Shown here: positions 1 to 60,208 of the stretch, one piece after another | Numbering within the stretch: position 1 is the stretch's first letter | How the letters are laid out: each line of letters opens with the position of its first letter | From: an uncultured Anaerolineae bacterium | Lineage (GTDB): Bacteria; Chloroflexota; Anaerolineae; Fen-1058 | Length of the DNA: 60,208 nt | NCBI GenBank assembly: GCA_964651475.1 | Contig: CAZYXV010000012.1 | Location: 64,001 to 124,208 of the forward strand | Reading direction: 5' to 3' | Program-made: the position numbers and the translations under genes | Notes under the pieces: model-generated | Database searches by the model: none | What the model saw: the letters and a program-made list of their open reading frames with translations, nothing else | Told to the model about the DNA's origin: nothing

Positions 1-1217
1 TCAAAGTGCTCTTTACGCTGGCCAAAGAAAGAAAAGAGGGACACAAGCCCGAGATTGCCTCCGGCGATTTGCGCTTCCAGGATTTGCTTAACAAGTACAG
101 CGCCGCCGAGCGGCCCAAGGTCGAAATTGGCCCGGATGACATGGCCTTGCTGCAATACACGGGCGGCACGACGGGTGTGTCCAAGGCGGCTGTTGCATTG
201 CACCGCAACCTGGTGGCCGACGCGCTGCAAATCAAAGCCTGGATTCACGACACGAAGGAAGGCAATGAGACGGTCTTGATTGCTATCCCGCTGTTTCACG
301 TATATGGTATGGTGGCCGGCCTGTGCTACGGCATCTCGGCGGCGGCGCGCCTGCTCCTGGTGCCTAATCCACGCGATATTGTGACGCTGCTTTCGGCTAT
401 CAATCAATACCAGCCCACCATCTTTCCGGGCGTGCCTACCATGTACAACGCCATTAACAATTATCCCGATCTCGGCAAATACAACATTCGCTCGATCCGC
501 GGTTGTATCAGTGGCAGTGCGCCGCTGTTGGCCGAAACGCAAAACAAGTTCGAGTCGCTCACCGGGGGCAGTTTGCGCGAAGGGTACGGTTTGTCTGAGG
601 CGCCCACGGCCTCGCACTGCAACCCGCTTACAGGCCAGAATCGCCAGGGCAGCATTGGCATGCCCTTCCCAGACGTGGATTGCAAGATTATGAGCCTGGA
701 CGATGGCGTGACGGAACTGGGGCCGGAAGAAATTGGCGAGCTGACCATCAGCGGCCCGCAGGTGATGCAGGGTTATTGGAACATGCCCACCGAAACAGCC
801 AACGTGCTGCGCCAGGGGCCTGACGGCAAAGTCTGGCTATACACCGGCGACATTGCCAAGATGGACACGGACGGCTATTTTTATATTGTGGATCGCAAGA
901 AGGATATGGTCATCGCTGGCGGCTATAACATCTATCCGCGCGAAGTGGAAGAGGTGGTCAAGGAACACCCCAAGGTATTGGATGTGGCGGCGGCTGGCAT
1001 CCCGGACCCGCATCGCGGCGAGACGATCAAGGTATGGATTGTGCCCAAGCCCGGCGAAACGCTGACGGCGGACGAGGTTAAAGAGTTTTGCAAAGATAAA
1101 TTGGCCAAGTTCAAGATCCCGACCCACGTCGAATTTCGCCAGGAATTGCCCAAGACGATGGTGGGCAAGGTGCTGCGGCGCATGCTGGTGGAGGAGGAAA
1201 AGAAGAAGCAGGCGTGA
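1..1217 (+). CDS. Long-chain fatty-acid--CoA ligase (AMP-binding enzyme), 5'-truncated by the window edge
   Basis: ORF 6..1217. AMP-binding signature YTGGTTGVSKAA, conserved GYGLSE and a C-terminal KIPxxV...LPKTxxGK motif. The frame is open to base 1, so the N-terminus lies outside the window. Confidence 0.8.
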   Translation, partial: KVLFTLAKERKEGHKPEIASGDLRFQDLLNKYSAAERPKVEIGPDDMALLQYTGGTTGVSKAAVALHRNLVADALQIKAWIHDTKEGNETVLIAIPLFHVYGMVAGLCYGISAAARLLLVPNPRDIVTLLSAINQYQPTIFPGVPTMYNAINNYPDLGKYNIRSIRGCISGSAPLLAETQNKFESLTGGSLREGYGLSEAPTASHCNPLTGQNRQGSIGMPFPDVDCKIMSLDDGVTELGPEEIGELTISGPQVMQGYWNMPTETANVLRQGPDGKVWLYTGDIAKMDTDGYFYIVDRKKDMVIAGGYNIYPREVEEVVKEHPKVLDVAAAGIPDPHRGETIKVWIVPKPGETLTADEVKEFCKDKLAKFKIPTHVEFRQELPKTMVGKVLRRMLVEEEKKKQA

Positions 1218-1250
1218 CGTGCGGAATGTGAAACGCGAAACGTAAAGCGC

Positions 1251-1292
1251 AAGCGCCCTCCGAGTACGGCCGGGAGGGCGCTTGTTGTTTCG
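1251..1292. terminator. Bidirectional intrinsic terminator between the convergent acyl-CoA ligase and ftsH genes
   Basis: Perfect 11-bp stem AAGCGCCCTCC / GGAGGGCGCTT with an 11-nt loop, followed by GTTGTTTCGGGTATTT on the + strand and a T-rich run on the - strand. Confidence 0.5.
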
Positions 1293-1333
1293 GGTATTTA
1301 CTCGATATTCACAAGGCGCGTTACCTGTGTGTT

Positions 1334-3157
1334 TTACATCTCGCCGTTGACTAGTTGCTTGAATTCTTCCGCTTCAATCGTTTCCGCTTCGATCAAGCGG
1401 CGCGCCACCACGTCCAGCGCATTGCGGCGCTCCGTCAGGATGTGGTGGGCTTGCTCGTGCGCTTCTTGGACAATTCTGCGCACTTCTTCGTCAATTTCGT
1501 GCGCCACCGCGTCGCTGTAATCGCGCTGCTCACCCAATTCTTTGCCCAAAAAGACCAATTCTTCTTTCTGGCCGTACACCATCGGCCCCAGCTTGTCACT
1601 CATGCCGTAGCGCGTGACCATCGAGCGGGTAAGCTCCGTTACGCGCTCCAGGTCGTTGCTGGCGCCGGTCGTCACGTCCCCAAAGACAATCTCTTCGGCA
1701 GTGCGCCCGCCTAGCATAAAGGCCAGATCGTCCAGGAATTTAGACTTGGAAACCAGCGTGCGGTCTTCTTCGGGCAGCGCCAGGGTATAGCCGCCAGCCA
1801 TGCCGCGAGAGATGATCGAGATTTTGTGGACCGGGTTGCAATTGGGCAGGCTGTGCGCCACGACGGCGTGGCCGGCTTCGTGGTAGGCAAAAATCTCCTT
1901 TTCCTGCGGGCTGATGAGGCGGCTTTTGCGTTCCGGGCCGGCGATGACGCGCTCGATGGCTTCTTCGAATTCTTTCATGCCGATTGTTTTCTTGTTGCGC
2001 CGCGCTGCCAGGATGGCGGCCTCGTTGACCAGGCTTTCGATGTCGGCCCCCACAAACCCCGGCGTGGCTTTGGCCAGCACACCCAGGTTCAAGTCGTCGG
2101 CCAACGGCTTGCCTCGCACGTGTACTTTGAGGATTTGCTCGCGCCCTTTCATATCGGGACGGTCGAGCACCACGCGCCGGTCAAAGCGTCCGGGCCGCAG
2201 CAAGGCCGGGTCGAGGATGTCGGGACGGTTGGTGGCGGCCACCACGATGACGTTGGTGTCAGTGTCAAAGCCGTCCATCTCGACCAGAATTTGGTTGAGC
2301 GTCTGCTCGCGCTCGTCGTGGCTGCCGCCCAGCCCCGCGCCGCGGTGCCGCCCGACGGCGTCAATCTCGTCCACGAACACGATGCACGGGCTGTGGCGCT
2401 TGGCCTGGTCGAACAAATCCCGCACGCGGCTGGCGCCCACGCCCACAAACATTTCCACAAATTCCGAGCCGGAGATGGAAAAGAACGGCACGCCCGCTTC
2501 GCCCGACACGGCCTTGGCCAGCAGGGTCTTGCCGCAGCCGGGCGGCCCCACCATCAACACGCCTTTGGGGATGCGCGCGCCCAGCTGGATGAATTTTTCC
2601 GGTTCTTTGAGGAACTCGACGATTTCGGCCAGTTCTTGCTTGGATTCGTCCACCCCCGCCACGTCGTCAAAAGTCACCGTGGGCTGCTCGCCGGTGAACA
2701 TGCGCGCGCGGCTCTTGCCAAAGCTGATCGCCTGGTTATTGGTGCCTTGCGCCTGGCGCAGCATGAACCACAACATGCCCACCACCAGCAAAGCCGGCAA
2801 TCCGTACAGCGCAAACTGAGCCAGGATATTGCCCCAGTCGCTGGGCTTGTCCACCTTCAGTTGAATGGTCGCCAGCATTTCTCTGGGCACGCCCAACAGT
2901 TCCAATTGTTCCAATGTCGTCAGGTCAGGCTCTTTGCGCGATTGGACAATCTTGCCGTCCTGGTATTCAATGCGCACTTCATTCTCGATGGTCGTAATTT
3001 GCTTGATCTTGCCTTCCCGCGCATCTGCGGCGATCTGGGAAATATCTACGGTGTTGATGGTCGGCGTTTGGCCGCGTATGAAATACATGGCGGCAAATGC
3101 CACCACGGCAATAACGATAATCACGTATACAAAACTATGCGATGGCGTCGAATTCAT
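1334..3157 (-). CDS. ftsH: ATP-dependent zinc metalloprotease FtsH
   Basis: 607 aa. N-terminal TM helices, AAA Walker A GPPGCGKT, Walker B VFVDEIDA, Zn-binding [10 protein letters not shown] and the FtsH C-terminal protease domain. Confidence 0.95.
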
Positions 3158-3212
3158 ATCTCACTTTCTCACTCTCCCGTAATCACTCCGTGCAGTACAC
3201 AGTATATCCCTG

Positions 3213-5132
3213 TCACGGTCCAACCATTATTTCTTTTACCAAAATGCTATCACCTGACGCGCTGGTTCTGCCGGCGTCCATCACGGGCAGGCGTCCCGAG
3301 AGGGTGTTGGCAGGGTACATGCCGACTTGCAGCGTGTATTTGCCGCGCGGCGCATTGGCCGGAATGTACAAAGAGTACAGGTCCACTATCGGCGCGCCTC
3401 TGTTCCACGTGGAGGTGGGCGCCAGGCCGCCTTGAGGCTCACTATCGGCCTGCGCCACCGGCCGCGGGTTGTTGGGACCAATAAGGTGCACAAACACTTT
3501 GTAATCGGCCGGTACGCTCCTGACCCGCGACCGCCACGTAAAGGCCACCTCGACGTTTTCTCCGGGGCGAAACGCATTGCTCGTCAGGTCAGCGCTCTCT
3601 AGCGTAATGACGTTGCCCAGGTTGACGCTGAGCGAGATGACGCTGCCGCTGCTCAGAACCAAGGTGAGCGGCATACCGCTGGTGAGCGGCATACCAGGCG
3701 GCGGCACCTGGCTCAAGATGCGTCCCACGGGGTCGTTAGGGCTCCACTGTGAATCAAAGTGCATGACCCATCCGTAGCTTTCCAATCCTTTACGCACTTC
3801 TTCGTTGTATTGCAGCCCGATGACCGAAACCACGTTGGCCACTGGCGGGCCTTTGCTGATTACGACGCTGACGGCGTCGCCCCGCCGCGCTTGCGCGCCC
3901 GGCGCGGGCGATTGTTCCATCACCGCACCTGCCGGTATTTTAGAGTCGTTGCGTTCCTCCTTAATCGCCATCTGCAGGCCGGCATCCGCCACCAGCTTTT
4001 CGGCTTCTTGCTTGTTGTGTCCTACCAGGGTGGGAACGTTTGTCTGCTCGCCGACGCCGGCGATAGTGGGTGTGATGGTTGGCGCCAGCGTGGGCGTGGG
4101 TGTGGAAGGGATGCGCTCGCCGCCATAGAACTTGTCGTACACCAGCGAGTAGAGCGGGATCAGGCCAATGACCATCACCGCCGCCACGGCAGCCAGCAGC
4201 CATACCGTCCAATCAAAGCTGCTGCGTTCGGCAGTGATGTGTTGCGAGGTGGTCCCCGTCACCGGGCCGGTGGGGAGGGGACGCTGGTAGCCGGTGGCTT
4301 GCTCGCTGCTGTGTTGATATTCGTACAGCAGGCGTCCCAGTTGATCGGCGTGGCGGTAGCGCTGCGAAGGTTCTTTGGCCAGGGCGCGCGTGACGATTTG
4401 TTCGAGTTGGGCGGGGACGGCTGAATTAAACTTGCCGATGGGGGGCGGCTGGTCGCGCAAGTGCGCCATCGCCAATTGCTGCTGGGTATCGCCTTCGAAT
4501 GGCAGGCGGCCGGTCAGCATCTCGTACATGATGATGCCGATGCTATACACGTCTGAAGCGGGTGTGGGGGGATTGCCGGCGGCCTGTTCGGGCGAAAAAT
4601 AGTGCGGCGTGCCCCATACGCCGGTCGTGACGCCAGTGGCCGAGACGCTCGAAAGCGCGCGCGCAATGCCGAAATCCGTCACCTTGGCGCGCCCGTCCGG
4701 CGTGACGAGCACATTTTGCGGTTTGACGTCGCAGTGGACGACGTTCGCGCGGTGCGCGGCGCCCACCGCCGCGCAAATCTGGATCGAGAGATTCAACATG
4801 CGGGGCAGGCTAAAAGGCGCTCCGTGGCGAATCAGTTGCTTGAGGTCGCTGCCCTCTACGTATTCCATGATGATGTATTGTTTGTCGCCGTCCAGGCCAA
4901 AATCGTGCACCGTGACAATATTGGGATGCGATAGATTTGCCGCCGCTCGAGCCTCGCGTTGAAAGCGCGCCTGAAATGACGGGTCTTCGGCAAAGCTTTC
5001 GCGCAAAATCTTGACGGCCACGATGCGGCTCAGCATGGTATCTTGGGCCTTGTACACCACCGCCATGCCGCCGCTGGCGACGCGCGCGATGAGCTGATAG
5101 CGATTGTTGAGCAGCTGACCTTCAGTTGGCAT
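3213..5132 (-). CDS. Ser/Thr protein kinase with a TM segment, Pro/Thr linker and extracellular PASTA domain (PknB-like)
   Basis: 639 aa. N-terminal Hanks kinase motifs (VAVK, HCDVKPQN, DFG, SPE). TM helix WTVWLLAAVAAVMVIGLIPLY. PASTA-like segment VPTLVGHNKQEAEKLVADAGL...VVISKGP, plus a further C-terminal beta-rich domain. Confidence 0.85.
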   Translation of the reverse strand: MPTEGQLLNNRYQLIARVASGGMAVVYKAQDTMLSRIVAVKILRESFAEDPSFQARFQREARAAANLSHPNIVTVHDFGLDGDKQYIIMEYVEGSDLKQLIRHGAPFSLPRMLNLSIQICAAVGAAHRANVVHCDVKPQNVLVTPDGRAKVTDFGIARALSSVSATGVTTGVWGTPHYFSPEQAAGNPPTPASDVYSIGIIMYEMLTGRLPFEGDTQQQLAMAHLRDQPPPIGKFNSAVPAQLEQIVTRALAKEPSQRYRHADQLGRLLYEYQHSSEQATGYQRPLPTGPVTGTTSQHITAERSSFDWTVWLLAAVAAVMVIGLIPLYSLVYDKFYGGERIPSTPTPTLAPTITPTIAGVGEQTNVPTLVGHNKQEAEKLVADAGLQMAIKEERNDSKIPAGAVMEQSPAPGAQARRGDAVSVVISKGPPVANVVSVIGLQYNEEVRKGLESYGWVMHFDSQWSPNDPVGRILSQVPPPGMPLTSGMPLTLVLSSGSVISLSVNLGNVITLESADLTSNAFRPGENVEVAFTWRSRVRSVPADYKVFVHLIGPNNPRPVAQADSEPQGGLAPTSTWNRGAPIVDLYSLYIPANAPRGKYTLQVGMYPANTLSGRLPVMDAGRTSASGDSILVKEIMVGP

Positions 5133-5137
5133 AGTGT

Positions 5138-5212
5138 TTAATCCAGACTCAAGAATTCTTCTTGGAAAGCTTTGACGGCCTCTTGCCCAGAGATGTTGGT
5201 TAATCTACTCAT
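5138..5212 (-). pseudogene. Truncated HicA-like mRNA interferase toxin remnant (24 codons)
   Basis: My own translation of the - strand gives MSRLTNISGQEAVKAFQEEFLSLD*, which resembles the N-terminal 'L-SGKE-IK-L' start of YcfA/HicA toxins and then stops early. It lies 4 nt downstream of hicB and ends 6 nt before the kinase start. Confidence 0.35.
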
Positions 5213-5215
5213 TGG

Positions 5216-5425
5216 CTATACTGTCACCATAACGGGCTGTGCAAGTTTTGACAAAGTTGCTGTCGCTTTTTGATCTTCGGCCCACAGCCAAGCTATTACG
5301 GCTTCCTTGATATTGTCCAAAGTTTCCTTTTCGTCTTTACCTTGAGATACACAGCCTGGAAGCGCCGGACACTCTGCAACGATCCACCCATCTTCCGCTT
5401 GTTCAAGTGTAATGTGAAAGATCAT
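5216..5425 (-). CDS. hicB: HicB-family antitoxin (UPF0150, short form)
   Basis: 69 aa. MIFHITLEQAEDGWIVAECPALPGCVSQGKDEKETLDNIKEAV matches the characteristic 'E-DGxYxAxxPxLPGCxSQG-T-EEA' HicB N-domain. Confidence 0.6.
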   Translation of the reverse strand: MIFHITLEQAEDGWIVAECPALPGCVSQGKDEKETLDNIKEAVIAWLWAEDQKATATLSKLAQPVMVTV

Positions 5426-5494
5426 GTTTTTCCTCTGGTAGTTACAGTTTGTCCATTCTATCCATCTGCGGCTTATGTTTGGGCAAGTGTGTGG

Positions 5495-7018
5495 CTAGTC
5501 CAAGTTCCCCACTACTTTTTCAACCTCGTCCAAAATCTCGCACGATTTGACCAGCTCCATCATCCGCGTATGGTCGGGGTAGAGTGGCCGGTCTATGTCG
5601 AGGTGTTCCACGTATTTGCGAACGACAGCCCGCGCTGCCTGCACGCCGTTGCCGGGGGTAAACGTGCGAAAGTCTAGCGCCTGGGCCGCGGCCATAAACT
5701 CGATGCCCAGCACGCCGTAGGCGTTTTCCAGGATTTGGGCGTTCTTGATGGCCGTGTTCATGCCCATCGAGACAAAGTCTTCCTGATCGGCGGCGGCGGG
5801 GATAGATTGGATGCTGGCCGGCATGGAAAGGATTCTTTGCTCGACGATGAGGCTATCGGCGGTGTACTGGCTGAGCATCATGCCAGACATCATGCCGGCG
5901 CCCTTGGTCAGGAACGGCGGCAGCCCAATGCTCAGCGCCGGGTTGGTCAGGCGGTTGAGGCGGCGTTCTGAAAGAACGCAGACCATGGTGATGGATGCGC
6001 CGGCCATATCCATCGGCAGCGATATCGGCGATCCCTGAAAATTGGCGCCCGTCAGCGTCAGCTTGTATTCCGGCAGAAAGATGGGGTTATCGGCCACGGC
6101 ATTCAACTCGATTTCTACCTGGCTCCTGGCATAATCCAGCGCGTCGTGAGCGGCGCCGATGACCTGCGGAGACGAGCGCATCGAATAGGCGTCTTGGACT
6201 TTGATCTTGAGCTTGCCCGTGAGCAGGTCGCTGCCTTCGACGCATTTCAGGATGGCGCGAGCGGTGCGGACCGCGCCGGAAAATCCGCGCAGTTGGTGCA
6301 GCCGCACGTCGTAGGGCTTCATATTGGCGTACAGCGCCTCTAGCGTCATGGCGCAGGCGATTTCAGCTTGCTTGAGCCAGCGATTCATATCATACAACTG
6401 GAGCGCGCTCATGGCGGTGATGAGGTTGGAGCCGTTGATCGCCGCCAGGCCATCGCGAGCTTGCAGGTCGGGGATGGGGATGCCGGCCTTGTCCATGGCT
6501 TGCTTGCCGGGCATGCGCTGGCCCTGGTAGTAGGCTTCTCCTTCACCCATGAGCAGCAAGGCAATCTGAGACATTGGCGCCAGGTCGCCGCAAGCGCCGA
6601 CAGAGCCTTTCTGGCAGACCACCGGCGTGACGCCCTTGTTCAGCATGTCTACCAACGTTTGGGTGATTTCAGGGCGGCAGCCAGACTTGCCCCGAGCGTG
6701 CACGTTGATTCGGCTGGCCATCGCGCCGCGGACATATTCGATGGGCGCGGGAGCGCCAATGCCGGCGGCGTGATTATAGATCAGGTAGCGTTGAAATTGC
6801 TTGACTTGTTCGTCGTCCAACACGACTTCAGAAAATTCACCGATGCCGGTGTTGACGCCGTACATGATTTCGTGCGCCTGGATTTTTTCTTCCAGCATGT
6901 TGCGGCAAACCTTGATTCGCTCTACGGCTTCGGGGTCGAGCTCCACATGTTCTCCGTGCCGGGCAATCCGCACCAGTTTTTCGACGGTCAGATTAGAGCC
7001 GTCTAGGACGATAGTCAT
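5495..7018 (-). CDS. Histidine/aromatic amino-acid ammonia-lyase family enzyme (HAL/PAL/TAL-like) with an Ala-Cys-Gly in place of the canonical Ala-Ser-Gly MIO triad
   Basis: 507 aa. GVNTGIGEF, NHAAGIG, GSVGACGDLAPMS and PIFLPEYKLTLTGANFQG family motifs. The prosthetic-group precursor reads ACG. Confidence 0.8.
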   Translation of the reverse strand: MTIVLDGSNLTVEKLVRIARHGEHVELDPEAVERIKVCRNMLEEKIQAHEIMYGVNTGIGEFSEVVLDDEQVKQFQRYLIYNHAAGIGAPAPIEYVRGAMASRINVHARGKSGCRPEITQTLVDMLNKGVTPVVCQKGSVGACGDLAPMSQIALLLMGEGEAYYQGQRMPGKQAMDKAGIPIPDLQARDGLAAINGSNLITAMSALQLYDMNRWLKQAEIACAMTLEALYANMKPYDVRLHQLRGFSGAVRTARAILKCVEGSDLLTGKLKIKVQDAYSMRSSPQVIGAAHDALDYARSQVEIELNAVADNPIFLPEYKLTLTGANFQGSPISLPMDMAGASITMVCVLSERRLNRLTNPALSIGLPPFLTKGAGMMSGMMLSQYTADSLIVEQRILSMPASIQSIPAAADQEDFVSMGMNTAIKNAQILENAYGVLGIEFMAAAQALDFRTFTPGNGVQAARAVVRKYVEHLDIDRPLYPDHTRMMELVKSCEILDEVEKVVGNLD

Positions 7019-7095
7019 CGTTTATCTCCTTGATATGATATAAAGTACGTTTATATTCTACCCCAATTCAGCATCCCCGACAATAGGCCATTACC

Positions 7096-8673
7096 CTAAT
7101 CCAACGGCGCGCCCAATGCTTCCTCGACGGCTTGCAGCACCGCGCCTTCTCGCACGAGCTGGCAGGCGGTGTCCAGATAGGGGTGCATCAGCCGGTCGCG
7201 TTCGAGCAGCGGGATATCCTGGCGCAGGCGGCGGTGAGCGGCTTGCGTGCCCGCGCCCAAACGCGCGTGCGGGTATTGGTGCAAGCGCAAGTCCACCGCT
7301 TGCGCGGCGCACACCAGCTCGATGCCGATGACGTGCTCGACGTTGCGCACGATTTCCCACGTGTGGCGCGCCGCGTTCATCGAGTTGCTGATGTGGTCTT
7401 CCTGGTCGGCGGAGGTGGGAATGCTATCCACGCTATCAGGATGGGCCAAGACTTTATTGTCTGCGACCAGCGCGGCGGCGATGTATTGCGCCAGCATAAA
7501 GCCGCTGTTCAAGCCGCCGTCCTGGATCAGCATGGCGGGCAGCCCGTCGTTCAATTCAGGCGCGGTCAGGCGGAACACGCGCCGCTCGGACAGGTTGCCG
7601 ATCTCGGACACGGCAATGCCGATAAAGTCGGCGGCAAATGCAATTGGCTCGCCGTGAAAGTTCCCGCCCGAAAGCGCCTTGTTGACGCCGGGGAGATCCA
7701 GAAAGAGCAGGGGGTTATCGCTGGCAGCGTTGATCTCGTCTTCGAGTGTGGCATGCGCAAAAGCCAGCACGTCGCGCACGGCGCCCATCACTTGCGCGCC
7801 GCAGCGGAGGCTGTAGGCGTCTTGCACTCGCCCGCCTTGATCTATCAGGTTGCTCCCCGCAATCATTCGCCGAATATTGGCCGCCGAGGTGATTTGGCCC
7901 GCGTGTCGCCGCGCGCGATGAATCCGCGCGTCGAACGCCGCCGACGCGCCGCGCACGGCTTCCAGGCTGAGCGCCAGGGCGATTTCGGCCGTGCGCACCA
8001 GGCGTTGAGCGTCGTGCCAGGCCAGGGCGGCCATGGCGGTCGAAAAGGTCGTGCCGTTATTGAGCGCCAGCCCTTCTTTTGCGCCGAGCACCACGCGCGA
8101 TAGTCCCGCCGCCCGCATGGCTTGCGCGCCGCTCATGCGCTCTCCCTGGTAAAGCGCCTCGCCGCTGTCGCGGTCGGGGTCGTGCGGATCGCAGCACAAG
8201 ACCAGCACCAGGTGAGAAAGCGGGGCCAGGTCGCCGCTGGCGCCCAGCGAGCCTTTTTCGGGGATAATGGGGTGGACGCCGGCATTGAGCATGGCGATGA
8301 GCGTATCGAGCGTTTCGGGCCGCACGCCGCTGTGCCCGATGGCCAGCGTGTTGGCGCGTATGAGCATGGCGGCGCGTACCACATCTTGGGGCAATGGGGC
8401 ACCCGCGCCGACGGCGTGGCTCAAGATCAGGTTGCGGCTGAGCGTTTGCGAGTCGGCGCTGCTCACCTGGACGCGCGCAAAGACGCCAAAGCCAGTGTTG
8501 ATGCCATAGACAATCGGCGCGCCTCGCGATACAATCTCGTCAACCCAATTGCGGCAGGCGGCCACGCGCGCGCGGGCCGATTGATCGAGCTGGACCGCCT
8601 GGCCAGCGCGCGCCACCTGGATAACGTCTTGGATGTGAAGCTCCTGTCCATTCAATGCCAATAGGGTGTTCAT
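7096..8673 (-). CDS. hutH: Histidine ammonia-lyase-like enzyme with canonical ASG MIO triad
   Basis: 525 aa. GINTGFGVFA, LSHAVGAG (Ser-His as in HAL), GSLGASGDLAPLSH and SGGNFHGEPIA. The hutH symbol is tentative; an aminomutase or TAL cannot be excluded. Confidence 0.7.
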   Translation of the reverse strand: MNTLLALNGQELHIQDVIQVARAGQAVQLDQSARARVAACRNWVDEIVSRGAPIVYGINTGFGVFARVQVSSADSQTLSRNLILSHAVGAGAPLPQDVVRAAMLIRANTLAIGHSGVRPETLDTLIAMLNAGVHPIIPEKGSLGASGDLAPLSHLVLVLCCDPHDPDRDSGEALYQGERMSGAQAMRAAGLSRVVLGAKEGLALNNGTTFSTAMAALAWHDAQRLVRTAEIALALSLEAVRGASAAFDARIHRARRHAGQITSAANIRRMIAGSNLIDQGGRVQDAYSLRCGAQVMGAVRDVLAFAHATLEDEINAASDNPLLFLDLPGVNKALSGGNFHGEPIAFAADFIGIAVSEIGNLSERRVFRLTAPELNDGLPAMLIQDGGLNSGFMLAQYIAAALVADNKVLAHPDSVDSIPTSADQEDHISNSMNAARHTWEIVRNVEHVIGIELVCAAQAVDLRLHQYPHARLGAGTQAAHRRLRQDIPLLERDRLMHPYLDTACQLVREGAVLQAVEEALGAPLD

Positions 8674-8695
8674 ATATTCCTCCTCTATCGCTATT

Positions 8696-8724
8696 TTGAC
8701 TCGGGTTCAAGTTTGGCGTACAAT
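8696..8724 (+). promoter_or_regulatory. Sigma70-like promoter for the + strand hypothetical gene
   Basis: TTGACT, 17-nt spacer, TACAAT in the divergent intergenic region. A GAGGT RBS sits 8 nt before the ATG at about 8770. Confidence 0.35.
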
Positions 8725-8769
8725 TAATCCAGGCCGGATGCTGCCGGCACTCTAGTGCGAGGTAGACCC

Positions 8770-9264
8770 ATGTTGACAGCGATTCTTACACGTTACCCTG
8801 TGAAAATGATGACGCCCTCTTTTTTGATTCACGGTTTGATGGAGCCGGTCGGGCCGCTGCTGGATTATTTAAATGACGTGAACCGAAACAGTGTGCCCCT
8901 GTACAACGCGACGCTGTATGCGCTCGGCAGCAAACTCGGGCCGTCCACACGCCCCATGGTCGTCATCAAGAAACAAGATATTTGCGGATTGTACGTGGAC
9001 GATGCAAAGGGGCGCGCCACTGTGCAATTGCTCAAGCGGGTTGAAAGGGTGATTGTGCACGTGCCCAATTTGATTTGCCGCGGCGAGATACACGTGGGGA
9101 CCGAGACGCGCCAGCAAGATATTTTTGATGTGCTGATTGGCGTCTTTTTTGGGCTGACCAACGTCTCCGTATTCCCAACGGTTCAATTGCCGGCAGATTT
9201 TCCCAATCAACCCGAGTTGCTGTTGGCCCACAAAGATACCGTGCAGGCGTATTACGCCGAATGA
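8770..9264 (+). CDS. Hypothetical protein of unknown function
   Basis: ORF 8755..9264, which opens with GTG; the first ATG with an RBS is at about 8770. Protein-like composition and a promoter upstream. No motif recognised. Confidence 0.4.
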   Translation: MLTAILTRYPVKMMTPSFLIHGLMEPVGPLLDYLNDVNRNSVPLYNATLYALGSKLGPSTRPMVVIKKQDICGLYVDDAKGRATVQLLKRVERVIVHVPNLICRGEIHVGTETRQQDIFDVLIGVFFGLTNVSVFPTVQLPADFPNQPELLLAHKDTVQAYYAE

Positions 9265-10013
9265 TCCTTGCTGCCCACGACGATAAAAATATCCACTGCC
9301 CCCATCGGCTGGCGGCTGTGAGAGATTGAAAACCCCGCCTCGCGGGCGGCGGCCCACGCCGGAGGAGGCGGAGCGCCACGCTGGCCGGTGATGGTGTACA
9401 GCCACTCGAGGACGCGGTTGAGCAGGTTGTACCCGCCGCGCCGGTTGAACGCAATGCCCGGCACAATCACCAGCCGCCCCGTCGTATTGAGCGCGCGCAC
9501 GGCCTCGCGCAAGGTGGCCGGCTCGACGATAAATTCTGTTGGAAACGTAGACACCACCGAATCGAACGCCCCGTCGCGAAAGGGCAACGCCTGGGCGCGC
9601 GCGCGCACCAATGGCGCCGGCGTTCCCGCCCGTTGCAAACGGGAACGCGCCTGCCGCCCCATGTCTGGCGAGAGATCAAGCCCCACCACCTGCCATCCTT
9701 GTTGGCGCATAGCGGCCAGCAAATGCCCCGGTCCGTGCGCCAGTTCCAAAATGCGCTGCCCGCGCAGGTGAGGCAAGGCTGTGCGCCCCCACGCCGTCCA
9801 CTGCCCCAAAGAGACTACCCAGGCGACGGCGTCATACGCCCACGCCATCTGATGATACAGCAGGCGAAAGAAAACGCGAATCAGCAAACGCACAGATCTC
9901 TCCTGGTGTGGACAATTGCTTGCAAACGTTTGGGGCAAGCCAGGCAGATGATACCACAAGACGTGTAACGCGCAACTGCTACAAATTCTTTTCCGAATGG
10001 TCTTGCCCGTCAA
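9252..10013 (-). CDS. Class I SAM-dependent methyltransferase (UbiE/COQ5-like, type 11)
   Basis: 253 aa. Motif I ILELAHGPGHLL, then VVGLDLSPDM and a post-I acidic loop. Confidence 0.7.
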   Translation of the reverse strand: MTGKTIRKRICSSCALHVLWYHLPGLPQTFASNCPHQERSVRLLIRVFFRLLYHQMAWAYDAVAWVVSLGQWTAWGRTALPHLRGQRILELAHGPGHLLAAMRQQGWQVVGLDLSPDMGRQARSRLQRAGTPAPLVRARAQALPFRDGAFDSVVSTFPTEFIVEPATLREAVRALNTTGRLVIVPGIAFNRRGGYNLLNRVLEWLYTITGQRGAPPPPAWAAAREAGFSISHSRQPMGAVDIFIVVGSKDHSA

Positions 10014-11460
10014 AGCTATAGAGCATCGGCCTGGCTTCGACGGCGGTGGCTAAGTGGACGGGGCGTGTCCAGATAGCGTGGACGTGGGCCAGCGTGTCCC
10101 GCGCCCAATTGAGGTCGAGATCAACGCCTTCGTGTTCGTGGCGCAGAAACAGTTCCGCTCGATTGCCATAGTTAGCGTCTTGGATGACGACAATCGGTTG
10201 GCCAAAGTTGGTGAGAGAAAAGAGCAGTTGGCGCTTGACGGCTTGAAAATCACGGCTGTCAATGACGTATTCGCCCGTCCTGGGATTATATTGGGTGGTG
10301 TAGAATTTGTGGCGGCGGGCAAACTCAGGCGTGAGAAAGGTATCAATAAAGCCGACGTCGTTGTATACGCGCCGCACTTCAAAAACCTTTTGCCGCCCCA
10401 ATCCGAGGCGCCGGTTCCACGCGCGGCGCGCGGCTTGATCCTGACATTCTTCCCACTCTTGGCCAAAGCGGCCTGTATCCCAGCGTTCCTCGATGTCGCG
10501 CAGCAGATCCAGCCCCAGCTTGTAGGGGTTGAGCCGCCCGCCTGAGGTCGCCATGGTGCCGGCGTGATGTTCCGCATAGTCAATCAACTCGTCCGCTTTG
10601 AGAGCGCGTTGAGTCATGATTGTGCTGTGCCAGTAGCTCGCCCAGCCCTCGTTCATGATTTTAGTCTGCCGCTGCGGCGCAAAATAGTAGGCTTCTTCGC
10701 GGATGATGGCCAGCACGTCGCGCTGCCAATCAGCCAGGGGCGCGTACTCGAGCAAAAAGAGCATGACATCTCGTTCCGGGTGTTCGGGAAAGTGTTTTTT
10801 GCGTTCTTGCTGCTCTCTGAGCTTTTGCCGCTGCGCTTCCAGGAACTCGGGCGGATTGACAAAATCATCCATGTAAAGTTTGCTGGGCAACTTGCGCACT
10901 GTTTGTACTGCGCGCTCGTCCTCGTCATCGTAAGGGCCGGGCTGCGGGTGGCGGCGAATGCCGGGCGAATGAATGTCAATGAGATTGTCGAGAGACAGGC
11001 AGGCGTCTATAAAGCGTTCTACGGCGTCGTAGCCGTAGCGGTCAATGTAGCGGCGGATGCGGGCGCCGTGATTGGCCATCTCGTCCATCATCTTGCGATT
11101 GGTGTGGGCAAACCACATATTATTCTTGAAAAAGTCAACGTGCCCGTAGACGTGTGCCATGACCATTTTTTGGTCAACGAGCTTGTTGCTGACCAGCAAA
11201 TAGGCATAGCTGGGGTCGTTATTAATCACCATCTCGTAGATGCGGTGCAAGCCGTAAGCATAGCTCTTGGACATGCGCGTATATTCCATGCCAAAGCGCC
11301 AATGCGGATAGCGGCTGGGAAAGCCGTCGTAAGCGGCGACCTCGTTGATTTGTTTGTAATCCAGCACTTCAAAGATGGTGTCGAAAAAATCCAGCCCATA
11401 CTCCCGGGCGTAGGCTTCGACCTCGACCCGGATCGCTTCGAGTTCTGGTGAAAGGCCCAT
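9979..11460 (-). CDS. spoVR: SpoVR-family protein (YcgB-like)
   Basis: 493 aa. N-terminal IEVLDYKQINEVAAYDGFPSRYPHWRFGMEY and overall length typical of SpoVR/YcgB. Third member of the PrkA-YeaH-SpoVR triad. Confidence 0.85.
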   Translation of the reverse strand: MGLSPELEAIRVEVEAYAREYGLDFFDTIFEVLDYKQINEVAAYDGFPSRYPHWRFGMEYTRMSKSYAYGLHRIYEMVINNDPSYAYLLVSNKLVDQKMVMAHVYGHVDFFKNNMWFAHTNRKMMDEMANHGARIRRYIDRYGYDAVERFIDACLSLDNLIDIHSPGIRRHPQPGPYDDEDERAVQTVRKLPSKLYMDDFVNPPEFLEAQRQKLREQQERKKHFPEHPERDVMLFLLEYAPLADWQRDVLAIIREEAYYFAPQRQTKIMNEGWASYWHSTIMTQRALKADELIDYAEHHAGTMATSGGRLNPYKLGLDLLRDIEERWDTGRFGQEWEECQDQAARRAWNRRLGLGRQKVFEVRRVYNDVGFIDTFLTPEFARRHKFYTTQYNPRTGEYVIDSRDFQAVKRQLLFSLTNFGQPIVVIQDANYGNRAELFLRHEHEGVDLDLNWARDTLAHVHAIWTRPVHLATAVEARPMLYSFDGQDHSEKNL

Positions 11461-11463
11461 GGT

Positions 11464-12567
11464 TCACCGTCCTTTGCCCAAAAATGCCTTGATCGCGTCC
11501 AGGATGTCATCTCTGTCGTCGAGCCTGGCGACGACCAGTTGATCCTTGTCTGCCAGGTCGAGCCCTTTCAATGCCTCGGAAAACTGGCTGGCGCCATACG
11601 AACAGCGAACTTCGCCGTAGCAAAAGAGATTGACGCACGGCAAGATGCTTTCGGCCAGCAGGCGGGCGCACCGGGCGTTATCGTCTTCCCAGTTATCGCC
11701 GTCGGTGAATTGGAAGGGATAGATATTCCAGTCGTCGGGGTTGTAATCTTTTTCGATCATGGCCTGGCAAAGCTTGTAGGCCGAAGAAATGGCCGTGCCG
11801 CCGTTTTCTAGGGTGTGATAAAAGGCGTGTTGATCCACCTCGCGGGCGTTTACGTCGTGGATGATGTAGCGCACGTCTACTTTGTGATATTGTGAGCGCA
11901 GCCAGGTGTCAATCCAGAACACCGCCAGGCGGACGATCTCTTTTTTCTCGTCGTACATCGAACTCGAGACGTCCATCATGTAGATGATGGCCGCGTTGCT
12001 ATCGGGCATGTGATGGCTCTCCCACGAACGATAGCGCTTGTCCTCGCGCACCGGCATGACGTTAGGTTGAGCGTAGCTGTACATCCCCATGGCGATTTGC
12101 CGCTTGAGCGCCTCGCGATACGTGCGTTTAAAGTGGCGCAAGCTTTCTGGCCCGACGTGCCGGATGCCGGTGTAGCGATCCACGTAGCTTTCGATGTTCT
12201 CTTTGCCCTTGGGCTGGATGTTGGGCAGCTCCAGTTCGTCGCTCAAGAGATGGGCCAGTTCCTCCAGCGTCACCTCCACTTCCAAGATGTGGTCGCCGGG
12301 GTTTTGGCCGGCTCGCTCACCGGGCTGGTTGGGGTCAAAGCCGATGGGAGTGCCCGGCTCGCCGTCGCCTTGCCCCACGCCCCCCATCTGCTTGGCCCCA
12401 AAGCGAAATTGAGGGATCTGGATTTCTGGAACGGGGATGCTGACCAGGTCGCGCCCCTGGCGGCCGATCAACTCGCCGCTGCTTATGTATTTGCGCAGGC
12501 CGTCGCGCACTCTACCCTGCACGATGTGTCGGAAACGACTTTGATCTTGTTCAATTTTGGCGATCAT
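11464..12567 (-). CDS. YeaH/YhbH-family protein (DUF444, vWA-like)
   Basis: ORF 11464..12675 trimmed to the ATG at 12567, which follows a GGAGAGGAGG RBS. MIAKIEQDQSRFRHIV N-terminus and vWA-like core (IIYMMDVSSSM). Confidence 0.8.
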   Translation of the reverse strand: MIAKIEQDQSRFRHIVQGRVRDGLRKYISSGELIGRQGRDLVSIPVPEIQIPQFRFGAKQMGGVGQGDGEPGTPIGFDPNQPGERAGQNPGDHILEVEVTLEELAHLLSDELELPNIQPKGKENIESYVDRYTGIRHVGPESLRHFKRTYREALKRQIAMGMYSYAQPNVMPVREDKRYRSWESHHMPDSNAAIIYMMDVSSSMYDEKKEIVRLAVFWIDTWLRSQYHKVDVRYIIHDVNAREVDQHAFYHTLENGGTAISSAYKLCQAMIEKDYNPDDWNIYPFQFTDGDNWEDDNARCARLLAESILPCVNLFCYGEVRCSYGASQFSEALKGLDLADKDQLVVARLDDRDDILDAIKAFLGKGR

Positions 12568-12605
12568 GTCGCACCTCCTCTCTCCTCCGCGTGGCTGCAC
12601 GTTCT

Positions 12606-14645
12606 TTACGTCTTTCCCTTTGGATCCCCTCGAGCAAAGATACTGGCAACATAGTTCAACACGTCGGTGGCGCAAATATCGCAGTACCCATAGTTCTTGA
12701 TGAGGCGAGCCTTGACCACGTCAATCTTTTCTTGTGTTTCTTTATCCACGACGCTGGATACCAGGCTCGTCAACTTGATCGAATCTTTTTGATCCTCGAA
12801 CAGTTTGAGTTCCAATGCCTTGCGCAGCCGCTCGTTCGAATCCCACCGAAAGACGCGGCCATCAATGGCCAGGGCCGCGATATAGTTCATAATCTCGCGG
12901 CGAAAATCATCTTTGCGGCTTTCGGGGATTTCGATCTTTTCTTCAATCGAACGCATCAGGCGCTCGTCGGGTTCTTCGTCTTCGCCGGTGTAGCGGTTGC
13001 GCACTTTTTCGCGTTGAGTGTACGCTTTGATATTGTCAATATAATTCGCGCTCAGGCGAGAGATGGCGGCCTCGTCGGCGGTGATGGCGCGCTGCACCTC
13101 GGTCTTGACGATTTCGTCGTACTCGGCGCGCACCACGGCCAGCAACTCGCGATAGCGCGCGCGTTGCTCTTCGCTGGTAATCAGCGAGTGGTGCCTGAGT
13201 CCGGTTTCCAGTTCGCGCAAGACGACGAATGGGTTGAGGCAGCCATCAACCGCGCCGCTGACCAAAGCGTTCGACAGCTTGTCTTGAACATAGCGGGGCG
13301 ATATGCCTTCCATCCCTTCGCGCGCGGCTTCGTCTTGCAGCTCGCGCACGCTATCTTCGGTAAAGCCGGGGATATTCTTGCCATCGTAAAGCTTGAGCTT
13401 TTGCAACACCGTCAACCCGGCGTGCTTGGGTTCCTCCAGCCGGGTGAGGACCGCCCACAGGGCGGCCATCTCTACCGCGTGAGGGGCAATATGTTGGCCG
13501 ACGACCCGCTCGCCTCTAAAATCGCGTTCATAGATTTTGATCTCGTCGCTGTAACAGGTTACGTAAGGGATGTCCACCTTCATGGTGCGGTCGCGCAAAG
13601 CCTCCATGTACTCGTTGTTGAGTAGTTTGCGGTACTCGGGTTCGTTGGTGTGGCCGATGATGACTTCGTCAATGTCGGTCTGGGCGAATTTCTTGGGTTT
13701 GATCTTGTGCTCCTGCGAAGCGGTCAGCAGGTCGTACAGAAAGGCCACGTCCAGTTTGAGAATTTCGATAAACTCGACCAGCCCACGGTTCGCAATGTTA
13801 AGCTCGCCGTCAAAGTTAAAGGCGCGCGGGTCGCTATCCGAGCCGTACTCGGCGATCTTGCGGTAATTAATGTCGCCAGTCAACTCGGTCGAATCCTGGT
13901 TCTTTTCGTCCTTGGGTTGAAAAGTGCCGATGCCGAGCCTGTCTTTTTCAGATAAAATCAAGCGCCGCACGCGCACGTGCTCGACGACCCTGGTCCAATC
14001 GCCTTGATACTGCTTCATCAGGCGGCGGTACACAAAGCGGCAGGCCGGGCACAACTCGCCTTCGATGGCGATACGCTGCTCGGATGAGCGGGCCTCGTTC
14101 AGGCGGGCCAGCGCCGCGCCGCGAAACTCGACCGGAATGAGGTGGAGCGCTTCTTCGTGCATGGGGCAATCCAGGCGTTCCTGGTCTGGTATGTTGACCC
14201 AGCTCAGGGTATAGAGCGCGCCGTCGTCAGTTTGCGAGTAGGCCTCCAGGCCTTTCTTGAGCAGGCGGACGATGGTGCTCTTGGCGCTGCCGACCGGCCC
14301 GTGCAACAGGAGCACGCGCTTTTCGGTGCCGTACCGCCGCGCCGCCGATTCAAAAATTTGCACCAGTTGCATCAAGGGTTTGTCGAGACCATAGATGGCG
14401 TCCGCGCCGTGATCAAAAGGATCGTCGAAAAAGTTATAGTGGACGATGGTTTCTCGGTTGCGAGTGTACTCGCGGCTGCCGTAAGACAAGATCATGTCGT
14501 ATAGTCGCTGGTAGGCGCCGCAGGCAGCCTTGGGGTTGCGCTGGACAATGTCCAGGTACTCGGCAAAGCTGCCTTCCCAGTACTGCTCGCGAAACCTCTC
14601 GACGTCTTGTAACTCTCCAATCAATGAGATAAAAGTCTCGTTCAT
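12606..14645 (-). CDS. prkA: PrkA-family serine protein kinase (AAA+ N-domain)
   Basis: Walker [16 protein letters not shown], conserved PrkA AAA and C-terminal kinase-like regions. The start is taken at the ATG preceded by CAGGAGG, which is M9 of the listed ORF. Confidence 0.9.
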
Positions 14646-14672
14646 TTCCGCCTCCTGAAAACCGCTCAAAAT

Positions 14673-14710
14673 AACACAAGCCGACCCAGCTTGCCGGGTC
14701 GGCTTGTGTT
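14673..14710 (-). terminator. Perfect 15-bp hairpin in the prkA 5' leader; terminator or attenuator candidate downstream of the anti-sigma gene
   Basis: AACACAAGCCGACCC-agcttgcc-GGGTCGGCTTGTGTT. On the - strand it is followed by AUUUUGAGCGGUUUU, then the RBS 25 nt later. Confidence 0.35.
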
Positions 14711-14897
14711 AGCAAAGAGTTGCTGCATTTTTATGGTGATGATATGTGTTTGCCTGACATTTTTGTTCCTGAAAAGAGTCCCGCCAAGTCTGGCCTTTTA
14801 CCAGTCCTAAACTATTTTTTATTTGTTGTGTAAATTTGACGAGCCAAGGGAGTATAATCTTACTTGGAGGAACGAAACTGGTACTAAAATACTAGCG

Positions 14898-14925
14898 CCC
14901 GGCTGCGAAAACACGGCCGGGTGCC
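14898..14925 (-). terminator. GC hairpin immediately after the anti-sigma stop
   Basis: CCCGGC-cgugunuucgca-GCCGGG stem followed by CUAGUAUUUUAG on the - strand. Confidence 0.3.
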
Positions 14926-14931
14926 AGGGCG

Positions 14932-15267
14932 TCATTTCGGGGCTTGGGGCCTGACGAGTTCCACCAGCTTTTGTTGGTAAGGTGAGGAGGCAAGGTGCAG
15001 GACGATCTCCAGGTACATTTCTGGCCCCGAGATCACTTCCTCGTTTTCTAATAGTGCGACCTCGTGGAGGGTAAGGTAGAGATCGTGACATTCTGCACAT
15101 TGGTTCAGATGATGCCGGGCAGCAGGAAAGCGCAGGTTAGCGTCATCCCCTGCAATTTCTGCTTCTACATACTGGGGAGCAATTTCAAGGAATCCTTCAC
15201 AATCTAGCTCTTTAGCCTGGGTGGCATAAATATGGCGAACAAATTCGCGACACAATTCAAGCGACAT
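14932..15267 (-). CDS. Zinc-finger (ZAS-type) anti-sigma factor
   Basis: 111 aa. HLNQCAECHDLY HxxxCxxC motif. Located 123 nt downstream of an ECF sigma gene on the same strand. Confidence 0.6.
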   Translation of the reverse strand: MSLELCREFVRHIYATQAKELDCEGFLEIAPQYVEAEIAGDDANLRFPAARHHLNQCAECHDLYLTLHEVALLENEEVISGPEMYLEIVLHLASSPYQQKLVELVRPQAPK

Positions 15268-15390
15268 AAATCACAACTCCTTTGGTAAATTAAATCATCA
15301 CCTGAATATAAGACGCAAAATTTCGCAATATTCTTACCAATTTAAAAGAAACCGGTTTTTTCAAAAAAACCTGGTTTCTTACCGGCAAGT

Positions 15391-16041
15391 TTATCGCTCG
15401 CCAAAGATTGCCAGAACGTCAGACTCGGTATAATAGCGCCGTTGCAGGCCTTCTTTGAGCTTTTTGCGAGCGTCGTGCACGAGCTTGTACACGTTATTTG
15501 GCGTAGAGCCTAATTGCCGGGCGACCAGCTCCAATGGCATACCCTGAAAATGCACGCCTAATAGAGCCGCCCGCTGCCGCTCGGTCAATTCCTCGTCAAT
15601 AATTTGGCGGATCAAGTTGAGGATTTGGCGGCGCGCTGCCACTGTTTCCGGGTCGGGCGTTTCCTGGTCGCTGAGGAAAGTGAACAAGGGAACTTGTTTT
15701 TCGCTGACCAGCATTTCCATAGACAGTACGCGCCAGCGGCGGCGGCGCAGCTCGCTGGCGGCTATGTTGATGGCAAAGCAATAGGCCCAGGTGGTGAACT
15801 TGCTCTCGCCGCGAAAGGTCTCCAGCTTGTTTTGAATTTGCAGCAGCGCCTCTTGGGCAAAATCCTCGGCCAGTTGCTCCAGGTCGTGCTGCCCAAGGCG
15901 AGCCAGGTCGTCGCGATGGCGATCCAGGTAGAGAAAGACGGCGCGCAGCAAATACTCGCGCAGGTCGGCCAGCGCAGTGGTTTGCCTTTCTGGGTCGCAG
16001 AGTTCAGCCAGCCACTCCGCGTTGCTCCTCCTGAGTGCCAT
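15391..16041 (-). CDS. ECF-subfamily RNA polymerase sigma-70 factor
   Basis: 216 aa. Region 2 (FAQEALLQIQNKLETFRGESKFTTWAYCFAIN) and region 4 HTH (LTERQRAALLGVHFQGMPLELVARQLGSTPNNVYKLVHDARKKL). Confidence 0.85.
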   Translation of the reverse strand: MALRRSNAEWLAELCDPERQTTALADLREYLLRAVFLYLDRHRDDLARLGQHDLEQLAEDFAQEALLQIQNKLETFRGESKFTTWAYCFAINIAASELRRRRWRVLSMEMLVSEKQVPLFTFLSDQETPDPETVAARRQILNLIRQIIDEELTERQRAALLGVHFQGMPLELVARQLGSTPNNVYKLVHDARKKLKEGLQRRYYTESDVLAIFGER

Positions 16042-16106
16042 TGCCCAGCCCCTTTATTCTCTCTCATCCCGGTATGAACCCTATCCATCGCGCTCAAGCC
16101 AAGAGT

Positions 16107-16949
16107 TTACAGGTTGGCAAACGTGATGAGTTGCACGCCCAAATCCGCAATGTGCTGCTTGATGGTTGGATGGCAAAGCAGCCCCAGCTCTTTTTCTCGC
16201 TGGACGTTATAACTTGATTGTTGGCGCAGCATCTCGTCGGCCAGGCCGGGATGCGTCATCAACTCGGTGCTCCCGTCGTTCAGGCCATCCAGGATGTGAA
16301 GCAGGTGGGTCAAGGTAACGGCTTCCTCGCCGAAAAAGCTCATGATGTAGTGGTCTGTGCTGCGCGCAGGGTATTTCTCGAGCAGCGCCCAGTCGGCGCG
16401 GATGATGGCTCGAAGCTGGTCCGGGGGCATACCAAGTTCGAGGGATGATTGGGCCAGTTCTTTTTCGTTGCGTGGGAAGGGAAGGCGCGTGGGGACGCCG
16501 GCTTCTTTGACCAGTTCCAGGTATACCTCGAAAAAACGAGGCAGTATATGAACAAAGTGGTGCGCGTCCAGGTGATCGGGCGGGCGGCCTACGGCGTTGT
16601 GGAAGGTCTTGATTTGCGCTTTGAGTTCTGATTTTAATTCGCCCAGGTCGAGCCGTTCAGGGTCAGCCAGGATGGCTTCTTGAGACAAAAAGTAGCCGTG
16701 GGCGTCTACCAATGATCCAACCCACTCGCCGGGCAGCAGCGGGCGCCCCGAAGTGAACACCAGGTGCACGCCCAATCCCAGCCTGGGGCAGTCTTCTTTG
16801 GCGCGCATCAGGCCGGAGGCGGCGCCGGGCATGTTCATTAACGCCGTGGTGCTGGTGACAATGCCTTCTCGGTGCGCGCGCAGGATGCCCTCGGTCACGC
16901 CGGGCGTGCGCCCAAAATCGTCTGCATTGACAATCAGCCGTTTAGTCAT
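16107..16949 (-). CDS. YdjC/ChbG-family carbohydrate deacetylase
   Basis: 280 aa. RLIVNADDFGRTPGVTEGILRAHREGIVTSTTALMN and the DxHxHVH-like core (DHLDAHHFVH). Confidence 0.75.
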   Translation of the reverse strand: MTKRLIVNADDFGRTPGVTEGILRAHREGIVTSTTALMNMPGAASGLMRAKEDCPRLGLGVHLVFTSGRPLLPGEWVGSLVDAHGYFLSQEAILADPERLDLGELKSELKAQIKTFHNAVGRPPDHLDAHHFVHILPRFFEVYLELVKEAGVPTRLPFPRNEKELAQSSLELGMPPDQLRAIIRADWALLEKYPARSTDHYIMSFFGEEAVTLTHLLHILDGLNDGSTELMTHPGLADEMLRQQSSYNVQREKELGLLCHPTIKQHIADLGVQLITFANL

Positions 16950-17025
16950 GCGTTCACCTCTCTTTCGATCAACCCGCTACCTGTTTATCAGAGCGACAGT
17001 ATGCGGCTGACGACGATATCGCTGA

Positions 17026-18363
17026 CTAGAGTTTGACGAAATATGCCGCGCAGGCCCGGTCGAGCAAATCTTTCGATAGGGTGGGGGGGATGTTTAAATA
17101 GGTCGCAATATCAATGAGCTGGTCAATCAGGTCGCGTGGATGCACTGAGCGCAGCTTGCGCTGTTGATCTACATAGTGTGTCTTGATAAGATAGGCCAGT
17201 CCCTGCTCGTCGTACGGAATGCCTTTGGCCTGGCAGACGCGCTTGAAAATCTCGCGAAATTCTTCAAAGCTCGGGTCGCCGATTTCGATCTTGTGCCGAA
17301 TGCGCCGCAGAAACGCCTCGTCCACCAAATCCCTGGGCTCCAGATTGGTCGAAAAAACAATCATGACGTCGAAGGGGATTTCAATCTTGCGCCCGGTGTG
17401 CAGCGTGAGAAAATCCATTCGCTTTTCCAGCGGCACAATCCAGCGATTGAGGAGGTTCTGGGGACTGACTTGCTGGCGGCCAAAGTCGTCAATCAGGAAC
17501 ATACCGCCATTGGCTTTCATCTGAAACGGCGCTTCGTAATACTTGTTGGACGGATCGTAAACCAGGTCGAGCGTTTCCAGCGTCAGCTCGCCGCCCACGA
17601 TAATGACGGGCCGGCGGATCCTGATCCAACGCTGGTCGCGCGCGCGGGCTGGCTTGCCCTCGGCGCTGCCCGGCTCGGCCACGATTTGATGATTGACCCG
17701 GTCGTAAATCTTGATGACCTGGCCTTCCACTTCGATGGCGTAAGGGATCAACATGTTCGCGCCCAGCACAACCTGCCCTACCGCTTCGGCGATAGCCGTC
17801 TTGCCATTGCCGGGATTGCCAAACAGAAAGACGGACTTTCTCGAGTTGACGGCCGGCCCCACCCGGCTGAGCACTTCGTCGCTGATGACCAGGTGCGATA
17901 GCGCCTGGCGCATGACGCGCTGGGTGACGTTGGTGCTTTTGACTGATTGTTTGAGGACAGCTTGGTTATAGGCTTGCAGCGAAACGGGCGCAGCGTCGGT
18001 GTAGGTGCTGCGTTCGAGCGCCTCGCGCGCCTTTTCGCTGCCCTTGGAACTGATCACGTATTGGTAAGCTTTTTCGCCAATGCCGCCCGAACCGCGCACC
18101 TCGCACAATTGCTCGCGCTTGAGAAACTCTAACACCTGATCCACCACGCCGCCAAACGGCAATTTCAGCCGGTCGGCAATGGTTGCGCCAGATAGATAAC
18201 CTTCGTAGTACATGACCTTGAGGACCAGGTCAATCATAAAGCCCATGCTCAAGCCCGTCTCTTCGACGTTGCGCGGCACGGCTGGCTCGAATCCGCCGAC
18301 GCTGACGGCGGCTGGGGATAAAGCCCCGGTTGTGCGCTGCTGGGGGAGCACTTGAACTGGCAT
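17026..18363 (-). CDS. AAA+ ATPase, MoxR/AAA_5-like, with an N-terminal winged-helix-like domain
   Basis: 445 aa. Walker A LFGNPGNGKT, Walker B MFLIDDFGRQQVSPQNLLNRWIVPLE (MoxR-like hhhDEhNRa...LL pattern), sensor region DEAFLRRI. Confidence 0.6.
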   Translation of the reverse strand: MPVQVLPQQRTTGALSPAAVSVGGFEPAVPRNVEETGLSMGFMIDLVLKVMYYEGYLSGATIADRLKLPFGGVVDQVLEFLKREQLCEVRGSGGIGEKAYQYVISSKGSEKAREALERSTYTDAAPVSLQAYNQAVLKQSVKSTNVTQRVMRQALSHLVISDEVLSRVGPAVNSRKSVFLFGNPGNGKTAIAEAVGQVVLGANMLIPYAIEVEGQVIKIYDRVNHQIVAEPGSAEGKPARARDQRWIRIRRPVIIVGGELTLETLDLVYDPSNKYYEAPFQMKANGGMFLIDDFGRQQVSPQNLLNRWIVPLEKRMDFLTLHTGRKIEIPFDVMIVFSTNLEPRDLVDEAFLRRIRHKIEIGDPSFEEFREIFKRVCQAKGIPYDEQGLAYLIKTHYVDQQRKLRSVHPRDLIDQLIDIATYLNIPPTLSKDLLDRACAAYFVKL

Positions 18364-18420
18364 GCGTTGCCTCCTCTCAATGGTGCTGTTTTGCTTCCAT
18401 TATACCACACTGGCAAAATG

Positions 18421-18461
18421 GGAAAAAAATGCGACGCACTCGCGCAAGGCGGTGCGTCGCA
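18421..18461 (-). terminator. Rho-independent terminator downstream of the aminotransferase gene
   Basis: Perfect 10-bp stem TGCGACGCAC / GTGCGTCGCA with a 12-nt loop. A run of seven U follows on the - strand. Confidence 0.7.
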
Positions 18462-18485
18462 TCTAAAAATGGCGAGCGTCTGGCT

Positions 18486-19817
18486 TTACAGATATTTGCT
18501 CTCCGCCTCGGTCAGCGCGTCTTCTAAAATTTCCAGCGCTTCGTCGGCCAAGTTCTTGGGCAGCATGAGAGGCGGCATAAAGCGCGTGGCGCTGCGCCCG
18601 CAGCCCAGGGTGAGGAGGCCGCGCTCGAAGCAGCCGTGCACCACGGCGTCGCGCAGGTCTTTGGCCGGCTCTTTGGTTTGCTTGTCTTTGATGAACTCGA
18701 TGCCAATCATCAGGCCCTTGCCGCGCACATCGCCAATCGAGGGATGGCGCATTTGGATCTCGGCCATGGCGTCCATCAAGTGCGCGCCTATCTCGACGGC
18801 GTTTTGCATGTAACCCTCTTCGATTAATTTGATCGTGGTCAGCGCGGCCGTGCAGGCCAGGGGGTTGCCGCCGTAGGTGTTGCCGTGCGCGCCGGGTTTC
18901 CACTTGTCAATGATTGAGGCGCGGGCGACCATCAGCCCCAGCGGCACGCCGCTGGCAATGCCTTTGGCCACGCACACGATATCCGGCTCGGTGCCCCAAT
19001 GCTCGATGGCCCACCACTTGCCGCTGCGTCCCACGCCGCTCTGCACTTCGTCGGCGATGAGCAGGATGCCGTACTTGTCGGCCAGCTTGCGCAGCTTGGA
19101 GAAAAAGTTGGGCGGCGGGACGATGTAACCGCCTTCGCCCTGGATCGGCTCGATAAGAAAAGCGGCTATTTCGTCGCCCGGAATGATATTGGCAAACAAG
19201 ACGTTTTCCAGGTAATTAATCACCGCGTCGCCCGTATCGCCGCCCGGCGGCGGGATGAGCACCGGGCGATACGGATCGGGGTAGGGGACGTGCGTCACGC
19301 CGGGCATGAGGGGAAAGAATCGCTCTTGCTGGGTGTACTTGCTGGCGGTAAAGGCCAGGCTGCCCATCGAGCGGCCGTGAAAGCCGCCCAAGAAGCCAAT
19401 AAAGCGCGGCCGCCCGGTGACGTAGCGCGCCAGCTTGATGGCGGCTTCGACTGACTCGGTGCCGGAATTGGCAAAGAACATGCGCACGTCTTCTTTCATC
19501 GGGGCGATCTCGTTTATCTTTTCGCCCAGGCGGATCATTGTATCGTGATAATAGTCCGACGAGATGTGGATGAATTTTTCGGCCTGCTGCTGGACGGCTT
19601 TGACGATTTCGGGATGCGCGTGCCCGGTTGAAAGCACGGCGATGCCGGCGGCAAAATCTATAAAGCGATTGCCGTCCACGTCCCAACATTCGGTGCCGCG
19701 GCCATAGTCCATCACAAACGCATAATCGCGCGGATACGAAGGCGAGGTGACCTTTTTATCGCGCGCAAGCATAGCCTGGGCCTTGGGGCCGGGCAGACTC
19801 ATTTTTTTGACTGACAT
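18486..19817 (-). CDS. gabT: Class III pyridoxal-phosphate aminotransferase (4-aminobutyrate aminotransferase-like)
   Basis: 443 aa. FIDFAAGIAVLSTGHAHPEIV, DEVQSGVGRSGKWWA and the GabT-like N-terminus (YPRDYAFVMDYGRGTECWDVDGNRFID). The gabT symbol is tentative. Confidence 0.8.
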   Translation of the reverse strand: MSVKKMSLPGPKAQAMLARDKKVTSPSYPRDYAFVMDYGRGTECWDVDGNRFIDFAAGIAVLSTGHAHPEIVKAVQQQAEKFIHISSDYYHDTMIRLGEKINEIAPMKEDVRMFFANSGTESVEAAIKLARYVTGRPRFIGFLGGFHGRSMGSLAFTASKYTQQERFFPLMPGVTHVPYPDPYRPVLIPPPGGDTGDAVINYLENVLFANIIPGDEIAAFLIEPIQGEGGYIVPPPNFFSKLRKLADKYGILLIADEVQSGVGRSGKWWAIEHWGTEPDIVCVAKGIASGVPLGLMVARASIIDKWKPGAHGNTYGGNPLACTAALTTIKLIEEGYMQNAVEIGAHLMDAMAEIQMRHPSIGDVRGKGLMIGIEFIKDKQTKEPAKDLRDAVVHGCFERGLLTLGCGRSATRFMPPLMLPKNLADEALEILEDALTEAESKYL

Positions 19818-20181
19818 TGCAAAACTCCTTTTTTAGCTCACAGATTCACACGGATGAACACGGATAATGTATAAAAATCCGCGTTACCCGCGACCAATCG
19901 GGAAACTCTACGATTATATAAAATTCAAAACGAGATGGCTCTGCATTGCAGAGTTAACGCGCAATCAAGTGCGGCGGAGGAGAGTTCACCTGTCAGCCGT
20001 GGAATGTTTAATGCGGGCGGCCCAGCGTAGGGCCTGGTCGTTGAGGAAATACATGGTATTACTGTGAAAAATTACTCGTATTACATAATCATCGCCGGGT
20101 AGGGTCCCTAGCCGACTGTATTGATTATACAACCCAATGGCGATTTTGTACACCCTTTCCTGGGGCGTAATTTCGTAACTC

Positions 20182-20217
20182 CCGCCCGATATCGGGCGGC
20201 CGCAAGGGCGCCCTTGC
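20182..20217 (-). terminator. Twin GC hairpins directly after the PAP2 gene stop
   Basis: GCAAGGGCGCCCTTGC and CCGCCCGATATCGGGCGG palindromes. No clear U-tract. Confidence 0.3.
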
Positions 20218-21252
20218 TCAGGCGAGGGCCAGTTTCTGGGCAAGTTGGCGCGCCAGCTCAAGCGGCCTATCCAGCCACGTGGCGCGGCTCACGGCCCACG
20301 CCGACAGCCCCCCCAGCCACGCGCCGGCCACGATATCGAGCGGAAAGTGGACGCCGCTGCACACGCGCGCCACGGCCATCGCGCCGGCCAGCGCCAGCAT
20401 CCACGTTCCCCACCGTCTCTCATACAGCCATACCGCCGCCGCCAGCGCCACGCTCACGGTTGCCGCGTTGCTGGGAAAGGACGAGTCGGAGGGATGGTAA
20501 AAGAGCAAAGTGACCGGCCAGGTGGTAAAGGGGCGCGGGCGAAAGTAGATCAGGTTAATCAACTTGAGGATAATGCTGGCTATTGCGAGCGCCAGCAAAG
20601 CTCGCAGCACGGTTGATTGGAGGGCGGCGCGTTGAGCCGGCGATGACCCGGCGAACCACAGCCCGAGCAGCGTCAGGACGAGTGCCGTGGGCACCATATA
20701 ATCGTTGATGAAAAATTGAAATATCCCGTCGAGCAAAGCAGAGCGCCCGGCCAGGCCATTGAGAATGCGAAAGAGCGGCAGGTCATACAGGCCGATCAAG
20801 GCAGAAAGTATCAAAGTGGAAAGTAGAAAGCGGAAGGTGGGATGCCGAAGCTGGTTTTGGAGAAAATGGCTTGCCTGGTCGGTGGAGGGACTGCTGATGG
20901 AGGGTGGGGCATCAACAAACATAGATCGTAACCGGGCCAGCCCGCGCGTCAGCCCTAATGCCAGCAAAACGGATAGCCCGAACAACGCCGTCAATTCTCC
21001 TCCGGCAGGACCCGGGGTGAGCAGTTCGGGTGCCAGGAACCAATAGATGGCGAACGCGCCAGCCGTCCACGCACAAGCCACGACAAAACCCGCACGCCAA
21101 TGATTCGACGGCGCTAAAAAGATCAAGGCTCGATTCTGGCTGGCCAGGGCGGCGGCTTGCAGCACGCCCAGCGCAGCCGCGACCGCAAAGAGTATATAAT
21201 TGATTGCCAGGTAAGCTGGAACGTAAGCGCGCATAGGCTCAATTATACACAA
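20218..21252 (-). CDS. Integral membrane PAP2-family lipid phosphatase
   Basis: 344 aa, multiple TM helices. C-terminal PAP2 motifs KxxxxxxRP (FRPRPF), PSDSSFPSNAAT (PSGH-like) and SGVHFPLD (SRxxxxxHxxxD). Confidence 0.75.
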   Translation of the reverse strand: MCIIEPMRAYVPAYLAINYILFAVAAALGVLQAAALASQNRALIFLAPSNHWRAGFVVACAWTAGAFAIYWFLAPELLTPGPAGGELTALFGLSVLLALGLTRGLARLRSMFVDAPPSISSPSTDQASHFLQNQLRHPTFRFLLSTLILSALIGLYDLPLFRILNGLAGRSALLDGIFQFFINDYMVPTALVLTLLGLWFAGSSPAQRAALQSTVLRALLALAIASIILKLINLIYFRPRPFTTWPVTLLFYHPSDSSFPSNAATVSVALAAAVWLYERRWGTWMLALAGAMAVARVCSGVHFPLDIVAGAWLGGLSAWAVSRATWLDRPLELARQLAQKLALA

Positions 21253-22981
21253 AACTTTTGTACTTGTGCATCAGGTGGTGATATAGCTCGACGGGGCCGC
21301 GCGGCGGTGGTCCCGCCTGTGGATCGGCTGCCGGCACGATGATAAAAGGCTCGTTTTGCAGGCCGCCAATCCCGCCGTGCGTGCCGGCCTGGTCTTCAAA
21401 GGTGATGACGTGGCCATTGGCTTCCCACGCCCCGAGTAAAATCAAATCGCCGCTGTGCGGAAAGTGTGCCAGGCGAATCAGGTCGCGCGCGAAACCGTCT
21501 GGGTCGGTCAATGTTGCCAGTGGATCCACGCCGCTGATGGATACCTGGCCGCCAAAATGCGCGCGCGTTCCGCCGCGCCCGATGATGGATATTTCACGCT
21601 TTCCCTGTTTATCGTCTTCGCGCCCAATCACCAGGCCAATGCCGGGGTGTTCGATGAGGCGATTGAGCAGGGCCGGGTAGAGAACGGCAATCTCGCTCAG
21701 GTTCAAGCGGCGAGGTGTCACGTTAAAATAAACGTGAGCCAGCCCGCCCGAAGAACGCACCACAATATCGCTCCGCCGTCCAACATCCATATCCAGAAAT
21801 TCCGGGTCGGTCGGGGCGCGGCGTTCGAGCGCGCGCCGGGCGCGGCGCACGATGGCCGCGCTGTGGTTCGATAGGCGTGTTTCAAATACACCCAGCTCGT
21901 TGAGCAGGTATTGAGCATGTGCCGCTGGCTGCTTCTCCGCATCGGCGCGCTCGTCCAGGGCGAGCGCTTCGCCAATGCTGCTCAAGATAAATTGTCCCAA
22001 TGTTTGGCCGAAACGCGCCTGGAAGGGAGTGGATGGGCTTGCGCCGTGATCTGACAGAATATACATGTCATAGGCATAGCGCCGGTATTGCTTGCGCATG
22101 CGGTTGATGTGGTGAAAATAGGCGTCTATGTGCCGCAAAGTGCGCATGGTTTCTGGATGGTCCGGCCCATAGTGGTGCGCGCTGTCGTCGTAGCCGTAAT
22201 AGGTTGTATAGATGATGGGCACGCCGCGATAGATGTCCAGCATCACGCCAAAGGTTTGCATTTCGGCAAAGACGACGTCTATGACGATGCGCAGCAGCGG
22301 CGATGACCAACCCGTTGGAGGCAAAACTTGAGCGTGGAATAACGCCGACACACGGTGGGCCAGGTCGCGCGCGTATTCGTGGATGGAGCGGGCAAACACG
22401 CGCAGCACGCGTCCGGGGCTGAACAAAAAGAGCAGCGCAAAGCCCAGCCCGCGCACGTTGTTGAAAAAGGTGCTGCCCAGCGCGCTGACCGTGAACACGG
22501 CCAGGCTGGCGTCGCCGTCGAACAAGTTGGTGTAACTCGATCCGCCGCGCAACAAGCCGCCTTCGCTGCGGCGCAGCCGTTTGCTCATTGCCAGCAGTTG
22601 GTCGGGGCGCTTGCACACGATGGAAACGCCGCGCTCCTTTTCGTACCATCGAAACCCCGGAATGTCATAGTTATCGCCGTACAAGATGCCGGCCTGCGTG
22701 GCGGGGGTAGTGCTGGGCAGCCCGCAATGCCAGCGAGTGAGGTAAAGGTGGTCGTCATCCAGGGCGCGATGTAGATGCGGCATATACCCTTGAGCCAGGG
22801 CTGTTTGAAGATGAGAGTAGCTCAGACCATCTATTTGAATAATGACCGTTCGAGGTGAATCGGGATGGTCGTCTAGCTCCGGGCGCCCCAGCTGATGAGC
22901 CAGGGCGCGGTATTTGCGAGAGTAATAGAACTGGGTGGCCGCACGAGTCAAATCAATGATCTTGCGAGCCAACCAACTCAT
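21239..22981 (-). CDS. Alkaline-phosphatase-superfamily protein (type I phosphodiesterase/nucleotide pyrophosphatase-like), membrane-associated
   Basis: 580 aa. VIIQIDGLSYSHL and GLPSTTPATQAGILYGDNYDIPGF metal-site motifs. Internal hydrophobic segment. The 3' end overlaps the PAP2 gene start by 14 nt. Confidence 0.65.
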   Translation of the reverse strand: MSWLARKIIDLTRAATQFYYSRKYRALAHQLGRPELDDHPDSPRTVIIQIDGLSYSHLQTALAQGYMPHLHRALDDDHLYLTRWHCGLPSTTPATQAGILYGDNYDIPGFRWYEKERGVSIVCKRPDQLLAMSKRLRRSEGGLLRGGSSYTNLFDGDASLAVFTVSALGSTFFNNVRGLGFALLFLFSPGRVLRVFARSIHEYARDLAHRVSALFHAQVLPPTGWSSPLLRIVIDVVFAEMQTFGVMLDIYRGVPIIYTTYYGYDDSAHHYGPDHPETMRTLRHIDAYFHHINRMRKQYRRYAYDMYILSDHGASPSTPFQARFGQTLGQFILSSIGEALALDERADAEKQPAAHAQYLLNELGVFETRLSNHSAAIVRRARRALERRAPTDPEFLDMDVGRRSDIVVRSSGGLAHVYFNVTPRRLNLSEIAVLYPALLNRLIEHPGIGLVIGREDDKQGKREISIIGRGGTRAHFGGQVSISGVDPLATLTDPDGFARDLIRLAHFPHSGDLILLGAWEANGHVITFEDQAGTHGGIGGLQNEPFIIVPAADPQAGPPPRGPVELYHHLMHKYKSFVYN

Positions 22982-23931
22982 TGTGTCGGGGTGGCGTCCA
23001 ACGCCAGGGCCAGCGCGCCCAATAGTCCCACGTCGCCGCCCAACACGGCCGGCACAATGGGCACGACGTATTCGGGGCGCATCACCCGCTCGGTCACCAC
23101 GCGGCGGATCGGTTCAAACAGCAGGGGGCCGGTTTGAGTGACGCCGCCTCCCAGGATGACGATGGAAGGATTAAAGGCGTGGAGCAAGTTGACGATGCCA
23201 ACGCCGATGGCGAAACCGGCGCGCGCCAACAACTCGCACGCCAGCTCGTCGCCCGCGGCGGCAGCCTGCCCTACAATCTCTGCCGTCACGTTGTCCAGGC
23301 GGCCATTGGCAAGTTGCGTAATCGCGCTTGGGCGCCCGGCGGCAAGCTGCGCCGCGGCTTGTTCGGCAATCGCCGGGCCGGCAGCCAGCTTTTCCAGGCA
23401 GCCGTAATTTCCGCAATTGCAGCGCGGGCCGTCGAGCTGGATGCTGATGTGGCCCAGCTCGGCCGCCAGCCCGTGCGCGCCCAGCAGCAGCCGTCCGCCG
23501 ATGATGACGCCGCCGCCAATGCCGGTGCTGATGGTGAGATAGACCAGATCGTCGTGGCCGCGTCCGGCCCCAAAGTGCCACTCGGCCAGGGCGGCCAGGT
23601 TGGCGTCGTTGCCCAGGTGCGTTGGCACGCTAAATCGCTGCACCAGGATATCGCGCAGCGGCACGCGATCCCAGCCGGGCAAATTAGGGCCAGCCAGTAC
23701 AATGCCTTGCCAGGGGTCGAGGGGGCCTGGCGCGGTGATGCCGATGGCAAGAATGCCTTCCGCCGGCCAGACGGCGGCGATGGCCTGTTGGATGCGTTGG
23801 ATAACCGCTGCGGGGCCTTCGTGCGCCAGGGTTAACGTCTGAAAGCGCGCTTCGATGGTTCCATCGGGCTGGCAACGTGCGGCGCGAATCTGCGTTCCGC
23901 CCAGATCCACGGCGATATAGTTGTTGGGCAT
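22978..23931 (-). CDS. glk: ROK-family glucokinase
   Basis: 317 aa. IAVDLGGTQIRAA N-terminus and Zn motif CNCGNYGCLE. Shares a 4-nt overlap with the upstream gene. Confidence 0.85.
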   Translation of the reverse strand: MPNNYIAVDLGGTQIRAARCQPDGTIEARFQTLTLAHEGPAAVIQRIQQAIAAVWPAEGILAIGITAPGPLDPWQGIVLAGPNLPGWDRVPLRDILVQRFSVPTHLGNDANLAALAEWHFGAGRGHDDLVYLTISTGIGGGVIIGGRLLLGAHGLAAELGHISIQLDGPRCNCGNYGCLEKLAAGPAIAEQAAAQLAAGRPSAITQLANGRLDNVTAEIVGQAAAAGDELACELLARAGFAIGVGIVNLLHAFNPSIVILGGGVTQTGPLLFEPIRRVVTERVMRPEYVVPIVPAVLGGDVGLLGALALALDATPTQ

Positions 23932-24204
23932 GGGGTGACCTCCTGATCAACGTTCAGCGATAAGTATACCCCGCTTTGCGGAAAACGCCAAAGTCAATGG
24001 GCGCCCTGGCGCATCCCAATAGACACACGCGCACCTGGCGTCGTCTCACAATGTAGGGACGAACCCTTGTGGTCGCCCTGGTGGGCAGGTGCAAGGCCTG
24101 CCCCTACCCGAATAATTGACAAGATACCGTGTTGGTTTCTTGCGCTTCAGGCCAAAGAGCGTATACTTGGCATGCTGACCTAATTCTACACAGGAGCGAC
24201 CAAT

Positions 24205-25062
24205 ATGATCATTAACTCGCCCAGCGTGCGGATTGTTACAGACACAACCGCGGTCCTTCCGCAGGAATACATCGCGGCGCATCCTATCGAGGTTGTGCCC
24301 CAGGTCATTCTTTTTGGCGAAGAGAGTTATTTGGAGGATGCCGAAATCAGTTATGCCGAATTCATCCGCCGGCTAAAAGCGTCCGCGCAATTGCCCAAGA
24401 CGGCCGCCCCGCCGCCGGGCCTGATGATTGAAGCGTACCGGCGGCAGTTGGCGCAGGCCCGGACGATTATTTCCATTCATCCTTCAGTAGAGGTGAGCGG
24501 CACAGTTCGTTCGGCGCAGATAGCCAAAGAAGAAGCGTTCCCCAATGCCGATATCCGCATCCTGGATACGCGCGCTATTGCGGGCAACCTGGCGACGCTG
24601 GTGATGCTGGCGGTGGCGTGGGCCGAAAGCGGCGTGAGCGCCGACGAGATTATGGCGCGGCTGCGGGCCACGATCCCGCGCGGGCGAACCTACTTTCTGG
24701 TGGCCACGCTGGAATACTTGCAAAAAGGCGGGCGCATCGGCGGCGCGGCGGCGCTGGTTGGCAGCGCGCTGCAAATCAAGCCCATCCTCGAGATTCGGGA
24801 TGGGCGCGTCGAGGCGCTGGAAAAAGTGCGGACGCACAAGCACGCCTTTGAGCGTGTCAAGGAGTTGGTGGCCGAACAATGCCCTCGCGCGCCCGAGTCG
24901 CACTTGTGTGTTATGCAGGCTGATGCCCTCGAGATGGCGCAGCGCTTGGCCGGCGAGCTGGGGGCGGCGTTGAGGTTGGGCCACATTCCTATATATAACC
25001 TGGGCGCGTCTATCACCACGCACGGCGGGCCGGGGACGCTGGCGGTGGGATTTTTTGCCTGA
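24205..25062 (+). CDS. DegV-family (EDD-fold) fatty-acid-binding protein
   Basis: 285 aa. IVTDTTAVLPQEYIAAHPIEVVPQVILFG, GTYFLVATLEYLQKGGRIG. Confidence 0.8.
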   Translation: MIINSPSVRIVTDTTAVLPQEYIAAHPIEVVPQVILFGEESYLEDAEISYAEFIRRLKASAQLPKTAAPPPGLMIEAYRRQLAQARTIISIHPSVEVSGTVRSAQIAKEEAFPNADIRILDTRAIAGNLATLVMLAVAWAESGVSADEIMARLRATIPRGRTYFLVATLEYLQKGGRIGGAAALVGSALQIKPILEIRDGRVEALEKVRTHKHAFERVKELVAEQCPRAPESHLCVMQADALEMAQRLAGELGAALRLGHIPIYNLGASITTHGGPGTLAVGFFA

Positions 25063-25074
25063 AAGGTTAGCGCC

Positions 25075-25905
25075 ATGGAAATCAACTTTGCGCTGAATTA
25101 TTCGCAGCAGGCGGCCGCTTTGCTGAGCAAAGGCGTGATCCAGGTAGATTTGTTCAAGTGCCCCGAATGGCCCGACGCGGTGGCCGCCGCCAGCGCGCAT
25201 TGCCCCGTTTACGTTCATTGGGGGCTTCGGGCCGGTTCGGGCGGTATGGACCAGGTGGATTGGGGAAGCGTCGAGGCGTTTTTGGCGCAGACGTGCACCC
25301 GTTACGTCAATCTTCACCTGTACCCGCGCATTGCCGATTTTACCGACGCGCCGTTCGACCCGGCTAATCCCCCACACATTGACGAAACCCGCGTGCTCGA
25401 GCGCATGTTGGGCGATGTGGCGGGCGTCGTCGAGCGCTTTGGGCCGGAGCGCGTCATTGTGGAAAACGTGCCTTATCCCGACCCAATCAGTGTGATTTCA
25501 CCTTGCGGCGTTTACACGCAGGTCATTGGCCAGATCGTTTCTGAAACAGGCTGCGGATTTTTGTTGGATTTGTCTCACGCTCGCCTGGCGGCCCGCGGCC
25601 TGGGGATGGACGAGCGCGAATACATCGCCCGCCTGCCAGTGGACCGGCTGCGCGAATTACACGTGACGGGTCTGCAGTACGAGGGCGAGAAATTGTACGA
25701 CCACATGCCCATGGCGGATGGTGATTGGCCGGCGTTCGAGTGGGCGCTGGCCAACGTACGCGCCGGGCAGTGGGCCAGGCCGTGGATGGTAACGTTCGAG
25801 TACGGCGGCATTGGCGCGTGGTTTGCCGAGCACACCGACGCGGCCGTTTTGGCGGCGCAGACGCCCCGGCTGTACCAGCTTGTCAAGCAAGCTTTTACCG
25901 CCTGA
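25075..25905 (+). CDS. DUF692/UPF0276-family TIM-barrel protein (MbnB/TglH/HvfB-like putative non-heme iron enzyme)
   Basis: 276 aa. From memory it matches DUF692 landmarks: CPVYVHWGL, VENVPYPD, FLLDLSHA...YIARLPVDRLRELHVTG (compare LLLDVNN...YLDRLPLERVRQIHLAGH in UPF0276 proteins). Starts 12 nt after degV. Confidence 0.55.
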   Translation: MEINFALNYSQQAAALLSKGVIQVDLFKCPEWPDAVAAASAHCPVYVHWGLRAGSGGMDQVDWGSVEAFLAQTCTRYVNLHLYPRIADFTDAPFDPANPPHIDETRVLERMLGDVAGVVERFGPERVIVENVPYPDPISVISPCGVYTQVIGQIVSETGCGFLLDLSHARLAARGLGMDEREYIARLPVDRLRELHVTGLQYEGEKLYDHMPMADGDWPAFEWALANVRAGQWARPWMVTFEYGGIGAWFAEHTDAAVLAAQTPRLYQLVKQAFTA

Positions 25906-27574
25906 GAAACCTTCGTTCCAATTCTTCCAGTTTCACTATGACAAAGACCGGGCGGCCGTGCGGGCAGGCGGCGGGGGAATAAGCCCGCCGCAGTTCGTCC
26001 AGGAGCGCCTGTTGTTGGGCCGGCTCCAAAACGTCGCCGGCTTTGACCGCGCTGAGGCAGGCGGCTTTGGCGGCGAGTTTATCGCGCAGCGCGTCGCCCT
26101 CAAGCGCGCGGTGCCGCGTGTGTTCCTGGACGAGTGCGGTGATGAGTTCAGGCGGGTCGAGTTGGATGAACGCGGGCAGGGCGTTCAGCCGTATAGTGTT
26201 TTCTCCAAACGGTTCGAGATCAATCCCCACAGCGCCATAGTCTTCCAGGTGTTGGTTCAATAATCGCGCCTCGTCTGGCATCAAGGTCAGGGGCGCTGTT
26301 CTGAGCGGCGTCCGGCTGAACATCCCGGCGATCAATCGTTCGTAAAAGATTTGCTCTTGCGCGGCGTGTTGGTCCACAATCACCAGCCCATCGGCGCTCT
26401 GCGCCAGGATAAAGGTGTTGTGAATTTGTCCCACGGCGCGCCAGTCGCCGGCGCTGGGGACAGCGCCGCTGTCCCCAGCGCCGCCGTAACCGGCGGGCGA
26501 TTCGCGCAGCGCCGGGTCGCCGCCTGCCTCCGAAATGGGCGTATCCGCAAAAGGCCAGGCTGTGAATCCTGCTGAAACGGTGCAGGGAAATTCCCGCAGC
26601 GCTTGCGTGACGGCTTGTGTGACCGCGCCATAGATAGCGCGCTCCTGGTAAAAGCGCACCTCAGCTTTGCGCGGATGCACGTTCACGTCCACCAGGGTGG
26701 GATCGAGTTCAATCCACATCGCGGCCAGCGGGTAGCGATTGGGCGGGAAGCGGCCGGCGTAGGGGCGTTCCAGCATCACGGCCAAAAGCCCTGAACGGAT
26801 TGGGCGATTGTTGACGAAAAACGCCTGCCAGTCGCGGCTGGCGCGCGCTAACCCAGGCCGCGAAACAAAGCCGCGCACGCGCAAATCCACGCTAGAATAA
26901 TCTACCGCAATCATTTCCGCTGCGGCCTCGCGGCCCCACGCCATCCCAACTCGTTCCAGCGGAGTTGCGGCGGGCCAGGCAAAACGCTCCCGGCCATCTA
27001 CCACAAAACGGAACGCAACGTGCGGATAGGCCAGCGCGTACAGCAAGACCGTCTTTTGAATCAGCTCGGTTTCGCGCAGCGGCGCTTTGAGGAATTTCCG
27101 CCGGGCGGGCGCGTTGTGGAACAGGTTGCGCGCTGCCACCTGCGTGCCAATTGGCGCGCCAGCGACTTGGGTTTCGATCTTTCCCTCTATTACGCGGGCG
27201 CGCACACCTTCAATCTGATCGCGCGTCCGCGTTAAAATCTCTAGCTGCGTCACGCTGGCAATCGCCGCCAGCGCTTCGCCCCGAAAACCGAGCGTCTTGA
27301 TGGCGCCCAGGTCTTGCAGCGTGCTTACTTTGCTGGTGGCAAAGCGTTCGACGGCGAGCGCGGCGTCTGGCGGCGACATGCCGCTCCCATCGTCGCTCAC
27401 ACAGATGAGAGCCACGCCGCCCTCGCGAATCTCGACGGAAATGGCGCGCGCCCCGGCGTCAATGGCGTTTTCGATCAACTCTTTTACCACCGACGCGGGG
27501 CGCTCGACCACCTCGCCCGCCGCGATGTGGCTTGCGACGGATTTGTCCAGGATGCGGATGTGCTGCTCGCTCAT
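25895..27574 (-). CDS. mutL: DNA mismatch repair protein MutL
   Basis: 559 aa. IRILDKSVASHIAAGEVVERPASVVKELIENAIDAGA GHKL ATPase N-terminus. Confidence 0.95.
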   Translation of the reverse strand: MSEQHIRILDKSVASHIAAGEVVERPASVVKELIENAIDAGARAISVEIREGGVALICVSDDGSGMSPPDAALAVERFATSKVSTLQDLGAIKTLGFRGEALAAIASVTQLEILTRTRDQIEGVRARVIEGKIETQVAGAPIGTQVAARNLFHNAPARRKFLKAPLRETELIQKTVLLYALAYPHVAFRFVVDGRERFAWPAATPLERVGMAWGREAAAEMIAVDYSSVDLRVRGFVSRPGLARASRDWQAFFVNNRPIRSGLLAVMLERPYAGRFPPNRYPLAAMWIELDPTLVDVNVHPRKAEVRFYQERAIYGAVTQAVTQALREFPCTVSAGFTAWPFADTPISEAGGDPALRESPAGYGGAGDSGAVPSAGDWRAVGQIHNTFILAQSADGLVIVDQHAAQEQIFYERLIAGMFSRTPLRTAPLTLMPDEARLLNQHLEDYGAVGIDLEPFGENTIRLNALPAFIQLDPPELITALVQEHTRHRALEGDALRDKLAAKAACLSAVKAGDVLEPAQQQALLDELRRAYSPAACPHGRPVFVIVKLEELERRFLRR

Positions 27575-30258
27575 GGATTACCAGACCACGTAATGACCCG
27601 GCTCTTGGATTGAATGTCGTTCAGCAAGTTGAGCGCCTGGAGCGGCGTCATGTTGGCAATGTCTATAGCCATCAGTTGATGGAACAGGTCTCGCCACGTT
27701 TCGACGCGCGCGTCATAGAGCGCGCGTTCTTCTTTCATCAGCGCTCGTTCGCCGGACGGTATCATGGCCGCCGCGTCGCTTTGCTTTTCTTCTCTTTCCC
27801 GGTTGGCTTCCAGCCCTTGCAATACTTGCTCCGCCCGCCCAATCAGCCGGTCCGGCAAGCCTGCCAGCCGCGCCACGTGGATGCCAAAACTTTTTTCAGA
27901 GCTGCCCGGAATCACCTGCCGCAAAAAGGCAATCTCGTTCCCGCGCTCTCGCACGGCCATTGTGTAATTCTTGACGGCTTGCAGCGTGTTTTCCAGGCGC
28001 GTCAATTCGTCGTAATGCGTGGCGAACAGCGTCTTGGCGCCGACGACATTGCAAATCTCTTCCGCAATCGCCCACGCCAGCGAGATGCCATCGTAGGTTG
28101 ACGTGCCCCGCCCCGCTTCGTCGAGCACGATCAGGCTGCGCGGCGTGGCGTGCCGCAAGATGTAGCTGACCTCGCCCATCTCTACCAGAAACGTCGAGCG
28201 GCCCTGCGACACGTCGTCGCTCGCGCCAGCGCGCGTGAAAATCCGGTCGGTCAGGCCAATGCGGGCAAACGCCGCCGGGACGAAACTGCCCATCTGCGCC
28301 ATCAGTGTGATGAGCGCGACCTGGCGGATGAATACGCTCTTGCCCGACATGTTGGGGCCGGTGAGGATGATGACGCGCTGCGCGTCCTGGTTGAGCCGCG
28401 CGTCGTTCGGAACAAAGCGTTCGCCTTCGCGCAGAAAGCGTTCGACGACGGGGTGCCGCCCTTCGCGGATTTCGATTACGTCGCCGTCGTCTACGATGGG
28501 CATGGTGTAGTTGTAGCGCGCGGCGGCTTGGGCCAATGCTCCCAACGCGTCTATCTGTGCCAGAATCCGCGCCGCCGTTTGCAATAACGTCGAGTGTTCG
28601 GCCAGCGCGCCGCGCACCTGAACAAAAAGTTCGTATTCCAAATCTTTGATGCGGTCCTGAGTGGCGAGGATGCGCGCTTCTTGCGCTTCCAGCTCGGGGG
28701 TCACGTAGCGTTCGGCGTGCGTGATGGTGGCGCGGCGTTCGTAATCTGGCGGCACCCGGTGCGCGGCGCTGCGCGGCACCTCGATGAAAAAGCCAAACAC
28801 CTCGTTGTAGCACACGCGCAGCTTGTTGATCCCGGTGCGTTCGCGTTCCTTTTCTTCCAACTCGTTCAGCCAGTGCTTGTCGCGCGCGGCGGCGCTGCGC
28901 AACTCGTCGAGAGATGCATCATAGCCCGGCTTGATGATGCCGCCTTCGCGGATAAAAATTGGCGGCTCGTCTACGATGGCGCGCTCGATCAACCCCGCCA
29001 GGCGCGAGGCGCCCGGCTCATCCAGGCTCTGTTCCAATTCGCGCAGATGGGTGGAGGAGGTTTGGGCAAGTTGGGTTTTGATGTGCGGCAGGCGCATCAA
29101 CGCGCGTTTGAGCGCGATGAGGTCGCGCGCATTGGCGTTCCCGAATCCGATGCGTCCCACCAGGCGCTCGACATCGTACAAACCGTCGAGCAGTTGGCGC
29201 AGGTCTCCCCTCACAAAGGCGTTGTGGACCAGTTCGTCCACGGCGCCAAGCCGCGCTTGGATCTGGGCCATGTCCAGGAGCGGTTGGTGAATCCAGCGTT
29301 TGAGCAGCCGCGCGCCCATCGCCGTCACGGTGTGATCCAGCACGCCAAACAGGTGGCGCGGCGAGCGTTCGTCCGAATAAAGCGGCGCGGTCAATTCCAG
29401 GTTGCGGCGCGTCGCGGCGTCCAGCGTCATATAGTCGGAAAGCGAAAAAGTCCAAAGCTGGCTCACGTGCAGCAGCGGCGAAATGCTCTGGTTGCTTTTG
29501 AGGTAATACAACGCCGCGCCCGCCGCCGCTGTGGCCAGGGGCAGGCGCTCGCACCCGCAAGCATCCAGCGTTGCCGCGTGAAAATGCTCCAGCAGCGCGC
29601 GCCGCGCCGTCTCAACGTCGCCGGCGCTATCCTCGATGGGCGATAGCCTGGCGGGGCGGATGGCTTGCAGGCGCGCGGCAAACGCCTCGTCGTTCAAAAG
29701 CGCCCGCGGCAGCACGTACTCGCTCACCGGTGCGCGCTCCAGTTCGTCCAGCAGCCCGGCTTCCGCGCCGTCGCCCTCGATTTGCGTTGTGGCAAACTCG
29801 CCCGTCGAAAGCTCTATTAGCGCGAGGCCATAACTTGCTTTGGAGGGGGAGGGGGCGGCGCGGACAATCGCCGCTAAATAGTTTTCGCTCTTGGCGTGCA
29901 GCAGCGCGTCTTCTACGACGGTGCCCGGCGTGATGATGCGAACCACGTCACGCTTGACCAGGCGTTTGACTTTTTTGGCGTCTTCGAGCTGCTCGACGAG
30001 CGCTACCTTGTAGCCCTTGTCAATCAACTTGCCGATGTATGCTTGCACCTGGTGGTGCGGGACGCCCGCCATGGGCAGGCGCACATCTTTGGAAAAGGCG
30101 CGCGCCGTCAAAGCCAGATCAAGCTCGCGCGCCGCGGTTTTGGCGTCGTCCTCGAACGTCTCGTAAAAGTCGCCCAAGCGGAACAGGACAATCGCGTCTG
30201 GGAAACGCGCCTTGATTTGCCGGTACTGCGCGAGCATGGGAGTGGTGCTTTTTGCCAT
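27571..30258 (-). CDS. mutS: DNA mismatch repair protein MutS
   Basis: 895 aa. TPMLAQYRQIKARFPDAIVLFRLGDFYETFEDDA N-terminus, Walker A GPNMSGKS and the ABC-like ATPase C-domain. 4-nt overlap with mutL. Confidence 0.95.
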   Translation of the reverse strand: MAKSTTPMLAQYRQIKARFPDAIVLFRLGDFYETFEDDAKTAARELDLALTARAFSKDVRLPMAGVPHHQVQAYIGKLIDKGYKVALVEQLEDAKKVKRLVKRDVVRIITPGTVVEDALLHAKSENYLAAIVRAAPSPSKASYGLALIELSTGEFATTQIEGDGAEAGLLDELERAPVSEYVLPRALLNDEAFAARLQAIRPARLSPIEDSAGDVETARRALLEHFHAATLDACGCERLPLATAAAGAALYYLKSNQSISPLLHVSQLWTFSLSDYMTLDAATRRNLELTAPLYSDERSPRHLFGVLDHTVTAMGARLLKRWIHQPLLDMAQIQARLGAVDELVHNAFVRGDLRQLLDGLYDVERLVGRIGFGNANARDLIALKRALMRLPHIKTQLAQTSSTHLRELEQSLDEPGASRLAGLIERAIVDEPPIFIREGGIIKPGYDASLDELRSAAARDKHWLNELEEKERERTGINKLRVCYNEVFGFFIEVPRSAAHRVPPDYERRATITHAERYVTPELEAQEARILATQDRIKDLEYELFVQVRGALAEHSTLLQTAARILAQIDALGALAQAAARYNYTMPIVDDGDVIEIREGRHPVVERFLREGERFVPNDARLNQDAQRVIILTGPNMSGKSVFIRQVALITLMAQMGSFVPAAFARIGLTDRIFTRAGASDDVSQGRSTFLVEMGEVSYILRHATPRSLIVLDEAGRGTSTYDGISLAWAIAEEICNVVGAKTLFATHYDELTRLENTLQAVKNYTMAVRERGNEIAFLRQVIPGSSEKSFGIHVARLAGLPDRLIGRAEQVLQGLEANREREEKQSDAAAMIPSGERALMKEERALYDARVETWRDLFHQLMAIDIANMTPLQALNLLNDIQSKSRVITWSGNP

Positions 30259-30353
30259 GGGTCCAGTCTATTTGCTGCATTGATTTCACTATTATTCTAC
30301 CACAACTCAATCATTTTATCCGTTTGCATAGATAAATTAGAACGAATTTTCTA

Positions 30354-30382
30354 TTGACTTTTTTACCTTGGGGCGTTATCAT
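30354..30382 (+). promoter_or_regulatory. Sigma70-like promoter in the AT-rich divergent region upstream of the three-gene + strand operon
   Basis: TTGACT, 17-nt spacer, TATCAT. About 90 nt upstream of the ATG at 30474. Confidence 0.4.
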
Positions 30383-30473
30383 ATTTTATTAACTATAGGA
30401 ACCACGCTTTGATTATTGAGGACGGGGGGAGGATGCCATAACGCGCCGAGAGGGGCGCTTGAAGCAGAGGTGA

Positions 30474-31283
30474 GTGATGCGGGAACTGGCTATCTTGCTC
30501 ATCATCGTAACCATTATAGCCGCTTTTGTGTCCGGCCTGGCGTCGGCGGGTTTCTCGTTCGGCAACCTGATTGTAGACGATAGCGGCCTGGCGTGGCGCG
30601 ATCCACAAAGCGAGGCGCGCGCTGCGGCGATTGCGCAAGAATCGGCAGATATGGCCGCTCAACGCGCGGTGGAGCGCCGGGCATTAGAGTTGCAGAATGA
30701 CGTGGAGCAGCGCGCGCAACCGGCGGCGGTATTGGGCAAGGCGCTCACGTACACTGGCCTGGGCCTGGGCGCGCTCATTTTGGCCGTGGGCCTGGCGTTT
30801 GCGGGCGTGGCGTGGGCGAACAAGCACGCCACCTCAATTTATCCCAATGCGGCAGGGCAATATCCCGTCATCGTCCGGCGCGGATTTGGGTGGGTGACGT
30901 TCCACGATCCCAATCGTGGACTGGGGCCCGCGGCGGTATATCGGACGCCCACTATGCTTGATGTGCTCGCCAGCGCGGTGGCTACGGTCAGGGGATTGGC
31001 TGCGCCCCGGCCTCAGGTGCAGGCCAGCTTTCCGGCGCCGGCCGATCAAGAGGCGATGTTGCAAGTGGCCAGCCAGGCGCAAGCGGTGGGGTTGATGGCG
31101 GCGGCGACGCGGCCCTCCGGTATTCTGAATAGCGCCGCGCCCCACCCCAAAGAGGCGCGGCAATTGGTAAAAGAGATGGTTCAGGGAACGGGGCCGGCTT
31201 TGAGCGGGCGCATGCCGGCCATCCGGGTGATTGACGATCAGGCGCAGGCAGACAAGTTGCTGATGTTGTTTGAGGGAGAGTGA
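30474..31283 (+). CDS. Hypothetical membrane protein (2 predicted TM helices)
   Basis: 269 aa. N-terminal TM ILLIIVTIIAAFVSGLASAGF and a second TM LGLGALILAVGLAFAGVAWA. No recognised domain. Confidence 0.5.
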   Translation: MMRELAILLIIVTIIAAFVSGLASAGFSFGNLIVDDSGLAWRDPQSEARAAAIAQESADMAAQRAVERRALELQNDVEQRAQPAAVLGKALTYTGLGLGALILAVGLAFAGVAWANKHATSIYPNAAGQYPVIVRRGFGWVTFHDPNRGLGPAAVYRTPTMLDVLASAVATVRGLAAPRPQVQASFPAPADQEAMLQVASQAQAVGLMAAATRPSGILNSAAPHPKEARQLVKEMVQGTGPALSGRMPAIRVIDDQAQADKLLMLFEGE

Positions 31284-32119
31284 TGCGGCGAGCAGTTTTG
31301 TCCCTTGCGATATGCGGCGCCGCGATCTTGGGGCTGGCGCTGAGTGTATCTGCCCCGGCGGGCGCACAGGACGGCGGCCCCGGCGCAATTGACGCTTTGG
31401 CGACGCAGGCGGCGATTGAAGCCATGGCGACGGCGCAGGCCCTGAACGCGGGGGCAGCCGCCGGCAACGCCGCCAGCCAGGCCGCTCAACTGGAAGCGCA
31501 AGCCGCCGCGGCCAGGGCGGCTGCCGCTCAACAGGCGGCGGCGGCCACGCGCCAGGCGGCGGATATGCAGGCGCGCCAGGCGCAGGCGCAAGCCACAAGC
31601 CAGGCCGCTATCTTGCAGGCGACGCTATCGGCCCAGGCCACCCGGAGCGCCATCGAGGCGACGGCGACGCAAGAGGCCATGAATGCGGCAGCAACGGCCC
31701 AGGCGCAATCGGCGCAGGCCACCGCGCAAGCGATCCACGCCGCGGCCACCAGCCAGGCGCTCGACGCGCAGGCCACGCGCGCCGTATACGAAATTGCCAT
31801 CGCGCAAAGCCAGGATCAGGCCCGGCTGGGGCAGGCCATGCTTTACCTGGCGGCGGCGCTGGCGTTGGGCGGGGTGGCTTATGTTGTGATCGTTTGGGCG
31901 CGGGCAGCTGCTCGCAAGGTGGTCCAACCCGCCTCAGGCCAGGCCGCGGCAATGGTGGGAGATGTTGTGATAGATGTTACACCTGCCCCGCTTCCGGCGC
32001 TGCCCATGTCTGCGACCCGGATGAGCAGGGTGAAAATCATCAATGACCCGCGCGTGGTCGCGGCGGCGGTGAGATGGTTCGACGGTCAAGACGAGGACGA
32101 TAATGAGCGTGCAGATTGA
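31280..32119 (+). CDS. Secreted or anchored Ala/Gln-rich low-complexity repeat protein
   Basis: 279 aa. Signal peptide MMRRAVLSLAICGAAILGLALSVSAPAGAQ, then about 170 aa of AQA/ATAQA-type repeats and a C-terminal hydrophobic anchor LYLAAALALGGVAYVVIVWA. ATGA overlap with the upstream gene. Confidence 0.5.
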   Translation: MMRRAVLSLAICGAAILGLALSVSAPAGAQDGGPGAIDALATQAAIEAMATAQALNAGAAAGNAASQAAQLEAQAAAARAAAAQQAAAATRQAADMQARQAQAQATSQAAILQATLSAQATRSAIEATATQEAMNAAATAQAQSAQATAQAIHAAATSQALDAQATRAVYEIAIAQSQDQARLGQAMLYLAAALALGGVAYVVIVWARAAARKVVQPASGQAAAMVGDVVIDVTPAPLPALPMSATRMSRVKIINDPRVVAAAVRWFDGQDEDDNERAD

Positions 32120-33290
32120 GCCTGTTTCCAGGCACTTGCCGGCGAGCCTGCCGCGCGAAGTGGAGCGGATGGGATACAGAATCCTTTCGGCGCTCGACCG
32201 GCTAGGCTTTGTGCACCAGAACCGGGATGGCACAGTCTTTACAGTGCGCTTTAGCGAGGCGGCCGTGTTTGGCGACGAACTGGCGACGTACTCGATTGAC
32301 CTGGAGCGCTTGTGGCACTTTCGGGCGGGCGACCTGGCCAGCCCCAAAGTGGTCGAGCATTTGGGCATGGTGCTGCACAAACCCGTGCGAGTCAACACCG
32401 TCAACGGTTTGATGTACGTTGTGCGCCTGAAAACGCCGCAGCCCACGCCGCGGTTGCCGGCGCGCGTTAGCCTCGATTTGGATGCGCGGCCCGCGAGCGA
32501 GTTGGCGATACCGATTGGGGTTGGGCGCTCTGGCCCGGTGTGGCGGGATTTGCCCGACGTTGGCCACGCGCTGATCGCAGGCGCGACGGGCAGCGGCAAA
32601 TCCACCTGGCTGCACGCGGCGCTGGCAAGCCTCTTGACCCACAACAGCCCCGACCGGCTACAGGTGGCGCTGATTGACCCCAAGCGAAGCGAGTTGGCCA
32701 TCTGGCAGAGCGCGCCTCACGTGTTGGCGCCGCTGGCGTACAACGTGGCGGGCGCAACGCAGGTGTTGGCCGATTTGGCCGGCGAGGTCAACGGGCGCGG
32801 CGATTTGTTCGCGCGCGCCGGCGCGCGCGATCTTGCCACCTACAACCGGCGCGCGGCGCGCCCGCTGCCGGTGATTCTGGCCGTGATAGACGAGGGGCTG
32901 GACCTTTTGTTAGATGCGGGAGATCGCTCTGAATTGGTGGCGCATCTAAAGGCGCTGACGATGAGAGGGCGAAGCGCGGGCGTGTACGTGTGGTTTGCCA
33001 CCCAGCACGCCAGCGCCGCCAGCGGCTTGCCGCGCGTGGTGAACGTCAACCTGGTGACGCGGCTGGTCTTTCACGTGGCAGACGGCAACGCGGCCCAGGT
33101 GGCTGGCTGCCCCGGCGCGCAGCACATCCCGCTGGATAGGCCCGGACGCATGCTGGCCAAGGTGGGAAAGGACCCCATCGAGTTGCAAGGATACTGGTTA
33201 GCAGATAAGGACCTGGTGGCGCTGGCGCAACTTGTCAGCGCCAGGCGCGGCTCTATCTTGACCGACGCAATCAACTCGGTGGTGATGTGA
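32103..33290 (+). CDS. FtsK/SpoIIIE-family P-loop ATPase (single ATPase domain)
   Basis: 395 aa. Walker A LIAGATGSGKST, LIDPKRSELAIW, Walker B AVIDEGLDLL, VWFATQHAS. Confidence 0.75.
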   Translation: MSVQIEPVSRHLPASLPREVERMGYRILSALDRLGFVHQNRDGTVFTVRFSEAAVFGDELATYSIDLERLWHFRAGDLASPKVVEHLGMVLHKPVRVNTVNGLMYVVRLKTPQPTPRLPARVSLDLDARPASELAIPIGVGRSGPVWRDLPDVGHALIAGATGSGKSTWLHAALASLLTHNSPDRLQVALIDPKRSELAIWQSAPHVLAPLAYNVAGATQVLADLAGEVNGRGDLFARAGARDLATYNRRAARPLPVILAVIDEGLDLLLDAGDRSELVAHLKALTMRGRSAGVYVWFATQHASAASGLPRVVNVNLVTRLVFHVADGNAAQVAGCPGAQHIPLDRPGRMLAKVGKDPIELQGYWLADKDLVALAQLVSARRGSILTDAINSVVM

Positions 33291-33335
33291 TTTTACGTTT
33301 GATGTGAAAACGTATATAATAACTGGGATGCTGTG

Positions 33336-33370
33336 ACCCCCAGAGTTCCATAAACTCTGGGGGTTTATTT
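33336..33370 (+). terminator. Rho-independent terminator ending the three-gene operon
   Basis: CCCCCAGAGTT-ccataa-AACTCTGGGGG perfect 11-bp stem followed by TTTATTT. Confidence 0.8.
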
Positions 33371-33413
33371 AGTCAAGCGCGATGAATCTAAAATTTACGA
33401 GTGAGGATACAAA

Positions 33414-34571
33414 TTGATGGTATACAACTTTGATCAACGGATTGACCGGCGTTCTTCTGAAAGCATCAAGTGGCGCGCTTACGGCCCGGACGTGTTGCCT
33501 ATGTGGGTGGCCGATATGGATTTTGCGTCGCCCGAACCCGTGATTCGCGCGCTGCGCGAGCGCGTGGAGCACGGCGTGTTTGGCTACCCTGAAGCTCCCG
33601 CCGGGTTGCGCGAGGCGATCGTGGACCGGCTGCAACGCCTCTACGATTGGCGCGTTTCGCCCGAGGCGCTGCTCTTTTTGCCGGGCGTGGTCACCGGCTT
33701 TAACCTGGCCTGCCACGCGATAGGCTCGCCTGGCGATGGCGTGTTGGTGCAGACGCCGGTTTACTTTCCTATCCTCTACGCTCCCGGCAACGCCGGACTG
33801 AGCCGCGACGAGATGGAACTGACGCGCCAATCAGGCGGGTGTTACGAGGTTGATTTTGATCGCTTTGAGCAGACCATCACCGAGCGGACGCGCCTTTTTA
33901 TCTTGTGCAATCCGCATAACCCGGTGGGGCGCGTCTTTGGCCGCGCCGAGTTGGAGCGCATGGCCGAAGTGTGCCTCCGCCACAATGTTGTCATTTGCTC
34001 AGATGAAATTCACTGTGATTTATTGCTCGACGGCCACCGCCATGTGCCGATGGCGTCTTTATCGCCCGAAATTGCCAATCAGACCATCACGTTGATCGCG
34101 CCGAGCAAAACATTCAATATCGCCGGCCTGGAGTGTTCGGTGGCGATTGCCCAAAACCCCGAGTTGCTGAAAAAGCTCAAAACGAGCGGGAAAGGGTTGG
34201 TGGGTGGGGTGAACGTCTTGGGCTACACGGCAGCCTTGGCGGCCTTTCGCGACGGCCAGGCGTGGTTAGACGAGCTGCTGCGTTACCTGGAGGCCAACAG
34301 CGATTTTCTTTTCCAATATGTTGGCAAACACTTGGCCGGGGTGACGGTGTGCAAACCGGAAGGCACGTACCTGGCATGGCTGGACTGCCGCCAGGCAGGC
34401 ATCCCCGGCAACCCGCACGAGTTCTTTTTAAAGCAGGCCAGGGTAGCCGTGAACGATGGGGCGGCGTTTGGCCGGGGGGGCGAAGGATTTGTCAGGCTGA
34501 ACTTTGGCTGCCCACGTTCAATGTTGACCGAGGCGCTCGACCGGATGAAGGACGCGCTGGCTAGCTTTTAA
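33414..34571 (+). CDS. PatB/MalY-type C-S lyase (class I/II aminotransferase fold)
   Basis: 385 aa. MVYNFDQRIDRRSSESIKWRAY MalY/PatB N-terminal hallmark and a PLP-fold core. Confidence 0.8.
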   Translation: MMVYNFDQRIDRRSSESIKWRAYGPDVLPMWVADMDFASPEPVIRALRERVEHGVFGYPEAPAGLREAIVDRLQRLYDWRVSPEALLFLPGVVTGFNLACHAIGSPGDGVLVQTPVYFPILYAPGNAGLSRDEMELTRQSGGCYEVDFDRFEQTITERTRLFILCNPHNPVGRVFGRAELERMAEVCLRHNVVICSDEIHCDLLLDGHRHVPMASLSPEIANQTITLIAPSKTFNIAGLECSVAIAQNPELLKKLKTSGKGLVGGVNVLGYTAALAAFRDGQAWLDELLRYLEANSDFLFQYVGKHLAGVTVCKPEGTYLAWLDCRQAGIPGNPHEFFLKQARVAVNDGAAFGRGGEGFVRLNFGCPRSMLTEALDRMKDALASF

Positions 34572-37005
34572 CTTGCGGCAATTCGACGACGAAACGCGCC
34601 CCGCTCGCCGCGCCCGGTTCCTCAGTTGAGGGGGCGGCGGATTCGACCCAGATATGCCCGGCGTGGCGCTCGACTACGATAGACCAGCATAGCCACAACC
34701 CCAGGCCCGTTCCTTCTCCCACATCCTTGGTGGTGAAAAAGGGTTCGAATATCCGCGCCTGCGCGGCGTGGGGAACGCCCGGCCCGTTATCTTCCACTTC
34801 TAATCGCAGCCAGGTCTTGCTCGGCGTTTCGGCGTCTTGTTTGTATGCGGTGCGCACTATCAAGCGGGGTTTATAGTCTCGGCCCCGCTTTTCTTTCTCT
34901 CTGCCCATAGCTTGCGCCGCGTTGCGGACCAGGTTGAGGATAACCTGTTGAATTTGCTGCCCATCGCACGTCACCGCCGGCAGGTCAGGCGCCAGTTCGT
35001 ACACGATGCTGATATCCCGAAAGTCAAACTTTTTCTTCAGATCATAATCGGTGGCGGCCAGGTCGAGTGTTTTCTCGACCAAAGTGTTCAGGTCGTGCGA
35101 GGCAACATCCACAGGACTCTTGCGCGAAAAACTGAGCAAGTCGGCGACGATTTTGGCGGCGCGCCCCCCGGCGTTGCGAATGCCGTCCACGTAATCCAGC
35201 ACTTGCCGTTCTCGCAGGTAACTTGCCAGGCTCGTGGCGTCAATGCCGCACGTTTTCAGGCGTTCCTGTGTGAGCGGGCGCTCTATATCAAAAGCCAATT
35301 GGAGCATCTGGGCGCTTTGTATGATCGCAGTCAGGGGGTTGTTGATTTCGTGGGCTATGCCGGCCGTCAAGCCGCCGATGCTGGCCAGCTTGGCCGATTG
35401 CAGCATAATGTCTTCCAATTGCACGCGCTGCGTTACGTCGTCAATGCGCAGCACCACCCCTTCGATGCCATTGTCGCCCAGTGGGAAAACACTCGCATCG
35501 CGATACAGGACGCCGTTTTCGGTGGGGTAGGGTTCTTTGTGCCGGTGCGCGACTTGATTTTCTTGGATGACGTGCTCGACCATGTCTCGGTAGCGTGTCA
35601 GTTCGGGACAGACCAGCCACAAGGGTCGGCCTTGCACCTGGCTGGCGGATTTCCCCGTCATCGCCTGGGCGGCTGGATTCCAGGTGAGCACCTGGCCGGC
35701 AAGGTCGAGTGTGATCAAAACCGACGGCATCGAATCGGTGATGTTTTGAAGCAGGTGCTGCAAGCGCGCGATTTCGAGCTCTGCTTGCTTGCGTTCGGTG
35801 ATATCTTCCAGGCTGCCTTCGTAGTACAAAACTTCCCCGGCGTCGTTCCTGAATGCGTGGCTGCTATCTCGCACCCAGATGATGGCGCCGTCGTTTCGGC
35901 GGAGTTGCGCCTCAAAATCATGCACGACGCCCTGGCGTTCCATCGTGGCGCGCCATTGTCTGCGCGCCTCGGAATCCACGTAAGAGTTGACGGCATTGGT
36001 CGCCAGCATCGCTTTTCGGTCCAGAACGCCGAGAATGTTCATCATGGCCAGGTTGGCATCCAGCACGTCGCCTTGGGGAGTGGTGCGATAGAGGCCCGCC
36101 GGCACGCCGTTAAACAGGCTGCGGTAGTGTTCTTCACTGCGGCGGAGCGCTTCTTGCGTCCGCTTGAGTTCGGCGACGCGCAATTCCAGGTTGCTGACCA
36201 ATTGTTGCAGCCGGACGGCCATCTCGTTGAATGCCTCGGCTAACATGCCGACCTCGTCGTGGCTGCGCGTGTATACTTTTTGGTTCAGATGCCCTTGCGC
36301 CATGCGTTGGGCGCCTTGGAGCAAGTCAATGAGTGGAGAGGTCAGGCGACGCGCCAACCACCATCCCACCAGCAATGTGAGCGGCGCGGTGGCCAGGAAG
36401 GAAGTCAGGGCGATGCGGCGGGCTTGCGCTTCGCTGACGAGAACGGTGGTCGCGTCCAGGTCTATTCTCAACACGCCATCCATCTTGTGAAAGCGGTCAT
36501 AAATCGGCGCATAGCCGCTCAAAAACGTGCCGGTCGAGTCGGTATAAAGTGCATCTTCGATAAAGGGGACAGTGATCGAGCCTAGATCCAATCTGGACAA
36601 TCTGCTGTGTGGCGGATAATCTTGGGCCACGTGCGCTGGCTGAACCACGTCAACATCAACTACGTAAACGAGGCGGCCATCGTTTTGCTGGCGCAACGTG
36701 TGAACTCGTTTGATGGCGCTGCTGGTGGCCTGGATGTAGCCAAGCTGCCTGGCAATCACTTCGTAAAACGGGCTGTTTTCATCTTCTGGCGAACGAATCA
36801 GTGAGTGAAAGTCCCCATCTACGAGCGGGGTAGCCAGGTTGATGATGTCATACAGGCGCTCGCGAATCGCCTGGCGCTGCGCCATGCGCAGTTGCCAGTA
36901 CAGGCTATAGGCCAGCGTTCCGCATATAATCAAAATCAAGATTGAATATACGGCTGTCAGCTTGGTGCTCAGCTTCCAATGGCGTTGAGCTTGATTCATG
37001 CTCAT
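34561..37005 (-). CDS. Multi-sensor histidine kinase (periplasmic sensor, HAMP, PAS repeats, HisKA, HATPase_c)
   Basis: 814 aa. HAMP (LARRLTSPLIDLLQGAQRMAQGHL), PAS segments, H-box AHEINNPLTAI, and G1/G2 boxes (GPGVPHAAQARIFEPFFTTK...GTGLGL). Confidence 0.85.
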   Translation of the reverse strand: MSMNQAQRHWKLSTKLTAVYSILILIICGTLAYSLYWQLRMAQRQAIRERLYDIINLATPLVDGDFHSLIRSPEDENSPFYEVIARQLGYIQATSSAIKRVHTLRQQNDGRLVYVVDVDVVQPAHVAQDYPPHSRLSRLDLGSITVPFIEDALYTDSTGTFLSGYAPIYDRFHKMDGVLRIDLDATTVLVSEAQARRIALTSFLATAPLTLLVGWWLARRLTSPLIDLLQGAQRMAQGHLNQKVYTRSHDEVGMLAEAFNEMAVRLQQLVSNLELRVAELKRTQEALRRSEEHYRSLFNGVPAGLYRTTPQGDVLDANLAMMNILGVLDRKAMLATNAVNSYVDSEARRQWRATMERQGVVHDFEAQLRRNDGAIIWVRDSSHAFRNDAGEVLYYEGSLEDITERKQAELEIARLQHLLQNITDSMPSVLITLDLAGQVLTWNPAAQAMTGKSASQVQGRPLWLVCPELTRYRDMVEHVIQENQVAHRHKEPYPTENGVLYRDASVFPLGDNGIEGVVLRIDDVTQRVQLEDIMLQSAKLASIGGLTAGIAHEINNPLTAIIQSAQMLQLAFDIERPLTQERLKTCGIDATSLASYLRERQVLDYVDGIRNAGGRAAKIVADLLSFSRKSPVDVASHDLNTLVEKTLDLAATDYDLKKKFDFRDISIVYELAPDLPAVTCDGQQIQQVILNLVRNAAQAMGREKEKRGRDYKPRLIVRTAYKQDAETPSKTWLRLEVEDNGPGVPHAAQARIFEPFFTTKDVGEGTGLGLWLCWSIVVERHAGHIWVESAAPSTEEPGAASGARFVVELPQVKS

Positions 37006-37069
37006 TCTTTGCTACACGACCTCCATTTCGCTTGCGCTGGGCGGTCTTGGGGGTATTGGCGTCTTGGCT

Positions 37070-37957
37070 TTATCCATCTGTGGTGGGCGATAGCCAGATG
37101 TTATACAGCCGGTCGAATGTACCATCTTGCTTCATGTTTGTCAAGGCCGCGTCGATAGCTTGCAGTAATTCTCGCTCGTTTTTGTGAACGGCAATGCCCA
37201 GGCTGGCGCGAGATAAAAAGTGTACCTGGCCAGCGTCATCCGCAACGATTTTGAGAGCGGAGCGCGAGCTTTTCAGGTAGGCCAACGTGTTGAGATAATC
37301 GTTAAAAATCACGTCTATGCGCCCGACTTCCAGGTCCAAAAATGAATCGAGCGTGTCTTTGTATTCGTGGACGTCCAGGGCGATGCCCTGCGCCGCCAGG
37401 TCGTGAGCGTATGCGTCGCCCGTTGCGCCAATCTTGACCCCCACCTTCAGGCTCGCTAAATCCTGGACGGTCCTGACTTGATTTTGCAATCCAGGGCGGA
37501 TCACCATCACTAATCCCGTATCGAGATATGGCTCGGCAAAATCTACCACAGCTTGTCGCTCGGGCGTGATGTACATTGCAGCAATAATCATATCCACCCG
37601 CTGGTTTCGCAAGGAGGGGACGAGCGCGGCAAAGGGCATTTCAATCCATTCGAGTTCGACGTCCAGTTTACGGGCGATGTATTCGGCAGTGTCTACATCA
37701 AAGCCCACCAGTTGCCCGCTTTGGGGATCGTGAAATTCAAACGGCTGGGTGATAGCCGTGCCCACTATCAGCCTGCCCCTGGCTTTGATTTGGACCAGAG
37801 AAGGTAGGGTGGCAGGCAATGCCGCCGCCGGTGATGGAGTAACGGGCATTGGCCTGGGTTCGATTCGGGAGGCGCATCCAAGCAAAACGAACGTCAACAA
37901 AAGAACCCGGGCGAGCCGGCCAGGTTTTTGTGTGAGGCGCTGTTTCACTTTTTCCAT
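37070..37957 (-). CDS. ABC-transporter family-3 substrate-binding protein (amino-acid-binding type), lipoprotein
   Basis: 295 aa. Signal plus LLGCASR lipobox. SBP_bac_3-like core (LIVGTAITQPFEF...DMIIAAMYITPERQ). Confidence 0.75.
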   Translation of the reverse strand: MEKVKQRLTQKPGRLARVLLLTFVLLGCASRIEPRPMPVTPSPAAALPATLPSLVQIKARGRLIVGTAITQPFEFHDPQSGQLVGFDVDTAEYIARKLDVELEWIEMPFAALVPSLRNQRVDMIIAAMYITPERQAVVDFAEPYLDTGLVMVIRPGLQNQVRTVQDLASLKVGVKIGATGDAYAHDLAAQGIALDVHEYKDTLDSFLDLEVGRIDVIFNDYLNTLAYLKSSRSALKIVADDAGQVHFLSRASLGIAVHKNERELLQAIDAALTNMKQDGTFDRLYNIWLSPTTDG

Positions 37958-38149
37958 GGTTCATCTCCAGACCTCTATTATACTCTATCTGTGGGTTTGC
38001 CCTGCCCGGGCGGGGTAAGCAAACCAGAACCCATAGGGTTATTATACAGTTATCGAGGCCGGTTTGGCAAAAGGGGCTTTTATGCTTCTTGAGATGTTCT
38101 GTGGTATGATAGATACTTGAATCACCAGTTCTATACTGGGCGCGGGCAC

Positions 38150-38283
38150 AATCTGCAATTTTGCTGTCATTGCGAGGGTGCGAAGCACCCGAAGCAATCT
38201 CTGATCTGCAAGCGTACAGATTGCTTCGCCGCTCGCCGCAGGCGGAGCGGCTCGCAATGACAGGATTGTGAAAAATTGCAATT
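38150..38283. repeat. Nested inverted-repeat (MITE-like or REP-like) element of about 130 bp
   Basis: Outer imperfect IRs TGCAATTTTG-CTGTCATTGCGAG ... CTCGCAATGACAG-...CAAAAATTGCA. Inner units each combine CTGTCATTGCGAG, a small GC hairpin (GGTGCgaaGCACC or CCGCTCGCCgcagGCGGAGCGG) and GAAGCAATCT, arranged head-to-head. Confidence 0.5.
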
Positions 38284-38315
38284 TATGACCGCGTGCAGTA
38301 TACGTGAGGGGGAAA

Positions 38316-38711
38316 ATGATCCAAACACTATCTGTCTCAACTTGCCAACGCAGCCAAATGATTGATATTACGGGGCAGGTTCAAGACTTGCTCAGCAAGA
38401 GTGGAGTTCAAGATGGCATTGTGGTGGTGTACTGTCCGCATACTACGGCTGGACTTGCCATCAACGAGAACGCCGATCCATCGGTGCGCGCCGACATGCT
38501 GGCGGCGTTGGACCGGCTGGTACCCTGGCAGGCCGGTTATCTTCACACCGAGGGCAATTCGGCCGCGCATATCAAGGCCAGCCTGATGGGACATTCCGTG
38601 ACGATGTTGGCGGAAAAGGGCAAGTTGGTTCTGGGAACCTGGCAGGGGATTTTCTTGTGCGAGTTTGATGGCCCGCGCTCTCGCCGGCTAGTGGTAAACA
38701 TTCAAAGCTAA
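38316..38711 (+). CDS. YjbQ/UPF0047-family protein (secondary thiamine-phosphate synthase-like)
   Basis: MIQTLSVSTCQRSQMIDITGQVQ...CPHTTAGLAINENADPSVRADM family signature. The ATG with a GAGGGGGA RBS lies inside the listed ORF 38304..38711. Confidence 0.75.
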   Translation: MIQTLSVSTCQRSQMIDITGQVQDLLSKSGVQDGIVVVYCPHTTAGLAINENADPSVRADMLAALDRLVPWQAGYLHTEGNSAAHIKASLMGHSVTMLAEKGKLVLGTWQGIFLCEFDGPRSRRLVVNIQS

Positions 38712-38723
38712 AAGGATAAACAC

Positions 38724-39248
38724 ATGACGAGACGAGTATTGGCTGTGCCCAGAAGCGAGATCGAAGAGCATTTTAACAGGAACGTGCGGCAAGATGTCAA
38801 AATCGTTGCCCCCAACATCCTGACGGTGGAATTATTCAATATCCTCAAAACCAAGGGCAAGGATCTAAAGGCGGAACAATACCTGCAAGGCGACGTCTGG
38901 GAACATTCGGCGGCGGGTGACCCGAACAATTTGTGCGAGTCGAATGATTTCATTGACGCCAGCCTGCCCCAGTACGTTCAGGGGCCGTTTGCTTTGTCTT
39001 TCGCCAATGAAAAGGCCGTGCAAGATGCGCACTATCATTGGCGGCACATCGAGATATATATTTCGGATCACCCCATTACGGCCGAATACAGGCACCTCGA
39101 AAACGCCGAGCGCCACTCGATCAAGCTGGAAAGCGGCGGCGCGATTGTTTTCGGGCCCCAGGTCGTGCATCGCGTGTGGTTGGGCGGCCTGACGGTGGTC
39201 ATCGAGGTGCCCTCGGTGGCCAGCGACAAGTTCAACGAAGACTTGTAA
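38724..39248 (+). CDS. Hypothetical protein, possible cupin fold
   Basis: 174 aa. HYHWRHIEIY and GAIVFGPQVVHRV resemble the two cupin motifs. Lower GC than its neighbours. Confidence 0.4.
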   Translation: MTRRVLAVPRSEIEEHFNRNVRQDVKIVAPNILTVELFNILKTKGKDLKAEQYLQGDVWEHSAAGDPNNLCESNDFIDASLPQYVQGPFALSFANEKAVQDAHYHWRHIEIYISDHPITAEYRHLENAERHSIKLESGGAIVFGPQVVHRVWLGGLTVVIEVPSVASDKFNEDL

Positions 39249-39257
39249 GAGGCGCGC

Positions 39258-41144
39258 TTATTCCACCGTCACGCTTTTGGCCAGGTTGCGCGGCTGGTCC
39301 ACGTCCGCGCCGCGCCGCACGGCCAGGTGATAGGCCAGCATTTGCAGCGGCAGCACGGCCAGCGCCGGCGTGAGCAGCGCCGAGGCGCGCGGGATGTAGA
39401 GCACGTAATCGGCTTTTTGCTGGATGGCCTCGTCGCCCTCGGTCGCCACCGCGATGACTGTGCCGCCGCGCGCCTTGACTTGTTCCACCTGGCTGATCAT
39501 TTTGTCGTATACGTTGTCTTGCACGGCAATCGTCACCACCGGCATCCGCTCGTCAATCAGCGCAATGGGGCCGTGCTTCATTTCTCCGGCGGGATAGCCT
39601 TCGGCGTGGATGTAGCTGATTTCCTTTAATTTCAACGCGCCTTCCAGCGCGATGGGATAATTGATGCCGCGCCCCAGGTACAAAAAATGCTCGCGGTCGT
39701 GAAAGCGATTGGCCAGGTCCTCGTAAATGGTGGGCGGCTGTTTCATATAGGCGCCGCCCGCCACCTGGAAGCGCTGCTGCCCTTGCGCCAGCACCTGCCC
39801 CATCAAATCGGGTAGGCGGCTAAGCTCGTCTGCCCATTCGCGCCTGCCCCCGCCGTTGCGCAACTGCCCCAGGTAACACCCCAGCATGTACTCGGCTACC
39901 AGCGAGGCCGTAAAGGCTTTGGTGGACGCCACGCCGATTTCCGGCCCGGCCTGCATCAAAATCGTCCCATCCGACAGGCGGTGCGCCTGCGAGCCGACGA
40001 CGTTGACAATGCTCCACAACAGCGCGCCCTTGTGTTTGGCTTCTTCCATGGCGGCCAGCGTGTCTACTGTTTCGCCGGATTGGGTGATGGCCAGCACCGC
40101 CGTGCGCGGCGTGATGATCGGATCGCGGTAGCGGAACTCGCTGCCGTATTCCACCTCCACCGGCACGCGCGCCAGCTCTTCGATGATAAATTTGCCCACC
40201 AGGCCGGCATAGTACGACGTGCCGCACGCGACGATAAAAATTTTTTCGATCTGCCGCGCCCGCTCGGCCGCCAGGTGTAAATCGTCCAGGATCATGTGCC
40301 CGCGCGCCAGGTCAACCCGTCCGCGAATCGTATCGGTGACCGAGCGCGCCTGTTCATAGATTTCTTTTTGCATAAAGTGGCGATATTCGCCTTTGGCCGC
40401 CGCGACCGGGTCGTAGGGAATGGTGTGCACGGGCAACTCGATCCGCTCGCCGCTGTCCAGCGAGGTGATCTTGACCCCGTCGCGCAGCACCACCGCCATT
40501 TGCCGGCTCTCCAAAAATATCATCTGCCGTGTGTGGTCGAGGATGGCGGGCATGTCAGACGCGATAAACATCTCGCCCTGGCCGATGCCCACCGTCACGC
40601 CGCCGGCGTTGCCGATGCGCGCGCACACCAGCCGGTCCGGCTCCAGCCGGCTCATCAGCACGATGCCGTGCGCGCCTTTGAGCTGCGCCAGCGCGCGGCG
40701 CGCGGCGTCTTCGAGTGATGCGCCCTCGTTGACGTAACTTTCGACCAGGTGGACGATGACTTCGGTGTCCGTTTCTGACGCGAAGGCGTGCCCCGCCGCC
40801 TTGAGTTGTTCGCGCAGCTCGTGGAAATTTTCCACGATGCCATTGTGGATCACCACCAGGTTGCCCGTGCAATCGGTGTGGGGATGGGCGTTCATTTCGC
40901 TGGGCTGGCCGTGCGTGGCCCAGCGCGTGTGCCCCATGCCAATGCAGCCTTTGAGCGGCTGCTCCAGCAAGGCGCTGCCCAGGTTTGCAAGTTTGCCTGT
41001 GTTGCGGCGCACGCCAATGCCGCCATTGTGCTCGACGACGGCAATGCCGGCGCTATCGTAGCCGCGATATTCCAGGCGATGCAACCCTTCCATGATGATG
41101 GTGGTTGCATCGCGATGACCTACGTAACCTACAATTCCACACAT
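39258..41144 (-). CDS. glmS: Glutamine--fructose-6-phosphate aminotransferase (isomerising)
   Basis: 628 aa. MCGIVGYVG N-terminal nucleophile, two SIS domains, C-terminal ...SVTVE. Confidence 0.95.
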   Translation of the reverse strand: MCGIVGYVGHRDATTIIMEGLHRLEYRGYDSAGIAVVEHNGGIGVRRNTGKLANLGSALLEQPLKGCIGMGHTRWATHGQPSEMNAHPHTDCTGNLVVIHNGIVENFHELREQLKAAGHAFASETDTEVIVHLVESYVNEGASLEDAARRALAQLKGAHGIVLMSRLEPDRLVCARIGNAGGVTVGIGQGEMFIASDMPAILDHTRQMIFLESRQMAVVLRDGVKITSLDSGERIELPVHTIPYDPVAAAKGEYRHFMQKEIYEQARSVTDTIRGRVDLARGHMILDDLHLAAERARQIEKIFIVACGTSYYAGLVGKFIIEELARVPVEVEYGSEFRYRDPIITPRTAVLAITQSGETVDTLAAMEEAKHKGALLWSIVNVVGSQAHRLSDGTILMQAGPEIGVASTKAFTASLVAEYMLGCYLGQLRNGGGRREWADELSRLPDLMGQVLAQGQQRFQVAGGAYMKQPPTIYEDLANRFHDREHFLYLGRGINYPIALEGALKLKEISYIHAEGYPAGEMKHGPIALIDERMPVVTIAVQDNVYDKMISQVEQVKARGGTVIAVATEGDEAIQQKADYVLYIPRASALLTPALAVLPLQMLAYHLAVRRGADVDQPRNLAKSVTVE

Positions 41145-41288
41145 AGTTCCTCCGTATCTTGTCGAGGGGCGGCCGCAAGGGTTCGCCTCTACGTTTTCCC
41201 TTTTTCAACGCGAAAAAGGGCCAGTTGACTTTTGCTCTGCATAGTGGAAAGGGGGGGGATCGGCAAACAAAAAAGGCACGCCAGGCGT

Positions 41289-41567
41289 GCCTGTACAAGT
41301 CACCCCTCTATGCAATTCCACACCGGCGTACCCGCACAAGGGTGCCTGCCAGTGACCACTGCGGGCGTTTTAATCGGCGGGTTACCCGCGCCGTTTTGTC
41401 GCGCCGCTTGATTCGAGGGGAAAAACGCGGGGTGTGGCGCCCCGGGAGGCATCCGCTGATCTGTTCGATTTTCTCCCGGCGAACGGGCCGCTCGCCAGGA
41501 TTAGCCTCGCCTCGCGGCGAGGAACCTCCACCTCGTTATCCTTGCCTGCTTGCAAGGATCCATACGC
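41289..41567 (-). ncRNA. glmS ribozyme (GlcN6P-responsive self-cleaving riboswitch) in the glmS 5' leader
   Basis: - strand RNA: ...AU-AGCGUAUGGAUCCUUGCAAGCAGGCAAGGAUAACGAGGUGGAGGUU[hairpin insert]...AAUCGAACAGAUCAGCGGAUGCCUCCCGG...AGAGGGGUGACUUGUACAGG. This matches the remembered B. subtilis core A^GCG...GACGAGG.GGAGGUUAUCGAA...GGCGGAUGCCUCCCGG...AAGGGGGUGAC. A GC hairpin plus U6 follows. Confidence 0.7.
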
Positions 41568-41605
41568 TATCGTTTCCCGATATATTTAGTTGTTGGATTG
41601 TGCGC

Positions 41606-41633
41606 CATGTTAACGCATCTGGCTCAAAAGTCA
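41606..41633 (-). promoter_or_regulatory. Candidate sigma70-like promoter for the glmS ribozyme-glmS transcript
   Basis: - strand TTGACT, 16-nt spacer, TAACAT. About 30 nt upstream of the predicted ribozyme cleavage site. Confidence 0.4.
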
Positions 41634-41675
41634 AGCGCCCGGCGTTAGGCCGTTAGCCTGCGTGGGAGCGCCCTC

Positions 41676-41701
41676 CCCGGCCTGTCGGCCAGGACAGGCC
41701 G
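41676..41701 (-). terminator. GC-rich hairpin downstream of the lipoprotein gene, upstream of the glmS promoter
   Basis: Perfect 10-bp stem CCGGCCTGTC / GACAGGCCGG with a 6-nt loop. No U-tract. Confidence 0.3.
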
Positions 41702-41799
41702 GGCGCGATAGTCGCGCCTGCCTGCCTGGCGGCTAGACAGGAAAGGCGCTCCTACGAGACTCGTACAGCTTGCCCGGTCGGCGGGCAGGTTTCAGGCGA

Positions 41800-42516
41800 T
41801 TAAGGGATATACCACTTGAACGGGATTTGGATCTCGGTGACAACTTTTACCGTCCCGGGATTGTCCGGCACGGCTGAAAAGATAGTCAGCGTGAGTATGG
41901 ACTCAAAGGTCCCGCCGGTCGGCGCGCCGCCATCCACGTAGACGCAAAAGTCGGCTGTGAATCCCTGGCACTGTTTCTGATCGTCGCATACCCCTTTGGC
42001 GGTTTGGATCTTGATGTTGGGACGGGCGTATTGGGGATAGACTGACCAGTTCCTGTCCCAATAGTACATTCTTCGCTCCGGCTCGCCCACGCCTTCTTCC
42101 CACGGATACGATGCGCTCACAAACTTGTTGACGCAGCTTTCCCCGCCTGGGGGCGCCACCAGGTCTACGCCGGATGGGGCCGGCGGCGCGGTGGGTTGTG
42201 GGGCGGCAGTAGGTGATTTAGTGGGCGCGGGGGTCCTGGTGATGGGGCGCGGCGTGCTCGTCGGCGTTAGCGTGGGCGGCGCGGGCGTCTTGGTGGCCGT
42301 GGGCGGCAGGGGCGTTTGGGTGGCCGTGGGGCGCGGCGTGTCGGTCGAGGTGGGGGTCAGGGTGGGCGTGCTCGTCGGCGTGCTCGTCGGCGATGGCGTA
42401 TCGGTAGGCGGCGGCTCGGTGGGGGTGGCGGTCGGAGCCGGCGGGCTGGCGCAGCCGGCGAGCATAAAGACTGCAATCAGCATGTAGACCCATGAGACAA
42501 ACAAGCGTCGTGTCAT
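41800..42516 (-). CDS. Lipoprotein with a long Pro/Thr-rich linker and a C-terminal domain of unknown function
   Basis: 238 aa. Signal plus lipobox LAGC, about 90 aa of PT-rich linker (TPTSTPTLTPTSTDTP...), and a globular C-domain with 4 Cys. Confidence 0.6.
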   Translation of the reverse strand: MTRRLFVSWVYMLIAVFMLAGCASPPAPTATPTEPPPTDTPSPTSTPTSTPTLTPTSTDTPRPTATQTPLPPTATKTPAPPTLTPTSTPRPITRTPAPTKSPTAAPQPTAPPAPSGVDLVAPPGGESCVNKFVSASYPWEEGVGEPERRMYYWDRNWSVYPQYARPNIKIQTAKGVCDDQKQCQGFTADFCVYVDGGAPTGGTFESILTLTIFSAVPDNPGTVKVVTEIQIPFKWYIP

Positions 42517-42576
42517 ATTCTCCTTCCAAATTTTATTATGACTGCCCTGGCTCGACGTGAGCTTGTTGGCAGTTGA

Positions 42577-43974
42577 TCACAGATCGTTTGCCCGCAGCAC
42601 GCGATGGATGACGTCGCCCATGGTGTCCACCGCGGCTACCGGGCGGTGGAGCGCGGCGGCGATATCTTGCGGCGTCACGTCGTCCAGGCTCGCGCCGCTG
42701 GGATGATCGAACATGATGCGCGGCAACACCAGGCGCTCTCCCAGCTCGCGGCCTCGCAGTTGTTCGATGACGTCTTTCGCTGTGAGCAGCCCTGCCACCG
42801 TCACCGTTTCGCCAAAGCGGCGATTCACAATCGGGATCACCTCTATCCTGGCGCCGGTCAATGCGCTCAACTCGTCCGCGGCCTGGCGCAGCGTGGGCGC
42901 GAACAAGGTTCCGGTTACGAGCGAGATGTCGGATGTCTGATGTCTGATTTCGGATTTCGGATGTGGTCGGTGGCCGGCTTTCACTTGCCACTTTTTACTT
43001 TCTACTTTTAACTTTCCATTTTCCACTTTCCACTCGTCCAGAAACTCGCGCGCCATCCCCAGCCCGTTTTCTTGCAACTGCAGGCCGTCATAGTGAGCGC
43101 GGGGGGGAACGCGCCGCCCCAGGGCCAGGTACCACTCGTCGGTGGCGTACACAAAACGCGCGCCCAGTTCTGGCTTGAATTGTTTTTGCCAGGCGTGAAC
43201 GGACTGGAGCACGGCCTTCATTTCATCCGGCGTGTTGATGCGCTGGCCGCGTTTGTGGCAGCGCGTGATGCCGACCGGGACGATGCTGACCGAGCGCACG
43301 GCGGGATAGAGGCTTGCCAGGTCCAGGATGCTGCGCTCCAGAATCGCGCCGTCGTTCAGGCCAGGCGTGACGACCAGTTGCGTGTGCGTTTCGATGCCGC
43401 GCCGGGCCAGCCAGCGCAGTTGCCGCATCACGTCTGGGGCGTTGGGGTTGCCTAATACCTGGCGGCGCGCCTCGAGCGGCGTGGCGTGGACGCTGATGTA
43501 CAACGGCGATAGATGCTGCCGCTCGATGCGTTTCCAATCGCGCTCGCTCAGATTGGTCAGCGTGACGTAATGGCCGAACAAAAAGCTGTAGCGATAATCG
43601 TCGTCTTTGACGTACAGCGAGCGGCGCATGCGGGGCGGCATTTGGAGCACAAAGCAGAACGGGCACACGTTGTTACAGCGGCGAATGTCCGTATCGAACG
43701 TGGGGTGCGCAAATTCCAGCCCGAGCGTTTGACCGCCGCCGCGTTCGCCGCTCACGGTCAACTCGTCCGCGCCGCGCCGGAGGCGGAGTTCGACGTGCTC
43801 GTCGGCGGCGTAAAATTGCACGTCAATGATGTCTTGGACGGGGTGACGATTTACGGCTACCAGTTCATCGCCGGGACGCGCGCCCAGCTTTTCGGCCAGG
43901 CTGCCCGGCTCGACGGCGGTGATGCGCCCGCCCGGTACATGGTGTTTAGAGGTCACATGCTCTTTGTTTGGCAT
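42577..43974 (-). CDS. PDZ-domain / radical-SAM-like (CxxxCxxC) / DUF512-family protein carrying an in-frame low-complexity insertion
   Basis: 465 aa. N-terminal PDZ (ITAVEPGSLAEKLGARPGDELVAVN), CNNVCPFC Cx3Cx2C, DUF512-like C-terminal region. Codons about 315-350 are encoded by tandem heptanucleotide repeats. Confidence 0.7.
   Translation of the reverse strand: MPNKEHVTSKHHVPGGRITAVEPGSLAEKLGARPGDELVAVNRHPVQDIIDVQFYAADEHVELRLRRGADELTVSGERGGGQTLGLEFAHPTFDTDIRRCNNVCPFCFVLQMPPRMRRSLYVKDDDYRYSFLFGHYVTLTNLSERDWKRIERQHLSPLYISVHATPLEARRQVLGNPNAPDVMRQLRWLARRGIETHTQLVVTPGLNDGAILERSILDLASLYPAVRSVSIVPVGITRCHKRGQRINTPDEMKAVLQSVHAWQKQFKPELGARFVYATDEWYLALGRRVPPRAHYDGLQLQENGLGMAREFLDEWKVENGKLKVESKKWQVKAGHRPHPKSEIRHQTSDISLVTGTLFAPTLRQAADELSALTGARIEVIPIVNRRFGETVTVAGLLTAKDVIEQLRGRELGERLVLPRIMFDHPSGASLDDVTPQDIAAALHRPVAAVDTMGDVIHRVLRANDL
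42925..43032. repeat. Two blocks of degenerate heptanucleotide tandem repeats inside the radical-SAM/DUF512 ORF
   Basis: + strand GATGTCG GATGTCT GATGTCT GATTTCG GATTTCG GATGTGG (6 units), a 10-nt spacer, then CTTTCAC TTGCCAC TTTTTAC TTTCTAC TTTTAAC TTTCCAT TTTCCAC TTTCCAC (8 units). Total 108 nt = 36 codons, frame preserved. The - strand units are GGAAAGT-like and CGAAATC-like. Confidence 0.6.
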
Positions 43975-44161
43975 ACGGAGGGTTGGGTATCAGGTATTGA
44001 GTATTTGACCTTGATCATCGTTTCGGCCATTTTTACCGCAGAGACGCAGAGGTCGCCGAGTTTTCAATTGATTTTCCTCTGCGTTCTCCGCGTCTCTGTG
44101 GTGCACTGCCGCCGCGTGGCCCAAAGGATGACCGACGCCGAGTATTTGGTAGTGGCGGCGC

Positions 44162-44815
44162 TCAAGCGTATGCCCCGCGCATGTCTGGCGGCAACAGCCT
44201 GGCGATTTGCCGCATCGCTTCGTCGGTCATTTGGGTCAGGGCTTCGCGGCGGGCGTGCGGCTGCCCCTTTCCAAGGTAAAACGCCGGCCCAATCACCAGG
44301 TTGACGTTTGTGCGCTTGAAGCGGCGGAGATTGTGTTTGAATTGCGCCGTACCCGTAAAGGCGAGCGGGACGAGCGGCGCGCCCGAGCGAGTGGCGATAA
44401 AGGCCAACCCGCCCAGCCCGCGTTGCAATTGGCCGGATGAACTGCGCGTGCCCTCGGGCGATATCCACAACGGCAAGCCGGCCTCCAGAACGTGCAGCGC
44501 CGTGTGCAGCGCCTGGCGGTCCACCTCGCCGCGGAGCACCGGGAAAGCGTCAAAAGCGCGCGCCAGCGGGCCAATGATTTTGTCTTCCAGGTTTTCAATC
44601 TTGGACATGGGGATGACGGGGCGCGGCAGCATGCCGACGACGAGAACAGGGTCGAGAAAGCTGATGTGGTTGCTGATGAGAATCGCGGGGCCTGTGATAG
44701 GAATGTTCTCGATGCCGGCGATTTTCAAGTTTAACGTGGCCTTGACCACCACGTGCATTGCAAAGGTCAGAACGCGGCGAATCAGGCTAGGGCGATAGTG
44801 TGTAAAATCACGCAT
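44162..44815 (-). CDS. plsC: 1-acyl-sn-glycerol-3-phosphate acyltransferase (LPAAT)
   Basis: 217 aa. HX4D motif NHISFLDP, plus FPEGTRS-like (SPEGTRSSSG). Confidence 0.8.
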   Translation of the reverse strand: MRDFTHYRPSLIRRVLTFAMHVVVKATLNLKIAGIENIPITGPAILISNHISFLDPVLVVGMLPRPVIPMSKIENLEDKIIGPLARAFDAFPVLRGEVDRQALHTALHVLEAGLPLWISPEGTRSSSGQLQRGLGGLAFIATRSGAPLVPLAFTGTAQFKHNLRRFKRTNVNLVIGPAFYLGKGQPHARREALTQMTDEAMRQIARLLPPDMRGAYA

Positions 44816-44911
44816 TTATCTCCTCGGCTATCTACGCGGATTTGCGCAAAGGTAGATAGCGGGCTGACCCGAACGAGGCTAATTATAGCGCAAATCGCGC
44901 GCGCCGCCAGG

Positions 44912-45589
44912 CTACGCCCAATAGCCCCGGTACGCTTGCGGCAACAGTTGCGCGATGTGCTGCATGATGATGCTGTGCGCGGCTTGTATGGACTGGCGCT
45001 GGTGGGCGCCGGCCTGCGCGGCGACGTGAAATGGCGCGCCTACGTTCACGTGGATGCTTGGGCGGGTGCGCTCGCGCCACGCGCTGTAGACGTGTTGCGT
45101 GCCGGTGATGCCCACCGGCACGACGGGCGCGCCGCTTTTCAAGGCCAGGTAGGCTGCGCCTTCGCGGCCTTGTTCCAGGGCGGCCGTGGGGCTTTGACGC
45201 GCCTCTGGCGCCAGGGCCAGGAGCGCGCCTCGTTTCAATACGTCCATCGCGGCGCGAATCACCTGGCGGTCGTATTGATCCCGGTGGATGAGGATGACGC
45301 CATAGGCGCGCAATGCCAGGTTGGTGCCGGGCACGCTCATCAGGTCGGCCAACGCGATACATTCCGGCGCGCGCGGGGCCAGGGCAACCACGAGCAAACT
45401 ATCCAGGTGCCCCAGGTGGTTAAAGGCGATGATGGCGGCGCCATAGGAGGGAATGTGATGCAGCCCTTCGACGTTCAGGCGGGCGGCCAGGCGCAGCCAC
45501 GCGCGCAATGCAGGCCGGATGATTTGACGAAAGGCGCGTTGGGGCGCGCCCACGTTATGCGCCAGGGTCATCTTGCGTTCTTGCATCAT
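44912..45589 (-). CDS. plsC: 1-acyl-sn-glycerol-3-phosphate acyltransferase paralog
   Basis: 225 aa. NHLGHLDS HX4D motif and a PEARQS (PEGTRS-like) block. Confidence 0.75.
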   Translation of the reverse strand: MMQERKMTLAHNVGAPQRAFRQIIRPALRAWLRLAARLNVEGLHHIPSYGAAIIAFNHLGHLDSLLVVALAPRAPECIALADLMSVPGTNLALRAYGVILIHRDQYDRQVIRAAMDVLKRGALLALAPEARQSPTAALEQGREGAAYLALKSGAPVVPVGITGTQHVYSAWRERTRPSIHVNVGAPFHVAAQAGAHQRQSIQAAHSIIMQHIAQLLPQAYRGYWA

Positions 45590-46259
45590 AGACGAGTTGC
45601 TTGATCCTCGCCAGCACCTGACTGATTTCTACGCCGGTGCTGTCTACCAGGACGGCGTCGTCGGCGGGGCGCAACGGCGCGCTGGCGCGCTGGCTATCTA
45701 TCTGATCGCGGCGTTTCATGGACTCGATCACCTCTTTGTACGCGAGCGGTTCGCCGCGCTGCTCGCGTTCTTGCGCGCGGCGGCGGGCGCGTTCTTCGAC
45801 CGAAGCATCCAAATAGATTTTGAGGCCGGCTTCCGGCAAGACTACCGTACCGATGTCGCGCCCGACCATGACCACACGTCCTCTCAGGCCGATGCGCCGT
45901 TGCTGCCGGGTGAGGGCCTGCCTCACGCCAGCGTACGCGCTGACGGGCGACACGGCCCGGTCTACTTCTGGCGAGCGAATCTCCCACGTCACGTCGTCGC
46001 CGTCGGCCAGCACCGTGTATTGCCGTCCATCGTCCACGGTCGGCGCGAGCACGTCAATGGATACGGTTTCGGCCAGAGCCGTAATGGCGGCCCGGTCGTT
46101 TATGGGAACGTTGCGCTGCAGAGCGACCAGCGTCACGGCGCGGTACATGACGCCGGTGTCGAAATACATGTAGCCCAATTCCCGGGCCAGCAAATGCCCG
46201 ACGGTGCTTTTGCCGGAGGCGGCCGGCCCATCAATGGCGATAATAGAAGCAGGTTCCAT
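45555..46259 (-). CDS. cmk: Cytidylate kinase
   Basis: Listed ORF 45555..46460 trimmed to the MEPASIIAIDGPAASGKSTVGHLLAREL start (M68), which sits 2 nt after the rluB stop. P-loop and CMP-binding motifs present. Confidence 0.9.
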   Translation of the reverse strand: MEPASIIAIDGPAASGKSTVGHLLARELGYMYFDTGVMYRAVTLVALQRNVPINDRAAITALAETVSIDVLAPTVDDGRQYTVLADGDDVTWEIRSPEVDRAVSPVSAYAGVRQALTRQQRRIGLRGRVVMVGRDIGTVVLPEAGLKIYLDASVEERARRRAQEREQRGEPLAYKEVIESMKRRDQIDSQRASAPLRPADDAVLVDSTGVEISQVLARIKQLVYDARTQDDPGA

Positions 46260-46261
46260 GT

Positions 46262-47020
46262 CTAGTTTCCCAAACTTGTTTCGGACGCGAGTTCTTTTAA
46301 TTCTCGCTCGGTGAGGTGGCGCCACTGGCCCGGTTTCAGGCTGCCCAGGCGCAGCGGCCCAATGCGCACGCGAATCAGGCGGCGCACCGGGTGCCCCAGC
46401 AGCCCGGCCACGCGGCGAATTTGCCGCTTGCGTCCTTCGCGCATTGTCACGCGCAACCACGCGCCATCTTCTGCGGGGGAAGCGTGGCGCGCGCCGAGCA
46501 GCTCGACCTGGGCGGGGGCCGTCCGCCCGCCGTCTCGCGTGCGCTCGTCCAGGTCGGGCAGCTCCACGCCGCGCCGCCAGCGCGCAAGCGTGGCCTGGCT
46601 GGGATGGCCGGCCACGTAGACGTGATATTCCTTGTCGTGCTCGTAACGCGGGTGCGTGAGTTTGTTGGTCAGCTCGCCGTCGTCGGTGAGCAGCACCAAT
46701 CCTTCGCTATCGGCGTCGAGCCGCCCCACCGGCACCAGATGTCCTTCCAGCGTTACAAGGTCGCGCACAGTCTTGCGCCCCAGCTCATCCGATAATGTGC
46801 AAATGACGCCTGCTGGCTTGTAAAGCGCCACGTAGGTATGCTGCGGTTTGAGGCGCAGCCGCGCTCCATCCACTGTGATAGTATCACGCGCCGGGTCGGC
46901 GCTTTCTCCCAGGCGCGCCTGTCGGCCATTGACGCTCACGCGCCCCTGGCGGAGGATGTCTTCGCACGCCCGGCGGCTGCCATAGCCGGCCGCCGAGAGT
47001 ATTTTTTGTAATCGCTGCAT
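46262..47020 (-). CDS. rluB: Pseudouridine synthase (RsuA/RluB family) with N-terminal S4 domain
   Basis: 252 aa. S4 (MQRLQKILSAAGYGSRRACEDILRQGRVSVNG), catalytic VGRLDADSEGLVLLTDDGEL. Confidence 0.85.
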   Translation of the reverse strand: MQRLQKILSAAGYGSRRACEDILRQGRVSVNGRQARLGESADPARDTITVDGARLRLKPQHTYVALYKPAGVICTLSDELGRKTVRDLVTLEGHLVPVGRLDADSEGLVLLTDDGELTNKLTHPRYEHDKEYHVYVAGHPSQATLARWRRGVELPDLDERTRDGGRTAPAQVELLGARHASPAEDGAWLRVTMREGRKRQIRRVAGLLGHPVRRLIRVRIGPLRLGSLKPGQWRHLTERELKELASETSLGN

Positions 47021-47121
47021 CTCGTCTCTTTCTTCAGTATGATGGCGGGTGGCTGGAAGGTGTGTGTATTCTTGAAACGGGTTGTGTCGGCGAAATAGAC
47101 TGGTCCGGCGCGGGCTCGAGA

Positions 47122-48660
47122 TCAGGCGATGGTCACCGGCGCCAGCGCCTCTTGCCTGGCTGTGGCCAACGTGCGCCTGACGCTATCCAGCAGCTTTTCA
47201 ACGGCAAAAGGCTTGGCGATGTGTTCGGCGGCGCCCCAACTAGGGCCGGAGGTCTTGGGCTGCAGCACCGAGACGATAATCACGGGGATGTCGGCCGTCT
47301 TGGCGTCGGACTTGAGCATGCGCAGCACCTCGATGCCATTGACGTCGGGCAGCATCATGTCCAGCGTGATCAGGTTGATCCGCTGGCGGCGCGCGACGAC
47401 CAGGGCTTCGTGTCCGTGCGAGGTGGTAATCACCTCAAAGCCGTCGCGCCGCAGCGACAGGGCGATCAACTCGGCGATGTCTTGATCGTCTTCTACGACC
47501 AAAACCGTGGGAGCTGTTTTTGCGCCGCCCGTGTCTCCGTTCGTCTCGGCCGCGTGCAGGGGCAAGATAAATGTAAAGGTGCTGCCCTTGCCCAACTCGC
47601 TTTCCACCCACAGGCGCCCGCCGTGCATTTCCACCAACATCTTGGTGATGGGAAGTCCCAGGCCGGTGCCGCTGACTGACTGCACTGTGGAATCCTTGAC
47701 CCGGTAAAAGCGTTGAAAGACCTTGCTCTGGTCTTCGGGCGCAATGCCAATGCCGGTATCGCGCACGTCCACCCGCACCACGCCGTCCGAGCACGATAGC
47801 GCCAGCGTGATGCGCCCCCCCTCCGGCGTGTAGCGATGAGCATTGCTCACCAGGTTTGTCACGATCTGGATGAGGCGGTTTCTATCGCCCAGCACCGGCC
47901 CAATGTTCGGCTCGATGTGAACGTCCAGCGCCAGGTTCTTTTGAGCGCATTGTTGGTGGAGCAAATCGGCGACTTCCTGGATGACGGTTTCCATTCGAAC
48001 CGGGTGAATGTTTAGCTCTAGCCGCCCGCTTTCGATGCGGCTGATATCCAGCAAGTCGTTAATCAGCGTCACCAGGCGGTTGGCGTTGCTCTGAACGATC
48101 TGCAAAAAGCGAGCTTGCTGCTCGTTGAGCGGCCCGACGGCGGGGGAGAGCAGCAGGTCGCTGTAGCCTTTGATGGCCGTGAGGGGTGTGCGCAGCTCGT
48201 GGGAGACGTTGGACACGAAATCGGTTTTGGCCCGTTCGGCTTCCACCTCGCGCGTGATGTCGCGCAGCACGGTGACGATGCCCAGGAATTCACCCATCTC
48301 GGTCAAGACGGGCGAGAGATGCGCCTGGATGACCCGCATGCCGATTTCGATCATTGTCTCGGTAATGCCCTCGCCTGGCGCGTACGAGTAGGGGTCTGCG
48401 TTCAGGCGGTCCAGGGCGTCTACCATGGTCAAACGACCACGGGTCGAGAACGACTCGAACAACTTTCGGACCGGCATCCCCAGCGCGGCGGCGGGGTCAA
48501 CCTGCAACATGCGCCCCGCGGCCGGATTCAGCCACGTCACTTCTCCAGTCACATTGTTAACGATCACGCCATCGGCGATGGACACCAGGACGGCGCGCTC
48601 GATCAACAAGTTGGATTCCGCGTGCGGTACAGCCGTTTGTGTTTGGGTCTCTTTCATCAT
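47122..48660 (-). CDS. Hybrid sensor histidine kinase (PAS, HisKA, HATPase_c, C-terminal receiver)
   Basis: 512 aa. H-box SHELRTPLTAIKGYSDLL, G-boxes, C-terminal REC (TVLVVEDDQDIAELIAL...LDMMLPDVNG). Confidence 0.85.
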   Translation of the reverse strand: MMKETQTQTAVPHAESNLLIERAVLVSIADGVIVNNVTGEVTWLNPAAGRMLQVDPAAALGMPVRKLFESFSTRGRLTMVDALDRLNADPYSYAPGEGITETMIEIGMRVIQAHLSPVLTEMGEFLGIVTVLRDITREVEAERAKTDFVSNVSHELRTPLTAIKGYSDLLLSPAVGPLNEQQARFLQIVQSNANRLVTLINDLLDISRIESGRLELNIHPVRMETVIQEVADLLHQQCAQKNLALDVHIEPNIGPVLGDRNRLIQIVTNLVSNAHRYTPEGGRITLALSCSDGVVRVDVRDTGIGIAPEDQSKVFQRFYRVKDSTVQSVSGTGLGLPITKMLVEMHGGRLWVESELGKGSTFTFILPLHAAETNGDTGGAKTAPTVLVVEDDQDIAELIALSLRRDGFEVITTSHGHEALVVARRQRINLITLDMMLPDVNGIEVLRMLKSDAKTADIPVIIVSVLQPKTSGPSWGAAEHIAKPFAVEKLLDSVRRTLATARQEALAPVTIA

Positions 48661-48665
48661 AGCGA

Positions 48666-50165
48666 TTATAAAATGTTTAACTGGCGCAGTGTTTCCAAAA
48701 GCACTCGATCCGAAAAAGCGTCTTTGGGAATGAAATCAATGGCGCCCAGGTCGAGGCCCTGCGCCAAGACGGGCGGCTCTTGATGAGCCGTCATAAACAC
48801 GATGGGGACGTTGGCGGTTTTGGGCATGTCTTTTAATGCCGTGCACGCTTCCAGCCCGTTCATTTCGGGCATCTCGATGTCGAGGATGATCACGTCCGGC
48901 ACAAATTGTTCCGCCATGAACACACCCACCCGCCCGTTGGGCGCGCAGAGCACCACGACGCCTTCGCGTTCCAGCAACGCCTTGATGGCCAGGGCTTGAA
49001 CCGTGCTGTCTTCGATGACCAGGGCGGTTTTGCGGGCGCCTTCCGGCGCGCGCGCCATGGTGGGCCTGCCGTCTCCAAGCCTGGGAAGGTCTATGTAAAA
49101 CACGCTTCCGCCTTCGGGATTATCCTCTATCCACACCCGGCCACTGTGCAACTCCACAATGCGTTTGACGATTGCCAGTCCCAGGCCGCTGCCTTCCACG
49201 CCGCTCTTGTCGGCGCGTTCAAAGCGGTCGAACACCCGCGTCTTGTTCGCGTCGGCGATGCCGCTTCCCCAATCTTTGACATAGAGCCGATGGTGTTCTC
49301 CAGCCTCGAGAATGCCTACTTCGATCCGGCTCCCTTCAGGTGAATATTTGATAGCGTTGCTCAAAAGGTTGGAAAAGACGGCTTCGATCATAGGATTGAC
49401 CATCGCGTAATATTTGCCTTGCGGCAGATAGACCAGGTACATGGCCTTTTTCTCCAGCAAGGGCCTGAGGGTTTCGGCGGCGGCTCTAAACATCTCGTTT
49501 AAATCGCGCCGGGCGCGCTCCAGTTCGCTCACGTTTCCCAGCCTGGCGTACAGGCTGGCATTTTCGACCATCTCGATGAGCTTGTCTGCGCCGTTTTTTA
49601 TGCGGAGCGCCATGCTCTTTTGAGTGTTGTCGCTCAGGTCGGTTAGCAGCAGCCTGGCAAAATCTCGGATCACGTTGATGGGATTGAGCAAGTCGTGGCG
49701 CATAATGTCTGCAAAGAGCTGCGTCAGGCGGTTGGCGTCTTCCAGTTCCTGGTTGACGCGCTGTAGTTCTGTGATGGTATGCACCAATGTATCTTCTGCC
49801 TGCTGCTTGTAAAGAGCTATTTCGATGGCGACGTGCAGCTCTCGCTCGTCGAACGGTTTAAAGAGATACCCAAAGGGTTGGGTTACTTTGGCGCGCTGCA
49901 AGGTGTTCTCATCGGCATAGGCCGTCAGGTAGATGATGGGGACGTTAAAGTCGTTGCGAAGCTGGCTGGCCGTTTCCACGCCGTCCATCTGGCTTTGCAG
50001 CCGGATGTCCAGCAGAGCCAGGTCGGGGCGCGCCTCGGCTGCCTTGTGGATGGCCTCCTCGCCCGAAAGCGCGGTAGTGGTCTTGTATCCCAGGCGCTGT
50101 AGCATCTCTTGGATATCTTGCACGACGATGCCTTCGTCTTCTACAATCAAGATATGTGCAGCCAT
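48666..50165 (-). CDS. Hybrid two-component protein: receiver, HisKA, HATPase_c, receiver
   Basis: N-terminal REC (HILIVEDEGIVVQDI...LLDIRLQSQMDG), H-box MRHDLLNPINVI, GSGLGLAIV, C-terminal REC (KTALVIEDSTVQ...ILDIEMPEMNG). Start taken at the ATG after an AAGGCGGA RBS; the listed ORF begins at an upstream TTG. Confidence 0.8.
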   Translation of the reverse strand: MAAHILIVEDEGIVVQDIQEMLQRLGYKTTTALSGEEAIHKAAEARPDLALLDIRLQSQMDGVETASQLRNDFNVPIIYLTAYADENTLQRAKVTQPFGYLFKPFDERELHVAIEIALYKQQAEDTLVHTITELQRVNQELEDANRLTQLFADIMRHDLLNPINVIRDFARLLLTDLSDNTQKSMALRIKNGADKLIEMVENASLYARLGNVSELERARRDLNEMFRAAAETLRPLLEKKAMYLVYLPQGKYYAMVNPMIEAVFSNLLSNAIKYSPEGSRIEVGILEAGEHHRLYVKDWGSGIADANKTRVFDRFERADKSGVEGSGLGLAIVKRIVELHSGRVWIEDNPEGGSVFYIDLPRLGDGRPTMARAPEGARKTALVIEDSTVQALAIKALLEREGVVVLCAPNGRVGVFMAEQFVPDVIILDIEMPEMNGLEACTALKDMPKTANVPIVFMTAHQEPPVLAQGLDLGAIDFIPKDAFSDRVLLETLRQLNIL

Positions 50166-50270
50166 AGTCGTTTCCGCCTTGCAACGCAAAGTTATCGCAT
50201 ACGAGTTAGTTGTATCATATTTCAGGCATTAAATCAACTTGTTATTTGTCATTTTATCACGACAAAAGTC

Positions 50271-50299
50271 TTGACAAGGCAAACAAGGTATGATATACT
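50271..50299 (+). promoter_or_regulatory. Near-consensus sigma70 promoter upstream of the XRE regulator / Wadjet operon
   Basis: TTGACA (50271-50276), 17-nt spacer, TATACT (50294-50299), in an AT-rich leader. ATG of the XRE gene at 50327. Confidence 0.55.
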
Positions 50300-50326
50300 G
50301 TGACAAGATTAGAACAAAAGTGCTAT

Positions 50327-50587
50327 ATGGGCAGAATCAGCACACGCGGCAGGCTTACAATATTGCTTGGGCAGCGCCAGGCGCTCACCGGTGAGCGGCT
50401 ATCGCTGCGCCGCCTGGCGGATCTGGCCGGCGTGCCCAAAGATTTGATCTATCGCCTGGATGCCGGCCAGGCGCGTTATGTTGACTTGGATGCGCTGGCG
50501 CGTTTGTGCCGCGCGCTGGAATGTAACCCGAGCGATATTCTGGTTTGGAGCAGCGATGGTCAATCCGCCGGCCCACAATCCGTTTGA
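50327..50587 (+). CDS. XRE-family (Cro/cI-type) helix-turn-helix transcriptional regulator
   Basis: 86 aa from the first ATG. HTH LSLRRLADLAGVPKDLIYRLDAG and the common C-terminal LCRALECNPSDILVW motif of small XRE proteins. Its 3' end overlaps the jetA start by about 30 nt. Confidence 0.7.
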   Translation: MGRISTRGRLTILLGQRQALTGERLSLRRLADLAGVPKDLIYRLDAGQARYVDLDALARLCRALECNPSDILVWSSDGQSAGPQSV

Positions 50588-51992
50588 TATTCTTCCAGCC
50601 AATTTATTCAACCCCTTCAGCACACAGGGCTATGGCAACCTGGCCCGCCACTATATGGCGATCCTTTTGCGCATCTATGCGTTGGCCGAGTTCAACCGCT
50701 TTGGCCTGACGCGCCAGGTCGTGATAGCAGACATTGTGGATTACCTGGCTGCCGAGGGCGCGGAAGAAGCGGTGGCCGCGGCAATGGGTGAGGGAACGGG
50801 CGAACCCGCCGCTTCGATTACGGTGCAATCCGCGCAAGATTACGCCGGGTATTTGCTGCGCCGCCTGGTCGAGACGGGTTGGATCGAGCGCGAGCAGCAC
50901 GCCGATTACACCGAATACATCGTCTTGCCCGATTACGCTTTTACGCTGTTGGAAGCCTTTCGCGCTATCCAGGAGCAAAAGCCGCGCGAGTATACGGGCC
51001 AATTGTATACCGTGCACCAATTGCTCACGCACGAAGACGAAAATTTCGCGCCCGCGCTGGCGCTTACACAAGCCTACGAGAACGTGCGCCAGGTCGTGCG
51101 CGGGTTGAACGAGTTGAATCACAACATTCGCCGCTATATTGAGCGCGCCACGCGCGGGCGCGACGTGGCCGAACTGCTGCGCTTGCAGTATGACGATTAC
51201 GCCTCGGCGCTTGGCCCGGCTTATCACGCGCTCAAAACCTCTGATCACGTGTCGCGCTATCGGCGCGATATTATCAACCAGCTTCAAACTTGGCAGGCCG
51301 ATAGCGAATGGCTCGACCGCGCCGCCGACGAATTGGCGACGCAGGCGCGCATCACGCCGGCCCAGGCCTCCGGCGAGATCAGCCACTATATCCGTTTCAT
51401 CACACAGCAATTGGAAAGCCTCGACCCGCTGCTGGACGAGATTGACCGCCGCCACGCGCAATATCTGCGCACCTCGCTGCGCCAGATTCGCTACCAGTTG
51501 ACAAGCGACGATGGCAGCTTTAAGGATCGGCTGGTTTCGTTGGCGCGGCGGCTGGCGGCGCTGCAAGAAGAAGGCTTGTCCGAGTTGCCGGAAGATGCGC
51601 CCGGTTTGCAGCATTGCCCCATTCGCCTGCCCGACGCCAATAGTTTTTACACCATGCCGCAGCGCCGCGCCCCGTTTGAAACGGGAGATATCCAATTGCC
51701 GACGCTTCACCCGCTGGACGTGGCCGCCTTGCGCGCGACCACTCTGCAAGAAGTGACCCAGAGCATTTCGCCGGACAAGATCAATCGCTTTGTGTGCCAG
51801 TTCCTCAACGGCAACCGGCGCATCCACGTGACCGCGCTGCCGCCCGACGCGCTGGGCAATGTGCCCTGGCTGCTCTATACGATTGCCTACAGTTTCCATC
51901 CCGAAGTGAACTATGGCATTCAAGTCACACCGGGCGAGCCGGTGCAGGTGGGGCCGTATCGGATGGAGCCGTTTGATTTGGTAAAGCTGTGA
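50556..51992 (+). CDS. jetA: Wadjet system protein JetA (MksB-like, DUF3375-type)
   Basis: Listed ORF 50460..51992 trimmed to the ATG (MVNPPAHNPFDIL...) preceded by GGAG. 479 aa and helical, in an operon with JetB, JetC and JetD homologues. Family assignment rests on size, synteny and remembered family features. Confidence 0.7.
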   Translation: MVNPPAHNPFDILPANLFNPFSTQGYGNLARHYMAILLRIYALAEFNRFGLTRQVVIADIVDYLAAEGAEEAVAAAMGEGTGEPAASITVQSAQDYAGYLLRRLVETGWIEREQHADYTEYIVLPDYAFTLLEAFRAIQEQKPREYTGQLYTVHQLLTHEDENFAPALALTQAYENVRQVVRGLNELNHNIRRYIERATRGRDVAELLRLQYDDYASALGPAYHALKTSDHVSRYRRDIINQLQTWQADSEWLDRAADELATQARITPAQASGEISHYIRFITQQLESLDPLLDEIDRRHAQYLRTSLRQIRYQLTSDDGSFKDRLVSLARRLAALQEEGLSELPEDAPGLQHCPIRLPDANSFYTMPQRRAPFETGDIQLPTLHPLDVAALRATTLQEVTQSISPDKINRFVCQFLNGNRRIHVTALPPDALGNVPWLLYTIAYSFHPEVNYGIQVTPGEPVQVGPYRMEPFDLVKL

Positions 51993-52678
51993 TATCGCGT
52001 ACTGCGCAAGACGTAATTACGCAGTACGACATACGGAGAGCGTCAATGCCCTTTGACTGTGAAACGATTTTAGAGTCCACCGCTCTGCCCGACAAATCCC
52101 GCCGCGACGTACCGCGCGTGGTGAACCGCTTGTTGGGCCAGACCTTTTTGCATCAAGATGTGGAGACCGACAAGGATGATTATTACTTTGTCCATCGCCA
52201 CCGCGATGCGTTTGAGACCTTGCTGGCGCTGGCCGGATTCAAATTATTGCACGACGATTATCACCGCATCTTTCAGGCCGTGTCCGAGTTTAGCTATTGC
52301 CGCGCGCATTATCGGCTGGACGAGACGCTGATGATCGTCGTCTTGCGCAAGCTGTACCAGGAGCGCGCCGAACAGCTCAACCTGGCGGCCGACCCGGCGG
52401 TGACGGTGGGCGAAGTGCGCGAAGAATATCGCACCATCACCGGCAAAGAGCGCGACCTGGGCATTATGCAATACGAAGCCATTCTGCGCCACCTGCGCGC
52501 GTTGGGGTTGGTAGACACATTGGATGGCCGCACGATTGACGTGCGCAACAGCGAAACTCGCTTGCGTCTGCGCGGGTCCGTGCGCATGATCCTGCCGGTG
52601 CAGTCGGCGGACGAGATGGAGGTGTGGTTGCGCAAGTATCGGGTGGCGGGAGTGAGCGCTGAACCGGAAGAGGAGTAA
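51989..52678 (+). CDS. jetB: Wadjet system protein JetB (MksE-like, DUF4194-type kleisin-like subunit)
   Basis: 229 aa. ATGA start/stop overlap with jetA. Acidic C-terminal tail. Size and position match JetB/MksE. Confidence 0.7.
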   Translation: MISRTAQDVITQYDIRRASMPFDCETILESTALPDKSRRDVPRVVNRLLGQTFLHQDVETDKDDYYFVHRHRDAFETLLALAGFKLLHDDYHRIFQAVSEFSYCRAHYRLDETLMIVVLRKLYQERAEQLNLAADPAVTVGEVREEYRTITGKERDLGIMQYEAILRHLRALGLVDTLDGRTIDVRNSETRLRLRGSVRMILPVQSADEMEVWLRKYRVAGVSAEPEEE

Positions 52679-52681
52679 CCC

Positions 52682-55600
52682 ATGAAACAACTCACTCGCA
52701 TCCGCCTCATCAACTGGCATTTGTTTGAAAACGCCGCCATCTCGTGCAACGGCACGACCTACTTTATCGGCGTCAACGGCGCGGGCAAGTCTACGATCCT
52801 GGACGCGATCCAGTTCGCGCTGGTGGGCGGGCAGCGCGAGGTCAAGTTTAACCAGGCGGCGCTGGCCGGCGGCAAGCGCACGCTCGCCAGTTACGTGCGC
52901 GGCGAACTGGGCACCGAAGGTCAGCGTTTTTTGCGCGACGACGCGACCGGCGTGGTGGCGCTTGAATTTCGCAATCCCGATAATTCGTACTTTGTGCACG
53001 GCGCGGTGATTGATGCTTATGCCGATGGCCGCGCGCCGGAGGTAATGTATTTTATCGTCAACAATGCCGCGCTCGACGATGGCTGGTTTTTTCGCGAGTC
53101 TCCCATTTCACCCTCTGCGGGGGCTTGCGGGACAGGCGGCAAGCTGTTTGACACGCGCGCCTTCAAGCGCCATCTAGAACATTTCGCTCTGCCCACGGGC
53201 GGGCGCGCCCAGGCCTTTGGCCGCCTGGAAGATTACCGCTTTCATTTGCTCAATCGCCTGGGCCAGCTCAAAGACACTTTTCCGGCCAAGATTGTCAAAG
53301 GGTTGGCCTTTAGCCCGCTCATCAATATCCGCGAATTTGTCCACAACTATTTGCTGGACGAAAACCTGGTGGACGTGAAAACATTGCAAGATCAACTGGA
53401 AACGCTGCGCCACTTTGAAGCGCTGGCGGCCAATGTGCGCGAGCGGATTGCGGCGCTGGACCACATTGAGGAATTGGATCAGGAACGTGTAGCGAATCGC
53501 CGCCGCCGCCTGACCAACGGCCACATTCAACGCCGCGCGCGGGGCGATACACATCTGGCCCAGCTCAAACGCTTTCGCCTGGAATTGGAAGAAGCGCGCG
53601 TCGAGTTGTCCCGCGCTGCGCTCAAGCGCGACATTTTGGACCAAGACCTCAAGCGCGCCCGCCAGGCCTTGCTCGACGCGCAGGTGGCGCTGCAAACCGA
53701 TGCGACCGCGCTGCGCGAAAAAGAATTGCGCGACAAGATTGCCTCTCTGGAAAATGAGGCGCGCGCGCTGGCCGAACGCGAGGCGCGCGTGACTGAAACA
53801 TTGGCCCGCGAGGTCCAAGATGCGCAGATATTGCGTCAATGCCTCGTCAAAGATCGCATGTCTATTCCGCCATCATTAGATGAATTCATTCAATCTGATC
53901 AAAGTGTGGATTGCATTGTCCGGCTGCAAGCCGACTTGGAAATTTTGGGGCACACGTTTGCCGAACAAAACGCATTGTTGGGTGAACAGTCGCGTCGATT
54001 GCGCGACGAGGCCGAGCAGTTGCAGCGCGAGATCGTACAACTGCGCACGGGTGACCGCGACGCCAGCTACGAGGCCGAAGCGCCCGAAGCCGCCCGCCTG
54101 CGTCGCCTGTTGCGCGCCGAGTTGGGGTTGGGCGCAGACGAGGCCGTGTTTCTATGCACCGTTTTGCAAATCCCTGATGAATCCTGGCAAGACGCGGTTG
54201 AGGGCGTATTGGGCAACACGCGCTTCAACTTGCTGGTGCCGCCTGAACATTACGACGCCGCGATGCGGCTTTACCGCGAGCGCCGCCACGCGGACAATTT
54301 GCACGGGGTCGGCCTGCCGGACATTGAGCGAATCTTGAGTCGAACGGGCCAGACAGGTGTTTCGCAAAACCTGTCAGGTCTGGCAAGTGAGGTTCAAACG
54401 CAGCACGCGGGCGCGCGCGCATTGGTAGATTTGCTGCTGGGCCACGCGGTCAAATGCGATACGTTGGACCAGTTGCGCGAGCATCGCACCGCCATAACGC
54501 GCGAGTGTTTTTTGCGCCGCAACTATACCACCAGCCACATGAATCCGCGCGTTTACCGCCGCTGGTTCATCGGCGACCGGGCCGTGCCGCGCCAGATCGA
54601 GCAGCGCGAAGCCCGGCTCGAAGAGATTCGCGCCGAATTGCTGGCGCTGCAAGATCAAGCCAGCGCACTGCGCGAACGCCTGGCGCTCACTCGGGACAAG
54701 ACGCGCCTGTACTTTGACCTGGAACGCGACCTGGACGAGTTGGCGAGCCTGCCCGTCAGAACGGCGCAACTGGCCGCGCTGCAAGACGAGCTATCGCGCC
54801 TGGATACGCAAACCATTGAGGCCCTGCGCGCGCAAGTTGACGCGCGCCGCGCGCAGGCTGACGGTTTGCAAGCCGAGCTTTCGGAATTGGACAAGCATAT
54901 CGGCGGAGTGGACATGCGCGCCAAGACGTTGAATGACGAAACCATTCCCACCGTGGAGCGCGAGGCCGATCAGGCCGCGCAAAGCGCGCTGGCCTTTTTG
55001 CGTTTTGAGCAGGCCGAGGATGCGCTGGACGAGGTCAACAAGGAATATGAACGCCGCCGGGAACGGCAGCCGCTCGAAACTGTGCTGCAAAACGCCACGC
55101 GCTACGAAAGCGAATATCAAAGCGCCGAAACGCGCAGCCGCGACCGCTTGCGCGAGGCCAAGCAAGCCTATAGCCTGAAATACGATTTCGGTTACGACGA
55201 GGACGAAGACGCCGCGCGTTACGTCCGCGAGCGCGACAAGTATATGCAGTCGGAACTGCCGCAGTACGAGGAGCGCATTACGGCGCAGCGCAAGTTGGCC
55301 GAGCAAGAACTGGTGGAAAATTTCATCCATCGCCTGCGCGAACAGATCGAAGACGCGCGCCAGCAATTGGGGCATCTCAATACCACGCTGGCAGGACTGC
55401 GCTTTGGCGGCGAGCGCTTTGAATTTATCACGCGCCCCGAACCCACGCTGCGCCCGGTGTACGATATGGTGATGGACAGCCAGGAGGTTTTGGGCAAATC
55501 ATTGTTCGAGTCCGATTTTCGCCAAAAGCACCAGCAGGGCTGGGATGTGTTGTTCGAGCATTTAACGGTGGGGCAGGCCGGTGATGCCGCCGTGGAACTG

Positions 55601-56032
55601 CGCCAATTGCAGGATTACCGCAACTATTTGCAGTACGACATTCGCATCCACTATCCCAATGGCGACCACGCGCTGCTCAGCCAGATCAACGCCAAAAAAT
55701 CCGGCGGCGAAACGACCACGCCGTTTTACGTGGCCATGGCGGCCTCGTTCGCGCAAGCCTATCGCCTCAACCAGCCGCGCGCCTCGGACACCATCCGGCT
55801 GGCGTTGTTCGACGAAGCATTCAGCAAAATGGATACGGCCCGCACCGCCAGCGCGCTCAAGTTTATGGTCGAGACGCAATTGCAAGTGCTGCTGGCGACG
55901 CCGCCCGACAAGGCGACGGGACTCTTGCCTTACGTGGATTGTGTGCGGACGGTGGTGCGCAAGGATAATCACTCGTTCGTCATCGAAATGGACAAGGCTG
56001 AGCTGGTGGGCGAGTTGGAACGTACTGCGTAA
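52682..56032 (+). CDS. jetC: Wadjet system protein JetC (MksF/MukB-like SMC-family ATPase)
   Basis: 1116 aa. N-terminal Walker A FIGVNGAGKSTILDAIQFAL, very long Arg/Glu/Leu/Ala/Gln-rich coiled-coil arms, C-terminal ABC signature KSGGETTTPFYVAMAASFAQ and Walker B RLALFDEAFSKMD. Confidence 0.85.
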   Translation: MKQLTRIRLINWHLFENAAISCNGTTYFIGVNGAGKSTILDAIQFALVGGQREVKFNQAALAGGKRTLASYVRGELGTEGQRFLRDDATGVVALEFRNPDNSYFVHGAVIDAYADGRAPEVMYFIVNNAALDDGWFFRESPISPSAGACGTGGKLFDTRAFKRHLEHFALPTGGRAQAFGRLEDYRFHLLNRLGQLKDTFPAKIVKGLAFSPLINIREFVHNYLLDENLVDVKTLQDQLETLRHFEALAANVRERIAALDHIEELDQERVANRRRRLTNGHIQRRARGDTHLAQLKRFRLELEEARVELSRAALKRDILDQDLKRARQALLDAQVALQTDATALREKELRDKIASLENEARALAEREARVTETLAREVQDAQILRQCLVKDRMSIPPSLDEFIQSDQSVDCIVRLQADLEILGHTFAEQNALLGEQSRRLRDEAEQLQREIVQLRTGDRDASYEAEAPEAARLRRLLRAELGLGADEAVFLCTVLQIPDESWQDAVEGVLGNTRFNLLVPPEHYDAAMRLYRERRHADNLHGVGLPDIERILSRTGQTGVSQNLSGLASEVQTQHAGARALVDLLLGHAVKCDTLDQLREHRTAITRECFLRRNYTTSHMNPRVYRRWFIGDRAVPRQIEQREARLEEIRAELLALQDQASALRERLALTRDKTRLYFDLERDLDELASLPVRTAQLAALQDELSRLDTQTIEALRAQVDARRAQADGLQAELSELDKHIGGVDMRAKTLNDETIPTVEREADQAAQSALAFLRFEQAEDALDEVNKEYERRRERQPLETVLQNATRYESEYQSAETRSRDRLREAKQAYSLKYDFGYDEDEDAARYVRERDKYMQSELPQYEERITAQRKLAEQELVENFIHRLREQIEDARQQLGHLNTTLAGLRFGGERFEFITRPEPTLRPVYDMVMDSQEVLGKSLFESDFRQKHQQGWDVLFEHLTVGQAGDAAVELRQLQDYRNYLQYDIRIHYPNGDHALLSQINAKKSGGETTTPFYVAMAASFAQAYRLNQPRASDTIRLALFDEAFSKMDTARTASALKFMVETQLQVLLATPPDKATGLLPYVDCVRTVVRKDNHSFVIEMDKAELVGELERTA

Positions 56033-56057
56033 TGCGTATTGCGTAAGGGCGTGCGTT

Positions 56058-57398
56058 ATGTCATCTCCAGCTTTTGTTCCCTCCCCTGATGTGAGCGCCA
56101 TCCTCCACGCGCTGCTGGATATTTGCGAGCGGCGCAATTTGCCTTCATTCCTTCGGCTTCGCTCCCTGGCCTGCCGTCCAGGGCAGGCAGGCCAGGCCTC
56201 GTCCCTTCCAGGTGTGGGAGAGGGAAAAGTAATGTACCGAACGATTCGCTGTGACGTGCAGGCCATGACGTTGCCTGGCTATCACAGCCAGGTTGATCCC
56301 AATCCGCGCCAGGTCGCCAACGAGCAGTTGACGGCGTTGGAACAGCAAGGCTATGTGCGTTTGATTTGGCTGCCGGGCCAGGAAAACCACTTGCTTGCTT
56401 CCATTTTGCTCGCGCCTGAATGCGCTGACGAACTATTCGCCTGGCTGAACCGCACACCCCTTGCCGCGCAACGAGCCTCTCTGCGCGACGTGCTGCTCGG
56501 CGAACGCTTTCGTTTTAAAGATTGGCGCTTGCGCGCAGTGGAGCACACGCTGGCCCAATTGCGCGAAGGCAAATCGCCCGCGCCATTCAGCCTGACCGAT
56601 CAAGATTTCAACCGCGACGTGTTGACGGCGCTGCGCGCATTGAGCGAGGTGCGCGAAGAAACGCCTTATCGGGTTTTTAGCGTGCGCGTGTTCAATGACA
56701 GCAAGCGCTTCGAGTTGCTCAAAGGCGCGCTGGTCACATTGGCGCGGCGCCATCAAGCCGAGTGGACCGACCTGTCCGATGGCGAGTTGTTGCGCGAAGT
56801 GGGCCTGGTGGCAAATCCGAACCACCTGTATTTGTACGGCCCCTGGCGCTTGGTGGATGAGAGCGGTCAGGTTCTTTCGCTGGGCGAATTTTATCCGTCG
56901 GTTGGTGTGCCGGCGGCGCAGGCTGCGCGCGTACAGCATGTGGATGTTGCCGCTGCTTCCCGCGTGGTGTGCGTGGAAAATCAGACGACGTTTTACGAAT
57001 TGGTGCGCCGCGAAAGCGAGGGATTGGCGGCGCTGTGCTTGTGGGGCAATCCGTCCCCGGCTTGCCGGCACTTGTTGCGCTGCCTGATCCAGACTTGCCC
57101 GGAGCATGTACCCTTGTTGGTGTGGGCCGACCTGGATTACGGCGGGCTAAACATCCTGGCGCAACTGCGCAAAATCAGCCCGCGCTTCCAGCCATACCGC
57201 ATGGACATTCCCACGCTCGACGCACACGCGTTGTGGGGCAAGCCGCTCACCCGCGCCGACGAGAAAAATCTGACGCGCCTGGCGCAGCATCCGTTGCTGG
57301 CCGATATGCGCCCGGTTATCGAGCACATGCTGGCAAGGGGAATCAAGTTGGAACAGGAAGGGATTCCGGCGGCGGGCCAGGTTCCGCTAGCGAGATAA
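56058..57398 (+). CDS. jetD: Wadjet system protein JetD (MksG-like; DUF2220/Toprim topoisomerase-VI-like nuclease)
   Basis: 446 aa from the ATG 26 nt after the jetC stop; an alternative ATG lies at about 56232. C-terminal Toprim-like motifs VCVENQTTFYEL (E) and LLVWADLDYGGLNIL (DxD). Confidence 0.8.
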   Translation: MSSPAFVPSPDVSAILHALLDICERRNLPSFLRLRSLACRPGQAGQASSLPGVGEGKVMYRTIRCDVQAMTLPGYHSQVDPNPRQVANEQLTALEQQGYVRLIWLPGQENHLLASILLAPECADELFAWLNRTPLAAQRASLRDVLLGERFRFKDWRLRAVEHTLAQLREGKSPAPFSLTDQDFNRDVLTALRALSEVREETPYRVFSVRVFNDSKRFELLKGALVTLARRHQAEWTDLSDGELLREVGLVANPNHLYLYGPWRLVDESGQVLSLGEFYPSVGVPAAQAARVQHVDVAAASRVVCVENQTTFYELVRRESEGLAALCLWGNPSPACRHLLRCLIQTCPEHVPLLVWADLDYGGLNILAQLRKISPRFQPYRMDIPTLDAHALWGKPLTRADEKNLTRLAQHPLLADMRPVIEHMLARGIKLEQEGIPAAGQVPLAR

Positions 57399-57572
57399 CG
57401 GTTCCCCGGGCCTGACCCGGCCGGGGCCAGCCAACAGGGCCGCTATGGACTGACAGACTCAGTAGATCCATTTTGGGGTTTGTAGTAACAGCTTTAGCCG
57501 GCGAAAGAATCGCTAAAGCGGTTACTGCGAACGAGATTCTGCATCTGCTGAGACTTTAGAAAGGAGAAACCA

Positions 57573-58076
57573 ATGTCAGACTCGATCCTGATTGCTTATG
57601 CGACACGTTATGGTTCCACGCAAGAGGTCGCCGAAAAGGTCGCGGCGACGCTGCGGGAAGGCGGCCTGTCGGTGGATGTGCAACCCGTCAAACAAGTGCG
57701 GACGTTGGACGGCTACCGCGCGGTGGTGGTGGGCGCGCCGTTGTATATGTTCGATTGGCTCAAAGAGGCGCGCGACTTTATATCACGGCACCGCGCGGCC
57801 CTGGCGACGCGGCCCGTGGCGGTTTTCGCCCTCGGCCCGACCGAGGACAAGCAGGAAGACTGGACGGAAACACGGAAGCAACTCGACAAGGTGCTGTCCA
57901 AATTCCCCTGGTTGTCTCCGGTCGCCGTGGAGTTGTTTGGCGGCAAGTTCGACCCGACCCGGTTGACCTTTCCCTACAACCTGGTTCCGGGCCTTAAACG
58001 GATGCCCGTAAACGACATCCGCGATTGGGACGCCATTCGCGCCTGGGCCAACAGTTTGCCCGAAAAGCTCGCCTGA
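57573..58076 (+). CDS. Flavodoxin-like domain protein
   Basis: 167 aa. ILIAYATRYGSTQEVAEKVAATL flavodoxin N-terminal signature, AVVVGAPLYMFDW. AAAGGAGAAACC RBS. Confidence 0.65.
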   Translation: MSDSILIAYATRYGSTQEVAEKVAATLREGGLSVDVQPVKQVRTLDGYRAVVVGAPLYMFDWLKEARDFISRHRAALATRPVAVFALGPTEDKQEDWTETRKQLDKVLSKFPWLSPVAVELFGGKFDPTRLTFPYNLVPGLKRMPVNDIRDWDAIRAWANSLPEKLA

Positions 58077-58340
58077 GACATGTTGGCGCGCCGCTCCGGC
58101 ATTTCGAGCCGCCGCTTGCCGGCGACCTCGATTTGGCCGCGCCCTGCGTGCCCACCGGCGTGACGCCCATCAGCACGTACCCGCTCACATTCACCCGCAC
58201 CCCATGGTGAGTGTAAGCCGCGTTGAGGAGGGTAGCCGGCGCGTCGCTGGCCGTGAAGCACATCCCCAGCACCGTCCCGCCCCCTGAGTTGTTGAACCCC
58301 GCCAGGCATATCGGCAACATCACCAACGCGCCCCGCAAAA

Positions 58341-58463
58341 AAGCCCAACACGAATTTGCTCACGGATGGCACGGATGACACGGATTAGGGGGCGCGCCTT
58401 TCCATGTGTCCGTGCCACGCGCAACGTCCGTGTTGGGCTGCTGCATTGCTCTCAGTGGGTCAG
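58341..58463. repeat. Copy A of a roughly 120-nt structured repeat (three CATCCGTG units)
   Basis: AAGCCCAACACGAATTTGCTCACGGATGGCACGGATGACACGGAT...GTCCGTGTTGGGCT...CTCAGTGGG. GCCCAACACG pairs with CGTGTTGGGC. Homologous to copy B at 60022-60140. Confidence 0.5.
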
Positions 58464-58536
58464 TAGCTCATTCTCACTTACCGGGAAGAGGCAACAAATA
58501 AGAGCCTTATTTGAATATTTGAGACTAACCAAAAGG

Positions 58537-58761
58537 CTATTTTTTCTCCATCTGGAGCAATGTCATAAGACTCAAAATATTCACCAACAGAAATCCTATA
58601 TCTAACATGATCAAACTTACAATGCTGCGCCGTTTAGTTTCAGTTATAGCCTCACTATTTTGTTGAGCATGGTTGATTTTCCATAGGCTTAGAGCGCCAT
58701 AACAAAGAGAAGCAAGATTTATGATCCATGCTGTCAAGAGCAATATCCAAAAGAGGGTCAC
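58537..58761 (-). CDS. Small two-TM membrane protein; candidate immunity protein for the upstream Rhs toxin domain
   Basis: 74 aa. MTLFWILLLTAWIINLASLCYGALSLW...IVSLIMLDIGFLLVNILSLMTLL. Very low GC. Starts 58 nt downstream of the Rhs CT stop, on the same strand. Confidence 0.4.
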   Translation of the reverse strand: MTLFWILLLTAWIINLASLCYGALSLWKINHAQQNSEAITETKRRSIVSLIMLDIGFLLVNILSLMTLLQMEKK

Positions 58762-58819
58762 TTTGTGTCTCCGTACATTTATTTATAATTGGCCAGGTCT
58801 TTTCAAACTTGAAATAGAC

Positions 58820-59977
58820 TTATCGGGAAATAAGTGGCATAAAGACATTGTGACTACCTGTTGTATCCCGATGAATCAAGCCATCCAGTTCTGACCATGT
58901 CCAGAAAGCCTCCGCGGCAAGACTGCCCACAGGCCCCACACGGACTTGTGTCCGGGTAGTTGTACCCTCTGATGTTTCCACTGTTAATCGGTCCATAAGT
59001 ATATTAGTTTCCCAAGTTACACTACCACCATTTCCCATAGGATCGTTGGCGTGCAAATCCGCCAAAGCATTCCGTAAGTTTGACTGGTCATATGATGTAG
59101 CCGCCACATCGACGCCAAATGCAATCCCGGCTGGTCCGGCAGCAGCAGGTAGTGTCAGCCCAAGTGCTTGTAATACGGTTATGGCAGACTTGCCAAATAC
59201 CGTTGTCAGTATCGCCATTACGAGCCCTCCTTTGCTAGTTTGGTCTAAGGAGCCAATAAGTCTTTGAGCATCTTGAGGGGAAAGTTGCCGTTTGTAGACT
59301 GTAACCATTGGCACGGTATCTATCTCTTGCTGGATGTCGACCTTGCCTCCATTCATTCCCTTTCGGGCAAAATAGTCCGCCCAGCTTTCGTCGGTACTTT
59401 TGTCTCCCCAATCAACGTGACCTTCAATCCCGCAACTGCCGCCAGCGGTTTCGCCACACTCGCTCGCATGGCCTGTGGGGTCAACATATTTGACAGGATT
59501 ATTCAGGGCATAAGCATACCTGTTCAGCGATTGCGGGTTCCCCGGACTTGGGACAATCGTATCCGCGCTGAGGAACCGTCCCACGCGGGGCGAGTACATT
59601 CTTGCCCCATAGTCGTACAACGAGCCAAGCCCGGCCTCTGATCTCTGGCCTGTATACCGCAAGTCGGTTGGTAGAGAGCCGCTGGCCCACCTCGACTCGC
59701 CCCAGGGGGTGTACAGTTGCCGCGAGTGCTCCACCCCGCTGGAGGTAGCGGCTACGCTGGTGCTGCCCAGGTGATCCCCCAGTAAAAAGCCTGCCCTGGG
59801 CTGCGCCCAGCGCAGGCCAGGGTATACCACATTTGCAGTGGGGGTTTGCGTGCGCACGGCCACGCGCGTGCTGCCTGCGTAATAGTAGCTGCGCCAGGTG
59901 ATGCCATTGGGCGGCGTGACCGCCGCGGCTGGCGCGGCATTGCCGGAGCGGGGCTGCTCGCGCACAGGGGCGGTCAC
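58820..59977 (-). CDS. Orphan Rhs/YD-repeat protein C-terminal module: core end plus polymorphic toxin C-terminal domain
   Basis: Rhs core terminus ...YTPWGESRW...DLRYTGQRSEAGLGSLYDYGARMYSPRVGRFLSADTIVPSPGNPQSLNRYAYALNNPVKYVDPTGH, then about 215 aa of unrecognised low-GC C-terminal domain. No ATG start: the frame opens at a stop at about 60005 and begins GTG/Val directly after repeat copy B. Confidence 0.7.
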   Translation of the reverse strand: MTAPVREQPRSGNAAPAAAVTPPNGITWRSYYYAGSTRVAVRTQTPTANVVYPGLRWAQPRAGFLLGDHLGSTSVAATSSGVEHSRQLYTPWGESRWASGSLPTDLRYTGQRSEAGLGSLYDYGARMYSPRVGRFLSADTIVPSPGNPQSLNRYAYALNNPVKYVDPTGHASECGETAGGSCGIEGHVDWGDKSTDESWADYFARKGMNGGKVDIQQEIDTVPMVTVYKRQLSPQDAQRLIGSLDQTSKGGLVMAILTTVFGKSAITVLQALGLTLPAAAGPAGIAFGVDVAATSYDQSNLRNALADLHANDPMGNGGSVTWETNILMDRLTVETSEGTTTRTQVRVGPVGSLAAEAFWTWSELDGLIHRDTTGSHNVFMPLISR

Positions 59978-60021
59978 GGCTTGTGAGTGATGGGGTGACT
60001 TGCGTCACACGCCTGCCAGAG

Positions 60022-60140
60022 AAGCCCAACACGGATTTGCTCACGGATGACACGGATTGAAGCGCGCCCGTCCGTGTAATCGTGTCCGCGTGTACTAACG
60101 TGCATAACCGTATTGGGCTAGAGGGTTGCCCTCAGTGGCG
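60022..60140. repeat. Copy B of the roughly 120-nt structured repeat (two CATCCGTG units)
   Basis: AAGCCCAACACGGATTTGCTCACGGATGACACGGATTGAAGCGCGCC...CCGTATTGGGCTAGAGGGTTGCCCTCAGTGGCG. The outer stem is preserved with a C:G to U:G change relative to copy A. Confidence 0.5.
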
Positions 60141-60208
60141 TTAGCGTCTTCAGCTTTCTCTACCGTACATTTTATACTTGAGGGCAGCGTTGGGTCCGGG
60201 GTAGCGTA

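Follow-up and report, generated by a model that had tools for sequence, protein, structure and literature searches.

Near one end of the stretch of Anaerolineae DNA analysed here (60,208 nt, hereafter the window), we found two copies, A and B, of a quasi-palindromic intergenic repeat whose building block is the heptad CACGGAT, or ATCCGTG on the opposite strand. The hairpin form of this repeat is enriched at the 3' end of Rhs toxin/immunity modules, and arrays of the heptad recur in viral contigs. Judged from the sequences, it is the heptad that is conserved and not the outer stem of A and B. The heptad element is apparently widespread and undescribed.

Two direct repeats bracket an orphan Rhs module

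Copies A (58326..58480) and B (60007..60160), both placed on the - strand, are true direct repeats spaced 1681 nt apart. Their identity is ~80% and reaches 34/36 in the best block. A MAFFT alignment of 173 columns gave a mean column identity of 80% with indels of 11 nt and 9 nt, and nhmmer aligned A against B with an E-value of 8e-12. The repeat search of the window paired A and B over 51 nt at 84% identity, and the 28-nt pattern AAGCCCAACACGGATTTGCTCACGGATG was present in the window only at 58341 (1 mismatch) and 60022 (0 mismatches), with 0 matches in shuffled sequences. Copy A was delineated by folding as well. An earlier note on this DNA had already recognised the two copies; their similarity extends beyond the part it described, to about the limits given above. 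The window reaches the end of its 124,208-nt contig, ~48-68 nt past copy B.

We give next to no credence to A and B being a segmental-duplication remnant or part of a coding sequence. Only two full copies are present in the window, and both a 25-nt A/B pattern and long patterns from A and B had 0 matches in the genome, metagenome and viral collections, as would suit a remnant (a stems-only gapped pattern had 8 matches, unrelated and mostly coding). However, the repeat search of the window found no duplication in the intervening or surrounding sequence, the frames crossing A and B contain stop codons, and related elements and hundreds of heptad arrays exist elsewhere. Two outcomes that the earlier note had regarded as fatal to its element, a joint lack of further copies and covariation or a coding origin of the copies, did not occur: more copies were found, and A and B are not coding.

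Exactly between A and B lies a low-GC toxin/immunity module, over which GC drops to 37-50%. Its Rhs ORF (58820..59977, - strand) is an orphan C-terminal fragment with a 5'-truncated core (Rhs-associated core domain at residues 89-170; TIGR03696, E = 7.3e-23) and a novel C-terminal domain of ~215 aa, for which P0001 (100% identity) was the sole match; other homologues cover residues ~24-183. Downstream of this toxin is a 74-aa hydrophobic ORF (58537..58761, - strand), from its position a probable immunity gene. A family search with it gave no match, and Logan contig L005, present in 14 samples, carries an identical copy. The cargo between the copies thus has the layout of an orphan Rhs toxin/immunity module, with a core domain, a unique C-terminus and the 74-aa ORF.

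Copy B stands 44 nt upstream of the Rhs-fragment ORF and holds the stop codon of another ORF that extends off the contig end; a search with the 37-aa peptide running off the window end was without matches. Logan contigs over the locus end at 58162/58171 and 59600. The ORF at 57994-58338, formerly taken for a second degenerate toxin ORF, is probably not a gene, because it has no family match and no likeness to Rhs proteins and overlaps the convergent flavodoxin gene.

Copies A and B fold into long hairpins

Read on the - strand, copy A starts with the leader CCACTGAGAGCAA and a left arm of degenerate CACGGA units, followed by the centre GGCGCGCC, a right arm of three ATCCGTG, the outer stem and TTTTTT. 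As two inverted arrays of three to four heptads surround a GC-rich centre, one strand forms an imperfect hairpin of ~95 nt. The hairpin of A covers 96 nt (58343..58438, - strand; -32.4 kcal/mol, z = -5.5) and that of B, folded with RNA energies, 95 nt (60024..60118, - strand). As RNA, the Rhs-sense and antisense strands reach -56.0 and -52.6 for A and -42.3 and -38.8 for B; all four single strands beat 200/200 shuffles (z of -3.5 to -5.5). The outer stem is continuous, with 12-13 consecutive pairs. In A, its 12 pairs join GCCCAACACGAA (58343-58354) with TCCGTGTTGGGC (58427-58438), and in B, GCCCAAC from 60024 pairs with CCGTATTGGGC at 60108-60118. Between the copies this stem has two one-sided changes and 0 two-sided changes. 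What had been called a compensatory change is a single one-sided transition, giving G-U on the - strand and C-A on the + strand, and with only two sequences and a one-sided change there is no covariation.

Copy A is positioned between convergent genes. Directly after its hairpin comes a T6 run (58337..58342, - strand) that, read from the sequence, resembles a terminator for the Rhs/immunity transcript; TTCTCT stands at this place after copy B. A terminator scan did not flag copy A because its loop is larger than the limit of the scan, and the stem-loop of A and B is far longer than that of a usual terminator.

On the + strand, A has CACGGAT at 58361, 58370 and 58379 (58361..58385; spacing 9, 9) and B has it at 60030, 60042 and 60051 (60030..60057; spacing 12, 9). 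There are two exact matches to the 8-mer CACGGATG in A and one in B. An earlier count of three units against two was right about a one-unit (9-nt) difference; counted as CACGGAT, however, A has three contiguous units besides a degenerate CACGAAT at 58350, and B has three. A third array (19833..19891, + strand) consists of CACAGAT, CACGGAT and CACGGAT (spacing 10, 10) with one inverted ATCCG. It lies 16 nt upstream of the start codon of a class-III aminotransferase gene (19817..18486, - strand) and matched the covariance model (CM) R1 weakly (E = 6.5). The 60-kb window holds these 3 arrays, in which perfect CACGGAT occurs 9 times on the + strand and 0 times on the - strand, that is, antisense to the Rhs and aminotransferase genes. 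The Rhs-sense transcript of A and B has solely degenerate ACGGA or AUGGA units.

Related hairpins follow Rhs modules at other loci

Four related hairpins, with the CGGAT core in common, lie just 3' of Rhs toxin/immunity modules at three other loci: L017 (2076-2167, 38 nt after a 252-aa gene), L024 (2712-2812) and L014 (L014a, 4733-4837; L014b, 8942-9049). All six hairpins, including A and B, are 3' of the gene following the Rhs toxin, in the Rhs direction. They were the only Rhs-linked hairpins found by CM R1 over 415 kb of Rhs loci; a match in L030 falls in coding sequence and was dropped. In related Thermoflexales-type genomes, 50 kb of non-Rhs loci contained no array of at least three CGGAT units. 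A related-loci search with the Rhs core returned 80 loci of at most 62% identity, among which only L024 had the element. The similarity of A and B to the L017, L024 and L014 elements is below nhmmer significance, and their kinship rests on architecture and position. Across these dialects the CGGAT core is invariant, its C and T being fixed while the preceding 'A' varies. None of the L017, L024 and L014a/b hairpins is followed by a T-run.

The structured RNA proposed in the earlier note is weakly supported. The hairpin is real, and RNA folding favoured the Rhs-sense strand in 6/6 hairpins by 3.1-8.8 kcal/mol, with G-U pairs commoner on that strand in 5/6, although the six results are not independent, as A is related to B and L014a to L014b. 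On the other hand, covariation is nearly absent in the hairpin family, and most copies of the element are single arrays. Rfam had no match at gathering score in the window, none at A and B up to E = 10 (57900-60208) and none in ten viral loci. Literature searches for the heptad string returned primers only, so the element still matches nothing described, as first stated. By-eye readings as a sigma-70 or ECF promoter, DnaA boxes, Chi, uptake sequences, a T7 class II terminator (ATCTGTT), a consensus pause element or complementarity to the 16S 3' end were dropped for poor fit.

Our first idea saw A and B as attC sites in a chromosomal integron or CALIN, with the Rhs-CT and immunity genes as the gene cassette. 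It arose from the outer stem GCCCAAC...GTTGGGC, which fits RYYYAAC...GTTRRRY (boxes on the - strand: GCCCAAC/GTTGGGC in A, GCCCAAT/GTTGGGC in B). As in attC sites, the ~95-nt (95-96 nt) imperfect palindrome is repeated at the locus after ORFs. Two attC sites within 4 kb formally define a CALIN (PMC4889954), and A and B are 1.7 kb apart; integrons are reported from Chloroflexi in the literature. We rejected this idea, which now appears very improbable. The related elements lack conserved R boxes (GTTGCAC, GTTGTCC and GTTGCCT, with no AAC in the left arm of L017 or L014), and the 12-13 pairs of the stem run through the position of the unpaired central spacer. Similarity also runs ~17 nt past R', into the would-be next cassette, and the conserved feature is the internal heptad, which is found as single phage arrays too. 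A tblastn search with an approximate IntI1 query found no tyrosine recombinase in the 60-kb window, of which 58 kb lie to one side of the sites, or in L014, L017 and L024.

Alternatively, the element could be a recombination site or homology patch that forms the 3' boundary of exchangeable modules, with the Rhs core as 5' homology, so that toxin/immunity modules, and likewise genes in phages, are swapped or deleted. The direct repeats A and B exactly bracket the low-GC module, the hairpin form recurs 3' of Rhs modules in four loci, phage arrays stand at gene boundaries, and the genes flanking them differ between related phages. We nevertheless regard this as distinctly unlikely. We saw neither a recombinant junction nor an alternative module, Logan L005 having the same junction in 14 samples, and there is no site-specific recombinase nearby. 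An array of 30 nt is about as short as homologous recombination allows, and conservation of the specific heptad is left unexplained. In the orphan arrays L014 and L015 the repeated part is core-coding sequence only, and the classical orphan array L015 does without the hairpin; the usual description of Rhs orphan arrays does not include a structured non-coding repeat at the 3' boundary. The Rhs-specific recombination site of the earlier note gains only indirect support from the enrichment of the hairpin at the 3' end of Rhs modules, but the heptad also occurs upstream of the aminotransferase gene and between ordinary phage genes.

Heptad arrays are found in unrelated phages

ATCCGTG triplets were present in 74 stretches of viral contigs at 10/10 spacing and in 89 at 9/9, whereas control heptads gave 0, 5 and 8. 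Spacers were identical in 23/93 ATCCGTG arrays, compared with 8/9 and 6/8 for controls. Exactly three units were present in 177/217 viral arrays, and most had the tail GTTAAAAT. As the heptad is kept while the spacers drift, selection appears to act on each copy, and the pattern of sequence conservation indicates that the heptad is under selection. Inverted pairs in the order 5'-(CACGGAT)n..(ATCCGTG)n-3' occurred 151 times within 150 nt; the reverse order had 0 cases within 100 nt and 8 at 100-150 nt. With this polarity, the transcript of either strand has GGA motifs in its 5' arm. The conserved tails point outward (AAC-CACGGAT... / ...ATCCGTG-GTT). GenBank phages had no array match, and annotated collections yielded only an array of decamers, on a Gloeothece plasmid.

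At the nucleotide level the 166 viral loci form 116 clusters, and the genes adjoining the arrays are functionally mixed. We looked for a shared phage-encoded regulator among these loci and found none, the widest-shared protein family being in only 13 of them. On the sense strand of phage operons, CACGGAT was seen 50 times and ATCCGTG 30 times (26 vs 11 in tightly flanked cases); relative to the flanking genes, roughly one viral array in three is antisense. Five of the six arrays in L174 lie ~2-25 nt before a Shine-Dalgarno-like sequence and start codon, the sixth having no evident start. Viral palindromes showed no sense-strand folding bias (9 vs 11).

Heptad triplets might be putative double-stranded DNA sites for a multimeric protein, for example a winged-helix regulator reading tandem heptads. 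Copies A and B would then be head-to-head operators silencing or regulating the neighbouring module, or roadblocks like mycobacteriophage stoperators. OmpR/PhoB, SARP and CtsR proteins fit such a reading, and their operators, like those of the omega-repressor of pSM19035, have two to several 7-bp units, direct or inverted, with a period of ~10-11 bp. The arrays resemble these in having three conserved heptads with free spacers and a period of 9-10 bp, and they occur in both orientations relative to genes. The majority are single arrays of ~35 nt, unstructured; 160/204 copies have no left arm and are unable to form a hairpin. Inverted pairs are strictly head-to-head, often around an AT-rich spacer, the 19.8-kb array sits by eye between a possible -35/-10 pair and the aminotransferase RBS, and some arrays come straight after a terminator and ahead of the next gene (L202, L185). 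Operators of repeated conserved 7-bp units are known from at least one description (PMC5930380). An iteron-type site was the option of the earlier note that has gained the best support, as a short unit is conserved across genomes and phages while spacers vary.

Still, we consider an operator of this kind rather unlikely. Periods of 9, 10 and 12 bp coexist in one family, placing units on different helix faces, and arrays also stand inside tight phage operons without room for a promoter. Phages as diverse as these (116 clusters) rarely conserve DNA-binding specificities, the search for a phage DNA-binding protein common to them found none, and neither the 2:1 orientation bias nor the Rhs sense-strand folding bias would be expected. 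Intergenic motifs are known from phages, such as the stoperators of cluster A and the start-associated sequences of cluster K mycobacteriophages, which are specific to single phage clusters; stoperators are read by a phage repressor. Similarly to these, the heptad occurs in many copies per phage genome, in short gaps near translation starts and with biased orientation. Conversely, it is present in 116 unrelated clusters and a bacterial chromosome without a common phage protein.

The element might instead be a selfish non-autonomous mobile repeat, MITE-like or REP-like, with three subterminal recognition units at its ends, A and B being insertions or remnants without host function. In inverted pairs the tails always face outward, as in transposon ends. 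Blocks of 28-40 nt are cleanly present or absent between close phages (L113/L188 vs L160; L185 vs L158), unit number varies (L232 vs L228), and several copies may share a contig (6 in L174, 4 in L211). Hairpins also adjoin truncated genes, namely an FN3 fragment (L017), a YD fragment (L024) and the Rhs fragment after B, and the assembly breaks directly after B. As short imperfect intergenic palindromes, often just past stop codons, the elements resemble REP/BIME, ERIC, Correia and REPIN repeats, which also occur as singles and inverted doublets, can end or stabilise transcripts and break assemblies.

We consider a selfish origin rather unlikely too, however. There was no target-site duplication at two filled/empty sites, no transposase between paired arrays (L196 has a head protease gene there) and no tyrosine recombinase in the window or L014, L017 and L024; of the features of a MITE (inverted ends, target-site duplication, transposase), only inverted arrays are present. 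Most copies are single ~35-nt arrays with one 'end' only, and the conservation of the heptad among drifting spacers points to selection per copy. In contrast to REP/REPIN sequences, the heptad element has no GTAG head, each arm is made of three direct heptads and not a small palindrome, and the element is abundant in phage genomes and sparse in sampled host DNA (3 arrays/60 kb, 0/50 kb).

A 3'-end RNA hairpin as the preferred explanation

We tentatively favour the possibility that A and B are 3'-end hairpins acting after transcription and built of candidate binding sites for a conserved factor, while rating it as well short of probable. They would act on the transcript of the Rhs toxin/immunity module, just 3' of it and in its reading direction. 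The hairpin would end or protect the mRNA and insulate the module from its neighbours, and the heptads would be recognition sites for a conserved trans-acting factor. The sequences show the repeats and hairpins, the family with its positions, the specificity of the heptad and the motif identity; that transcripts pass through the element and are ended or stabilised there, and which factor reads it, is what we infer. As a side effect, the ~135 nt of direct homology between A and B could delete or exchange the module, a consequence and not the purpose of the element. The six hairpins 3' of Rhs modules, the sense-strand bias and the U6 of copy A argue for the 3'-end hairpin. Against it, a clear U-tract is present in A only (UUCUCU in B, none in the four relatives), and the GGA motifs of A and B are within a long stem. 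The lack of a sense-strand folding bias in viral palindromes also speaks against it.

The factor is probably host-encoded, as the top protein family was found in just 13 of the 166 viral loci in 116 clusters. One candidate to which the sequence points is an RNA-binding protein of the CsrA/Rsm type, because the 10-mer CACGGAUGAA of the arrays equals the hcnA RNA core bound by RsmE, a CsrA-family protein. In PDB 2JPP this RNA, in complex with RsmE, is GGGCUUCACGGAUGAAGCCC; a literature search for the 10-mer returned Csr/Rsm papers. Like CsrA/Rsm sites in the hcnA leader and the CsrB and RsmZ sponges, each array has several close A(N)GGA motifs (three CACGGAU units), and arrays in phage operons are mostly sense and shortly upstream of the Shine-Dalgarno sequence. 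Unlike those sites, the heptad triplets are regularly spaced at 9-10 nt, have a fixed tail and a CGGAT core and are antisense in a third of cases; the A/B motifs lie in a long stem with the perfect units antisense to the genes, and the Csr/Rsm families of Rfam give no match. CsrA sites typically lie in loops or single-stranded RNA, and the CsrA consensus does not predict the fixed C and T with a variable preceding 'A'. A search of 2 Mb of fetched loci for csrA gave no match. According to the literature, CsrA is present in most phyla and csrA has been reported in Chloroflexota MAGs.

More broadly, and as a minor possibility, (CACGGAT)3 with the tail GTTAAAAT could be an undescribed, widespread cis-regulatory signal read on RNA by a CsrA-type host factor. 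Such a signal would be common to unrelated uncultivated phages and horizontally acquired Chloroflexota toxin modules, its hairpin version being a factor-sensitive 3'-end or attenuator structure.

Implications for phages and Chloroflexota

Rather than being peculiar to a single rhs locus, copies A and B are one dialect of a short sequence code, seemingly unnamed so far, that is shared by unrelated phages and the ends of toxin modules. Heptad arrays mark the ends of Rhs modules in Chloroflexota-type (Anaerolineae) loci and fill gaps between genes in many uncultivated phages. Three repeats of ATCCGTG plus 2-3 nt, followed by GTTAAAAT, would make a simple annotation marker and could possibly help to link phages with hosts. 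If the element is mobile or recombines, it would represent a new class of small repeats shaping phage mosaicism and the turnover of Rhs toxins. Chloroflexota have almost no genetics, yet they are dominant in the communities of wastewater and sediment. Heptads read by a host factor would show how foreign DNA is wired into the regulation of a Chloroflexota host, and if the CsrA-type reading is true, the host's global post-transcriptional control would extend to phage genes and toxin/immunity modules.

Hairpin copies A and B

Two direct-repeat hairpin copies, A (58326-58480) and B (60007-60160), bracket an orphan Rhs toxin module with a probable immunity ORF. The earlier note was right that two copies exist: in a scan of the window, a 28-nt pattern derived from them matched at 58341 and 60022 only, where none is expected by chance, and nhmmer aligned 58327-58459 to 60007-60139 (E = 8 × 10−12). 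A repeat search returned a 51-nt pair with 84% identity, and MAFFT aligned the copies over 173 columns with two indels and a mean column identity of 80%. The copies differ by a true 9-nt unit indel, as previously described, but its count of three units in A and two in B needs correcting: taken as heptamers, A has three contiguous CACGGAT plus one degenerate, and B has three.

Both strands of both copies fold better than 200 of 200 shuffles (z −3.5 to −5.5), with an outer stem of 12 pairs. Since the only differences in this stem are two one-sided changes, G-U on the minus strand, the supposed compensatory change is wobble and not covariation. The stem, GCCCAAC...GTTGGGC, also fits the integron attC pattern RYYYAAC...GTTRRRY, and two such sites 1.7 kb apart would formally be a CALIN. 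This was our first hypothesis, but we rejected it because the stem is continuous and lacks an unpaired spacer, similarity continues beyond R', no tyrosine recombinase was found in the window, and the boxes are not kept by the relatives at other Rhs loci. We now consider integron attC sites very improbable. Rfam contained no family match at A or B, whether at the gathering score or with the cut-off relaxed to E = 10, and no description of the element was found there or in the searchable literature, in line with the initial impression that it matched nothing recognised.

Genomic surroundings

The Rhs C-terminal fragment ORF (59977..58820, minus strand) carries the Rhs-associated core domain TIGR03696 at residues 89-170 (E = 7 × 10−23). 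Its C-terminal ~215 residues after the core have no relative except an identical database protein, P0001. The fragment is followed by a hydrophobic ORF of 74 aa, and GC falls to 37-50% over the two. Copy A is located 74 nt past the 74-aa ORF, between the module and a convergent flavodoxin gene, with a run of six T behind it on the minus strand. Copy B lies 44 nt upstream of the Rhs fragment and contains the stop codon of an ORF running off the window. The ORF at 57994-58338, read in the earlier note as a second degenerate toxin-module ORF, has neither a family match nor Rhs similarity.

The contig ends 68 nt beyond B (60141-60208). Logan contigs of this population are interrupted at 58162/58171 and at 59600, the start of the conserved Rhs core. 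Repeats or strain variation at those points would fit both the contig end and the interruptions. The flavodoxin gene and Rhs module have a complete Wadjet anti-plasmid system immediately upstream of them on the plus strand (JetABCD, 50460-57398), consisting of JetA (50460-51992), JetB (about 52046-52678), JetC (52682-56032) and JetD (about 56232-57398), so that this contig end looks like a defence/toxin island. The window further encodes a PASTA-domain kinase (3213-5132) and, on the minus strand, two tandem histidine ammonia-lyase paralogues (5495-8673) and a PrkA/SpoVR gene pair (9979-14669), a set in keeping with a Chloroflexota-type genome. Its GlmS shares 83% identity with a 'Thermoflexales bacterium' protein, and lower matches carry the names Anaerolineae or Chloroflexota.

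Relatives at other Rhs loci

In the three collections searched, long patterns derived from the two copies had no matches, and relatives came from contigs with homologues of the Rhs fragment. The element in L017, a JGI contig, is located at 2076-2167, 38 nt past the gene downstream of the Rhs toxin. A second contig, L024, has one at 2712-2812, and L014 (GCA_040961635.1) has two, at 4733-4837 and 8942-9049, each behind an Rhs and immunity pair. All share with A and B a leader (CACTGAG-G-GCA), CGGAT-unit arrays, a GCGCGC-rich centre and ATCCG-unit arrays, while their unit is ATCCG(T/C)T, compared to ATCCGTG in A and B. As their similarity to A and B is under nhmmer significance, we infer homology from architecture and position. 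That A and B are just the remnant of a duplication is the least probable reading we considered.

An alignment of the six elements has a common inner hairpin of 14 pairs, of which only two are changed on both sides. We see weak support for the structured RNA suggested in the earlier note. The RNA fold favours the Rhs-sense strand in all six elements by 3.1-8.8 kcal/mol; the six cases are not independent. A covariance model built from them recovers those six alone in 415 kb of Rhs loci, and three related genomes had no array in the 50 kb covered around their glmS genes.

The L017 element abuts a truncated gene, as the fibronectin type III repeat coding sequence directly behind it (2168-2674) lacks its 5' part. 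In L024, the immunity gene and the element are separated by a 107-aa YD-repeat ORF (2400-2723) whose stop codon lies in the element's first bases, and uvrA is next. Both L014 hairpins are followed by a kept tail of ~42 nt (TTGCCTCAACAYC..TTCGYYGGTCACGTGGCCTGC; 4819-4860 and 9031-9072), the second half of which recurs without a hairpin at about 5545-5570, after a hicA-like gene and just before the next Rhs fragment.

The heptad and its arrays in viral contigs

The heptad CACGGAT (ATCCGTG on the other strand) is the real unit of the A/B element. All nine occurrences in the window are on the plus strand: three in A, three in B, one isolated and two in a third array at 19833-19891. A class-III aminotransferase gene has its start codon 16 nt from this array (a degenerate CACAGAT, CACGGAT, CACGGAT and one inverted ATCCG), with the RBS on one side of the array and a possible -35/-10 pair on the other. 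Separately, a CGGAT-core tandem heptamer with a 7-nt period (GTCGGATG TCTGATG TCTGATT TCGGATT TCGGATG) is present at 42920-42965, inside or at the end of a minus-strand ORF (42577-43974).

Pattern scans of IMG/VR contigs, counted in stretches, identified ATCCGTG at 9/9 spacing in 89 stretches and at 10/10 spacing in 74, and a pattern with the B-type spacing (9, 12) in four, whereas the control heptads ATGCCTG, GTGCCTA and ATCCGTT gave zero, five and eight. Most control matches were decamers repeated perfectly in tandem, and spacers were identical in 8/9 and 6/8 of them, compared to only 23/93 ATCCGTG arrays, indicating that the heptad is held while the spacers drift. Among the three options in the earlier note, which are partly supported, the iteron-type protein-binding site comes closest. 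A double-stranded DNA operator array is a somewhat unlikely account of A and B.

Exactly three units occur in 177 of 217 distinct arrays, and a GTTAA(A/C)AT tail is common to both spacing classes. An inverted array is present in 44/204. Inverted pairs are always ordered 5'-(CACGGAT)n...(ATCCGTG)n-3' (151 cases within 150 nt), the reverse order being absent within 100 nt and found eight times at 100-150 nt. Such pairs are full palindromes resembling A and B (L101, L201, L203, L205 and L237); viral palindromes showed no sense-strand folding bias. The 166 viral loci form 116 nucleotide clusters, and their most widely shared protein family is found in only 13 loci, which argues that whatever reads the arrays is host-encoded, or that no reader exists.

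Viral arrays are mostly intergenic, and the adjoining genes are functionally mixed; in L099 and L196 they flank capsid and protease genes. Where both flanks could be assigned, the sense strand carried CACGGAT in 50 cases and ATCCGTG in 30 (26 versus 11 for tightly flanked arrays). Of the six arrays in viral locus L174, five precede an SD-like sequence and start codon by roughly 2-25 nt, the sixth having no evident start. One L174 palindrome (2527-2625) has arms that contain and enclose an SD, an ATG and a mini-ORF of nine codons (MRPIIRENP*), resembling a leader-peptide arrangement.

Between closely related phages, a 28-40-nt array block is cleanly present or absent without target duplication, and unit number also differs. 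A selfish mobile repeat is a somewhat unlikely explanation of A and B, and a recombination patch, akin to the hot-spot suggested in the earlier note, a distinctly unlikely one. GenBank phages had no array match. The unit also occurs outside Chloroflexota and phages, as an intergenic decamer array (CACAGATGAA CAGGGATGAA CACGGATAAA TGTAGATAAA) is found on a Gloeothece citriformis PCC 7424 plasmid (NC_011738, about 291170-291235; L264 1495-1560).

A candidate factor

On the GGA strand, the consensus unit, (A)ACACGGAUGAA, fits the CsrA SELEX core, ACARGGAUG, at 8/9 positions. It also contains the 10-mer that forms the core of the RsmE-bound hcnA RNA (GGGCUUCACGGAUGAAGCCC, PDB 2JPP). According to the literature, CsrA is present in most phyla and csrA is listed among Chloroflexota MAG genes; none was found in 2 Mb of fetched loci. 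Four observations weigh against CsrA as a simple reader: CGGAT is the core that stays invariant between dialects, one array in three is antisense, the window's perfect units lie on the antisense strand of the genes, and A and B have their motifs inside stems.

Our best explanation, offered tentatively as possible rather than probable, is that A and B belong to a heptad-array family, in its hairpin form. On the transcript of the Rhs module they would serve as a 3'-end structure or an insulator, and a conserved factor, for which CsrA is the candidate, may use their units as sites. We group the element with the intergenic palindromic or iterated repeats.

Follow-up and report, generated by a model that had tools for sequence, protein, structure and literature searches.

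In this Chloroflexota-like bacterium, the minus strand near the end of the window (the whole stretch of DNA analysed, 60,208 nt) probably carries an orphan rhs-CT/immunity module. The module is composed of a truncated Rhs core end, a C-terminal toxin domain (CT) and a small candidate immunity gene. Its architecture is well known and adds little. The CT probably represents, to judge from sequence comparison, a rare new candidate toxin family, and is the only new element of the module. The features are the following.

58326..58483, minus strand: repeat copy A, about 158 nt, aligned to copy B; hairpin core 58342-58439
58537-58761, minus strand: gene of a 74-aa protein with two transmembrane (TM) regions, candidate immunity gene, GTG start
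58820-59977, minus strand: Rhs-CT ORF, 385 aa, GTG start at 59977
58820..59467, minus strand: 215-aa CT and stop codon, a very small uncharacterised family
59093..59230, minus strand: apolar CT segment rich in small residues, CT aa 80-125: GGLVMAILTTVFGKSAITVLQALGLTLPAAAGPAGIAFGVDVAATS
59468..60004, minus strand: 5'-truncated Rhs core end, recognised by TIGR03696, PDB alignments and tblastn
60007..60164, minus strand: repeat copy B, about 158 nt, in the same orientation as copy A; hairpin core 60023-60119

The truncated Rhs frame

The Rhs gene of the window encodes only part of an Rhs protein. The complete YD-repeat shell and the N-terminal trafficking domain are absent from the same gene. The reading frame opens at 60004, at the 3' edge of repeat copy B and just past an in-frame stop (TGA 60005-60007). 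GTG 59977 is the earliest codon that could serve as a start; no Shine-Dalgarno sequence precedes it in the upstream sequence inspected. A preliminary description of this DNA, which had placed the opening of the frame right after a stop beside the repeat and its beginning at a GTG codon, is correct in both points. Its statement that the frame has no ATG holds for the start region (codons 1-127), but not for the whole frame, since codon 128 is ATG (M128, within 'MYSPRVGRF'). Upstream of the frame no in-frame extension with a start and full Rhs repeats was found. The 200 nt of DNA 5' of it are made up of the hairpin repeat and an AT-rich tail, with no YD repeats.

About 170 aa of the core are left. 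Besides the final strands of the shell and the plug/protease motif they include an alanine- and proline-rich linker, 'PPNGITWRSYYYAG...', which is homologous to the linker of a full-length Rhs. NCBIfam TIGR03696 (Rhs_assc_core) matches aa 89-170, directly before the CT, with E 7.3e-23 and 80.9 bits (cut-off 32.5 bits). Alignments of the PDB chains of TccC3, YenC2 and Tse5 cover aa 59-177 (C-terminal plug region) and stop at DPTGH. The junction motif reads 'GRFLSADT ... PVKYVDPTGH'; both autoprotease aspartates of RFxSxD ... DPxG are present. DPTGH is encoded at 59468-59482, at the end of the plug/aspartyl-protease motif. Its last residue is H instead of L; many homologues from Chloroflexota likewise have H there (DPTGH/DPSGH). 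The residues of the catalytic motif are kept, and cleavage by the autoprotease is predicted. The best named homologues of the core are from Anaerolineae, Ardenticatenales and Chloroflexi MAGs. The succession first noticed on the minus strand, an Rhs core terminus and then a CT of about 215 aa, is thus established by the TIGR03696 match and the CT length. No further Rhs sequence is present in the 60-kb window by tblastn with full-length Rhs proteins; the main Rhs of locus L006 (1524 aa of the full-length protein) matches only 59459-59899.

Composition of the core end is host-like (GC 64%, GC3 72%; host genes have GC3 70-80%). GC3 falls to 44% in the CT (GC 51%) and to 42% in the 74-aa ORF (GC 38%). 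The shift coincides with the core/CT junction, a pattern known from other Rhs loci. The low-GC patch reported before is real: GC is 38-51% across 58450-59350 versus 57-67% elsewhere in the window, with the GC3 drop now mapped. Positions 58171-59600 are 100% identical to Logan contig L005, present in 14 samples, and therefore the module is not an assembly artefact. Ordinary chromosomal genes adjoin it.

Orphan rhs-CT/rhsI and cdiA-CT/cdiI modules are carried by Enterobacteria (Poole 2011, PMC3150448; Koskiniemi 2014, PMC3967940). The window module resembles them in the 5'-truncated fragment that keeps the core up to a DPxGL-type junction, the toxin part without translation initiation signals, the small downstream immunity gene with its own ribosome-binding site (here a candidate), the GC of CT and immunity genes below that of the core, and the occurrence of its relatives in arrays behind full-length rhs genes. 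It differs in the Chloroflexota-like, not proteobacterial, host, the junction DPTGH instead of DPxGL, the main rhs gene unseen in the window, and the hairpin repeats of about 158 nt that bracket the module. By established Rhs/CDI biology (PMC3150448; PMC3967940), the CT would normally be silent and would become usable after homologous recombination joins it to a complete Rhs shell, the core end of about 0.5 kb being the presumed site of recombination with a full-length rhs gene elsewhere. After encapsulation, the recombined CT would be set free when the protein cleaves itself at the DPTGH junction, and would be delivered into neighbouring cells. The candidate immunity gene, having its own ribosome-binding site, would be expressible regardless and may shield the cell against kin that deploy the CT.

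The same frame may be read as decaying: an old rhs 3' end severed by rearrangement or repeat insertion, unused and still uneroded. The toxin frame has neither start codon nor Shine-Dalgarno sequence, the 58 kb on one side contain no rhs gene, the assembly breaks at the module, and visibly degenerate modules occur in related arrays, e.g. at positions 1415-1762 of locus L009. Decay is nevertheless unlikely, with the following features against it. The frame of 385 codons is intact, including 215 codons at 51% GC. The ORF of 74 codons is open in DNA of 38% GC, the chance of which is about 0.6% per frame (estimate from base composition), and GGAG is well placed before it. The core end still has its catalytic-motif residues. 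All 14 samples have the same sequence. In other species, the orphan modules that were tested proved functional (PMC3150448).

The CT, the candidate immunity protein and their relatives

Three homologues of the CT are detectable among about 15 billion proteins (P0121, P0122, P0123). Pfam contains no matching family, and PDB no matching sequence; at E up to 5 the profile of the CT family retrieves no sequence from PDB. No significant fold match is obtained with the predicted model (mean pLDDT 57). The "novel toxin fold" proposed earlier is consistent with these searches and stays a candidate, the mean pLDDT being so low. The window CT and its homologues, four members in about 15 billion proteins, are consistently paired with tiny polytopic membrane proteins and hence a tractable candidate for a new membrane-targeting antibacterial toxin of a poorly studied phylum.

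An apolar segment rich in glycine and alanine, 45-60 residues long and with GxxxG-like spacing, is kept across the CT family; in P0122 it reads 'AAPIIGIIGIGAAGVGITGLV'. In the window CT, Kyte-Doolittle means over 19 residues are 1.2-1.8 across the segment. It has only two charged residues, a single K and a single D near the end. In the AF2 model the segment is helical and is the part of lowest confidence. It is taken to be a putative membrane-inserting helical hairpin or glycine-zipper region. The hydrophobicity is only moderate, which speaks against a membrane location; the segment could instead form the interior of a soluble domain.

The 74-aa ORF begins 58 nt past the Rhs stop, on the same strand, with GGAG at 58769-58772, seven nt 5' of its GTG. 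Two hydrophobic helices are located at about aa 3-25 and 46-68. The coordinates and both helices agree with the two-TM protein gene of the preliminary description, and the ORF is also called as a gene on L005. The protein is almost without a soluble part and therefore can hardly act outside the membrane. Directly downstream of each of the three CT homologues, overlapping it or no more than 20 nt away, there is likewise a gene of a small polytopic membrane protein, of 81 aa (2 TM) or 122-123 aa (4 TM). Among the candidate immunity proteins of the four CT-family members no significant sequence similarity is found. The 74-aa protein is probably the immunity factor of the module, a candidate whose position and kind are conserved in the relatives and whose sequence detectably is not.

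All three CT homologues follow an Rhs core end that ends in DPTGH or DPSGH. At locus L014 the orphan P0123 is situated directly downstream of the main rhs gene, and the core-end protein sequences of the two are near-identical. P0121 occupies the third place in an array of orphan modules; L009 is an array of three such modules. The core homologue P0029 closes a classical array behind a 3352-aa Rhs. At L006 a 3352-aa Rhs is followed by an orphan array with core-end DNA repeats 86-97% identical. Another member of the CT family, at L010, lies between direct repeats (304 nt, 93% identical) near tyrosine recombinase genes. The earlier designation of the window locus as an orphan start-less module is upheld by the core of about 170 aa, the lack of start signals, and the position of the CT relatives after core ends and before membrane-protein genes.

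A stand-alone intracellular module of toxin-antitoxin type, in which the CT is produced from an internal start (M128 or GTG 59977) and acts on the producer, is most improbable. A Salmonella orphan Rhs reportedly offers a precedent (PMC7043789); the ATG at codon 128 has GGGG 6-9 nt upstream, and a weak promoter-like match is located at 59526-59498. Such matches are, however, no commoner than in shuffled sequence, and the promoter/terminator scan as a whole gave nothing above shuffled expectation. Furthermore, every family member keeps the Rhs core end, which is needed for recombination or encapsulation and not for a toxin-antitoxin module. The module has no match among the defence systems of PADLOC.

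Within the orphan-module reading, it is conceivable, at somewhat less than even chance, that the CT acts as a toxin by inserting into the membrane and depolarising it (pore formation), and that the 74-aa protein neutralises it there. Such a toxin is suggested because the apolar glycine-rich segment is conserved, by analogy with Tse5-CT/Tsi5. Its helical glycine/alanine-rich segment would enter the cytoplasmic membrane of the target, and the 74-aa two-TM protein would block the CT inside the membrane. Tse5-CT (RhsP1) of Pseudomonas aeruginosa is an Rhs-borne pore-former (PMC9637101, PMC10684867); Tsi5, with two predicted TM regions, is recovered in the cytoplasmic-membrane fraction (PMC9637101). 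Shared with this pair are an Rhs-delivered CT with hydrophobic helices and without a predicted enzymatic motif, a small partner protein with two predicted TM regions, and the membrane insertion and depolarisation that are proposed here by analogy. No sequence relationship to Tse5-CT is detected: Tse5 (8cp6_B) aligns to the core only, at aa 59-169. The two are alike only in architecture and in proposed function. The LXG toxin EsxX has a glycine-zipper, membrane-depolarising CT of a polymorphic toxin (PMC12744356). Like it, the window CT has an apolar segment rich in small residues with G/AxxxG-like spacing in the C-terminal toxin domain, a likeness of motif type only; the scaffold is Rhs here and T7SS LXG in EsxX. 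Similarity of the CT to Tse5-CT or known pore-formers is not detectable, which speaks against a membrane role.

The flanking hairpin repeats

Copies A and B are direct repeats around the module (BLAST within the window, E 1.5e-10). Only two copies occur in the 60-kb window, both at the module, so that the repeat previously noted beside the Rhs frame is real. The hairpin core of copy A is imperfect, with CACGGA / ATCCGTG heptads spaced 9 nt. It ends GCCCAAC...GTTGGGC, followed by CTTTTTTG on the coding strand; the hairpin of copy B ends GCCCAAT...GTTGGGC. Folded as single-stranded DNA, copy A reaches -32.4 kcal/mol (z -5.2) and copy B -23 kcal/mol (z -3.5). The stem is unbroken for 13 bp; most of the extra unpaired bases belong to the coding strand's 3' arm. 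Similarity between the copies runs about 20-40 nt past both ends of the palindrome. Related hairpins are present in 22 metagenome loci, in unrelated contexts, and in several of them GTGTTGGG is found outside the hairpin. To our knowledge, hairpin repeats around classical orphan rhs loci have not been described.

The GCCCAAC...GTTGGGC ends raised the idea of integron attC sites, later downgraded on account of the heptad hairpins in unrelated contexts and the lack of a recombinase relative. Canonical attC sites are imperfect palindromes of 60-140 nt that have an R box, an unpaired central spacer, an L box and extrahelical bases on the '' arm, and their conservation does not reach beyond the site. 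A mobile gene cassette between attC-like sites (integron array or CALIN) would be a unit of 1.68 kb (Rhs fragment, immunity gene and hairpin), moved by a tyrosine recombinase past the window end. Features in common with such cassettes are two imperfect palindromes of about 100 nt in direct orientation around exactly one promoterless unit, the 7-mers of copy A that fit the R''/R' consensus RYYYAAC...GTTRRRY on both sides, the restriction of both copies in 60 kb to the module, and the direct repeats beside tyrosine recombinase genes around the L010 family member. Apparent differences from attC sites are the conservation beyond the palindrome, the continuous 13-bp stem without the usual unpaired central spacer, and extra unpaired bases on the arm opposite to that of a sense-oriented cassette. 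The build from heptad repeats is common to non-cassette hairpins: the CACGGAT/ATCCGTG hairpins of the 22 metagenome loci have neither Rhs sequence nor an L010-type tyrosine recombinase beside them by tblastn, and at L030, the one hairpin locus with ORFs inspected, a cassette array is absent. The two L010 tyrosine recombinases have no relative in the window by tblastn, no integrase was found there, GC is uneven inside the putative unit, and no paper was found that links attC sites with polymorphic toxins. The cassette is accordingly very improbable. Equally remote is the wider view of the repeats as active recombination sites, by which units of Rhs core end, CT and immunity gene move as cassettes between loci and genomes. 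If it were true, the repeats here and the 304-nt repeats of L010 would be footprints of cassette-type mobility of toxin modules in Chloroflexota.

Because their relatives sit in unrelated contexts, the hairpin repeats are probably REP- or terminator-like, punctuating successive modules of an array that continues past the window end. The direct repeats around the orphan module and around one relative could inform the acquisition of such modules (circular intermediates or repeat recombination). Neither the new toxin family nor the flanking repeats overturn current understanding.

Contig limits and the main rhs gene

The contig probably stops where the window does, 88 nt past repeat B, and for this reason the main rhs gene is not located. 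No full-length rhs gene of the organism is seen in the 60-kb window, an observation that weighs against an orphan module. Exact matching of the 385-aa ORF, of a 43-aa ORF that lies in repeat B and of GlmS gave no contig that extends the locus. Exact and degenerate repeat patterns had no match in genome contigs and none in the first metagenome scan. Between 57000 and 60208 Rfam gave no credible RNA family, only a chance SNORA50 match (E 0.36). The GC-rich spacer of 250 nt at 58077-58325 and its ORFs have no Pfam match. A related Wadjet locus (GCA_041740315.1) has another downstream context and no hairpin.

Logan contigs with flavodoxin or JetD all end at window position 58162. No repeated k-mer that would explain the contig breaks is present within the window. 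L005 covers only 58171-59600; its break, at 59600, falls exactly inside the conserved core DNA, where one would be predicted if the same population contained identical core-end k-mers at other places.

A probable orphan Rhs module and its core end

The locus is supported as an orphan rhs-CT/immunity module, a known kind of element, in the sense of Poole et al. (2011; PMC3150448). As in the modules of that paper, the core end is truncated, initiation signals are absent, an expressible candidate immunity gene lies downstream and composition breaks at the junction; the position downstream of a full-length rhs gene is that of its relatives. These features support the reading of the preliminary description. 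The sole new aspect of the locus is its very rare, uncharacterised and probably membrane-active family of C-terminal domains (CT).

Features of the module and its flanks:
58326–58483, repeat copy A, aligned with copy B over about 158 nt
58537–58761, 74-aa ORF, beginning 58 nt past the Rhs stop, with GGAG 7 nt ahead of its GTG
58820–59977, minus strand, Rhs ORF as called, 385 aa
60007–60164, repeat copy B, aligned with copy A over about 158 nt

The Rhs frame opens at 60004, behind an in-frame TGA (60005–60007), with nine sense codons before GTG 59977, the earliest possible start. No Shine-Dalgarno sequence was found before this GTG, and the first ATG is codon 128. TIGR03696 (RHS repeat-associated core domain, NCBIfam) matches aa 89–170 (E 7.3e-23); no Pfam match was obtained for the ORF. 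Solved Rhs chains (TccC3, YenC2, Tse5, others) align to aa 59–177, all ending at the DPTGH junction, after which 215 aa remain as the CT. An upstream in-frame extension with a full Rhs repeat region is absent: the TGA closes the frame, and a 1524-aa tblastn query from a full-length relative found no other Rhs-like sequence in the window (sole match 59459–59899). The preliminary description had claimed a minus-strand Rhs core terminus, an unrecognisable CT of about 215 aa and a start-less frame opening at GTG just after a stop; all were recovered.

Among the 120 best homologues of the core part, all of them short (106–314 aa), the named hosts are Anaerolineae, Ardenticatenales and Chloroflexi MAGs. 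One, P0029, ends a textbook locus in which an immunity gene and several orphan modules (PT-HINT, AHH+Imm11) come after a 3352-aa Rhs; the core-end DNA repeats of these modules share 86–97% identity. An A/P-rich linker and PPAGQTWKLYY open the window ORF; both sit right after an inserted lectin-like domain in the 3352-aa Rhs, so that Rhs homology reaches almost to the frame opening. The truncation point lies about 30 nt or less from repeat B. At L006 2954–3560 the lectin/DUF1349-like domain of the 3352-aa Rhs lies in the shell just ahead of the final core strands, joined by the A/P-rich linker. Orphan fragments, the window's included, start within this linker.

The 74-aa product has two hydrophobic helices and little more. 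GC is 38–51% across 58450–59350. GC3 breaks at the junction: the core part (72%) resembles neighbouring genes (70–80%), but the CT (44%) and the 74-aa ORF (42%) are lower. The two-TM gene 58 nt on and the low-GC patch are thereby confirmed.

CT family and possible action

Among 5.8 billion clusters, a word-indexed search gave no match to the CT. When 1.84 billion representatives were scanned exhaustively with HMMER, two homologues emerged, P0121 (E 5e-15) and P0122 (E 5e-4); P0123 came from a profile search. The domain comes after ...DPTGH or ...DPSGH in every one of the three. P0121 occupies the third place in an array of orphan modules, P0123 has a main rhs gene directly upstream, with near-identical core-end protein sequences, and P0122 keeps only about 20 core residues. 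Behind each homologue, on the same strand, comes a gene for a small membrane protein, polytopic and either 81 aa (two TM) or 122–123 aa (four TM) long; the gap is at most 20 nt, or the genes overlap. Sequence similarity of these candidate immunity proteins to the window 74-aa protein is not significant; conservation lies in position and kind rather than in sequence.

In L010 (also L011) the P0122 toxin and its 4-TM gene lie between direct repeats of 304 nt (4003–4306 and 5551–5854, 93% identity), made up of the 5' end of a tyrosine recombinase gene plus its upstream region. An intact 292-aa recombinase, followed by a 527-aa one, carries one copy; the second copy corresponds to an 82-aa stub. 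The truncated core end begins about 10 nt past the repeat. The topology is similar to the window module's.

Searches of Pfam, PADLOC and PDB sequences matched no member of the family. The AF2 model of the CT, from four sequences (pLDDT 57, pTM 0.54), gave no significant fold match. A beta-alpha unit on one side and a long helix with a three-stranded sheet on the other are modelled with moderate confidence, separated by an apolar helical insert of low confidence. A nearly uncharged, G/A-rich segment of 45–60 residues with GxxxG-like spacing occurs family-wide. Because of this segment and of a cognate protein of barely more than two TM helices, the CT is tentatively regarded as a toxin that would insert in the membrane and depolarise it, and would be neutralised by the cognate protein within the membrane. 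Tse5-CT/Tsi5 is the documented analogue, an Rhs-borne pore-former with an immunity protein of two predicted TM regions (PMC9637101); Tse5-CT has no detectable homology to the window CT. The main alternative to a membrane mechanism is a soluble toxin.

Flanking hairpin repeats

The window has no copies besides A and B. Each has an imperfect hairpin core of about 100 nt (z −3.5 to −5.2), built of CACGGAT/ATCCGTG heptads spaced 9 nt; an Rfam scan of the copies matched no family. The outer heptamers, GCCCAAC...GTTGGGC, agree with the attC consensus, as expected of integron cassette sites, but the degenerate hairpin pattern recurs in 22 metagenome loci (about 3.5 expected by chance, as estimated), in unrelated settings that include a tandem array, with no Rhs sequence or relative of the L010 recombinases by tblastn. 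Also against attC sites, GTGTTGGG lies outside the hairpin in several of these loci, copies A and B stay similar past the palindrome ends, a T-run follows copy A on the coding strand, and the ORFs of L030, one of the 22, include no cassette array. An integron origin is thus very unlikely; a cassette carrying a polymorphic toxin would be novel, since no paper was found joining attC sites to such toxins. Given the unrelated settings, the similarity past the palindrome and the T-run, the repeats are read as REP- or terminator-like elements between successive modules. The AT-rich tail ahead of copy B resembles that behind the 74-aa gene, and this likeness suggests another module upstream, past the window end.

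The heptad-repeat hairpin class is widespread. Tandem 148-nt units occur at L036 885–1065, and two near-identical hairpins 3 kb apart at L030 5204–5244 and 8238–8278, in a genome rich in other palindromic repeats. In the window, two CACGGAT heptads (TCACACGGATGAACACGGATAATG), separated by 10 nt, occur in AT-rich intergenic DNA at 19840–19870. A further single copy is at 42101.

Surroundings and assembly break

Neighbouring features:
50460–57398, plus strand, complete Wadjet anti-plasmid operon JetABCD, adjoining the flavodoxin gene and Rhs module
57573–58076, flavodoxin gene, converging on the module

The remainder of the window is ordinary chromosome, with GlmS, cytidylate kinase, pseudouridine synthase and histidine kinases among the genes identified; tblastn with the two L010 tyrosine recombinases found no relative in the window. 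The Wadjet members are JetA (PF18982, E 6.5e-87), JetB (DUF4194), JetC (SMC-like, 1116 aa) and JetD. GCA_041740315.1 has a JetD of at least 90% identity in other genomic surroundings, which makes the operon itself look mobile. An HTH_26 gene precedes it in Logan contig L016.

NCBI records the window's proteins on a contig of 124,208 nt; as 124,208 − 64,000 = 60,208, the window very probably stops where the contig stops, which places an assembly break 88 nt past repeat B. Logan contig L005, found in 14 samples, matches window 58171–59600 at 100% identity and breaks within conserved core DNA; such a break would be expected if the same population had identical core-end k-mers at other places. The spacer at 58077–58325, from flavodoxin stop to repeat A, is 250 nt of 64–67% GC without a recognisable gene. 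All five Logan contigs with the whole flavodoxin gene end at 58162, and L005 ends at 58171. Repeated k-mers in the window do not account for these ends, which may be the real edge of an island that varies between strains. A 238-aa ORF without Pfam match (41800–42516, minus strand) carries short tandem GGCGTGCTCGTCGGCG repeats (repeat family D2).
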